Below, piece after piece: positions 1 through 64,000 of a stretch of DNA of 64,000 nucleotides (positions within the stretch are counted from its first letter, which is position 1; each line of letters opens with the position of its first letter). The stretch is from Lingula anatina. Taxonomy: Eukaryota; Animalia; Brachiopoda. Location of the stretch: contig CM120640.1 of assembly GCA_051362555.1 (NCBI GenBank), forward strand, positions 22,303,725-22,367,724, in the 5' to 3' direction. The notes beneath the pieces are model-generated. The model was not told the DNA's origin and made no database searches. It saw nothing but the letters and a program-made list of their open reading frames with translations. A program made the translations under genes and the position numbers.

Positions 1-199
1 AAGTATTAAAACAAATGTTTTCATTCTGAAGTTCAAGTTACAATTAGCTAGATGATTATTATAATTATTTGATCCTCACATTGTAGGTATGGAAATTGGT
101 TTAGCAAGCACATAAGGACATGGGTGGTCTATCCTGTAGTAAAAAAGATATAAAGATATCATTACATTCTCACATAACAGTCTCATGCAATGACATTGA

Positions 200-602
200 G
201 GCTGACATTTGGCTCATGGCAGCACGGATGCAACTTGAGCCATGGGACCCAAGGAACCTCAGTCCAAATCCTGTTTAGTGATTATTATGCATGATTGGCA
301 ATGCCCAATACAAGAAGACATAACAAATAAGTTAAACTGTTTTGTAGTTTTGGTTGGTCATGTATGTAAGACCCCATTCCTATAGACACACCATCAGTCC
401 ATGTGGTTCAACCCAGCTCTGTGAGGACTCTCGCTAAGTGCAATCAGCTGAACAGATTGATTTGCCTCCTCTTGTTTCCAACATACCAGTACTCATAATA
501 GTCACTAGCTTTCTGTATTCTTAACACCAGAAAATGTACTAATCTTTTAAGCTGATTGCACTTAGCAAAAATCCCAGCAGAGTTGGGTATATCAAGGTAG
601 AC
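200..602. repeat. Degenerate SINE-like fragments in inverted orientation
   Basis: ACCCAGCTCTGTGAGGACTCTCGCTAAGTGCAATCAGC (~411-449) is matched in reverse complement by GCTGATTGCACTTAGCAAAAATCCCAGCAGAGTTGGGT (~551-588). A related GCTAAATTGCAGTCAGC occurs at ~41258. SINE identity is inference. Confidence 0.35.
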
Positions 603-2320
603 CTTTGTTTTTATGTGAATTGGGCCTTAGAAAACTGGATGTATGTTGTTCAAGGTATCAGGACACACACACACCCCTCCTGTAATCAATATCATACTGA
701 AAATAAAAATGCAACACTGAGACAAACTTTAAATGCCTGCCTTTAATCAAAATGTATCTCAAGCTAGAGGTGGGGTAAATGGATAATGTCACCCATCCAG
801 GTATCCCTTTAATGAACTAACTGCCACATTTTGTTTTGCCACTACACTGTGAAGGGGTGAGGTTGTCCAGGAGAGATTGTCCTTGAATCTTTCAAATCTC
901 AAGGTGTCAGATTCCTATTTATTTAGAAATAGAAATATTTTAGAATTCTTTTAGAGAAAAAAATTTAAAAAAAAAATTGTTTTAAATATTTTTTTAATTT
1001 ATTTATTATTTATTTATTTATTTATTTATTTTAATTTTATTATTTTTTGGGGGGGGCTAGAAGTGATGTTATGTGTCATGTAAGTCATTGGAAAATCAGT
1101 TGTGGATATGCCATAATTAATATTGAACTGTTTATGAATGTTTGGAAAATTTTGGCAAAGATTTTGACTAACAAACCCCCTCAATTTCCCATATGGCATG
1201 TTCCATGCACGTTGGAGATTGTCATGTGTTTACTCCTATACTGACACTCAGTACAAATTGTACATTTTGTAGAAATACGTAAGTGTGATTCATTTTGAAG
1301 CTTTGTATCTAGTTTCCTAATTTTCATATTGATTAATAAAAAATGCATATTTGTAAGTTGGTGGAAATATGGGTTAATGCTTTTTTTTTTTTTTTTTTTT
1401 GACTGATGAGTCTCCAAAAGCTCTGAGAAGCAGTTTCTCATAACTTGTGCCGTTCTGAAAATAGTTCAGAGTTGAGAAAAAAAAAACATTTACAACAAGC
1501 AAAAACAGTGAAAGTTGCATGACCAAATGTTATCACTTACTTGAAGGGACATGTTCAGAAAGGAAATATTAAAAAAAGCTGTATTGTTATTGTTTATAAC
1601 CTGAGAACAAAGTATTTGTATCAACGACATAAAAGTCACAGTATCACAAAACAAAAATGTATATTTATTTGTATTGCATTTCTTGCACTGCTTTAACAAG
1701 AGTGCAGAAAAAGTTAGTGCTTCTAATAAAAACTCATATTTGCTAATTGCTGTTGTTAATTATCTCATTTTCAGTCTTATGTGTGGCTGTCCAATCACAA
1801 CAGGCTTGAAATAAAATGTTATTTACAGCCACAGCTTTTAGGGGAAACATTCGCTAGCAATACATGTAAACGTGTTGACAGTATTTTGCCCATTCTATTC
1901 TGACTGCTTCACTTGCTGGTTATGTGAAAAGAAAATGGCTATAGAATTCAGATTAATAAAATATCTGTCTTTCTAGCTGCAAAAGCTGAGAAAGGGGCCT
2001 ATCTCCAGTCTTCAAGATATAACATGCAGAAAATGGAGGGGAGAACAATCTGCACAGCATCAGTTTATTTCACAGTGCGTACCTTCACACCCGCCCCCAC
2101 CCTTTCTCTAGGGTATTTTTTCCTTCTCTCTGTAATATTTACGATCTTTTGTGAATACGACCGGTGTTAAAAAAAGGTAAGTTTATTAGTATCTCTAAAA
2201 TCTGTAATTGATGACTTCAATAACTTCCCTTAATCATGGTTAAATAGTATTCTTTGACCACGGCGCCGCAGAAGCTTAGAGCAGGCCAGTTTGGATATAC
2301 ATAGGCCTACTCGTATATAT

Positions 2321-2335
2321 CAGGCCCGTAGCCAT

Positions 2336-2366
<31 letters not shown>

Positions 2367-2501
2367 CGAAAGAACCCCCCTTTTTGCCGAAAAAGGTCCC
2401 CTCTGAGTAAAATTTTATCTATGTACACGAAACTTTCTTGGTAAAAGGTCCACTTTTTCAAAGGAAGAACCCCCCATTTCAAACTGCTGGCTACGGGCCT
2501 G
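2321..2501. mobile_element. MITE with 14-bp terminal inverted repeats (hAT-like CAGG ends)
   Basis: CAGGCCCGTAGCCA (2321-2334) is the exact reverse complement of TGGCTACGGGCCTG (2488-2501). There is an internal poly-G and repeated GAACCCCCC / AAAAGGTCC. The TSD is imperfect. Confidence 0.75.
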
Positions 2502-3229
2502 TACATATATCTGCAATCGATAGTCCGGGGGCGTACAAATACATGTAAATTTCATCCCACGCAGCGATTTGTTATATCTATCTTCATTGTTATTTTTAAT
2601 TTTTGACTTAATATAAACTGTTGAGAAATATGATGTATGGTGACAAATAGGTCTATGCGGCCGAGGGTTAGGCCTATAGCCTTATAGTAAAATAATATTC
2701 TATGGATATATATATTCTATAGATTCGCCGTTCTTTGGGACCGATTTCCACAGCAACTCCTCAATCAAAATGTGCCATTCACTGTACCAGTTGTGATTTG
2801 CATAACAATAAGTCACGCATCACATTGCGACCTATGCTCCTGGCTGGTCACTTGACAGCTAGACCCTCTAAGAAGACGACCTGCATTGATAGATGTGGTA
2901 AAGTCATTGTGCCGAACAATTTTTTTCAGCGTTGAAGTTTGGACCCACTGTGTGGGCTTACATTTTTTGGTGAAGCCACAGTTGAGGCAAATATGTTTTG
3001 TGAGTAGAATATCGCCTACTAGCCTTTACAAGTGGAAAGAAGTTATTTGATAATGTGGTAGACGTACAGTGCATACGTAAATGTACGGCTTGCCGAAGTT
3101 TTCGCCCTTTCATGTTGCAATGTAGGTTACCGTACAGTAGCTGCACTCAGTCAAGAAACCTTCACACTGATTGACTCGGTTTATGCCACTTATTAGGTAG
3201 TGTAATTAGACAGAAACGTACGTTACAAA

Positions 3230-6200
3230 CACTACTCGATGTGCTGAGCCCCCAGAGTCATTGTCGACTTATATGACTGACAGTGGTCAAATCCACCTGG
3301 AAACTACTGCCATGAAGATGGGCGTTTTGCACACAAAGACTAAAACCAGAATTGGCTTTTGGAATGTGAGAACCATGTATGAAGCTGGAAAACTAGCAGA
3401 AATTATAACAGAGATGGAGCGCTACAAGCTACACATATTGGGCATAAGTGAATGTAGATGGACTGGCTCTGGCAGACAAAAAGCAGCAACAGGAGAGACG
3501 GTAATATTTTCAGGACGAGAAGACGGACAACACCACGAAGGTGTTGCCATTATCCTACGAAAAGAAGTGACCCACTCCATGCTAGAATGGGAGCCTGTTA
3601 ACAGCAGAATTATAAGGGTACGATTGAAAGGGAACCAAGTCAACCTGACAGTGATCCAGTGCTATGCACCCACAAACGACAGAGAAGACGATGTAAAAGA
3701 TAATTTCTATCTCAGTTTACAAGCCACAATAGAGAAAGTACCTCAACATGACATGATCATTGTGATGGGTGATATAAATGCTAAAGTGGGGAGCAAACAA
3801 TTCGAAGATGACAGAGTTCGGGGAAAACATGGATGTGGTGAAATTAATGCAAATGGTGAACGTTTAGTTGATTTTTGCAACGTGAATGATCTAGTCATAG
3901 GGGGCACTCTCTTCCCCCACCGCTTAATACATAAGTTGACTTGGACATCCCCCAATGGACGTGACAAGAATCAAATTGACCACCTAATGATAAATGGAAA
4001 ATGGCGAAGATCTTTGTTAGATGTGCGCGTGAGAAGGGGTGCTGACGTTGGAAGTGACCATCACCTAACTGAAGCTTTTATAAGACTAAAGCTAAAAAAG
4101 TCAGGACCACAGCAGAAAGTAAGGAAACGATTTGATGTTGAACGGCTAAAGGACACAAAAATCAAGGAACAGTTCACAGTCCACTTAAAGAACAGATTTA
4201 AAGTTCTTGAAGATCTTGAAATACAAGAGACACCACCAGGACAGGTTGACTATCTTTGGAATGAAGTAGCCTCAACATACAAACAATGTAGTGAGAAATA
4301 TCTGGGATATAGAACAAGAACCAAAAAAGAATGGATGACACCAACCACATGGAGGGCAATAGAATCCAGGCATAGCACCAAAAAGAAATTACTAGATGCC
4401 AAGTCAGAAAGACTTATTGAAAGATACCAAGAGGAATACCGAGAAGCACATAAGATAGTGAAACGTCTTGTCAGAACAGATAAACGGGAGTTTTTAGATC
4501 AACTAGCATTGAGTGCAGAAGAAGCAGCATCACGAAATGAACAAGGAACAGTTTATAAGATCACCAAAGTTATCTGTGGAAAAATGAGCACAAAGAGCAA
4601 TAATTCACCAGTTGCAGATAAAAATGGGACTCTACTTACTAAGGAAGAAGATATACAAAAAAGATGGACAGAACACTTTACTGAAACTCTCAACAGACCA
4701 CCACCAACAACACAAGCGAATATACCAGAAGCAGCAGAAGATTTAGATATTGACATAAACACACCTACCAAGACTGAAATTATTAAATCAATAAAGTCAA
4801 TGAAGAACAGAAAGGCACCAGGAAACGACAACTTGAATGCTGAACTATTCAAAGCATCACCAGAGATAGCAGCAGCCTTTTTGGAACCCCTGTACACTGC
4901 AATATGGAAGGAAGAAAAAATTCCAAATAGCTGGAATAAAGGAATCATTGTCAAAATACCAAAGAAAGGGTCACTCAGGGACTGCAATAACTGGAGAGGT
5001 AAAACGCTTCTGTCCATACCAAGCAAAATACTTTGCAAAATAATAGCCAATAGAATATCAGATGCAGTAGACAAAGAGCTCAGAAAAGAACAAGCTGGTT
5101 TCAGAAAGGGTGTGGGGTGCACAGATCAGATATTTGCTCTACGTAACATCATAGAGCAGTGCACAGAATGGCAACGACAGCTCTTTATTAACTTTATTGA
5201 TTTTGAAAAAGCTTTTGACAGTATACATAGAGATAGTCTCTGGAAGATCCTTAGAAATTACGGAGTACCACCAAAAGTTGTTAGGATGATAAGATGCTTT
5301 TATAGTCACTTCTGCTGTTGTGTTGGTGAGACTAATATGAGTTTTAAAGTCCAAACGGGCGTGCGTCAGGGCTGTGTGCTGTCATCCATCTTGTTTAATT
5401 TAGCAATTGACTGGGTAATGAGGCGCACCACAGAAGATACATCAAGAGGAATAAGATGGACTTTATACTCGACTCTAGAAGACCTCGATTTTGCAGACGA
5501 TCTTGCATTACTGTCCCACACACATCAGCATATACAAGAGAAGACTGACATACTTAACATCTTCAGTCAGCAAATTGGGCTTAGGATAAGCAAAAAGAAG
5601 ACTGAAGTGATGGCATTAAATATACAATCACCACCACCAGTTGAAGTGGAAGGCTGCATCCTTAATAACACCAGCTGCTTTACATACCTAGGAAGCATTG
5701 TAGCCACAGATGGAGGAACCAGTAGAGATGTCAACAACAGACTAACCAAAGCCAGAAATGCCTTTAAGAGCTTAAACAAAATCTGGAAATGCTCTCAATA
5801 TAGTATAAAAACCAAACTCAGAATATTTGAGAGCTGTATACTATCAACTCTTCTCTATGGTTCGGAATGCTGGCGCATAACTGAAGAAGATATAAAAAAG
5901 TTGTCTACTTTTCACACTTCAAGCCTCAGAAAAATATTAAAAATATTTTGGCCAAGAACTATATCTAATGATGATCTGCTAAAGCAAACAAACCAGAGAA
6001 GTATAAGTGAAATCATCAGGACAAGAAGATGGAAATGGATTGGCCATGTTCTGAGGAAAGACCCAAATTCCACCACTAAAGTAGCCATGTACTGGACACC
6101 AGAGGGGCATAGAAAAAGGGGCAGACCCAAGACCACATGGAGGAGGACAGTTGAAGCAGAATTGAAACAACTGGGTGAAAGTTGGGGGACAATTCAACAC

Positions 6201-6283
6201 CTAGCGAGAGACAGAGAGGAGTGGAGGACCTTTGTTGACGCCCTAGACGCCCAACGGCGTAATAGGAGATAGTAGTAGTAGTA
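3230..6283 (+). mobile_element. RTE-clade non-LTR retrotransposon with intact ORF, (TAG)n tail and 12-bp TSD
   Basis: TSD GTACGTTACAAA at 3218-3229 and 6284-6295. The element has a single APE+RT ORF and a (TAG)5 tail from 6270. Confidence 0.93.
3273..6272 (+). CDS. Endonuclease (APE) / reverse transcriptase polyprotein of RTE LINE, 999 aa from first ATG
   Basis: APE motifs GFWNVRT, ILGISECRW, QCYAPTN, MGDINAKVG, NQIDH, GSDH. RT motifs QAGFR, FIDFEKAFDS, GVRQGCVLS, LDFADD, FTYLGS. RTE-type C-terminus GHRKRGRPKTTW. No stops. Confidence 0.95.
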   Translation: MTDSGQIHLETTAMKMGVLHTKTKTRIGFWNVRTMYEAGKLAEIITEMERYKLHILGISECRWTGSGRQKAATGETVIFSGREDGQHHEGVAIILRKEVTHSMLEWEPVNSRIIRVRLKGNQVNLTVIQCYAPTNDREDDVKDNFYLSLQATIEKVPQHDMIIVMGDINAKVGSKQFEDDRVRGKHGCGEINANGERLVDFCNVNDLVIGGTLFPHRLIHKLTWTSPNGRDKNQIDHLMINGKWRRSLLDVRVRRGADVGSDHHLTEAFIRLKLKKSGPQQKVRKRFDVERLKDTKIKEQFTVHLKNRFKVLEDLEIQETPPGQVDYLWNEVASTYKQCSEKYLGYRTRTKKEWMTPTTWRAIESRHSTKKKLLDAKSERLIERYQEEYREAHKIVKRLVRTDKREFLDQLALSAEEAASRNEQGTVYKITKVICGKMSTKSNNSPVADKNGTLLTKEEDIQKRWTEHFTETLNRPPPTTQANIPEAAEDLDIDINTPTKTEIIKSIKSMKNRKAPGNDNLNAELFKASPEIAAAFLEPLYTAIWKEEKIPNSWNKGIIVKIPKKGSLRDCNNWRGKTLLSIPSKILCKIIANRISDAVDKELRKEQAGFRKGVGCTDQIFALRNIIEQCTEWQRQLFINFIDFEKAFDSIHRDSLWKILRNYGVPPKVVRMIRCFYSHFCCCVGETNMSFKVQTGVRQGCVLSSILFNLAIDWVMRRTTEDTSRGIRWTLYSTLEDLDFADDLALLSHTHQHIQEKTDILNIFSQQIGLRISKKKTEVMALNIQSPPPVEVEGCILNNTSCFTYLGSIVATDGGTSRDVNNRLTKARNAFKSLNKIWKCSQYSIKTKLRIFESCILSTLLYGSECWRITEEDIKKLSTFHTSSLRKILKIFWPRTISNDDLLKQTNQRSISEIIRTRRWKWIGHVLRKDPNSTTKVAMYWTPEGHRKRGRPKTTWRRTVEAELKQLGESWGTIQHLARDREEWRTFVDALDAQRRNRR

Positions 6284-7040
6284 GTACGTTACAAAGACCA
6301 AAGCCGAAGAAGTTTACGTTTATTTTGAAATAGTTTACTTATATCTATTCAGATCTCCATGTCGTTTAAACTCTTTGTCGTTTAGAATTATGTTCTTTTC
6401 GTTATCTTATCTTAGTTCTAATTTTATTGCATTGGGATATCATTTTAAATTCGTAATTAAAACATTGTTTTGACATTTCAGAACTGCCAACTCTGCAGTG
6501 ATCCCGCGAAATGCACGAGCGTCTCATTGATAGAATCTTCCAAAGCCTTCTAGTCGTATTTTGGAACCTTACACGGGCACACACGCAGGCACTGACGTGC
6601 TCGAACGACCACGCACCGCACATGCAATATGGCGAAAATGGGACATGCTTTTATTGCGACTTTCAAAACACAGTAATCGAGTATTTTAATATTCAAATTA
6701 CACCTTAATTAGGACAAGCTATCGACACCCTTTCTAGATGTTGGTTTCTTTTGGTAAAAAGCATGGATGCTGGTATTAAAATCCAAATAGAGAAAGTATT
6801 AGGAAATAGTTCCAATGCAAACCAAACCACGGCCCCGAAATGTCAATAATTCATATTTTATTATATTATATGACTATTATATTTCTTCACCATGATTTTC
6901 TGTCTCTAAAGATACCCTAAATAAAAAAATATCACACAAGAAGGACTTTGTTTTATAGTTTGATATGAGTTTGGTTTGTGTGAATGCATTGATGTGGATG
7001 ACAGTTGAAAGTTGACAAGTGGGTCGAGTTTACTCCATAT

Positions 7041-7476
7041 AAGGGGTTACAGGTGGGGCGAGTCCATTCATCTGAGGGGTGACAGGTGGGGCGAGTCCAT
7101 TTCATCTGAGGGGTGACAGGTAGGGCGAGTCCATTCCATCTGAGGGGTGGCAGGTAGGGCGAGTCCATTTCATCTGAGGGGTGACAGGTGGGATGAGTCC
7201 ATTCCATCTGAGGGGTGACAGGTGGGAAGAGTCCATTCTATTTGAGGGGTGGCAGGTGGGGCGAGTCCATTCCATATGAGGGGTGACAGGTGGGACGAGT
7301 CCATTCCATATGAGGGGTGGCAGGTGGGGCGAGTCCATCCAATTTGAGGGGTGACAGGTGGGGCGAGTCCATTCCATATGAGGGGTGGCAGGTGGGGCGA
7401 GTCCATTCCATCTGAGGGATACCAGGTGGGGCGAGTCCATTCCATTTGAGGGGTGACAGGTGGGTCGAGACCATTC
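7041..7476. repeat. 34-bp G-rich minisatellite, ~13 units
   Basis: Consensus GAGGGGTGACAGGTGGGGCGAGTCCATTCCATCT repeated at ~34-bp period. Confidence 0.95.
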
Positions 7477-7572
7477 TTTTTGGGGAGAGCACACAAGTAA
7501 AATCACAAAATTACATATTAATACCACTGCAATTAGGTGTATAAAAGAACACTATATTTTTAGTATTGTTTT

Positions 7573-7951
7573 ACCAAGTTTTAAGGGGTTAAGACTTTGT
7601 ATCATGCAGAAAAAGACATTAAATTATTTGGCTAAAAAACTACATTTTTTACAATTTATTAAAAAGATTACCTTTTTGTCTGCACATTTGGGACTGTGTG
7701 GAAATAAATCTAGGTCACAAAATTTAATCAAAAGATCAATATATTCTATTTATGATTTTAATGAGATATTTTCAAATTTATTGGAATATGCAGACCTAAT
7801 TTTTGGGTGGAGTAAATTTCAACTGTTGCCTTTTCTAAAGTGTGTCATGATCTCTCATATTTGTTTTAATTTAAGATTGAAGTATTAATCTGATGAGGTC
7901 GTGAAATTTGAATAAATTTTCTGTAGCAAACCAGAACCCTTAAAACCTGGA
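7573..7951. mobile_element. Possible non-autonomous DNA element with imperfect inverted ends
   Basis: CCAAGTTTTAAGGGGTT (~7574) versus AACCCTTAAAACCTGG (~7935-7950) in reverse complement. Confidence 0.35.
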
Positions 7952-10133
7952 CCTATATTAAATTAAGAAAATTATATCCCGAAGGACGAACTTATTTAAT
8001 CCAATAGATATAAAAAAAACCTTCTCTCCATATAATAAAATGTAGGGCAGATTTTCAAAAAGGCAAGATCGTAAATTCATAAAAATTATATATATAAATG
8101 TGGGCTGTTGGAAAATCCTGCGGATGTATTTTTTTAAATTCTCAACTTCAGTTATTTACAAAATACTGGGCATATTAACAAACCTTTTAAAACCTTCGAT
8201 TTAAGACATCTTCTGTTACTGTAGAAATCATCTATCCCAAACACAATGATTACAGATCATTTTTAACAGATTTAATTTGAAAGTGCACAGACAATAATCA
8301 TATCTTCATAACTTTACCCCTAACCATCTACTATTACTAATATTTTTATCATTATTTCATATCGAAATAAAAAAAACAAGTAATTAAAAACGTTTTTATT
8401 CAATTTTAAAACAAAGATGCATGGATGTGCGTAGGGTTCCAGAACGTGAATGACCGGCTTGGTTACTAGCAGGCGGGTGTCGTGCAGTTCTCAGCATCTC
8501 AGTGGACTTCTGAAATGAGAAGGTAATGTTAGCAATATCTGACTAAACGGGGAGACTCGGAAAATACGACCAATGCATTTTACATCTAAGAGAAGAGAAT
8601 ACTTGAAATGATGTGGGTGTTTACTGACTTGTCCAAAGTTCAGGCTCAGATAGCACCCCAAAAAAGTAATCGATATCTATGTTGCCTAACACCAAAATTA
8701 AGACCTTAAGTTAGTAATAAAGATATTTCAGGTGTTTTGCTTTGAAAAAATAAATATTGAAAACACTTCTCTAATTTGTGGAGATCATCACAAGGGACGT
8801 TTATTTATTTTACCTACTATGTTATCTTGTAATATCTAAAGTCGCTTTGCACCACGCGTTTGGGAGCCATATTTCGCTTTAGTTTAAATCATTTCCAGTA
8901 TTTCAACACTGCTTACAAACATTTTACAGGTACATGTATAATAAAATAAACAAACCTACAAAAACTGATTTTATATTTTAAACTATCGTGATTGTCGTAA
9001 AAGGAGACGTTTGAATTTTTGATAAACTTTGACTATAAAATTGATGCACACGTTCATGGGGCACGCTTGTCTAAGAATCAAAAGCTCAGAACAGTGACAA
9101 GTACGGTATTATCATCTAAATCATTCTGTGATCTTTTTAGTGGTATGCCCATTTACTAATTTGCTTAATGATACTTTGAGTGACATAACAGAAACGGCAG
9201 GTAAAATATAACAAATAGTAGTGATATACTAGTAAATACTTTTCGTAAATTTTCTTGCATTCTTCTACTCTTTCTATCAACTGACATAGGTTACTGATGA
9301 AAAAGTGATACTTACGAAACATGCATTTGCTTCTACGCCTCATAAAAGCTCGACCTTGCAACTGCACCACACGTTGAACAACATTGCGTCTTCACCCAGC
9401 TGTGTCTTACTGCCTAGTGAGCATTCGGAAAAACAGATCGCACTACCGTGAGCAAGTTATTGTTATGCAAATTACAGACAGGTACGGCTCATTTTAGTCG
9501 AGGGACTGTGGATGAAACTGTTCACGAATGGTCACGGTCAAATGCAGTGGCGAACTATTACCCTCAAACATTAAAGAAGAAATGTCATACATATAAATAT
9601 ATGAAAACCCATATGCTTGTGCTAATTCATAATTTTTACCTGGAGAACTTAAAAAAGTCTGTAATAATTTTGCATTTTTTGTTCGTGACAAAACCTTCTC
9701 CCGGCAACTGGTGGCGCCCAGTGAAATCCAAGCAATCTGAAATTAAGGATTCGAGATCAGAGATGGACTCTCAGGGGAAGAGATCAATGTACTGCGGCAG
9801 TGCCGTACGCTTTACATAGAGGATAATTTCTATCCTTGTTAATTCAGCCAAGATTACTTTTGCCACGGGCGTCGAATAAAATCAAACCTGTAACTGTAAC
9901 TAAATTTATCAAAATAATAAAAAAATGGTTTTAAAGTAAAAGTGACAGTTGTTTTGTGTCTTTAGTTAACTAGTGAATTTTCTTAACTTGTTATTCAGAA
10001 ATACATTCCAATAAACTGAATTGCTTGCAAGGTCAGCTAACACTAGGATGAATAAGTTGCTGTAAACTTGATGGAGTTAACAGTTTTTGGTAACCTGTTA
10101 TAGATAGACAGGTTGAGGTGACTGTGACCTTGT

Positions 10134-10174
<41 letters not shown>

Positions 10175-10253
10175 GAACCTTGGAAGTTTAAACTTAAAGG
10201 CCATACATTTAAACCTATATTTAGCCATCAAACATGTCCTACTGCCAAACACA

Positions 10254-10425
10254 TCCAAGCAAATTTCCCGTTGGGTGGGGTTGATATCACATTGTTTTCT
10301 GACGTTGATCCAACGTTGTTATCTGAGGTTGACACAACTTTCAAATCCAACGTTTATTCAATGTCCTTTCAACGTTATGGTTCAACGTTGTTTCAACGTT
10401 AAAACAACATAATTTGCCTGCTGGG
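10254..10425. mobile_element. Short MITE with internal CAACGTT repeats
   Basis: Ends CCAAGCAAATT ... AATTTGCCTGCTGGG, with many AACGTT palindromes inside. Confidence 0.5.
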
Positions 10426-10639
10426 AATGGTGTACGGTTTTCCTTGTAACTTTTTCTTTGTCATCGTAAGTGGCCACGGTCTACGCGTCTTACGAACTAC
10501 ACCTTGATGCTTATTACAAAATTGGGTTGGAGTAAGTCGGCGATTAGAGCGATGCGGATTGTAGAACCTTCGGATAGTTGGTGTGTACCCGAAATGTTGT
10601 GAAATGCATCAATAAACTATTGAACTGAATAAACCACCA

Positions 10640-10844
10640 TAGGGGCGGATCCAGGATTATTTGAAGGGGGAGTCCGGGGCCCGAAATTTTTGATATTTTA
10701 GAGGGCGAACGGTGTCATTTCGTACGGTTTAGAACTATGATTCAGCTAGTCAAATTTCTAATTTTAAGAGGGGACCATTGGTGTGATTTTTTTCAGAAAT
10801 CGAAGGGGTCATGACCATCTGACACCCCCCTAAAACCACCACTG
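10640..10844. mobile_element. MITE, same family as 61926-62128 (opposite orientation)
   Basis: AGGGGCGGATCCAGGATTATTTGAAGGGGG at 10641 is nearly the reverse complement of CCCCCTTCAAATAATCCTGGATCCACCCCTG ending at 62128. The right end CTAAAACCACCACTG resembles the reverse complement of TAGTGGCGGATTTAG. Confidence 0.7.
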
Positions 10845-11713
10845 TACCATTATCTAGGGTTCATTATTTCCGGGAAGGATTAAATTGACATCAATCAATA
10901 CTGTAAGTAATGGATCGGCACTTGATGAGGTTATGGGTAAAAAAGAAAATCCACAGGCGTCATCCACAGATTAGTACGCGTGAAGATCAAATACATGTAC
11001 ATGTGCTTCCACGCACAAATCATAGTAGGCGTTTAATTTACCAATATTGCACATTTGTGCCTAGCCTGCGACTAAAACTACATTGCGAAGCTAGCAAATA
11101 TACAGACACTAAAGAAAAAATCCATTCCCATTGCTATAAGTTTTATTGGAACTTTCAGACTATTTACGTGAACGTCGCTAAAATACACTCAGAAATTGAT
11201 ACCTTTCATAAAAATCAACCGATCATGCTGAGTTTCGACCTGAGCCTGCCATTTTATCAAATAATAAGAAGAATAGCTAATAGCAGTTTTGAAGTTAAAC
11301 ATAAATACGGTTTGACACTTGTAAGTTGAACAACAGGCGTATCGGACTTAACGACGCTGCCAAACATACAGACACCAAACAGCAAAACGTACTGCAAAAA
11401 TATAAACAAACATTATTTTTGGAAAATAAACCGGTGTGACGGAACTGAGAGTCCGGTGTGATACAGAGTCCCGGACTGTCAGATTCAGAAACCAGGGGTC
11501 CTGCTTTGAAATACAGGTTACCTCCGGACCCTGAATATTCTTAATATAGAGTGTCCTCCGGACTCTCTGTTATACCGGACCCTACATTCGCGCCCAGCAG
11601 ACGCCCCTGCATTTTTAGGGCAGCTGAAGTGTGATAGCTGTGGAAACGGGCACAAAGTATGAGATTCAGTGGTCGGCTAATGTGGCTCAACTGATGCAAC
11701 GTCCAAATCGAAA

Positions 11714-14519
11714 TTAACTGGCACTCTTTTCACCGCAGTATATGTCAGCAACAAGTCTTTCTATTGGTATGCTACCGATTGTTTCCTGGAAGAAGAGTTT
11801 TTCCACAAGCCTACCACTCACTACTCGCAGGCAGGGCAGAATAAGCAACAGTTTGCCAAATCTTGTCGGCATGAGTGGGTGTCTTTGCCGGCAGTATTCC
11901 CCAAGAAGAACTTGTGCCTGGTCCTGTAATCTTTCAATTTGATGCACATTGCTGATGTCGACCGTTTCTATAAAAATAAAACCCTTTATCAGTTTAGAAA
12001 TGAAGAATCTTTTTGTTTTTAATTATTTCTAAACAACTAAATCATCGACCAGCGGGTTCCAGATTTTTGTATTTTATACCTTGGTAATTTATGAAAGATA
12101 ATTATTAAAGAAAACGAAAAAAAGGAAAAGGAATAATTTAGCGGTTTTCATTTTCTCTAAACGTATTTACTCTTTTCGTATGCTTTTACCAGTACCTGCA
12201 AAGGTAACTTAGCATAAACGTTCATTTCTTACCAGTTCTGAATAGCAATATGGCTTTCAGACAAGCGTACTCCGTTGTATCCAATTCCTGCTGCTTTAGA
12301 CGCTCTACAATGTCCCGAATATAGCGTATTTCAGACAGAATGACTGCCATTTTGTCTCCCGATACCTCTTCTGGCGTGAGTTTGGCACATTCAAGGATGC
12401 AATGGACCTCTAATGGAATATTCCATTGTGCCAGATTTAAGATGAACAGATCTTTCCAAGTGTCTCCCAAGAGGACTAACTGGAAAACAACGCAGACATC
12501 ATTTATAACTAGTTTTAACGGCTCTTGAAAATCATCAAATGATCAGAAGCTTGACAGAATAACTTGACGTAAATGTGAAAAAAAATAAATAAAAAATAAA
12601 ATAATAATACTAACACCCCTTTGGGCTCTAAGATAATGTTCAGGTTTCACAGAAGGAGGAAGAAGGTTTTGATTTTAAGACCAAAATTTTTGTTCTGCTT
12701 TGACACCAGCTATACCAATACAAATTATGCAAAACAAAGCTTAAATATCCTCTACCAGAAACCTTCTATAGTTGTTTCAAAACTGAACGATCTGATAGCA
12801 GCTGAATAGTTTTCATTAGCACTATCATTGCCAAACTATGCAACGGCTTTTAGTTTTACCTGATCTTTCTTCGAAAGCGTCCCAAATGCAGGTAGCTGCC
12901 TAATCCAGTTGACGATAGAGAACAGGAGGCGCGCGGTAATTTCTTGGAGTGATTCCCGGGCATATAACTGTGAGGGAACCCTGAAAGCCGATGGGTACTC
13001 CCCGTTCAATCCGCGGATGAGATCCAGCCGCAAAGCCTGGTTGTGCAGGGCCGGGGTCATCATTGGGCATTCTTGGGTCTGTTCAGCCGTCATAAGACCT
13101 TGTAGGAAAGTTGGCACTTCGCTGTTTGTAAGCGACAGTGTCTTCGCTGGGGGCTTGGCAACAACCCTCAAGTCCATGGGAATGTCGTGTATTTGTAAGG
13201 AGCTGCTGCTGGGGGGAGTCAAATTTGCGACATCCACGTAGACTGGGTAACTAGCGGTCTTCTCCTTAGGTTTTCGTGGTCCCCGCTCATGTTGTACAGC
13301 TAGAGGAGAAACGAAGTTCAAAATGTGGATGTTATTGTTTACCCTTTAAGAAAAGCTTTTAAAAACATATAACATTCTACTGTAGATCTTTCTCTGTGGA
13401 TTTCAAATATTCTTTTTTTTTTCGAAATAAAATGGAACTGAACACGGAAATGCTAGATTTTTTTAAAGTGCAGATTGCTTACTCACCATCTTTATTCATA
13501 TCTGCTTCGAAGCACTTCCTAAGCCGACATGCCCTGCACTGGTTCCTGTGCGTCTTGTCTATTGGGCACTTGCCATTCGTCTCTCCCTGCGCCTTACAAG
13601 TGTACATACGATTCCTGTGAATACTGCGCTTGAAGAACCCGGAACAACCTAAAACAGTAAAAATATTTCGGAACTGAAACTGGTCTGGATTGATAAGGAT
13701 TGAAAAATCTTTGTGTTTGGAATAACTCCAAGCAATTTCAACCTTTTTTGTCTTTTGTTATTGGAAAATAATTGATGTAGAAAGGAGTGTTTACCATCAC
13801 ATGTGTATATTCCATAATGTTTCCCAGAACTTCTATCGCCGCACACTTTGCAAGGAATGTCCAGAAGGCGCTCGCCTGGAAATCAATATAGAACATTTAT
13901 TATGTTGTTCTGTTGATAAAATTGGTAGTGATTAATCTCTTTTCCTTGAAATTTCATTTATTTTCAATAAACAATGCAATCTTTATGATATGGGGACATC
14001 TGTTGTAGAATTATCACTACTGGAAACTTTCCACTTCAGGCAAACCATCTTCACTTAATTGAAAGACGTTTGTGAGGATGCAGGATCAAAGTCGCTGGGA
14101 AACTAATATAAATAATCATTCTATCACTATCGCTTTAAGGCAAGCTGGCTACTGTATGACTTATGATTTATGTTAGGAATGCAAAACGTATGGGAATCAT
14201 TCTGAAATATTAATTCTAAAAATATACTTTTCAAGAATTGAAAATGTTATTCTTATAATTAATTCTGTCAATATTTGAGAGACAACGTACATTGTGTATG
14301 CAACAGTTCCCTTTGTCTTTGTCGAAGTATATATAATAAACCTATAACGTTAATGTATGTTGCTGTATGAAGTTAAATATCACAAGAGTACCAACCATCA
14401 GCCACTAAAATCGTTCTTTTAGCATATACTTTTTATAACCCAACGCTACAACATATTTTTGAATAAATAGATTATATAAATACATGTACATTACCTGAGC
14501 GCCTGTTCTCCGCCTCCAT
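11714..14519 (-). CDS. dsf: Nuclear receptor NR2E, dissatisfaction-like; 6 exons (14495-14519, 13795-13875, 13487-13648, 12860-13299, 12233-12479, 11714-11967)
   Basis: The spliced DBD reads [72 protein letters not shown]...[12 protein letters not shown], the dsf-type signature. The LBD ends [19 protein letters not shown]. All introns are GT-AG with consistent phases. Confidence 0.9.
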
Positions 14520-17500
14520 AACAATGCTCAGCAGAAACTTGATTTCTGGAAGTAACACAAATATTCTCTTGTACAGTAATAGGCCCACCCGAAACCATTT
14601 AAACAATAAATTACAAAAAAAAATATTTTTGGAAAACGCAACTTTCACACACGTTCACATATATTTATATTTGTTATTCTGATCAATGTCCCAGACCTCT
14701 TTACGTGTTTGTCTTGTACAATCATTTTCCTGATCGGTAGATTACAAATTTCTTGTTCCTTCATTCGTAAACTCTGATAAGTCACCGAGTGCAACAGAAG
14801 TCACTTGGCAAGAGTTTCACGTTCTCTGGCCACTTTCTTCCCGCCCTCCTAACCCTCGAGGTCAGGTTCCAATGAATTTTTAATGCAGCACGTGGCGAGT
14901 GCCTTTCTAAGTGTGTTGTTGTGATATGATAGTACATTGACAGAGGACCGATAAATCAATAGGAGTTTACCCGGCGACTTGGGTCACTGAGTTGGCAAAC
15001 TGACTTTTGGGGTACAGGCTTATTGAATTTTGATACTCGCACTTACGATTGTCAGGTAGCGCACTCGATTATGTACATGCTAATTGCTTATGCTTATTTG
15101 ATTAAATGTTTTATCAATTAACTTGAGAGAAAACTCACGAAATATCTCCGAAATATTGCTACGACGTGTAATCGATTGCCAAAGAAGAGAAAAATAATAT
15201 GAAGAAAATGAGGAAATAAAATGATAAAAAGTATGTGTATGAAACATAACCAAAGCGCATCTTGCTGAGAATTTTTCACCTATGGAATAATTAAAAACAA
15301 AATCAGGAAAGGCAGATTTATGACGTCTTCACACAGCGCAGGTATTATCTTGCATTAGCGGCTATTACTAACGTAAGAGATTTTTCGAAAAATAATGATA
15401 TAAAAACAATTTTCGTTCTTAAATAATTGCTAATTGTACGATATCTAAACTCTTGTCATTGCGCAACAGTAAGTTCGGCAGTCACAATGTCTCTCGTTTC
15501 ATTGAAGGGTTTTATTTTCCGTCGGGAACAAAACCCTGCTTCGTCCTGTTACGTAAATAGCGCGGTAATATTGCTTTCGTCAGCTGTTGATAAAGTAAGA
15601 AGATTTGTGCACGCCTAATTCGACTGGCACGTACTTCATAAGAAGCATTTGTTCGGTTTCTCGCAGTAGTCAAATTCCTTGCCTTTGGGCAGGATCATCA
15701 GAATTAACAAATCGATCAGAGTTTGTCAATTGATTTACACAATAAGCTATGAGGCTTATCATTAGCGAACTACTTAATGGTCAAGACAAAAAGACAAGAA
15801 ATATTTTAAACAAAACGTCTGTTTATTCAATTCTCAAATGACAATGTAGACGTTTACATTGCTGACTATAGGGAGAGACTTACGTCTGCTTAGGCTGAGC
15901 CCCTAGAGCAAAAGTCGAAAATATATTGTTTATAAAAGATACATGTATTCGGATCAAATAGCAAAATAATTCAAAAAGAACAAAATGTGACTTCTAGCTA
16001 GAATCACAATACACGGCAAGTTAGGTGTTTCACAATTTGTGTTTTAAATTGACTCATTACCTGATTTTTAAATAGGGGGTTGGACTAGGGTAATTGTATT
16101 CTTATAATTTCTGTATTTACTTTCACTTATCTGTTCTTTTTATTTAAAACGATTAGATCCCGACACCTTTCATATTTCATACGCTCTGATAAGACTTACA
16201 AAAGAAAAGGCTCCTTTTCTCCAGATAAATGTGTTCGTTAAACGCACCTGCAGATTCGTTTTGCAAACGTGAAACACAAACTTACGGAGTTTTGAATTTA
16301 TGCAATCCAGGATACGTTTATGAAAATATAACTGATTTACGTTGGTAACTATGATACATGTACATTACATCAAGTAGTTAAATCCATGTATTTATTCACG
16401 TGTACAATCAAAATAAATTAAGACATAATGTACATTACAAACTCGTATAGCAATAACTCTTCTCTATACATTTTTCATACTCTCATTCTTATAGTGAAGA
16501 AATCCTAACTCCATTACAGACTTCCTGGCAAAGGGTTGTTGGGGCAAGCTGGGTACATAAGTAAACTGAAAGGTTTAATAGATAAAAAGTAGATTCTTCT
16601 TCTTTTTTAGTTTTCCGTTTCTTTTCTTTTTCAGTTTTTGAAAAAAGTGTATAGAAACAAAGAAATATGAAAAAGCAAAGGTAAGCAGATCCTCCGGCAA
16701 ATCTCATACCGTTGTCATTTTGCACCGTGTACCATGTTAACTTTGTCAAGTGAATTATTAGACCGTTTATCTAGTCGCCGTTGACTTTCCTGACTGTTCA
16801 CGTCAACGTCCTAATAAGCATTGTGTGAAACCATTTGAACATGAGTCTCGTGAAAGGGCCATGAAAAGTCTGATTAATTCGTTTCCTGGTGTCAAAACAG
16901 CCATAAAAAAGTCGAAGGAAGCAATTCTATGGGGACAAAAATAGATGAGCTTTACACGCGCCAACTAGTTTGTGCTCCTCAGAGCGACGGGAAGTGGAAT
17001 GTTGAACCAGCGTTTGTTCAACAGTCATGCGTCTTGAAAGCTATCGTTAAGCGATAAAACGTGAGAATGATCAAATGAATTAGAAAGTAAACACAATTAA
17101 TATGCTTTGAAATGTCAAAGATTATTGTCAATTAATCGCCCGTAAGGATACGCCACTCGAGATAAACCAGAAGACAATGTCAGTTTCTCGTCTCTTTTCT
17201 TAATCAAAGGAAAACGTGGTCATACAACATTAGATCCGCAGAGAGATAAAAGCTTTACTTTTTTTGCCATTTCTATGAACAACGCAAAAAGTTAATAACA
17301 TCCAAAAGCATTGTCTTTTTAACAGTCAAACCACTGTTATTCAACAACCACTGTTTCCACCAGGCACATTTGACGAAAATTACTCCAGGGAACTTTTAGA
17401 GCGGTGTAGGCTGATCGGTTAGACGAAAATTATTGAATAAATTTACACAACTTTACACGGCGTGCATAGCCTACTGTTTGCCATTCCATCACGCACAAAA

Positions 17501-17731
17501 ATCAAAGCTTGCCAAGGCTTTGTCGCTGACTTGAGCCCGGTGGGCTGTGACCAGCGATTGTTGAGTAAAGTTTATCAGATATTTCTTGCGTAGCCGTAAG
17601 GAAGGCTTTTTAGAAGGAGGGGAGAGATGCTGCTTAAAATGTGAAGGAAAGGGAAAAATCGAACTGAATGTTAGGTTTTGCCGTAAAATTTGTTAGTTAT
17701 TGAAATATTTTATTTTTGCAAACTTTCGATT

Positions 17732-17786
<55 letters not shown>

Positions 17787-20700
17787 ACACTTATTAAAAA
17801 AGTTCTATTTTGAAATGTTCATGTTGATATAGTCTTAAGACATTTGTCTAAAGCAGTACAATAATTTAACAGACAAGAAAGATCACGCCGCTTTAACGGA
17901 AAGCTTAAAAAAAAAAAGAAAAAAAAAAAAAAAAAAAACTGCACCCATTTCTTAATTTTCATGTAACAAACCTAGATATTACACGGCTGTCCAATTTTAG
18001 ATGCTATAAGCTTATGAAACACAACTGGTTTCTTTATTCCATCGGTCGAAAACTGAAAAAAGACTGAATAACTGTGTGTGTTACGTGACTTTGCGTATGC
18101 CGCGTGGATTTGCGTTATCAGATATTACATACAGACATGATGGTGCAGTCGGTTCGAACATTTTCCAAAATATCAATTTTCAGCATCGCTTTTGTCCAAT
18201 GTTTGTGCAAAAAGTAAAACCAAAGAAATACATCAATAAATCCATCCAAAATCACCCCAATTAAATTTTATGTTGGCTTAAAGACTTGGCGCGCATCCCT
18301 ATCGCAATCTATCAATCGAACAGGAATTTTTTGTTAAACCAAAAACATTAAAATCGACTCTCAGATTAAGCAATTAGTTTTTTAGATTTGGACAGTAGCA
18401 ATGATATTTTACTTCTATTGTATCAATAACTGTCTACAAAAAGCAATCATAAAAATATGAAAAAAAAATGAAACTACAGCTATAGATTTATTATTATATT
18501 ACACATTTAACATTTCAATAAACTATGAAAACATCACAGGCCGCTCTTACAAAAGATTTTACCATATGATTAACTATTGCACATAAGTCGTGAAATTAAA
18601 TGAATTACAGAATGATACAATTATGAACTTACATCTTTCCTTACCGCGTTTTATCTTCTGATGGCTTTAACTGCGTCTGGAAAACAGTCTTGCTCGGCAA
18701 AGATCGCGCCAAAAAGCCACGTGTCCGCCGTTGTTCCACCGAGTTATCCTTTTATACTATTTGTCATGAACACTTGACGTTTGAAAGGTTGGGAAATCAC
18801 ACAGGTGGGAAAACAAATAGATTCTTGCTTTTAACGCTTTGCTTGTAATCCCATTGATTAGAAAGAAGAATCAATATGAGGGCAGCGAGGAAGCTACTTA
18901 GGAACCGTTCTTGAAGAGACGTTCTCTTAATGACTTCAAAATATTAATCCAAAAGTACTTAAATCTGTCGTTTTCCCACAATTCGCGGAAACCAGTGGAC
19001 TTACTTAGCCTATACTCAATTACGTAGGATTTTTGCATTTTCTCCTGCCCAAATGCTAATATGCCGATTTTTTCCTCTGTCAGCAATTTACTGTTGCTAA
19101 GAAACATTTAAACAACGGACAAACTGTTGAAAAATGTCCCTAGACTAAATTAAAGCCTAATCATTTGTTTCAATAATAACTTTTGACTTGTGAAAAATGA
19201 ATAAGCCTATTTACAATTATGTGGACATGTTGCCATCCATCCATCTGGCAGTTACATATATGAAATTCTTATTTTCTGCTAAAAGGATTTAAAATAACGC
19301 TAGACATTTGTGTAAATAGCAACTAGCAACGGTAAATATTAGAATGCGATAATATTCTCTAGATGTAACACACTATCAAAACTGTACATATTGTAATATA
19401 TAATGATATCGCACAGTGATAAATCATGCCAATGCGTGTCAGATTTACGTAAGGTCGCGCAAAGAAAACCCAAGTCCACATAATGACCAGTTAAACGATT
19501 AATTCGTCGACGCTCGGTATCTACACATTCTAAGTGAAGTCTCCAACTCCTAGCTCTACGAAGCTACGTCCGTCTTCGTGCTCCCTTCATTTCTCCCCGT
19601 TCTCCTCGTCTCCGTCTCTCCCAATCCCCTCTCCTTCTTGTCTCCTCGGATATCTATTCCTATCTGTAATTGGTTGCAAAAAGGGAAATCGAGCCCTCTT
19701 TCACAAAACATTTCACTTGAGAAAGCGTCCCCATCCATCAGTACACAGGAAGCATGTGCTCCTCCCGGTTGCTTTTATGGCTTTTTTCTTTTCTTTTTGT
19801 CTTATTTTTTGTTTAATTGTTTTTTTTTTTCTTCTGAAAGAATCAGAGATGAGAGATCATTCTGATGGAATTAATTTATAACTGCTTTGAAATGACCAAT
19901 TCGTCCCCATAATGCCAAATTAAAACAAATAAAATAACAAAAACAATAAAATAATTTATTACCGAGTTCAAACTCACACACACATAAAAATAGTTCCTAG
20001 CATTATTATTTAAGAGATGTGATTAAAATATTTTAAGGAAAGCATTATCTGACTAGCCAATTTCTACATGCTTCATTTTGTTCTTTTTCATTCCTTAATA
20101 CAGGTATTTTCACAATGAATTTAGACTAAGTTTTAAAAAAATAATATGTCCCTTAAGGTCAAATCACATTTCATAATCTTTGTTACCAGTTCATTTACCA
20201 TTAACTTCAAACATCAGTAAGTCCACTGTAAAATATATGGGCTAAAGAATGTATTTTAACAAGCATTTCTTAGTACTGAAATAAACTTCGTGATTGAATA
20301 TCACTACATAATCTAAAGGGGGAGGGATGTCACTTTCTGAGGCCAAAAAAATAACTAAAATGTTAATTTGCAGGAGTTATCAAACATATTTCATCACTCT
20401 AGGGGTTTGGTATAAATTTTGGTAATTTTCTTTTCTTTTCAAGTCTACATTATGGCCTATTATAAAGTCCATTACAGCAGTGTGTTAAATACCAGTAATA
20501 TCAATACCTGATTGATATCCCTGATTAATCTCTAGAATGGTCAAAATGCACAGAAAATTATGTCATCCCTTTCACTTATCCACATCTGTGCCTTCAATTA
20601 TTTTTGCCACTTGTTATTGGTCAAGTTATTTACTTGCTTAAAATTTTCTCTGAATATAAACATTAAAAAATGACTTAATGTCTCCATAACTTTCTTCAAT

Positions 20701-21071
20701 CCACACATTTTAACCATAAACATTTTGGTCACTTGCACTGCTATTACCTTTAAGTCATAACTGATATCACAGAAAAGTTTCACTGAAATACATCCAAAGT
20801 CTACCCAAAGCAGTCCCTTATTGTAAGATGCTGCCAGTCAAGCATGTCTAGGATCTTAACTAGTTAAAGACCAAGCTCTGGAGTTGTGATGGGCGTTTTT
20901 CCTCCCACATCCATTTAGTAGCCTTAACCTATTGGATGTGACCTGTACACAACTGCTTTGCACTAAGCACCGATGCCATGTCTTCCTCAGCTACATGTAC
21001 ATCCATCTGGAGCAGCAGCAGTGTTTTGTTTCCAAGGACCAGACTTTTCAGAGAATATACTGGGTACACTT

Positions 21072-24000
21072 TCACCTCCACATAAGACCTCTAATTTTAA
21101 GTGGTGGAGGATACTTTGATCTGTAAAAATGTAATTATCTGCAATATTTGTGTATTATCTTTTGCTATAAAAAGAGAGAATTTTTATATTAAATTTATTT
21201 ACAGACATGAATATATATATACAATTCCAATGCTGATTTTTAAAATTTTACTCAATTTTTAAACTTATAGCTTGTCTTTGTAAAGCAACGAGAAGCCTTA
21301 TTTATCAGTGACAAACCTGTCTTCCACAGTAGGTAAGCTGTCTAGGCAGAGGTAATCTAGCACTAGTTGTACTAAGATCTGTATCTGGTCTGGTGTAATG
21401 ATTTCATGCCATTGCTTCAGAAAGAAATGGTGCAGCACTTCAGGGAGCCGAGCTAAGATGCGAGGGAATGAGGCATGATTGCGGTTCTGTTCTATGATGT
21501 TCAGGAACCAGTAGGAAAAAGCTGGCCACTGGGAGGAAGACTGTAATAATGAAGATTCAATATACAACCCAACAATGAATTGAATAGTTTTTTTCTATTT
21601 CTATCCTTGCATGCACACACAAGCACACACGCAGATATTGTTACATATATATATATATATATAAGCCCTTCAGAAATATGCACATGGTTTTCAATAAAAA
21701 AGATACTTGGTGTACTTACCAATATTTTAGAAAAGTACTTGTTGTCTCCAGCATCTCCAAAGAAAATGTTGACTGAGATTGATGTGTCCAAAGATGTCAC
21801 CTGGTGCCACCAAAAGGCTGGTATGAACAACCTGTAAAAATGACGACAAGCAAATGAAATCTTTTCAACTTTTGTTCTGTTTAAACTCTATCAACTACTG
21901 AGAAAAATCTTCAGAATGAAAAACATTGCCAGACATATTAAGGGAGTGTTAAACAATTTCTTTTAAATTATTCTTAAATCACAGTTTTCCTTCAAAAAAA
22001 AAAAAGAAAAAGAAAGAAAAAAGAAAAAAATTCTATTGCAACTGCTTTATTGTTAAATGAGAAATCAAATGTAATTAAGCTACTCATAAAACCCCAGATC
22101 CACTTACATATCCCCAGGGTCAAGGACACAATGATAACATGTGGCATTCCTGAACTCTGGGAACCTTTCTAAAGCAGGGTTATCACAGTTGACTTGTGCC
22201 TGTATGGTTTTCCCCTTGGATCCCTTAGGGTTGGGGTACATTGGTCTAAGATCACAGCCAAATAAACGCACTTGTTTTCTCCCTTGTATCATAACCAGGA
22301 AATTGTCATCAGGATCTATATGGCAGAACTCTGAAATGTGAAGGTTCACTTCATCTAAATCTAATCTAACAACCTTTTGAAATGATATTTTGTTGATAAG
22401 TTTCAGGTTAAACATAGTCATAATTGCATGACTTCTTTTTATCCACCTACCGGTAAGATCATACACAACTTACAGCAAATTTGATTTTTATTTAACTTAT
22501 ATTTGTTACTTTTTTCCCAAAATGTCCTTTAAATGAGAAAGAGGGAGAGAGAGAGAGAGATGTTAATCTAAGACCTTCACAAAAATACATGTACCCATGC
22601 ATCTCATACAATAAATACCTACGTACCATAGTGTCCTTTCAGTGCTACCCACATATAGGGGCCAAGGTGAAGTTTTCCCACATAATCTGGCAATGGAACA
22701 TCAGCCTTAAAGAATGGATGTGCATATTAACTCCAATTGCTATATAATATAACATGACATGATATGACATGACATATAAAGCGATAACACTGATAGGCAA
22801 TTTCAAAAAATACAGAAATAAATTGATTGAACATGTCAAAAAGGATGGGCGATGGGTTATACATAAAATTATATTACGTACATAAAGAATGTGTAATGGA
22901 TATTAATGTTTTTATTTTGTATATATGTCAAAGGCCCGGACCAAATCTAGTCCTATGTATAAAAAGCCCAGACCCCATGTTAATTACGCCCTGGCTGGGC
23001 CCAATCTTTATGGTGTCTTTGCATTGTTAACAGCATAATGGGCAAGTTTTGGTCCGGGCCTTTAACATATACACGTACCAGTACCTCAATCTGTGGAAAA
23101 GTCTGCTTGAGATTCTGCACTGCCATATAGGAGCTTCGTGCTCTTGCATTTTCTGCTTTTAGATCACTGACATAATCATTAAAGGTTGTTTTCCTGATAA
23201 CATAATTCTTCCCAGTCTGTAAAAAATTTAAGATGCTGTCATAAACTATTCCAACACTTTGAGTGTTAAACAACCATAGATAATGTAGATGCAATCTTCA
23301 GATGCAATCTATTTTTAAAATTCTTACATGAATAATCTTGATAATTTAATTGTAACTTGTCAAACCCAACAGCTGTGTCCACACACGCAAGCACACACAC
23401 ACACATACCCTATAAGCATCCTCATTAGTTTGTCCTCTGACAATTATTTCATTATCACCAACTTTCTCACAAAGTGAGTCTAATGTCCACTTTCTAGCTA
23501 GCCAGTGATCAGTGGCGTCCTCAATTATCACAGGAACACCTTGAAAATAAAACCATAAGCTTTAAATACGTTATGATGCGTCGAGCTTTGCTGTGGTAGC
23601 ATATGGCAATTTCAATCAAAGTGTAAGCTCCAGACTTGACTCTTCAGCTACCAGTTTTCATGCAGCAATTTGAGCCGAGATCTGTGTTTCAAATGAAGAA
23701 CAGGGCAATGTAGCCTAGAATGTATAGATGGACTTAGTTTAATCCTGATTTAATTGCTGTTTTTACTTTATTATGAATTTCTAATGAGAGTAATCCAAGT
23801 TTTTGTTGCAGAGCTTACATTAAGTTTACAATAAAAAAATTTAGGAAACTATATTAAATTTGTAAATTTGCAAAGAATACTAAACCAAGTTTCAAGTTTA
23901 TTTTATATGTAACAGTAGACAAGAATAGTATTATTACATCATTTTACGTGGCTTTCATGTTTTCAGGGATAAGAATGTCATTTCGTGAAAAAGTTAAAAA

Positions 24001-25941
24001 AATATGGCATGGGATCTGCCTAGGCCAATGATATCTGTCGGAAAAATCTCATCCCTGTGTTTTGGATTTATTTGTCATGCCAAAATAGGCATATGTGCCT
24101 AAATAGGCACTAGTAATGTCTGGGCATTTACAAGAATGAAAAAACAGAACATTTTTAATTTGTTCAACACAATTGCATTTCAAAACATATTCAAATACTG
24201 TAAATGAATTTAGAAATAACCATGAATGAGTTGTTGAAAAATGATGCATTCGCATTTGTAAATATTACCACTGCCTAATACAATGTACATGTAATGCAAA
24301 TAACTGGTTTTCACACTGAAATAAATTTTTAACAAAACTACACCTTCTTTGTCATCATACCTGGCACATCTCAAATTTACTTGTATAGTTCGTTTTAACT
24401 TCAAACAATTAATTTTGATGTTTCTCTTGAAAATATTTGTTATGAAGTTTAATTCTATTTGGCAGTTATCAGCCAAGTTATCAGTAGTACAGAGATCCTA
24501 TACCTTTTAGACATACATATTTTAGCAAAGTATTTATATATTTGGAAGGGACAAATTACCCTGTAAAAGGTTAAGCCAAGGGGTTGCATTCCAGTACGTC
24601 CCCACACCGATACTCCTACGCACCATTATGTCCCTGTACCGATTCTCCTCAACATAGATACTACCCTATATTGATACTCCCCACATCTTCATGTCCCCAC
24701 TCTAATACTCCCCCACACTGTTACTCTACTACAGCATCGATTCCCTTAGAAATGTGATACCAAAAACACAATTTTAGATTTACAGCTTTTCTGTAATACA
24801 ATTATTTTCAAAACTGCCCCACACTCTTAAGACCCAAAAGTATTGTAGAAAAATAAGGAAAGAAATACTTAAATTAATCTGTTTTGAATCTTAGAACATG
24901 GTCAATCTTTCACATCAGACATTGTGCAACTCAGCTTAGTGATTTTTGAAAAGTGTCTGTATACTGCACTTAGTTCTTCAACAGTGGTTACTATATACAG
25001 ATTACACAGTGACACCCTTTTTATCTATCTATTTATCTATTTATTCAATGTTCAATTGTTTTTCCAAAGATAAATAATGCATAGTCTTTTCTTCAAGCGT
25101 TGCTCAATTTGTTGAATTATTGAGAAATAAAAAAAAGCAGTGTTTAATTAAGCTTTAAATTATCGCCTTTGTCTTCATGGAAATGTGAGATTTAACAATT
25201 AACGCCGTCCCTTGGGCGATTCTAGGAACCACTAAAGAAGTTAATTGCACTGCAATAACTGTTTTTTTTTTCTTTTAGATTTTATTTGTAATAAAAATCC
25301 AGGAACACATATGCATGATTAACCCATGTATCTGGATCAGTATAAAGAACAAATTAGTGGAGAATTCCAATTAATGGGGAATTCCAATGTTAGCAAACAT
25401 TTTCAACTCTTACTAACATTTGATGCCCATTTAAAAACAAAAACCCTGCCTTTTTTAAGGTATGCCACCTTCACCTGCCCAAAACGTCTACTAGTATATG
25501 CAGTAAAGACGAAGTATGGAGTACGTGACGGACTGCATGATGATACTCTTATTGCATGTATCAATTATACCATTACCAGTAATTTATGAACGGTAGTACT
25601 AGTAGCGGTTGCGAAATACTTATTAAAAAAAATGTGAATGAATGTGTCAATATTTGCTAAGTTTTGCTTAAATAAATAATTGAAGTGAATCGCAGTAGAC
25701 ACTACTTGGCAAGTCAGGTGAAATGCATTCTAAAGCAGACGACGGGGAAATATTTCGTAGCAGTTTGGGTTTCAGGGGCTCTCTAACGATCATGCCTCGT
25801 ACAGAATAAGCAAGACACTGCTTCGTCATGGAATATACGACAAAACAAACCTTTACTGAGATATTTGTCTTCAAATTCTGATTTTGACACATTTTTTGTT
25901 CTCTCGATGTGCACGTTGTTACTGCAACAAGGCAGCGCCAT
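21072..25941 (-). CDS. JmjC-only (cupin_8-like) Fe(II)/2-oxoglutarate oxygenase; 8 exons, ~350 aa
   Basis: Exons join in frame: MALPCCSNNVHIERTKNVSKSEFEDKYLSK/GVPVIIEDATDHWLARKWT.../GPYMWVALKGHY/EFCHIDPDDNFLVMIQGRKQVRLF.../LDPGDM/LFIPAFWWHQV.../RSKYPPPLKIRGLMWR*. The HxD...H metal triad is present. Confidence 0.85.
24597..24745. repeat. Degenerate ~20-bp tandem repeat (CCCCACACCGATACTCC-like) in JmjC intron 1
   Basis: Recurring GTCCCC/CGATACTCC/TACTCCCC units. Confidence 0.5.
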
Positions 25942-26162
25942 TTCTGCAAAAATTGCTACGTCATCAAAACTGGTTAAATACATTTTAAGTATGAAAGTTG
26001 CCTTTTTTTACACATATATTAAATATATGTTAGGTGCAAATACACATGCTTTATCTATATATATATATTGGTGAATATTCAGAATATTCAGAAAATGAAA
26101 CAGAACTAGCTTTTAACTTGTGTCCACAAATATGATGACGAAGGGCACAACCGGCTATCAAC
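25942..26162. promoter_or_regulatory. Putative bidirectional promoter JmjC gene / POLR2F
   Basis: Only 221 bp lie between the divergent ATGs. CAACATGGCGG (YY1/TISU-like) sits at the POLR2F start. Confidence 0.7.
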
Positions 26163-28149
<1,987 letters not shown>

Positions 28150-28227
28150 CACAAGTCAATCAGTTGGTGGAGAATGTATATACTGATCATTGGAGTACAA
28201 ACCTCTCACAGTTGAAAGGCCATAGGT

Positions 28228-28285
<58 letters not shown>

Positions 28286-28713
28286 CCAAGTGGTCATCTT
28301 GGGATGGTTGAGTTATCCCTGAACTGCTTAGTGGCCAATTGGGGAGTTAGGGCTATTGGACATATTACCACTTTGATCCTTGGTAGAGTGGTAACCTATA
28401 TAGAAACAAATTGTACATTTTTGTGTCATTGCAATAAGCCCTTTATTTACAATGAAAGTTGGATACATGTTTGTAATGTGAAAGAAAGACCTATTGTATT
28501 TTAACAGAAACTCTCCTTTTGTAATTTCATTTTTCCTTGGTTTTGAGAAAACATTTTTGTAGGATTGTGCAAACTTTGGATTGTGGAAACTTTGAGGACT
28601 GGAGCATCGATGAACTTATTATTAATGATGTATGACACAAGTCAATCAGTTGGTGGAGAATGTATATACTGATCATTGGAGTACAAACCTCTCACAGTTG
28701 AAAGGCCATAGGT

Positions 28714-28744
<31 letters not shown>

Positions 28745-29490
28745 ACCAAGTGGTCATCTTGGGATGGTTGAGTTATCCCTGAACTGCTTAGTGGCCAATT
28801 GGGGAGTTAGGGCTATTGGACATATTACCACTTTGATCCTTGGTAGAGTGGTAACCTATATAGAAACAAATTGTACATTTTTGTGTCATTGCAATAAGCC
28901 CTTTATTTACAATGAAAGTTGGATACATGTTTGTAATGTGAAAGAAAGACCTATTGTATTTTAACAGAAACTCTCCTTTTGTAATTTCATTTTTCCTTGG
29001 TTTTGAGAAAACATTTTTGTAGGATTGTGCAAACTGAGGAATGTCAGTTGACAATGTTATATGTTTTTAATAAAGGATTTTATACTTTGTACCTGAGCTG
29101 TTTTGATTACATGAAAATTTCTGATTTTCATTTTTAAATTTAATTTAATTTAAAAATAAAAAGCAATTCGTGCTATGGTGATGTTACATATTTATTTACT
29201 TCTTCCTACAGAATGTCAGCACCAAGAACGGCATTATGAAAGGTGTTGTTATTTTAAAGGCGAAAAATTGGAGAAAACCATTTAGTGAGATTTTATATGG
29301 TGAGCAATGTGAGAATAACAAACTAACCCTTATTACCACCACCATACATGGACATAACTAGACAGCAAAGCTGACAAATATACAGACACAATAAAGGAGA
29401 CAAGGCAGCAAAGCTGACAAATATTCAGACATTCAGATGCAGAAAAGAGTGCACCAAATAATGTTTTGGCCAATTTTGATGCACTAATAG

Positions 29491-31548
29491 CAGTGTTCAT
29501 TCTAGGACGCGCCCTTGCGTCATTGACGCAGAAAAAATGTGGTTGACGCAATTCGTAGAGCGAGCTGCGCCAACAAAATTCAAGAGAATTAACAGCGGCG
29601 CATTTTTGTGTTCTAAACGCGCCCTCCAATTCAGCAAATTCACGGCCGAAGTTTGATTGTTTACTCGACTTCTCTTGACATCAAGATCTAATGTTAAACG
29701 TAACGAAGATATTCTTTACTCGTCGCAGTTTTAACAAAGATCTTAATTTATGTTGACGTCATGCGCTTTATGCAAATCAGTGGCGATCGCCCCTCCTTTT
29801 TTGAATCCCTGATAGGCTGAGATTAATTGTCCATGTAGGTCAATTTGATCAACCCGTACATTGTGCATGGTGGCGGAGAAGAAGTGAAATGGTATTTTAG
29901 TTTTTAAAAGAAAATCGATCCCGAAGATCACTCTAAAACGGCTCAGAACAGTAGCGACGGAGATGATCATGCACAGCAGACATTCCCACCAGAAAAGAGA
30001 ACAAAAGTTTGTGCAGCCGTCACGACCGCTGATACCGCGTCGAATAGCAAGGTCGTTTCAAAAATGGTGGAGAAATACAAGTGGCTTGTACACGACGATA
30101 ACGCAAACTTGGTGTATTGCAGCTTATGCATTGAAAAAAAGGACAATATCTTCTTTCAAGGGACTAATAAATTTCGAACGAATACCCTTATGCGACATGA
30201 GACGTGCGCTGCCATGCAAGAAACGTCGGAAGCAGCTCAAGCTAAACAGGCTTTTTGCAGAGCTTTAGAAGGTAAGATATTATTTTTTGTCAATATTTTT
30301 TATAACACAGAGCAATAAACATCAAAGTGATTATCGTGACGGTCCCGGACCCACGTGTTGTAATTATATTTGTGCAGTTTGAGGAACTCTTGACAGTGCA
30401 TTCTGGGATATCGCAATGTTAAACAACTATGTAAACAATGTGTTTGCTGCGTCGCATTGACATAGGGCGTCAAGCTCATGCTATTTCCCAGAACCTTATT
30501 TTTTGTATATATAGGTAAAATTTTTCACATTCATTTTTCATAATTTTATTGTGTTGAGAGATTTGGTCTCAGTTCATGGTGATTAAGGGAAAAATAAAGT
30601 AAGGGATAGTGTGCTGGAGTATTCTTTGTGGATACCTTCAACACTACTAAACATTTTATGCAGATTTTTATGCCAAAATTCAAATTTAATTGTAACTTTT
30701 ATAACAATTCTAGGTAAAGATGGAGCAATCATGGCAGTGGTGAAATCGGTTTACTGGATTGTTTAAGAGGGCATTGCAATTCACAAGTTCGGAAGGACTT
30801 AAATGTTGTCTGGTAAACCTGGCAGCTAAATTGAAGAATTTCTCCTGAAAGTGGGGAAAAGGTCATTGTCAATTCTCCAGGGACCACCTTGTGACTTGTG
30901 CTAATTATGAGAAACAGTGCAAGGCAATACAGTGTCAATTCATTGACAATCTCATTAACAACATCAAAAAAGGAACAATTCTTAAAGTGATTTTTAGTAA
31001 GACCTATGTCTCTGCTGTCGAAATATGTGTGATATCATTCTCAATCTGGTAGCTTTTTATCAACGAATTATATATCATTATCAGGGATGAGACAATTAAT
31101 TTCATAAGTCATGAATGCATGCCAGTTAGTCAAGGATCATTGATAATGGGACAGGACAGAAGAGGTATAATTAAATGGATTTTTCATAAATTGAAGCCAA
31201 AAATGGGTTTAAAATGTCGTTATAGAAAGAACTTGGTTATTGGTGAATAAATCGTGAACATATTTTAGTGTTATCTTATACTTGTTAACAAAAATTGGAG
31301 CGTCAACTCAAGGGTTTTGTTTTAGAAAATTGGGATTACTTATTGAATGTGATCACCTATTAGTCAAAATATTTTTATAATAATTTTTTTTCATCTCTGA
31401 ACATAAATACCACAGCAGTAAAACAACATGCGTTACATATTATAATTTCAAGATTTGAACAAGGGCCCACTTTAAAATGTAATGGCCCACTTTTTTAAAT
31501 GTTGGGGGCCCTTTGTCCCACATTGAAACATTCCTAGAATGAACACTG
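29491..31548 (+). mobile_element. Degenerate, internally deleted hAT transposon (ZNF862/C17orf113-like TTF zinc-finger transposase remnant)
   Basis: Perfect 17-bp TIR CAGTGTTCATTCTAGGA / TCCTAGAATGAACACTG. The interior encodes RSFQKW..KYKWL...YCSLC...FFQGTNKFRTNTLMRHE (with a frameshift) and a second exon KSVYWIV*EGIAIHKF (with a stop). No clear TSD. Confidence 0.82.
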
Positions 31549-31631
31549 AATTACATAATAGTTAATAATTAAAATAGCATATCACTCTTACCCTCTTACA
31601 TTACGTACTACAGGTAACATGGATATTACAA

Positions 31632-32165
31632 AACTAGCAAGTAATTCAGTTTCATGGGCTATAAAAGCCACTGAAAATGCTAATGTGTGGAAAATAAAAT
31701 ATATAAAAAAAAATTCTTACTGTAAATGTAAACCAATCATGCCGATTTTCAAAAACAACCTGCTTCTTTACCACAAAACCACTCAGTAAATTTAATGTAA
31801 AAGGAAAATACAGTTTGGCAGTTGTAGGGTGAACATCACCAAAATTGTGGAAAAAAAAAAAAAACAGAATAAATAGTGTAAAAGTATACCGATCATACAG
31901 ATGAATGGCAACCTACCTCTTTACCAAACAAGGCCAATCCTTAAATTTAAAGTAAAACAAAAATATGATTTGGAGGTTATGGGGCGAATGTCACCAAAAT
32001 TGTGAAAAAAAAAAATGAATAATTCTTTACCAAACAAAGCAACTCGGTAAATTTAGTAAAAGTAAAACAAAAATACAGTTTGGCAGTTATGGGGCGAATG
32101 TCATGATGGACAGCAACAGACAAACAGAGCGAGCAGAATGTGTACAGACACTTAGTGTCTGTAAA
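31632..32165. mobile_element. Possible HINE/pearl-like non-autonomous Helentron-type element
   Basis: Three degenerate ~110-150-bp internal repeats (TCTTTACCAAAC...AGTTTGGCAGTTATGGGGCGAATGTCA), then a GACA-like stretch and a 3' palindrome TACAGACACTTAGTGTCTGTA. Confidence 0.5.
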
Positions 32166-33305
32166 TGAAAATGGTCAAAACATATGTATCATGTTTTTCA
32201 TATTGCTCTCAATAGTTATTTTAAATTTGAAATAAATAATTTTGTATAAAAATTGCGTAAGCAAAAATGCATCGAGTTTTGCAACAAATTTATACAATGA
32301 AAAAAAAATTGTCGAAGGCATGGTGTCTCTGTAAAAGTAAAAATATTTAAATTCTGCTGCTTCTTTTGATATTAGAATCTTAATTTTCAAACATAAAAAC
32401 TTGTAAAATACTTGGTTTGACTGCCACAAAAGTATCTTTTCTTTGAAAGAAGCTGAGCCACAAGTAACATTTCAAAAATCTGCTCATCTGGAATCAAATG
32501 CTAAATCAAAACAAATAATGTCAGTTTTCACAATTTAATCAGTTTGTCTTCATACTGTGTGAAATTAAAAAGAAAGTTTAAATAAATAGGCTGACATACT
32601 TTCCATCTTTACATGAAAGGGTATTTGTGAAACTTAAATACCAACCAAGTCATCTTACTGTTAAACAGTTTGATATGTCCCTGAATAGATAAACAATGTG
32701 GCTTGCAGTTATTTCTGAATAGATAAGTTAGGCATGAAACAATAACATACCACAATTCAACAAACAGATGAAACACCTGAGTGTCTTGATTTAGCATAGC
32801 TTATTAGGTCCATTTAGTGTCATATTCAAGCAAAGACATTTTAATACAATGAAAAAAATACATGCTCTGGAATATAAAAGATCTTACAGCTGATGGTTAA
32901 AATGCTGGTATGAAAAGAATGACAGTAGCTGCCAGAGTAGGGAGCAATCCCTGACTCACAACCATACATTATGAGAATTATAAAAAGGATTCCATGCCTA
33001 TCCATGGTTTTGTAACAACATGGTATTAATATAATATTAAAACCTCAAAATAGATAAAAAATTAAGTAAGGCATGGAAAATTCAACATCCACATCTTTGT
33101 TGTCTTCAAAATATTTTGGTAAATGAATAAATATCCTGTGGTCATTGTTGAGGCAATTTGTCACAATATGGCAGCCCTGCGTCATTGATGGATATGGGAA
33201 GAAAATAGTATAATAAGTAAAACATTGAGTGCAGAAGTTAACTCTTAGCCAGTCATGGTTATAAATGAAAGAAAAAGTCTATGAAGTGGTATGTTGAAGC
33301 AGTTA

Positions 33306-36300
33306 TCATGCCATATAAATAAACATATTGATGTTGTCTTCGTCCCTCTTCATATACTTGTGTTCAATAAGCCACTCTATTTGTTCTTTTATCATCTTCT
33401 TTGATGGCAAAAACATATTTTTAAGGATTTCAACCAGTTCAGTCTGAAGTGCTGCATTTGTTATTTTCTTTCTCATCTTCATGATTTTAACAATTGCTTC
33501 CTGAAAATAGAAAAGACAATCTCAACTAAACATGTCATAAATCTGAAAATTTTAATTCCGTCAACTTTATCTTAGTTTCTGGCACAATGCAATGTATACT
33601 TAAAGATTTCCAAGGAAAACTGAAGATTGACAGAAAATGAACATCAATGAATTGTTCTTACAACAGTCTGAAGACATTCACTAACCTGAACTCTGAGTAT
33701 TCTCAGCTGTACGATTCCTTCATTGTCCTCTTCTTTACTCTTCTCTGTAGACAGTTGCAGTCGACCAATAACATTGATTTTACCACGTTTTTGTACTTTG
33801 CCATTTTTTCTGAAAAAATGTTTGTACACACACAGTAGAATTGATACCATTAGCTGGGGTGTATACTGTGTCAAAAATTTAAAAGAGGCATGAAAATATT
33901 TTCACTTTTTTAAAAATATGCTTAGTTTCTGTGACATTTTGATGAGCATACAAACAAACTGCAAGTAAAAATACATATGTTGCAGTGTATTTAATGCATA
34001 GATAAGAGACTGCAAATTTTATTAAGAAATAATTTATGAAAGTACACTTACATAAGAGAGAATTGCTGGTTAACATGAAACAATGTGCTATCTCCGAAGT
34101 CTTTCGGAGATTTAGCCTCGGGTTCACATAATAGCACCTGTCTTTTTAACTTTGGAAATGCCACTAAAGACTGAAATATAATTTGTTTATGTTTGTAAAT
34201 GCAATTTTTTTATTTCTGTAAAACAAACGCACATGGGAAATTAACACAAGGATAGTGACTATTATACTTGATTCATGCCTAAATGAATTTTTAAGTTTCT
34301 AAAATATATTTTCGATCTCATATACATCATCAAATCTCATATACATAAAAATGCCATTAAAAAATAATAAATGGCATATAATAAGTACAGAAAAAGATTA
34401 TTTTTGATTTGCCTTACCCATAGTGTTCTCCTGAGTTCAGAGTCTGGAAGTTCAGTTGCTAGTTTCAAATTTTCATACGTAATCTTCTCCTTGGACCTCT
34501 GGTTCCAAGCAAATAGGACGGCCATTTGAAATGTGGTCACTTCCACATCAAATTTCCCTACTTCATTTGTAAATGTTATCTGGAACGAAGAATAAAATCA
34601 GTTTTTCTGCAATTGGAGACATCAGGTTCTAAAGCTCTGTGCAAGTGAATTAGTTTAAAACCACACTTATACAGGAATGTAAGAAAATCATGTTACATTT
34701 CATTACAGATTAATACTACAGTCCTGCTCATCTCTGATGCCACTTACAATGCCATTTGACATGAGATGATGCCATTGTAGTTTTCTTCCACTGTGTTTTA
34801 GTCTGTAAAATTCTTCCACTTCAGGTATATAGTCTTCTAGCTCCATGGGCAAGGACACAGAAACACGGTCACTACTCCTAGCCCAAGCACCAGCATTCAA
34901 TATCTTTATGTTTATAGATTCTGAAAGGAGCATTTTGAACCAAAGATAAGTACAAATATATAAATAATCACTGAATAAACTTAATTATATCTATGAGAAA
35001 TATTATTTCAGTTACCACAACAAACTGGATTACAACATACATTACTACATATACATCGATAAAATCTGAAAACTGCCACCACATACCTGCAATTCCTTCA
35101 TTGTTGTTTCTGTGAGCTTCTTTGAATTCAGTGTTTAAATCTTCACTGACTTTAATATCTTGGAACATCCTAGCTAGTTTATTTACATAATCAGCTGGCA
35201 TGCCAACTTCCTGAAATGTCAAAAGCAGGTTGATATGTTTGTTAATTTATGTACCAAAATCAATGGTTCATAGTACATTAAATGTATTCACATATAAAAT
35301 ACTCGAGATAGCAAAATTGTATCAGAATGTACTGTTTTCTATGTTAATATTTTCATGGAATTAACTAGAAAGCAAAGCATTTATGTCAAAAGGAGATACA
35401 ATAATTACCCTCAACCATTCCACCATGTTTTCTTCTTTCTCATTATCTGCGGAGGTGTCTAGGATCAACCTTCTTGTTAAATGAGCTTTATGGTATCTCA
35501 TGAAGACATCTTTGTTTTGTACATACTTTAAGACTAAAAGCTGCAAATAATACAAAATCAAATGGAAAAAAATGTACACCACCCTACTTCGTATATCATG
35601 ACTTTTAAAAAATGCCACTGTAAATTTTACCAACAACACACTAAGGAATGCTAAGAACAGTATGAGAAATGCCAAACTAGCAAAAGCAGTCTACAAGATG
35701 TTAACAGATCATACAGATATTTTTGTGGAGTTGATGAATATCAGAGAAGGAAGCAAAGAAACATACATATACAAAATACTTACTACATCTTTCAATTTCC
35801 TTTCTACCTCCTCTGAAGTGAGCTTTTTACTGAGAGGTGTTTTTCTTAACAACATATCACAGTAGTTTGCCAGCAGCTCTGGGCATTTTGATTCTGGTTG
35901 CGTTTTGGTGCCAACCCTAAATAATATCATGTAATAATAACATTACAGGAAAATCCATAGATGGTAGATGACTTAATTTAACAACAAACAATTAATAATA
36001 TTAACTACAAAAAGGTTAAAGCAAAAAATCCTGGTAAATTTCCTCAATGTAAATTTCTTACCCTTTGTTTTTCACTGGTAAGTCCAGTTTGAATATTTTG
36101 GTATCATTCACAACTTCCCTGTAGGCCTAGAATTAGATAATATAAACAAAATATAGTACACTAATACTTTTTCAATTTAGTATATCAACTGCAAAACAAT
36201 TTGACAATTAAAAACTCACAGGTAAGTCACAGTAGGGGAAAATCCCATTTTTAGGTAAGGATACTATTTTTTTACTTCTGACTGCTACTGAAAAGTTATT

Positions 36301-39300
36301 CGATTGAAATCTACCCTGAAATGAACTAATCCAAGTCTGTCATTCCACTTACTTTGTCTCTGGAAGTCAGGAATCTTGGATCATCTCCAAAGGCTTCACT
36401 AACAAGCTCACTAAACTTGTTAAACAAGGCAAGCAGTTGTTCAACATATTTTTCAGAGTCCTGAAAATAATGTCGAGAATGTCGATGAACATGTTTGCCA
36501 AGTAAGAACTTTTCATTTTTCCTTCATACCAATGATAGGGTAGTCTTTGTGAGTTTGGCTTTTTAAGTGGCAAAAATATGGATACTTTAAAGTTTAAAGC
36601 CAAAGTATGTTGCAAAGGAACCCTAAACAGTTTCTTACTGTGGTGATGGTGTCGGCAGCATCCATCATATCTGCCAGTCCAGCATTGATCACATGTTCCT
36701 CTAAGTAACATAACATTGGCTGGATACCATCTGGTACTCTGTCCATTAAACTGAACATCAAACGGAGTTCTGAAACACAGGAATGCATTAAGGTGTGACA
36801 TGTAAAATTATACCAATTTATATGTCTATTCCTCCTTTTCTTGTCTCTAAACCTTCAGGATAATAAATAAATATAATGCTTACTTTCTGTCTCATTTCTC
36901 TTTATCATCCCTGGTCCTTCTGCTAGTATGGTTTCTTTAAAAGCAGTCACTAGGGCATTTACACAGCATTCTGTCAACTGAAATGCAAATTGTTATATCT
37001 TTAATATACTTAAACATTATAGAATCATTTTAGGTTTCATTCATTACTTTCCAGTACAGATATTCAAAAGATATCCATGTGATATTAGTCTGCCCATGGT
37101 ATTCCATGGTCACTCAAATAAGGTTTATAAATAAGTTTACATAAATAAATGTTGTCAAAAATGCAGTTAATAGCAAAATATGCTGGTTAAAAACCAAAAG
37201 CATATTCTATTTTGTCCAACACATAACTGCAAGAACTCACTGCAGCTACAGAGTTGCAACCCTTCCTAGTTTCCAAGTATCTCTGTGCCCTTTGTTCTTC
37301 TTCCTTCAGTTTCATCTCTGCATATCTCATGTAATTCTGAACTCCATTGGCATCTAGATATTGTGGAGCCTTGGCTTTGTAGAAAGAAGCTGTTGCATCC
37401 AAATAGGCTCTTTCAAAATTGTCTCTGTATATTTTTAGTTTGTCTTCAGCATCTGAACTCAGGTTGACTAAAGGACAAAACAAAGAAAGATTTAACAAAA
37501 ATTAATACACATATTCCTAATAGTATTATACAATTAAACATTTGTATGGTAAGCCTCATAAATTTGATATACAGATGAAATCTTTTCAAAATGGAAGAAG
37601 CAAAAATGACAAAAGTTGAACTGTTTCTACTGATACTTTCTTCATATCAGTATAACAACAAAAATGATTCACGTAAAACAGTGTTTCAGAAAACAAAATT
37701 AAAGATGCATACAAAGTCAATTTTTTGTCACAAAAACCAACCAAATGCCAGCATATAGTTTCAAGTAGTATAACTAAGAGAATTACCAAAAGGCATTGTT
37801 TAATTTTACCCGAAAATGATGTTTGAACGGATTTTTCTGCTGGCATTTTAAGCTGTATGTCAATGGGGCAGGAAAACAGGTCACGAAAGTAGGTTATATT
37901 TACAACCAAAAATTTAAAGAAAGGAGCAGTCTAAAGGTCTTTCATGGCTGATCGAGTAATCTATTCAGTTTATCTCTTGGCATGTCGAATTTATTTGAGT
38001 CATATAAGAATCTAGTAGAAGTGGTTTACATGTGTTACTGGGAATCCACGCTCCATCGATGCTCGGTTCGTATGTACCTTTAAAAATTTAAAACAGTGAT
38101 AAAATAAATTAATGATTTAATAATGAACCAAATGTTGTAAGAATTCTATACTCTGTTCACACTTGTTACATGATTATTCTTATCTTACCATAAGATTCTC
38201 TGACTCCAATCACTAGCTGCGAGTCAAATGCCTCCCCATTTCTTTCTGCATGCACCAATTTCATAGCACTTCCCTGTAGCCTGTGTTTGATGTTGGAGAA
38301 AATGCTCTGGTTCCAACTATCTAACATTAACTGAAACATACAAATTTTACTTGCTTAGCTTTTCTGTGTATGGGAGGGAGGTAGTGTTCATCATGACATG
38401 AAAGCCTGCTTAATTTGATACAATTTCTTTTACAAGCAGAAATAAGAACAGGACCTACTTTTCTGACTATAGATTCTTCCCCTTGATTTTTTTTCTGTAT
38501 TGTGCTGTGTGGCTTCCCTGAGAGAGAACTCTCTAGCTGGCCAAAGGGCTTTGGAAGATAATCACATTGCGCAAAAAATTTACTCCATTCTGCTATGTAG
38601 GCTTTCAATAACGCAGAGTCCTCCTGATGTTGGAGTACCCTCTGAAAAGAAAAGCAATGTAATCAAGGCAAGGCCTAGAGCACTGTTTTGGTCACAAACA
38701 ATACACTAAAAAGTCCTTTTGCCTAAGGACTTGCTAGAACTTTCTGGTATTTTCTAGTTCGCGTCTTCTTAATCTGCACCATTTGAGTGTGTTTTGAGAT
38801 TAAGAAGACGCGAACTAGAAGATACCAGAAAGTTCTAGCAAGTCCTTTGGCAAAAGGACTTTTTAAGTATGGTCTATTTGTTCACGTGGCATTAATCTGC
38901 ATTACCATTCCATTTAACACTTGGAAAGTGTCAAAGAAAAAAAGCTGCTGTTCCCTACATTTATCATTTTATGAAGTACATAAATTCCAATTTCTATTGT
39001 CTTGCAATAGATTTTGGGGTCTTTTAAAATAAACCAAACCATAATGTTATGGTCTTAGAATTGAGATTAAACAAAATTTAAAATAATGTGTGTCTGACTG
39101 GATAAGTGAATGTTACTTACTGTCTGCGCCTGTTTAATGAACTCTAGAATATCTGTCTGCAATGCCTCATGTACCTTATTAGGTCCTTTGTCATCCCACA
39201 AACAAACTGAATGGACAGACCTACAGGTAAAAATTAAATTGAAACAGTTATTCTAATGTTGCAAATTAATATAATAACCCTGCTCTCTTTATCATATTGT

Positions 39301-40057
39301 ACCAATTAAAAATTAAAACCCTTATATTAAAACCAGCAATAGAAAAACCTTGAATAACATGATCAATCTATAAATTTCACCATGATATATACTTTTAAGC
39401 CACTAACCCGAATTCAATAATCTATATAGAAAATAGCCCTTACCAAAATAAATCTTGCCATTCTGCCCTTGTCACAGGTTCTTGTCTGAGCAGTTTGAGT
39501 ACAGTGGGGCGCATGGAAGGCCATTTATCCTCAAACTGCAGCTGACCTTGGCTCTGAATATAAAATAGTATTATATAAAATATATTAACATTAGTGAATT
39601 AATAATAATATAATGCTGAATTTAATGTGCTTGCAGTAAATATTAAAAATAAGTGTCACAGTTTTGAAGGATATATATATGTAATTATATGACTGAAAGG
39701 TAACACTGTTTAAACAATATGTATTGGCTATTATATAATTAATACAAACACTGTAATGACTGACACTGCTTTAAGAACGACGGCCTAATGAGATCAAAGC
39801 AAAATTGTTTTATATTTCACTTTGACTTGAATTACTAATAGTATTATCCCTCCTTCAGGCTTCACCAGTGATTAAGAAGCACTATAGTGGGGTCAACTCT
39901 ATAGACTTTTTTGTGTTAAGACCCCCACTGATACTGGAGATCACGTACAAATATACATAAGTACAGTAAATGACAGAAAACCTATGGAAATTTGTTCACA
40001 ACCTTCCCTGTACAGAGTTTGAGAAGAAACATTTTAACTTACCTTTAGCATAGCCAT
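33306..40057 (-). CDS. CUL5: Cullin-5, multi-exon, complete
   Basis: Exons read MAMLK/SQGQLQFEDKWPSMRPTVLKLLRQEPVTRAEWQDLFW, KTQPESKCPELLANYCDMLLRKTPLSKKLTSEE, KYVQNKDVFMRYHKAHLTRRLIL, HSGRKLQWHHLMSNG, RGKINVIGRLQLSTE and C-terminal ...NMFIYMA*. Introns checked are GT-AG. Confidence 0.97.
38707..38865. repeat. Near-perfect fold-back (~68-bp arms, ~23-nt loop) in a CUL5 intron; palindromic MITE
   Basis: TAAAAAGTCCTTTTGCCTAAGGACTTGCTAGAACTTTCTGGTAT...GCGTCTTCTTAATC is mirrored by GATTAAGAAGACGC...AGTCCTTTGGCAAAAGGACTTTTTA. Confidence 0.9.
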
Positions 40058-40316
40058 TTTCTTCCTGTGTTCTTTTCTAGTTCTCGCGAGATCACGTTGG
40101 TATTTTGGGGGAGATAGCAAGAAAACATCAAAATAAGGCAGCTTTTAGTTATTTTTTTCAGTTTAAGTCCCAAAACAGAGTCTTTTTTGGTTGGTAGTAT
40201 AAAATCAGTTACAACAATAAAGTTAAAACAGCTAGATATAGCATTTTCCCCTTTGCATCATTTTAGTATTCCTGAGTTTCTTCTCCCCGTGACCGTGTAC
40301 ATAATTCAGCATCAAA
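40058..40316. promoter_or_regulatory. Putative bidirectional promoter CUL5 / VBP1 with TCTCGCGAGA palindrome
   Basis: 259 bp lie between the divergent ATGs. TCTCGCGAGA is at 40082-40091 and CAAAATGGCGG at the VBP1 start. Confidence 0.75.
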
Positions 40317-43087
40317 ATGGCGGACAAGGTAGAAAATGTACAGGCTGAGCATGCTGGAATTCCTAAAGCAGTTTTCGTGGTGAGTCTTAGAAGAATTCCT
40401 TCTTTTATATGATGCGATAAGTTAAGATTGATATTTTTCTTGACATAAAAAAACAGCAGCTGTCTGGAAAACTTCCTTTGGCAATATTATTAATGATTTT
40501 GAAGCCTATGTAAAGGTAGTTAGGGAAATTATGATAAAATTTAGTTAAAATAACAGTGTCAAGTTCTTTCCTTATATAGTTATTAGCCTTTATGTTGATA
40601 TACTTAGTGATTTGTATTAACAATATGGTTTCAACATCATGCTGTAATTCTGACACTTTTGATTATGTAAATAAAAGTATTTTCACCCTTTGCTTCACTC
40701 TAACCAGTTGCTTACATACACAGTGTATTATTTTGCCAGTGCTACTTAATTCTAGCAATTCTCATGATCTGTTGTTCAACACACCTTCAGAAACCAATGA
40801 TTGCAGTTTATTTTTCATTATGCTTTTTTCTCAGTACAAGAACTGAATTGCTCTTCTCAGTGACCTGTTAATGTCACAGATTGAGAACCAGGCAGTAATT
40901 AAAAATTTGTTTGGATTGCAATCTGGTCTGCAATACTTGAGAAGTATGTCTAGAACAGGATACTAATAGGTACTAGTACAGGTCTCTGAGCAAATTAAAC
41001 TTGTTTCTAATTTAAAGAAGAATAGGTAATCAGCTTGACTTACTAAAGCAAAATGGTCCTTTAACCATAAATAAAAATATAATAGGATGTCACCACCCTG
41101 CTAACTTGTTAAATAGATTAATATTTTATATAGAACTTATAATGATAGTCACTTTCTTTGACTTAATGAGGATGGCCTATGCTGCTTGGACACCAAGAGT
41201 GCATTCCCAGAGAATTAGATTGATCCATCTAGATCGACCTAACTCCCTGGGGGTTCACGCTAAATTGCAGTCAGCCAAGTGCGCACGACAGTTAATTACC
41301 CCCTTACAGCTTTTAGTAGGCAGGACAGACGCTTAAGCCGGCTAAGCTGACAGTAATCTAGTGAGACTCTCCATAGGGACACATCAATCTAAAATCTGTG
41401 GGATGGGGTTTAAGTCAGTACAGAGAATTCTTATTATTAAAGAGCCCCTATTTTCACAGTTAAGACAGACCAGTGGTAGGAAGTGTCATATCAAGTTATG
41501 GGTGATTAGTTTACAGCTTGGTTTTATCAATTTATTCTCAACTGATCCATCGAAAGATTTGAAAAAAACTTGCAATAAAAGAAGAAAATTGGTCCAGGTG
41601 TTTAGGCAAACAGCATTGAAGATAGTAAAAACTATACCCCGGTATATAATTCCTTAAGCACTTACTAGTAATTGTTATTTCAAATTTATATATATTTATT
41701 AAATCACACTTAGTATTTGCTTTGTATTTTATGATTGCAGGAAGATGTAGATGCATTTATGAAATTGCAAGAAAATGAAGTTCCAGAAACTGTTCTTAAA
41801 CGATTAGATGAACAACATAATAAATACAAGTTTATGGAATATAATCTTATGACAAAAAGAGGCAGGTATGTAAGAGAGCCTTTATTTTTGATAATCAATA
41901 TTATTAAATGTTTTGTTACCTAATTAAATTATACACATCCATGCACACACACATTGATATTGATGGACTGATCTTTGCATTTTCATTTCTTTGATTCAGT
42001 TGAAAATGTTTTTCTTATTTCAGACTTAAGAGTCAAGTGCCAGATATAAGAAGTACACTAGATATTGTCAAACATATGATTTCAAAAAAGGTAAATTTAT
42101 ACATTTTAACTTATTTTGATATTTAGATTTTAATAGATGTATATAAAGACTTACAAAAATTTTATAAAAGAAAAATTTTTTTTGCACGTGCCTAGCAGTA
42201 TGTGTATGCCTTCTTTTTTTTTTCATTTGAATTTCAGTTGAAGTAAAATGACCAACTTATTAATGTAATCAATATGTGTAATGATAATTGTTGTTCAATG
42301 TTTACCTGAAGATATCATTAAGGTTGTTATACCTTAGATTTTCTCTGGACATAATTGAAAACACAACTATTTTCTTTTTCAGGACTCTTCTGAAACCCTG
42401 GAGACGAGGTTTCTTTTGTCTGACCAGCTATATGCAAAGGCCAAAATTCCACCAACAGATAAAGTGTGTTTATGGTTAGGGGTGAGTGTCACTGCATTTT
42501 TTTTTTTTTAATACAGTTTCATACAATTTCAAGTGAATAAAATTTGGACTATCAGAGAATAGAAATGTCTCAGATAATTTGTGTGCGTCATTATGAGTCA
42601 TTTTGAATTTATGGACTACTTCATGTGTAAAATGATGTGATATATTGTAACAGTGAAATTTGTTGATATTACAGGCCAATGTTATGTTAGAATATACCAT
42701 AGATGATGCAGAAGCACTTCTAACCAAAAATCTTGAGGCAGCTACTAAAACACTAGCTCAGGTAGAGGAAGATTTGGGCTTCCTGAGAGACCAAACAACA
42801 ACAATAGAAGTCAGTATCCTTTTTGCTGCCAAGATTATGAGAATTTTATGTATAACATTTTTATGTATAGCATATTCGAAAATGGTTGCCATATTCTGTG
42901 AATTAACTACTGTATGAATCAATTTTCACCCAAAGCACAAGTTTACCCTTGTTCTGGTTTTTGCATGCAGTAAGTCCTTAACTGATGCTCAGACATGGCA
43001 CGTGTATATAACTGGGACGTTAAGCGCCGGCAAGCACTGAAATCTGCTACTGCTGCACCAACCCCCACTGCTACTCCATCCTCCTGA
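40317..43087 (+). CDS. VBP1: Prefoldin subunit 3 (VHL-binding protein 1); 6 exons
   Basis: GIPKAVFV/EDVDAFMK...LKRLDEQHNKYKFMEYNL/...ETRFLLSDQLYAKAKIPPTDKVCLWLG/ANVMLEYTIDDAEALLTKNL...FLRDQTTTIEV/NMARVYNWDVKRR. Confidence 0.96.
42814..42992 (+). other. U12-type (minor spliceosome) GT-AG intron, last intron of VBP1
   Basis: 5' site GTATCCTTT, branch point TCCTTAAC (42975-42982) 10 nt before the intron end, and no polypyrimidine tract. Removal restores EVNMARVYNWDV. Confidence 0.93.
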
Positions 43088-45161
43088 TGATTGTCAAGAC
43101 TTTGTTCTGAGCTTGTTTGTGAACAACCGTACACCTCCTGGCAATTTTCTGAGGGTTTACTGAGTAACACCCACTCATCTTTAGTACATAAACAGTCATG
43201 TCAATGTGTGCATGTGTCACAGCACTTAGACAATTTTTTTTTCTCATTCTTTGGAATGCTAGAAGTGTTGAAGCTTTGATGTAGTTGATGGAGCAGAGAA
43301 TTTGGACAGACCCTGGATGTTGAGGATTTCCACATTGCCGTGAAGACTGAAAATGGCAGTCAGACCTGCATTCCATGTGATTTTTTTCTTCATGCATTGT
43401 TTTGGGGAGACAATTACAATAATTGGAGTTTCAGTTTAAAGTTCTTTATGCTAGGTAGACATAGGTCATATAAGAGAAAAGGCATATGATTTATCACATG
43501 AAAATGCTTCACTGACCTAAAATCGGGTCACATGCAAGGGATGTTTGTTGATACATCTTCATATGGCAGAGGCAATGTCCAGGCATGAATTTTGTGATCT
43601 GAAGTCCTAGTAAATTTGAGCATTTGTTCATCTGCAGATGTACTCTGTTTTATTAACAGAATCTTTTGTAATAAATTTCTCTACCAGTGTGCTTCATAAC
43701 ATTTGTTGTTATTTGGAAAGAGATGTTAAAGGAATTGTGGAATTTACTTTCAGAATATGGCCTGAAACAATGCATTAGGTAAATTCACTGCAATGTTTTC
43801 AATATCAAATTTACAGTTAAACTTTTTTCCTTGAGAGCACGCATGCAAACAGATAATAAAATAATAATTTCTGTTAAACACGGCACATATTTGAAGCATT
43901 TATTGCATAAATATAGGCTAGCTATTCCTCATTTCAGAAGTTACTATCACAAGCATTATTACTAATACGTAGTTGTAATAAAAACACGGGATCACATTTA
44001 TCAATATTTTGTGTGAAGGAAACTGCAACAGAGAAATATGTATTTTATCAAATTGTATTTTTTGATAAATATCCTGTTAGGATTAAATCTACACACGTTC
44101 TTCACTATTGACAGTTGATGATTGGGCAGGTCTGTAAACAAGGAAGAATTTGAGTATGGATCTGGTTCGAGGAACTGCATTTTTATCACACAACAATAAT
44201 ATGGCACTGTGCCCCTAGAGCAGTTAAGACAAGCACAGGGAGAAGACAACAAGCCACACATTTCTTGTGGAAGATGCAGGAGGCTTACTTTTTGTTTAGA
44301 GCACATCTCGGATCAAGTGAAATTGAGTTGTTGATTTTTATTTCAAAATGAGAAATTTGATACACATTTTGCCTTGAGAACAAAATGAAAATAAAGTGAT
44401 TTTTGAGTAGTTGGTATTTGGGAAATATGTATTTTATTAGGCATTTCCTGTTCGGTTAAATAATGTCATACATACCATTAAAAAAAGAAAAGTTCAAGGT
44501 AGTTGCCTCTCAAGCACTCAAACAAAGTTATCATTTAATTCAAAAATAAGTTGAAAGTTTAAATTTTCTCTTTAAACAGATTAGAGGTAGAGATGCAGGA
44601 AAATTTTTGCCTGTTATCAGTTGGAATTGTTCTTACAAAGAAATGAATAATCACATTTTTTCACATTGCAGAAAGGAAAGGATTGGTATGATGGAAAGAT
44701 GGAGCCAAGATTCACAACCACTAAAGAGCACTGTTTGGCTTGTTGTTTTGAAGGAAGTAAAATATTCCTATATCCCTGATCTATTATAAGATATGTCAGT
44801 AAATTATCACATATATAATATTGAATAGAGAAATCTACAAATAAAACCATAAATAGCAGAAATTGCATGATATGCATTTTCAAAGAAACATAAAATATAT
44901 ATTTAAATGATTAAATAGCAAATGTTTATTCTTGACAGACTCTGAATGGCAAGTTCAGTTTTTATCACTGAATGTCAAGAAAAATCAAGATGATACTAAA
45001 ATTGCAAATATGGCAATGTCTTCAGGCAACTTGGAACCTTTCAACTTTTGTATTTCAGTGCAAGTCTTTCCGGGCCAGTTCTTATGTAACTTGAAAAAAA
45101 AAAATTCACCTCATTTCAGTTACATTTTGCACAATGTTCCCATGTTAGATGATGCAAGTTT

Positions 45162-48100
45162 TTACTGATGTTCTGCCATCTTTGGGCCAAACATTGGACC
45201 CTTGTAGTCAGGACGGTGTCTTGCCTGAAAATATAAATATTAGAAATAATGAAATATTTTATTTCTCCTATAAATTGCAGAATTGTCCATGATATTTAGA
45301 TTTTATAATTTTTATTATGTACTAAGCTCTTAACGAATGCCATTTTTTTTCTTCTCCATGAACACCATTTTTAAATGGGTAAACTGTTCATGTGGCATAG
45401 TCTCAGGATGGGGTGCATTTTAGTGAAAAGCTAGATATACAATGAAACAGAAATAATATTAAGTCACTATTGATTGGGGTTTTCTTTTATGTTGTCATTG
45501 TTTTCTACTGTATTCAGGTGTACTTGGCCCTTACTGTGCGTCCTAGTGCCATGAGAGTCATGGTAACCTGGCTTATATCTTTCTTCTCCCAGAGATCTAC
45601 AGTTTGGAAGACATCCTCCTCGGGGACTCCATAGTGCTTCAGTGCCTGCTGGAATGCCTCAATGTTCTGCATCAGAGTGAATGCCCCGCCCTTGGTGTGG
45701 ATTCTCTTCACACTCCCTGGGGCCAAGGCGTTGATTAAGCTGGGAGGAAAAGAAAGTTGGGGTTGGTTTTGAGGTGTGAGTGTAAGAAAAATATGCAATA
45801 ATACCAGTGCATTAGGAAAGTGTAAATTTCTCTCCCAGAAGTTCTTTCTCTTTCATGAAAATGGTGTTTCTCTCTGTGAGGAAGGACTATTTTGGGAATG
45901 ATGATTCATGTTACAAATGAGGCATCAACATTTGTTTTAACCTTGCTTAAAATTGTTTATTTTGCAAATTAAATGTTCACCTTTTTTTCATTTGCATAAC
46001 TTATTTCCTTATTTTAGATAATTATTAGGTATTTATTGTTATGCATAGTGTTGTGTGTTGTATTTGCCACCAAACAGTACAAATAGGTATATTAAAGAGG
46101 CTGTTTGTGATTTTCTCTTCTTTTTTTATTTTGTTTTTTTTTTTAATGTACACAATAAAACTGTTCCCAGGCTAAAAAAAATTTTACTTGAAATGTGAAA
46201 AATTGAAAGAATATATGATGGTGTTCATTTAGTTTAGACCAAGAGACAAAACGTGGCCTCTAAAATTTTTATTAACAGGCAGTTAATAAATATATATGCT
46301 GTGTTTTCTGCTGAATTAATGATGCTCATAATGACACATAAAATGTTCTGTTCTACATAGTTTTTTAAATTTATGAACATTTATTTTCATAGAAAGCATG
46401 ACAGAAATCTCGACTCAAGGCTACTCTGTACCAGAGGCCAGCTGGGTTTTGATGTCATTTTGTGCAAAATTCCTCACATGACAGAAATGCGAACTGAATT
46501 AGCCAGGAAAACATCTGCATATATCTGGAGTCAAAAGATCTCTCCTGCCCTGGTAAAGGTAATACGAGGCCATGCTAACTCTGAACTGATGTAATATTAT
46601 GGAGTTCATATACGTAAATGATTTGACACAAAGCATTTCAGGCCCCCAAAACTTGTTTTTGGAATGGCAATTTTAATTTGACTAATATTCTTACAAAGGT
46701 TAATAACATGTTTACTGCTTTTTTATGTTTTTTTGGTGTGTTTGTGGTACAGGAGCACATCATACTGCTGATTTTAATCTCACTTTTGATATTTCATCTT
46801 CACCTCTCCACCTCACCCATGTAATTATTCAAGGCACTGTATCCACATGCATTTTCCTTTTATTTATTTACATATTTATTTTATTTATTTATTTGTGGTC
46901 CAGATTGTAATTTTCATTTATTGCCATAAACAACCCCTGCGCATGATCTTAATTTTTTCTACAATGTGAAGTTGGGATATTTCAGATGTTGCATACAAAA
47001 GTCATGAAAGTTTTATCCTTAACAAAACTGACTTTTTGAACACGAACAGTGCCCTTTAAGTTACTCTGATAAGGAAGAGTAAGCAACAGAAAGTGTGTAA
47101 AACAAATTGGCATAACTAAGGTCATGATTTATTCGTAACTTAAAGTAATTTGGATTTCTTAAAAGAAAATAATTTCTGTTATGGTTTTCAAAATTTAACC
47201 AAATAATTGTTAATGGTAACCAAAATGAAATGATGAAATTTTCCTTGAGACAAATAATGCACAATGTATGAAAGGAAAATTTTGATAAACTTGGGACTAT
47301 GTATGAAGATCTCTTTATGTTCATCAACCTGTGTCAATATTTGTTTACTGCTTGTGTAACTATTTTAGACAACTGAATTTCTAAAGGTAGTTTATATTTT
47401 GATAAAGCATGGCGTGAAAGGTAGAATGAGATATCCATGCATTAAAAGTAGTTAAAACATTGATAAACAACTGGAACTTAATCCTGTAATAAATAGTTTA
47501 AATTTTACAACAGGTATACCCAAATGAAATTTCTTTTCAGCATAAGTGTTGAGCAATAGTGTTATTGAATCGATTTGCTGAATTGACACAAAATGCTGTA
47601 ATCATTCCTGAAAAAATCAAGCAATGATGTCAAACCATTTGTTGGGTTGGGCTTCATTTCAGCTTAAGGGATGCTGTAAAAGAAAAGAATAAAGGAGTAA
47701 ATGATAACTGGAAGAAAACTGCTTGAATAGCTGATTTTGTGCCCCAGTGGAAGGTTAGTAAAAGCCATTCGAGTCCGACTATAAGCATAATTCTTTAGTA
47801 ATTGGTGTACATATCTGAGCCCTGGCTGCAAATTTAAACTGTTGTTAATAGGGTTAAACAGTTTAGCTAATAAAAAAAATGAAATAATAATAATAATAAT
47901 AAAATTGTTAATAAAGCTTTATTTGGCAGAGATTATTATTGCTAAAACAACACTTTTTTTAAGGGTGAGTGCAGGTTATAAATTCCCTTAGTAAAGTAGT
48001 TCCAATGTGTAAATGGAGCAGCCTTTTTTCAACCAGTCGTAAGCAGTTTGTTGCATGTGCTCAGAGGTGTGACTGCCATGGGCATGCACACATAGCATAT

Positions 48101-51100
48101 CACACCAAGCATAGGTATATGCAGAACAAAGCAGTATCTGTGCTCCACGTGTCAGGAATATTTGAATAAAATATTTAGGTTGGAAGCTGAGGCAATATTG
48201 AATAAAGGGGCGGAATTACCTTGTGTAAAATAAGTGAAGACGCATAACTTTCATGCCAGTAACCAATAGAAAAGGCAGAACTGTAGGATTGTTATTTAGG
48301 GTATTTGTTGCAGAAACAGCAAAATGCTATAGGAGATGTTAAGTAAATGGGGCACTTTTGTTCTGTGAAGACACTAATTCATCTTCAGGAAAATTCATGA
48401 TAATGGAGAAAAACTTGTTAAAAATATTCAGTGTTTATGTAGATTTCTCATGGACATTAAAACTTTTAAATGGGAGACTATATATGGCTTGGGTATTTTT
48501 CAGATTTTTATTTTTTATTTAATTAATATGTGTTTAGTTAATTTTTTATGTGGATTGGATTTTATGTTACTTGCCATAAGCTGAGAGAAAATAGTGTCCA
48601 GTAAGATCTTAGGAACAGGCTGGTACGAAGAAAGAAAAGTGTTAACTAGTTCAAACATTTTAATTGTATAAATAAGTATTGCATTGAATATGATGACAAA
48701 CACAAATAAAAAATATCAAGACATTGGAATAGCAAGTAATTTGCTGATTTATTAAAACTGCTTCAAGGTAATACAAATGTTTTCTTTTTTCTTCCCTTCC
48801 AAAAGCAGCATGTAATAAAATATTTTACAAATGATTTACAAATGATGATTCTAGAAATTGTAATGTTTTCATAATGCATGGAAGGGGTAATTTCAAATTG
48901 ATTATATACCCAGATTCTGAGGTTGTCTTAAGCATTTATTTGGTCTATTCCTATTCATTTTTCTTAAAGAGACAGAGTTTATGTTAAAGGTTTAAGTCCC
49001 TTAGTCTTAAAAGACACCAAGTGCAAAGTTCAGACAAATCATTCTGTCATCTTTCTCAGCACAAACAGTTTCTAGTTCTAATCATAAACCAATATCCATG
49101 TTGCTGTTGACAACTATCTCCATGGCAACTTTAAACATTCTATCTTTAACTGGTAACAATCTCCTCCCTTCAGGGAGCTTTGTGTGCTGTCAGAGATGAG
49201 AGAAAGCCTCCGAGATATTGATGACCAAAGTTTGTTCGGTGTGGTACATCTGTCTCTAAGCTGCAAACTGCAGACTTAGTGAGGTTTGGGTCCAAAAACG
49301 GGTCCAGAGTAGTCGGACTTTGTCTGTGCCTAGAAAATAGCAAATATCTAGCAGTATAATCACTAAATTCCAAATGTAGGTGTATCAAAATTACTATGTT
49401 TATAGTGTTGTTATGGTTACAGTGATGTCCATCAAAATGTATGTCAGAAAACGCCTTGTTATTTTTCATGAAAATCCCATATCACAAGACAATACTGACA
49501 CTGATAGATGCAATATGAAAGTCAGTCAATATTGTTAGAGTTTTTAAAATTCCATGCTTATGTTGGCAGTCAGTATAATGATGATGTCTTGGGCAGAATG
49601 CACAGATGTTCATATAGCGTGCTATCATTGGCTAGTCCACAATGTGGCGCGTATTTCCAATATTCATGCCAGACTGGCTTGCCCCCTGATTTGAACCCAT
49701 CTGCAATCCAATAATTGTTTGTCCTGCTCTCATTTGCTCATCTGTAAATTGGCGAACATTCTTTTCTGCGGGCTTTGGTCCAAAAATGGGTCCATTATAT
49801 TCAGGATGCCTTTGGCACTAGAAAAAGGATACATGCAGCCTGCTAGTAAAAAATGTTAGATTATACAACAAAATCAAACAAGCATGTTCTTAAAAACAAT
49901 ATAATTAAAGCATTTGTTTACAATACTGAATGTGGCTTGACTATGGGAAAATTGATTTCATCAGTTCAAACAATTTAGAGATCGATTTTGACAGAAAACC
50001 ATCTCTAAAAGATTTTATGAACAACTAAACCAAAAATTTTGAAATAATGCCTCAGAATTGGAATTGAAAGAAAATAGAGAAAAAAGTTTGAAAGAATTTG
50101 AAGATGAAAAGAAAATTGTGTACAGTGGAGCAGATGATATTCATTGGTCTGCCCTGATGAAATATGAAGGAAATTGGTTGGGTACAACAAGCAGAAAAAA
50201 ATGCCTACTATTGTAAAAAAAAAAAAAATAGAACAGTAAAAATCAAGGCGTTTAATAATGAGCTAAGCTAGGTACATTTCTATTGCAAAAAAAAAAAAAA
50301 AAATGTACAAATAAATGATAACTGTCATTTCTTAAACACAAAATTTCCAAATTCAATGATTATGAGAAAATCCTATTTTATCCATAACATATTTCTATCC
50401 ACTGAAGCCAGGTTTTAAAAAAGGGAAAGTGTAGACAGTGTTGTGGAATGAAATGAAGTAAAAGCTGGCATCATGATCCATGCAGTATTAGTTGGTTAGT
50501 ACAAAGCAGAGTGCAATTTGAAGTTGTGAATGCGTGGGCAATAAAAAGTGTGACACGTATCTTGCCGGGAGAAGGAAACGAGAATCTGCTTTTATTACCA
50601 TTGTGATTTAAAAAAAAAATACTTACACATGTGCCCAAAGCCTGGAGTGCATTTGTTACAGCGGGGATGTTCCTCTTCTCCCACAAGTCTACACTCTGGA
50701 ACAAATCCTCCTTGCGGCAGCCGTAATCAACACATGCTTGTGTGAACTGCTCAAGGTTGGCCATCAGCAGGAAAGCGCCACCGGATTTGTTCACCTTTTT
50801 CACTGAGCCTGGTTTCAGTGCGTTGATCAGGCTGAAAAGCAGAATGGAGCGTTTGCAGGGACTCCAGCATACTCTTTATGTTGAAAATACATATTAGTAG
50901 TCAGACTTTTTTTTAAAAGTTGCCAACCACACGAAAACATAGCATACCCACTGCAACAATGCGTTCTGCAACGAAACAGCCATTGGCATTTGTTCTCTTG
51001 CACTAGAAATAGTCTTTACGAATACAATCTATTTTAATGTGCAAAAATTAACAAGGAAAAAGTGCACGATAAATTATAAAGGCATTGAATTTGTCTTGAA

Positions 51101-54100
51101 ATTCATTTACGAATTATTTGTTCTAGTTATCTAGGGAGGCACAAAATGTCTATACAATTTCAAATTTTGACAAGACCACCGATTTATCACGGTCTGCCTG
51201 TATTTGGCAGGTATTTGCATTTTACACCAGTCATAAAAATTGGTTCATATATAAAGCGTCACCAATAAAAATAAATCCTTGCAGTGAAAAGCCGTATTTA
51301 AGTTTTTTTTTCAGTTCGATTTTTCACGATCACAATGAAGGTTTTTGAAATTAAATAATTTATTTGTACCTCCCGTAAAATGAGTTAAACTTTTTACCTC
51401 AACTCAATTATTTACCAAAAAAAAGCAATTCACATTAGTGCAAATGTTCTGAAAACAAACGGTTTTTAACAAACGATACGCTTCTTTTTTTTTTAGTCAA
51501 GCATTCCAATCGCACTTAACTCCCATTATACGTTTAAAATATATTGCGTACTAGAATGGAATCTCAGGATAGATAACAGCAGTATTGAAGTATTCATTTC
51601 TTAGCATTATTCGTAGTTGTACGGGGATGGATGGAAATCACAGTGCAGCTAAAGCCCATAAAAAGCAATTGGAAATAAATAAGATAGGCAGATGATTTTT
51701 TCCAAAACCCTTTCTTATGGGTCCTGATAGGGATGCAAAGTGACAAGAGACGACATGGCCAGCATTCAGTAAATAAATCCCTGGAGATACTAGGTGGTCT
51801 GAGTAGCTAAAGTAGAACTGAACCACTGAGGAGATACTACAGAGAAGTCTTGCCGGAGACTAGGGTGCTTTGAAGAAGCTAAGCTCTAAAAAGAGTCACT
51901 GCACTACAAAACTGGATCTCGAAGAGTCTGGAACAAGAATGAGTGTACATAATAGGTCACGATGGAGGCACTGCACTACACACAGTTCAAAATTCACTTA
52001 CCATTTTACCTATCAGGCTTTACACAGGCCTCCTACGTGCGTGCCCTCCAGCTAAGTGGTCCGTTCACGTGTGTGGAATAGCCGTAAGTCTTTAAAGAAT
52101 GAAGAATGGGCTGTAAAACCTTTTTTCTAAATGTTATTTATTTCGAACAAGTTTCGAACGATTTACATATACAGAGGGAGTTCAAATATATGTGCATTGG
52201 ACTTTTGCCGGCAAGGTGTTTGCGCAAGATTGAGGACGGCACAGGTGTACTGAAAGTTGCCTAATTACAACCAAATTTAGGTAGTCGTCTAGGGAATTTT
52301 ATCTCTACGCAACGGGAAGATGTGCACACTGGGGCCCACAGCAATCTGAAGGGTGGACAGGGATTTCCTTTTCCTGAGCAGGGGCAGAGGTTACAGATAC
52401 TGCTTTGCGCATAGGATAATCATTTCGCAATCCATCGGGATTTTATTTTCTTACTGTTGGCTTTTTAAAGGTCATTTTTTCATCGCACCTATTTTTTATA
52501 GTGTAACGTACGTTAATACAAACAGAGCGTAAGCCAAGCGACACCACTTTCATTTGCATGCAAAGGAATGTATATGACCAGTAGATCTAAGAGTTTAATG
52601 CGAAATGCTCAGTGATAATTTCATGTATAGTCATTTGCGCTCTGGCGATTCCTTTTTGAAGTTCGTTTTCAGGGTTCTGCATATATTTCACTATATGTAT
52701 GTAAGGGAAGTGAATAAATAAAAAGAAAAAATTATTGTTGCGTTAGAAGCTTGAACATTTCACTTAAAGCTATGATTATTAATTATTTCACCACAAAGTA
52801 AATATTGTTTCCTTGCAAAAATAAATAAACATAAAATAAGGATTATAAAAAAAAGATATAAATAAATATATAAAGATCTCCGACACTTCTGGATGTAACA
52901 AATGATAATGAAACACTGGTTCATCATAACTAAACTTGTAAAATCAGTTTTATATTCGGAGATTAATTTATCATGGACCAAAGGATAAAACAACTGAAAC
53001 GTTAGGTGTTTGATCAGTAGGAAAGCTGATCTTTGAAGAAAAGAACATTTTGTCCTGAAGGGTGCGCACGCAATATTCGCATTGTTTTCAAAAGTTTTTT
53101 CGTTACATCTCTTTCATTTGTTACTCGTGCCGTTAAAAAAAAAATAAATAATAAAATAACAATAAAATAAAATAAAACGCGTACACACAGACACACACAC
53201 ACAAAGAGCAACACTCAGTGCAGAACAAATCATGTGGTCTACCCATTGGTGTGGTCATTTTGTGTTGTTCATTCAAAGGGACCGTCAGTGGGATTTACGC
53301 GAGGAAAGAAAAGAAAAATATCTTTGTGTCACCGAAAATCTCATAGTGATTAGTTACAAGCACTTGATTGAGTATCAAAAGAATGACCTGAATATACATA
53401 GTAAGGCAATCCTAGTATTTTTACTACGGATGTAGCTTCAGTGCAAGGATGGTGATTTCATTACTGACAAAAAGTCGCACCATGACATTGAGAGTAAAGT
53501 GCACGTTTAAGACAAAACCCTTACGGACGGTCCCTTAGGCAGGGCGGAGAGCGTCCACTGTAAATTACCAGACCAAATCTCAACAATATGGTACAAATAA
53601 AGGAGGTTTGAAAATTTGCATTTATTGGGGTTTACCCTCCCCCTTCCCCCGAAAAAAGAGGGGTTATTAATACACTCTCCGCCCTTAGATTAATGGCGTT
53701 TTCATAATATTTACTAGACCCCGTGCGTTCGTGTTGTTGAGGACATCTGGATAAGGGAGCGATGTGTGTCGTTTGCCTGAAACACCTGAAAGGTGAGTTA
53801 AAGGTAAGCAATGGACAGGAAACACCAAAGACTGATGTGAATGGACAAGCCAACAAAACATGGTTGGTAGTTTGCACCACGCGAGCCATGCGCACCCACA
53901 CTCACTTGCACAACACTACACCATCTCGAAGAACATCCTCGAAGGCGCCAGAAGGAACCGCCTGCCCAGTCACCGCACCGATCCAGTCAAGAGCTGCTTG
54001 TTCTAGTTCAGCATCGCGCTTGCCTGCAATCTATGATACAGGTGAAATGATTAGCAGCATAAATATATAACTGAACAAGGCCACAAGGGAACCCCTGTTA

Positions 54101-56529
54101 CCTTTCTTATTTAACACATACTTGCAGAGAATGACTCCGTCCCGGAGAACCTCTTCATACGGTCTGTCCATGTCAATTTTGTACGAGTCACCCAGCACGG
54201 CTTGTATCCATTCTAATGTTTCGCGCTCTACGGCCGGGTCCCGCTTTTTGTCAATCTTACAAACAAAAAATAAGTAAATAAATAAAAGTGAAAATAAAAA
54301 CGTATAAACAAAAAGGTGAAATTAATGTCCAAAAACTCTTGCAGTCGATGTGCATCATTTAGCGTTCTACCATTTATTCTTCAAATCAGCAATTGCTTTT
54401 TTATTCTTTTCCGAACAGGATTAAAAATCCATATTATAGCACAAGTTCGATTAAAGAAGGTGTATATGATCCCGGGGTTCCTGTTCAGAAGAATCGACTC
54501 AAATACGATAGAAATGAAAATAAATGGAACAAAAGTCAACTGAACACAAATAGGTATATAATACTCATAAAACCATACTTATTACATTAAAATATAAAAT
54601 AAATCTGTATGCTCAATATTGAACTCAGCTCTCAAGACATCCTTTTACATTTGCAATACTTACAGCAAAATCACTGACATTCACACTTTTGATAAATCTG
54701 ATACAATATATGTAGAGTGTTTACGTACCGCATGTTATCAAACGTTAAAACCAATCTGAAACACCTGGAAACCTGTGCTCATTGTAATGAATTACAGCAC
54801 AGTTGCTCAGATACATTAACTGAGACCGAAGCTAATCATAAGATAGGCAGACGATCGTAAATACCAAGCTTTCCCACATTCTAACCAACCTGCCAAATAT
54901 GGCTCGACTAAGTCAAGGTGTTTCGTGTATAAAGTTAAAATTTGAAACTAAACGGAAGAGCAAAAATGCGTCCTGTCTTTAGCTGCATTAGGCTTTAGTT
55001 ACTTGGGCAAGGGATATGCTGTTAATATGAACGTCTATAGAATGTTCCATGGAGGGTTTCTACTTTTAAATCAAAAATGATAGTTAAAATGTAATTGATA
55101 ACCTTTTTTTTCTACTTTTAAATCAAAAATGATAGTTAAAATGTAATTGATAACCTTTTTTATTAGGATTGAGGATTACAGTTTGACTTTTGCCAACTCA
55201 AACACTAGTGAGTTAAGAAATGGAAACTATTCAACGTTCCTGTGCAAACATGGATTCTATTATATGGATTCCTTATGCCACACGTCCCCGGATTTTTGCT
55301 ACAATTTGTGATTAAATCACATCCCTCTTAATCACGTAATGATTAGAGTACTAAGTGACCAGCCTGAAATAATTGCATATGTTTTTTTTTTCGAATGATG
55401 CATATAGACCTATATAAGAATATCTGATCTTTTTTCTTTCTTTTTTTTTTCAAGTCAAGCACATCGTTTCATCTATTCTTTTTCAGTGAGAGGTACATAC
55501 AACTAAGGATGAAACGTGGAGTTGTGATTAACACTCCTGACTCGCAGTGCTATACTCGTCTTGCTCGGTTAGCTAGTGAAAATTCGTAGCAGCTATATAA
55601 GGGAAGAACGCATTCGCGTGGGCACGAGCTTGGTCATTTTTTTCTTCCGTGAAGTGCGGTTTTCTACCTGAGGTCCCTATCATTCCTGATTGAGTGCCAA
55701 ACATAAATTACAGCGGGTGGCCGAGATGCCTGTCAAGACGTCTGAGGTATGCCAGCTTTAGGTCTCTTTAGGGAATATCAATTGAATTATTCACAAATTC
55801 GAAAATGGGAATTTAAACATGGCAGAATAACAAAACTGGTGTCCAATATAAATACTAGGGCAAGATGATTCATTTATTTTTGGAATGATGGAAAATGTGA
55901 ATATATTGATAAAACTGTGAGCATACACGTTTTGCGAACTGGAAAAACAGCTTTTAAAAAATTTAGAGCATCACCGCCCTCTCTCTTTCATACATCATCA
56001 AAGTAAAAAACACGTAAGCTGAGACGAAAAGATCTGATTTGTTCTGCCTCCGCGGAATTCCAGGTAGACAGACATTACATTGCCCGCAGCTGGATAAACA
56101 GGGGGAAGCAAAGTTCAGCGTCTGGCTGGGAAATAGTTCCATCGCTATTTATCAATAAAAACAAAGAATAAACTTGCGCCTTCGTGTTTTTCAACACGAG
56201 TGGTATCGGCTAAAGTTTAAACCCACCTTCATTTAAAGCACAATATTTGATGTATAAATCAGCGCATGACTTGAGTGAACATAACAAAATTCGTGTCACT
56301 TCTACAAAAAAGAATAATTAGCACCACAAAAAAAGGACTAGGATATCCATTTTACGTAACTTTCGTTAATAGTAAGCACGTCGTTAAGACTATGAACAAC
56401 GGAACTTATGGCACAAAAAATTAACTATTCAAATATCGATATAAACAAATATACAATCGGCAGAAAATGTACCTTGTTAGCAATGTCCCTGGCAATACCA
56501 GCGGGCTTGGCTCTACTATCTGAACTCAT
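45162..56529 (-). CDS. Transgelin/myophilin/Mp20-type calponin-homology protein with duplicated alternative exons: E1 56473-56529; E2a 54122-54255; E2b 53906-54030; E3a 50627-50831; E4a 49632-49817; E4b 49276-49329; E3b 45535-45739; E4c 45162-45224
   Basis: E1 MSSDSRAKPAGIARDIANK. CH-domain exons WIQAVLG..LRDGVILC / WIGAVTG..LRDGVVLC and LINAL.PGSVK...FQ.VDLWEK. Calponin repeat IIGLQMGSNQGASQSGMNIGNTRHI in E4a. All have canonical splice sites and compatible phases. Confidence 0.9.
46092..47059. mobile_element. Possible TTAA-flanked (Kolobok-like) non-autonomous element
   Basis: TTAAAGAGGCTGTTTGTG versus the reverse complement of CACGAACAGTGCCCTTTAA; imperfect match. Confidence 0.3.
54893..54902. 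promoter_or_regulatory. Consensus CArG box (SRF site) in intron 1 of the calponin-homology gene
   Basis: CCAAATATGG matches CC(A/T)6GG. Function is inference. Confidence 0.35.
55057..55161. repeat. ~52-bp tandem duplication
   Basis: TTCTACTTTTAAATCAAAAATGATAGTTAAAATGTAATTGATAACCTTTTT occurs twice. Confidence 0.9.
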
Positions 56530-56659
56530 TTTCAAGGTGTAAATCCACGCGACAAAACGTAAAAATCGGGTAACGGGAAGGTTCTAGTCACCGGCTCTGG
56601 GTCCTACTCTGGCACTCGGCAGTTCAAGCTGATGGAAAGCAGTAGCCGGGAGAGCTTCC

Positions 56660-56667
56660 CTTTATAG
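56660..56667 (-). promoter_or_regulatory. Candidate TATA box of the calponin-homology gene
   Basis: CTATAAAG on the minus strand ~130 bp upstream of the ATG, in GC-richer context. Confidence 0.5.
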
Positions 56668-58389
56668 CCAAATCGGGAGAAGCTACAACTAATGCATTCC
56701 GGGCCCTGGATCAGATTACCGCAGTTCGTGCATAATTTTGGTATGAGTGTGTACTGCGAATCAGCGCAGAATGGGCGTGCCTTACGTCAAATCTCGCGCG
56801 TTCTCCAACTCTCCTGGCTCTCCTGGGAGGAAAAAGGAACCATAAATGCACATGCCTTGCAATGCCCTCCTGCATTTGTAATCAACTGTGCCAGGCCAGA
56901 GACAATCACGGGGGAATCATGTTAATTGATTTATCAAAAACCGTGGGAATGTACACGAGGAAAACATCCCCGTGATGCTCCCTAGAAACTCTAGGAATCT
57001 TCACTACTTGGACAAAAGAAGCCGGGGTCGGCCTTTCTCAGGTTATTTTCAGTGGAGATGGGCGCTAGGGAGGCCTGAACGTGTTGAATCACAAAAGTAC
57101 AACCAATGATTCTATTTGAATATTTTCAATATTTTAATGCGTTCACTTTTTGTCATGCCCACTAAGATGAATTCACTGCGTGTGTAAATATATATTTGAC
57201 ATCTTTCTAAAGAAACAATAGACAGGCTGACAAGTATGTAATGCTGTACTCTTATTTTTTGTACCGAAAAGACCTCGCATTTTTACTTAACTATAAGTCA
57301 ATCATGCAATTATGAGAGCCTGGGATAGTTAGACTTCCGAAGGCAAAATATGATCATTATTTATCATCACGAGAAGCCATAATCGGATTGTTGTTATGTG
57401 GATAGCTTTTGTTATATTTTCCCTAAATATATACACCAATACTATTTAATGGAAGACACATTAGCCTCTAAATATTTACAAAATTGGAAATTAAAATTAT
57501 TTTCTGGTTTATACAGGCCTCCTGAAGATAGGTGGCGTTTTGGTCTGGAAGATAGCGACCGCCTACTTCTGCCTGGATGTCTATTTTTAGGTATACTTAG
57601 TATATTCATAGTAATATCTAATATTTACGCGTATCTTCTAGAAAGCTGTGGTTTATCACAAGAAAGTGCTTCCATGCATAGTTTATGGCCGTATTTCATC
57701 AAACGGCGAGTCATTCGAAATAGACGGAAAAGGTATACTAGACCGGATTGGGGCGGTTAATTGGGTTTGAGTCACTTTGAAAGTCACCTTTACGCCATAT
57801 ACACAGGTGCCCTCCTTTTCCGGGATTTTAATCCAAGTAGTATTTACTTCTCTTTACATGCCTATTTCCGGGATATTTATCTAACCAAGTCATATTTACT
57901 TCTCTATACATGCCAGACTTTGCTTCTGTAACAAAAGCGCCCATGTCGCGGCATGAGACCAATCTAAGAAATGAGCTCTTGGTGTAAATAAAGAGCAACC
58001 CGAGTCTCAGAAACATCTCACTACTTTTTTACTGTCAACATTTCTCTGCTGCTTCCAGTATGCTGATAGTAGAGAAGTGAGTGTCCAATCTGTGAAAGTT
58101 AGGGTGATAAGGAGTCATTTTTTTAAAGTTAGTAGGCACATTCTCCACCTTCAAGTGCGGATCGAGAATTTTCACCATAAGTTACAGTAGCTATAGGTTC
58201 TCCATTTTTGTACACCTTCCCCACCTCGCCAAAAATAATGTATTAAATGTTAGCAACTAAGACATTCCCTATCAAATGAGATTTGTATTTTTGCGTTTGA
58301 AGGCTGCCAAAACCCAGTAATACAAAATATTACATCTTACATCCATTCTTTTGTCTCTTTTCTTGCACATTCCCCCCCCCCTGGATTTT

Positions 58390-58429
<40 letters not shown>

Positions 58430-59560
58430 GTAGGCCCTGTTTCATATTAACTTGATTTCCTTCCTCTAATTAGTATTAGGCCTATTTATAATAGTTTCTA
58501 CTGAATCTAAACCACCAGACAACATCTTCATCGGGAGCCTCGTTTATTTCTGGAATATTCTGTTTGTGGTAGAAATTGACATGATGCAAACATATTTCTC
58601 GCATTGGACCCACAGCTGCAAGCGCTATAAAGTTAATCACCTTAAGTGCCGTTAGTGTGTCGGTCACTTTCTAATTCCCTACATTAACAATGTAGGCCTA
58701 GACATCAAAATAATAGGCGTTAAACACAGTTTTGTTGGCAATTTTCCAAAAACGCACGCGGTAGACCTACTGTTTGCGTTGTTTTGAGTTTGCTAGTGCC
58801 TCTGAAGCCCATTTTAACCTAATAAAAACAGGCTCCAGACAAGATGGTCCGTTCATCAGGAGCCCTCTATCTCCCCCCCCCCCTTTCCCTCCCCCCCTCC
58901 CCCCCCCCCCCCCCCCCCCCCCCCCAGCATACAAAACTCTCCCTTTCCAAAATTCGGAATATAGACTTACGCCACTGTGGCTTCGTTCCTTGGCGACTTT
59001 CCTTGAATGAACAATCTTTTGGAAATTCAAGTACATTTAGGTTTAGTAATTCCGTTGTCGAATTTACGTAGGGCCTAAGTTATAATTTCAGAAAGAGAGA
59101 AACGTTGCATAATTTACATTTCTCTTTCAATTAACTTGTAGCACTTTATATGCAATACAACACTGGTATGCAGCCAAATGCACGCGAATTTTTCTTCGAT
59201 TGTGTTAGTTGAGATTTTCTCAAATTGTGGGAATACTGGGACTACAAAGATTAATTGGTAAAGGTCAAGGTCAGTTGCAGTTAATGCAGACGTCAAGGTG
59301 CGAATTAATTTTTGTTATTCTAAGCATTCTTATATTTTACGTTATTTTAATTGATAGCCAAGTGTTAAGATTATAAGTAGTGCAATAATGTCATACCTGT
59401 CTATTGTTTTGTTCGAGAGGGACAATATTTTTGCGATTTTTTGCATAACCTTGAGCACGAGACTAGTAGACATACACATGCCATGGTTACGTCCCGTTTC
59501 CCAGTATTTGTGAAGTAAGTAAATCTGATGCAAAACTATTTAATGTTAATATTAAAGTCA

Positions 59561-59726
59561 CAGGGGCGGATCCAGAGCTATTTTTTGACAGTCTTCCAAA
59601 TTATCTTTGTTGATCCATTCTCCATTTTTGACCGTCTTCCGACAGAAAAAAAATAGATATATAGATGTAAACTTGAATATCTGACCGTCTTCCTGAAGAC
59701 CCAGAAAACGACCTCAATCCGCCCCT
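59561..59726. mobile_element. MITE with AGGGGCGGAT inverted ends just upstream of SIRT4
   Basis: CAGGGGCGGAT ... ATCCGCCCCT ends, with internal repeated TGACCGTCTTCC. Confidence 0.65.
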
Positions 59727-59810
59727 TTTAAACTATTAACAGGTATGTACTATATAGCTGGTAAAGATATGTCACAGCAGCTAATTATAAAAAATTGTGC
59801 CTTTCAGTAA

Positions 59811-60618
59811 ATGAAGTTTGTTCCACTCAGTTTACCTGCAGCAAGAAGAGACATAGAAAGCCTGCATGAATTTCTTCTTCAATGCAAGAAGCTGTTTGTT
59901 TTGACAGGAGCTGGAATTTCTACCCCTAGTGGCATCCCAGACTACAGGTCTGAGGGGGTGGGCTTGTATGCCCGCAGTAAGGACAGACCAGTCCAATACC
60001 AGGACTTCCTCAAACATGCACATGTGCGGCAAAGATACTGGGCACGGAATTTTGTTGGTTGGCCAAGGTTTTCCTCCTTCCTTCCCAACAGTGCTCATCT
60101 TAAGTTAGCAGAGTGGGAACGATGTGGCCTTGTCCACAGCCTGGTCACACAGAATGTTGATGCCCTGCACTACAAGGCAGGCAGTCACAAAGTGATAGAG
60201 CTCCATGGCAGCTCTCACCGTGTGGAGTGTTTGCAGTGTAAGAGAATTGTGCCAAGAGTGGCCATTCAGAGACAGATTGAGAGAGACAATCCTCACTGGC
60301 ATGCAGAGATTGTGGGGAGCATGGCTCCAGATGGAGATATACAGTTGTCTCAGGATCAGGTGAAAGATTTCAAGGTACATTAATTTTCTTTTCAAAATAA
60401 ATATTTAAAAAATTATTTGTCAGCATCATAAAGACTTGAAGAAATCTGCTGATATTCAAATATAAATGTACAGATGGCATACATGCCTCGTGTTTAAAAG
60501 CTCATGTATTTGTTAAATGTTTTTCAAAACCAAAATTTCAATAAAAAAAGTGAATTACAGGAAAAACAAATATATCACAAAAGAGGTTATATATGTTAGT
60601 GCTGCAAAAAGCATATGG

Positions 60619-60687
<69 letters not shown>

Positions 60688-61232
60688 GATTGTGCTATCA
60701 ATTAATTTTTTAGGTTCCTGTATGCAGTCATTGTGATGGAATTTTGAAACCCCAGATCATCTTTTTTGGGGACAATGTGCCAAAACCAATCGTTGAAAAT
60801 ATTTATTCAAGATTGACAGAAAGCGACAGCATTCTTGTACTAGGTTCTTCCTTACAGGTTGGTTTAGAATACCTCAGCATAATCATATGATACATAAAAG
60901 TATTTATAAGTGTGATAAATAGTATTTAGTATTCATTTACATAATAAAAATTCAGTTGAAATGAATATATATTTGTCACTTGTGGAAAAAGCAAGATCAT
61001 AAATTAATAATGTTATTTATTGTTTTTAATGTGCTCATTTCAAATCATACGTGTATCTTTTTAGGTTTTCTCAGGATACAGATTTCTCAGGGCTGGCAAG
61101 GAACAAGGAAAGTCCATAGCAATAGTAAATATAGGTCCAACTAGAGCTGATAACATAGCAGATGTAAAAGTTGATGCAGAATGTGTGGAAGTGCTGCAAG
61201 AAATCACATTAAAAGATGTTGGGATATCATAG
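59811..61232 (+). CDS. SIRT4: NAD-dependent sirtuin-4; 3 coding exons (59811-60374, 60714-60857, 61065-61232)
   Basis: LTGAGISTPSGIPDYRSEGVGLYARS, RQRYWARNFVGWPRFS, VTQNVDALH, ELHGS, APDGD, ILKPQIIFFGDNVP, LGSSLQVFSGYRF, IVNIGPTRAD. Confidence 0.95.
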
Positions 61233-61925
61233 ATTTTTTGAATTTTAAAATAATAGTATGACTTGAAATAAGTCATACTGATATATACTTATTGTATAAA
61301 TAACTGGTATAAATGCAGTATAGAGAATATGTTTGTAGTTAGCCAGTACATTATTTTGTTAAATGAAAGCGCTTGGACTCTTGCAGTGCACAAGTGAAAT
61401 GAAGTTTTAATTTAGAAAGTTATAATTTAAATTGTTATGAATATGTTATGATTGTGTTGAATTTGAATATCTTTATCAGTGTGGTAGAAAATAAATACAT
61501 CATTATATATCCCATGATTGTTTTTTTTTTAATAGCCAATCAGTTAGGCACGGATTTAATCTCATCAGTAACAAACAGTTTATTGGTTTGGTTTTGTGTT
61601 TTGTGTTAAAACTAGTGTATGACAATAAAACATTTTAATTTTACTTTTGGGCATTGATCACCTCCCAAAATAGAACTGTTTACCTGACCAAGATTTATAA
61701 GTATGCCTCATAATCGTCGCGTAAAATGTATATTATATTTGATTGAGTATATTATATGTCATTGTGCCGGACTGATATTAAGTAGCACTTAACAGAGACA
61801 AAAAGTAATATTCAGAAGAGGGCGCCTCTTGAGAAAGAACATGTACCACCAGGCGATAATCTGGACTGTTGGAAATTATCTAACGTATAGCGTAGCAGTT
61901 ACTAAATGCTTTCATGAAACGATAT

Positions 61926-62128
61926 TAGTGGCGGATTTAGAGGGGTGTCATGGTGGTCCTCACTCCCCTCTCAGTTTCTGAAAAAAATCACACTAATATG
62001 CCCCACTTCGAATTAACCACGGGTCCCGAACCCACAAGGGGTGCGAGGGTCAGCTTTGTTGTATCCGAGGCCTGTCATGCCTAAAAGTAAAACGGACCCC
62101 CCTTCAAATAATCCTGGATCCACCCCTG
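61926..62128. mobile_element. MITE, same family as 10640-10844
   Basis: TAGTGGCGGATTTAG ... CTGGATCCACCCCTG imperfect TIRs; ~30 nt shared with the 10641 copy. Confidence 0.7.
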
Positions 62129-63290
62129 GATGTGTTGCACAGCACTTACGTGCAGCATTTTGCGGTTGACCTGCGTATTCTCTGACCACGGGATGCACTA
62201 GTAGTTACATACATTATTGTTTCGCAGAAACTTTAATTCTTGTATACTATTTTCGGTTGTATTTTTAGAAGCCCCTGATATCAGGGTATGAAGGTATGTT
62301 GAAAAATGCGCAGCTAGGATACGACCCTCAATGAGACAGTGAGGAACGACCTGGGACTACAAGTAACCCGTTCTTGTCAGTCGTCTTGTGTTGGAACAAA
62401 TTTAACACCTCTTTCATTTTACTTGCTACCCATTGTAAGTCCAAGTAAATGATGGCAAAGATGACTTTGAACAATGCTAATCTGACAAAAATAACAGAGC
62501 GTTGCGTAAAGCAACGGGGAACGTATAAATGTGAGTAAAAATCGCTATCATTTTTTTTTGGATAGACCCCATCTCCACATTGTAAGGAGAAAGCATATCC
62601 TCAAGCAATCATCGTTTTGACAGAATGATATCAATTAACTCGCTGTTTTTTTTCTAATTTGTCCTTCTTACTACGTTTGCATGTTGGTTACTAAAACTTA
62701 TTGACACAAAACTAATATATTTATATGTCAGTTAAAATGGCGATGAAGTTCCTTGAATTAATACGAATAAAAAAATTTTGCAACAACAGCAGAAAGGTCC
62801 TAGAAACGGTTTATGCGGGAAAGTAAAATGATGCACGCAAAGATGTACTTGTAAGTGACCTGTTTTATCTATGTAAACAGCACTACATAAGACAACTTAT
62901 AACATGTTATAAGACTGGATGAGATAACATCTGGTGATATCACACTATGCCTACACCCGGCTGTGCATAATGTTTCTTTTTGTTCTACATCGGTGAGTTT
63001 TCTTGAGTACGGCAATACGGACATTTCGTTTTCAGAGGCTCATGACACGCGCTGCACAGTGTAACACCCCGGCTTGGTTTGTCCAAGAATGCCGTGTCAC
63101 TATCATCTAATGGGTAAACAGAGGTCTGCTCAAGCTCAGTCTTGGATTAAGAACGCGCAGCATGCACTTTACACCCTCTGATGGACAAAGTGAGTGGGAC
63201 TGTAACTGTCGATCATTTTAAGGACGCGTGGCACATCTACAACATCTGCACTACTAAGGACAGAGGGGTGTTAAGAGTGTATTTGTGAAA

Positions 63291-63568
63291 ATGAACGGTC
63301 AGGCCAAAAATCATGGAGATCTTAACGACGAAAACAGCACCCTGGTGAACCAGGAATCACCAGATCAGAGGAAGAACAGTGGAAAAAAAGCTGCTGACGC
63401 CACGAATGAATTGTACCCTGAGATTCACCACTTCGATGAGGTTTTGCAACATATTGGAAATGCTGGTCCATACCAAGTCAGGATATATTTCTTACTGTGT
63501 ATGGTGGCCGTCGTGGAAGCCCTAACAGCATATGCGATAGTTTTCATTGAAGAAACACCGAAGCACAG
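63291..63568 (+). CDS. SLC22-family organic cation/anion transporter, first coding exon (gene continues beyond window)
   Basis: FDEVLQHIGNAGPYQ followed by hydrophobic TM1 and TPKHR, ending at an AG/GTTAG donor. This is a typical SLC22 N-terminus. Confidence 0.82.
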
Positions 63569-64000
63569 GTTAGCACATTCGTATGATGATAGTCCTACAT
63601 AAAGCTATTCGCAGGTTTAGGGAGTTAGGACATGTTATCTGTGTTAGGTCATATTTTCCTGAGCGACTTATGCGAATGGTTCAATATAAACGCCCATGTC
63701 TATTTTACGTTGCTAATATCTATTTAAACTTTACCCCTGTCCTTAAAGGCGGAAAAGTGTTATCTTTTCAAGTTGAGCTCACTTTTATGTTAAAAGCAAG
63801 CTTACTTTGCGCATGAGGCGATTAATCAGTTTGGTCCTTGCCACTGTGCCAGTTGCACATCCTTCAACCTGTAGGGAGCGTTGTTAGATGTTTCAAGGAG
63901 AGATCCTTACCAAAGTTCAGAGGAGGTCAATATGTTTACGTCTTTTAAGGTTTACATTCTATTGTTGACGTCGCTCATATGACTCACATGCGAATAACTA

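What the first reader, a model, noticed from the sequence alone, without database searches (positions are those of the whole stretch)
45162..56529. Combinatorial exon-cassette calponin-homology gene: 1 x 2 x 2 x 3 homologous modules
Seen: a single start exon is followed by two paralogous exon-2 copies (134 and 125 nt, both phase 0 to 2). Next come two paralogous exon-3 copies (both exactly 205 nt, phase 2 to 0) and three paralogous terminal exons (all phase 0, all with the Y-x-G-P-x-F-G-P-K motif). Every module has an intact frame and canonical splice sites despite strong divergence, which argues for selection. I found no exon 1 or 2 between E4b and E3b, so E3b/E4c must borrow upstream exons. 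Inference: one locus could make up to 8 transgelin/myophilin-like proteins (2 x [E3a with 4a/4b/4c + E3b with 4c]). It would assemble the CH domain from interchangeable halves, like a small Dscam-type system in a probable muscle actin-binding protein. Whether this architecture is already described for this lineage cannot be judged from the sequence.
Basis: partly seen in the sequence, partly recalled or inferred. Interest (0 to 1): 0.8.

Follow-up and report, generated by a model that had tools for sequence, protein, structure and literature searches.

The report
Exon-swapping muscle gene drops actin-binding motif
A lamp-shell (Lingula) myophilin/transgelin gene splices duplicated exons into four or five proteins, not eight, and its commonest messages end before the motif predicted to bind actin; likely counterpart genes in other animals carry a similar set of long and short last exons.

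Summary
The eight exons are real, at the stated sizes and phases, on the minus strand. They form one gene. RefSeq already predicts three isoforms of it in Lingula anatina (XP_013403490-492). RNA reads from two studies show E2a and E2b both joined to exon 1 and to E3a, E3a joined to E4a and E4b, and E3b joined to E4c. The choice is not free: E3b is entered from E2a (43 reads), and no E2b-E3b or E3a-E4c join is listed. That gives five paths at most, four of them forced by read counts. Only E4a encodes the calponin (CLIK) repeat. Of last-junction reads, 95-98.5% use the short E4b or E4c, and no Lingula E4b protein came up in three searches. Three unnamed animals have two or three short last exons plus one 61-residue CLIK exon, but single E2 and E3 copies. 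The architecture is a known kind (mutually exclusive exons plus tandem 3' cassettes, as in Drosophila PGRP-LC). I found no description of it in this family.

The parts
56473..56529 (-). E1, shared start exon (coding part, 19 aa); a TATAAA lies at 56666, 137 nt upstream of the ATG
   Evidence: loose read ends at both E2 acceptors match the 3' end of E1
54122..54255 (-). E2a, alternative exon 2 (134 nt, phase 0 to 2): first CH helix to the start of the third helix; feeds both E3a and E3b
   Evidence: in RefSeq X1 and X3; model helices
53906..54030 (-). E2b, alternative exon 2 (125 nt, phase 0 to 2); seen joined only to E3a and to a minor exon
   Evidence: 7937 and 201 reads to E3a; in RefSeq X2
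52002..52089 (-). Minor non-homologous 88-nt exon between E2b and E3a; frameshifting, likely splicing noise or a decay exon
   Evidence: 12 and 2 reads on its E2b side, 6 and 0 on its E3a side; early stop
50627..50831 (-). E3a, proximal exon 3 (205 nt, phase 2 to 0), rest of the CH domain
49632..49817 (-). E4a, long last exon (61 aa): linker plus one CLIK repeat; its 3' UTR appears to run on through E4b
   Evidence: PF00402 at residues 36-59, E 7e-13; 119 and 12 junction reads, depth 106-158 at 49366-49590 in X4
49276..49329 (-). E4b, short last exon (17 aa, no CLIK); the dominant ending
   Evidence: 7979 and 211 junction reads; the same ending in the related protein P0003
48720..49275 (-). 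3' UTR shared by E4b and likely E4a, with a likely poly(A) site near 48723
   Evidence: depth and molecule ends; AATAAA at 48753
45535..45739 (-). E3b, distal exon 3 (205 nt, phase 2 to 0); seen entered only from E2a
   Evidence: 20 and 23 reads from E2a; in RefSeq X3
45162..45224 (-). E4c, short last exon (20 aa, no CLIK), with a 3' UTR reaching at least 44300
   Evidence: 30 and 21 reads from E3b, continuous UTR depth; no Pfam hit

Best explanation
This is one myophilin/Mp20/transgelin-type gene whose duplicated exons are spliced along a restricted set of paths, and its choice of last exon likely switches the actin-binding motif on or off. Shown: exon 1 joins E2a or E2b; either joins E3a, which joins the long E4a (with CLIK) or the short E4b; E2a also skips the whole E3a-E4a-E4b block to reach E3b-E4c. 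Shown: E2a/E2b use differs strongly between samples, and 95-98.5% of last-junction reads encode proteins without CLIK. Inferred: frameshifts and decay remove messages with both or neither E2, or both E3. Inferred: the E2a-E3b coupling most likely reflects cell-type-specific splicing and poly(A) choice, in cells that pick E2a and read through the proximal poly(A) site. Inferred from vertebrate calponin and SM22 work: E4a forms would bind and stabilise F-actin, while E4b and E4c forms would be near CH-only proteins that bind actin weakly or not at all and act through the CH surface, which the E2/E3 swaps vary.
For: Junction reads X4/X7: E1-E2b 5545/187 and E1-E2a 24/129 (loose ends matching E1), E2b-E3a 7937/201, E2a-E3a 4/120, E2a-E3b 20/23, E3a-E4b 7979/211, E3a-E4a 119/12, E3b-E4c 30/21. 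Coupling holds even if 4 hidden E2b-E3b reads are assumed: Fisher p 3e-52 and 2e-6. RefSeq X3 equals E2a-E3b-E4c with 0 differences; X1 and X2 differ from the window by 1 residue. Double inclusion or skipping gives early stops. CLIK is found only in E4a. The E2a-E3b-E4c protein folds as a calponin-type CH domain (pLDDT 84; best Foldseek match transgelin-2 1wym, TM 0.73). A related unnamed protein, P0003, is 132 of 146 identical to the E2b-E3a-E4b product. That actin binding lies in the linker and CLIK repeats, not the CH domain, is stated in passages of PMC3280177, PMC10285543 and bioRxiv 10.1101/2020.04.29.069104.
Against: Reads are 150 nt, so E2 and E4 are not phased across E3a; E2a-E3a-E4a rests on the RefSeq model only. 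The absence of E2b-E3b and E3a-E4c is inferred from a table that hid 11 weaker rows (weakest shown: 4 reads). Only 2 of 4 runs laid were informative (X1 and X3 had 16 and 19 reads), 6-25% of each run was read, and tissues are not given, so muscle expression is inferred from the family. Exon 1 was outside the stretch laid. No protein, binding or cell-type data. Homologues give no sign that E2a and E3b are an old co-evolved pair (rho -0.05, p 0.65, 81 proteins). E4b and E4c keep 7-10 residues after the first G-P, which might retain some binding.
Confidence: 0.75

Rival explanations
1. Free combinatorial system: all 8 paths are made, and the missing three occur in tissues or stages not sampled.
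For: All 8 are in frame. Only two informative runs, and isoform ratios differ about 700-fold between them. Unnamed proteins P0004-P0006 place near E2b in the E2 tree and near E3b in the E3 tree, with unstarred support, so such a pairing may fold.
Against: In both runs E3b is expressed, yet its listed input is E2a only, even where E2b supplies 99.7% of exon-2 donor reads. E3b input (43 reads) nearly matches its output (51).
Confidence: 0.08
2. Same gene structure, but the E2a-E3b coupling is set by RNA base-pairing: an element upstream of E3b masks the E2b donor and loops out the proximal block, as in Drosophila PGRP-LC.
For: The E2b donor can pair with the region upstream of E3b (-27.5 kcal/mol near 48070-48097, reached by 4 of 100 shuffled targets; a 12-bp stem on the donor itself with 47965-47976, 9 of 100). 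The precedent is in PMC6191721.
Against: One of 15 donor-target tests; 3 of 30 unrelated pieces of the window pair more strongly with the same donor. No relative's genome to test covariation. The repeat search found only AT-rich inverted repeats among the 25 longest of 434.
Confidence: 0.15
3. The short endings are functionally close to the long one (actin binding kept through the CH domain or the remaining linker), so the exon swaps tune level or partners rather than switch actin binding.
For: The short form is by far the most abundant (0.6% of all reads in X4 fall on this locus, mostly this form). CH-only clusters of 153-158 aa, commonest in nematodes, exist. The conserved G-P-x-F-G-P-K stretch is kept.
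Against: Papers place actin binding C-terminal to the CH domain, in the linker and CLIK repeat; both short exons stop within that linker.
Confidence: 0.25
4. Two ordinary tandem genes, with E3b-E4c driven by its own promoter or being a dead duplicate.
For: Paralogous E3-E4 blocks lie in tandem, and tandem family genes occur elsewhere (L015, L027).
Against: No exon 1 or 2 homologue between E4b and E3b; no reads at 45965-47962 in X4; direct E2a-E3b joins in two studies; RefSeq X3.
Confidence: 0.02

Closest known systems
Transgelin/SM22, Drosophila Mp20, myophilin (one CH domain PF00307 plus one CLIK repeat PF00402)
   Same: E4a isoforms have exactly this layout; nearest solved structures are calponin-1 and transgelin-2 CH domains. 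RefSeq names the Lingula isoforms myophilin X1, X3 and muscle-specific protein 20 X2.
   Different: The CH domain is built from alternative paralogous halves, and most messages lack the CLIK repeat. The passages read of the family review PMC10285543 mention splicing only once, in a reference to mouse h1-calponin.
Tandem 3' variable cassettes with biased donor use: Drosophila PGRP-LC, CG42235, pip (PMC6191721)
   Same: Duplicated terminal blocks with their own poly(A) sites, shared upstream exons, and an upstream donor choice coupled to a distal cassette.
   Different: Here the upstream choice is between two duplicated exons, not two donors of one exon; the proximal block has two acceptors into one last exon; no pairing mechanism is shown.
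Mutually exclusive duplicated exon clusters (Dscam1, muscle myosin heavy chain; PMC3228551, PMC9013439)
   Same: E2a/E2b are homologous, same-phase, same-position alternatives.
   Different: Only two per cluster, clusters are not independent, and E3a/E3b are separated by terminal exons, so they are 3' cassettes rather than an internal cluster.
RefSeq models XP_013403490.1, XP_013403491.1, XP_013403492.1 (Lingula anatina)
   Same: They are E2a-E3a-E4a, E2b-E3a-E4a and E2a-E3b-E4c of this locus.
   Different: No Lingula protein ending in E4b, the dominant form, was returned by three searches; the collection may not hold every RefSeq isoform.

Membership tests
Transgelin/Mp20/myophilin | Single N-terminal calponin-type CH domain | tested here: met
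   PF00307 at 70-75 bits in P0001, P0002, P0015; fold match to 1wym and 1wyp
Transgelin/Mp20/myophilin | One C-terminal CLIK repeat | tested here: met
   Met for E4a isoforms only; E4b and E4c isoforms lack it
Transgelin/Mp20/myophilin | F-actin binding and muscle localisation | not testable with these tools
   No biochemical data; run tissues are not given
Mutually exclusive duplicated exons (E2a/E2b) | Homologous, same phase, similar length, adjacent | tested here: met
   134 and 125 nt, phase 0 to 2, 20 of 41 identical, 91-nt intron
Mutually exclusive duplicated exons (E2a/E2b) | One and only one included | tested here: met
   Both joined to E1 and E3a; no E2a-E2b join among the 15 rows shown, 11 weaker rows hidden; skipping of both could not be seen as a join because E1 was outside the stretch laid
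Dscam-type combinatorial system | Independent choice at each cluster | tested here: not met
   E3b coupled to E2a, p <= 2e-6 in both runs
Dscam-type combinatorial system | Conserved docking-site/selector RNA pairings | tested here: inconclusive
   Best candidates reached by 2-10 of 100 shuffles among many tests; no covariation test possible
Tandem 3' variable cassette gene (PGRP-LC type) | Duplicated terminal blocks sharing upstream exons, each with its own 3' end | tested here: met
   E3a-E4a/b and E3b-E4c, separate UTRs, shared E1 and E2a
Tandem 3' variable cassette gene (PGRP-LC type) | Biased coupling of upstream donor to cassette | tested here: met
Tandem gene duplicates | Each copy has its own first exons and promoter | tested here: not met

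The most novel reading that the evidence does not exclude
Several animal lineages have kept or independently built the same switch in this gene: a cluster of duplicated last exons, of which only one carries the actin-binding CLIK repeat. In Lingula the CLIK-less, near CH-only protein is among the most abundant messages of some tissue, and nested exon swaps remodel its CH surface by cell type. It would be a natural, highly expressed test case for what a single calponin CH domain does without actin binding.
Probability: 0.35. Interest if true: 0.7.

Novelty: new variant of a known kind. Interest (0 to 1): 0.5.

Why it matters
The family review PMC10285543 states that no definitive biochemical function is known for the CH domain of calponin or transgelin. 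A gene that makes matched proteins with and without the CLIK repeat, and with swapped CH halves, gives ready-made natural constructs for that question. It also gives a compact case of coupling between an internal exon choice and a distal 3' cassette outside insects, and shows that the protein models retrieved miss the dominant isoform. It is not a new kind of diversity generator: five products at most, by known splicing modes.

Tried and rejected
No whole genome is held for this window, so no genome-wide paralogue search and no dN/dS per exon. No RNA holder was listed by index; nine raw-read runs came by species label, of which 4 were laid and 2 (X1, X3) held almost nothing of the locus. The read table of other letters hid 141 rows, so polymorphism could not be used for selection tests. 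Extra exon copies in the window: none. Ancient E2a-E3b pairing, or a nested E2b-E3a-E4 duplicate inserted in intron 2: not supported by score correlation; trees of 37-38 hand-picked proteins of 200 held, on 42 and 68 columns, are mostly unresolved. The AU test rejected E2a+E2b+P0003 as one clade at p 0.027 and did not reject E3a+E3b+P0003 (p 0.109), so the duplications cannot be dated. Multi-stretch hits of the representative search: the five inspected look like multi-CH proteins, repeats or mis-assemblies, not this architecture. RNA pairings: no result survives multiple testing. Steric exclusion of E2a/E2b: the donor-to-branch-like distance is about 68 nt, not clearly too short. No CArG or MEF2 match lies near the promoter (CArG at 49780 and 54893, MEF2 at 57581). 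The Atlas gave no usable taxon for P0005. The metagenome scan did not return the DNA of P0003 (best identity 58%). Earlier findings of this scan: none in three look-ups. Ten paper searches listed no paper whose title or abstract start describes this locus or this switch; most subscription papers are not in the library, and supplements (for example Supplementary Table 19 of PMC4595640, on mantle calponin) were not read.
Full report
Observation. The window carries, on the minus strand, eight coding exons of a calponin-homology gene: E1 56529-56473, E2a 54255-54122 (134 nt), E2b 54030-53906 (125 nt), E3a 50831-50627 (205 nt), E4a 49817-49632, E4b 49329-49276, E3b 45739-45535 (205 nt) and E4c 45224-45162. 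All have AG/GT sites and matching phases, and 8 of 8 in-order combinations are open. tblastn with 14 family proteins over the whole window found these eight places at E < 1e-5 and nothing else better than E 0.13.

Identity. E3a and E3b each match Lingula anatina RefSeq proteins at 100%. XP_013403490.1 (myophilin X1) is E2a-E3a-E4a, XP_013403491.1 (muscle-specific protein 20 X2) is E2b-E3a-E4a, and XP_013403492.1 (myophilin X3) is E2a-E3b-E4c, with 1, 1 and 0 differences from the window. Automated annotation therefore already treats this as one alternatively spliced gene. All three have a CH domain; only E4a adds a CLIK repeat. The X3 protein folds as a calponin-type CH domain, and the E2/E3 boundary (residue 64) falls inside helix 60-69. 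No Lingula protein ending in E4b was returned by three searches, but an unnamed protein, P0003, is 132 of 146 identical to the E2b-E3a-E4b product.

Expression. Four of nine offered RNA runs were laid on 44300-54260. X1 and X3 had only 16 and 19 reads and are uninformative. X4 had 58,549 of 9.5 million reads on the locus and X7 2,273 of 11.1 million; X7 differs from the window at many sites. Junction reads X4/X7: E2b-E3a 7937/201, E2a-E3a 4/120, E2a-E3b 20/23, E3a-E4b 7979/211, E3a-E4a 119/12, E3b-E4c 30/21. Loose ends matching exon 1 sit at E2b (5545/187) and E2a (24/129). E2b-E3b, E3a-E4c and E2a-E2b are not among the 15 rows shown; 11 weaker rows were hidden and the weakest shown has 4 reads. 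Assuming 4 hidden E2b-E3b reads, the coupling of E3b to E2a stands at p 3e-52 (X4) and 2e-6 (X7). X4 has no depth at 45965-47962, so there is no sign of a second promoter.

Isoform count. Reads do not span E3a, but counts force three E3a paths: in X4 nearly all E4a messages must carry E2b (119 against 4), and in X7 most E2a-E3a messages must end in E4b (120 against 12). With E2a-E3b-E4c that gives four; E2a-E3a-E4a is possible and is a RefSeq model. CLIK-less endings make up 8009 of 8128 (98.5%) and 232 of 244 (95%) last-junction reads. Depth between the E4a stop and E4b suggests that E4a and E4b are two acceptors into one last exon with a shared 3' end near 48723.

Mechanism. Shown: the exon graph, its bias, and its change between samples (E2a is 0.05% of E3a input in X4 and 37% in X7). 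Inferred: frameshift and decay enforce one-of-two choice, since double inclusion or skipping gives early stops. Inferred: the E2a-E3b link most likely comes from cell types that choose E2a and read through the proximal poly(A) site. An RNA-pairing version, as in Drosophila PGRP-LC (PMC6191721; first eighth of the text and passages read), has a weak candidate: the E2b donor pairs with the region upstream of E3b (4 of 100 shuffles, one of 15 tests; 3 of 30 unrelated pieces pair better). Function is inferred from vertebrates and nematodes: actin binding lies in the linker and CLIK repeats, not in the CH domain (passages of PMC3280177 and PMC10285543; Introduction and passages of bioRxiv 10.1101/2020.04.29.069104). 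The last-exon choice would then switch actin binding, and the E2/E3 swaps would vary the CH surface.

Other animals. A metagenome scan gave 32 loci. I scanned 15 genomic-looking ones for terminal-exon homologues, with a profile built from the Lingula exons and 8 database proteins. L010 and L019 have two short exons plus one long, and L026 three short plus one long; L018 repeats the two short exons of L019; L030 has one short exon; L015 and L027 have one long exon only; L031 gave one doubtful hit; 7 gave none. Controls gave 0 hits (88 kb of the window, its plus strand, and the reverse strands of the 15 loci). The three long exons are 61 residues with CLIK at 36-59, as in E4a. L010 and L019 share the 205-nt exon 3 and the phases, but so does L027, so intron position does not prove orthology. 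Orthology rests on the similar N-terminus of P0004-P0006 and P0098 (58-65% to E1, against 20-29% in two other homologues), the similar C-terminal residues and an unstarred clade (85/69). These loci have single E2 and E3 copies within the 4.8-10.4 kb held, and the CLIK exon comes last, whereas in Lingula it comes first. Short exons resemble their own lineage's long exon more than the other's, which points to parallel duplication or concerted evolution. P0004-P0006 and the intronless L001 show that short endings are expressed there too. The phylum of these animals is unknown.

Against. Two informative runs, unknown tissues, no long reads, no protein data. E3b scores higher than E3a against 74 of 81 homologues and E2a higher than E2b against 30 of 81, with no correlation, so the coupling is not visibly ancient. 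Trees do not date the duplications. CH-only relatives already exist as protein clusters, commonest in nematodes.

Literature and verdict. Ten searches listed no description of this locus. In the main text of the Lingula genome paper PMC4595640, 'myophilin' and 'alternative splicing' do not occur (supplements not read). Passages of PMC5963113 report calponin and myophilin enriched in scallop catch muscle; passages of PMC3228551 and PMC9013439 show that duplicated internal and terminal exon clusters are a known class. Verdict: real, partly annotated, a new variant of a known kind. The Dscam-like reading is overstated; the CLIK on/off ending, its dominance and its recurrence are the parts worth following. 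Interest 0.5.

Noticed in passing
L001:62-707: An intronless contig in which the short, CLIK-less reading frame is followed 7 nt after its stop by the CLIK exon, now in the 3' UTR; either the short exon is spliced onto the long one or the assembly is chimeric.
   Followed up: partly
window 49323 (minus strand): A second acceptor 6 nt inside E4b is used by 4 reads in X4 and keeps the frame.
   Followed up: partly
window 52002-52089 (minus strand): A minor frameshifting exon between E2b and E3a, seen in both informative runs.
   Followed up: partly
P0098: An unnamed 147-aa CH-only protein with an E1-like start that is closer to E2b and E3a than to E2a and E3b; a further CLIK-less relative.
   Followed up: partly
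P0022: A 184-aa Mp20-like protein labelled Yersinia pestis, on a 681-nt contig and ranking among insect Mp20 proteins; likely insect host contamination of that record.
   Followed up: no
window 3210-6272 (+): An open 1020-codon frame with endonuclease and reverse transcriptase domains, a likely intact LINE-type retrotransposon.
   Followed up: partly
window 11714-13882 (-), 21500-23560 (-), 33300-38660 (-), 42657-42917 (+), 59811-61230 (+): Neighbouring ordinary genes: a nuclear receptor (zf-C4 and ligand-binding domain), a cupin-8 protein, a cullin, a Pfam prefoldin-like hit and a sirtuin (ranges approximate from open frames).
   Followed up: partly
window 28286-28504 and 28746-28964; 55057-55160; 6950-7550: A 460-nt-spaced duplication (identical 72-codon frames), an exact 52-nt tandem duplication in intron 1, and a short-period tandem repeat array.
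   Followed up: no
L015, L027: Other family members arranged as tandem genes or partial copies, each with a single CLIK last exon found.
   Followed up: no
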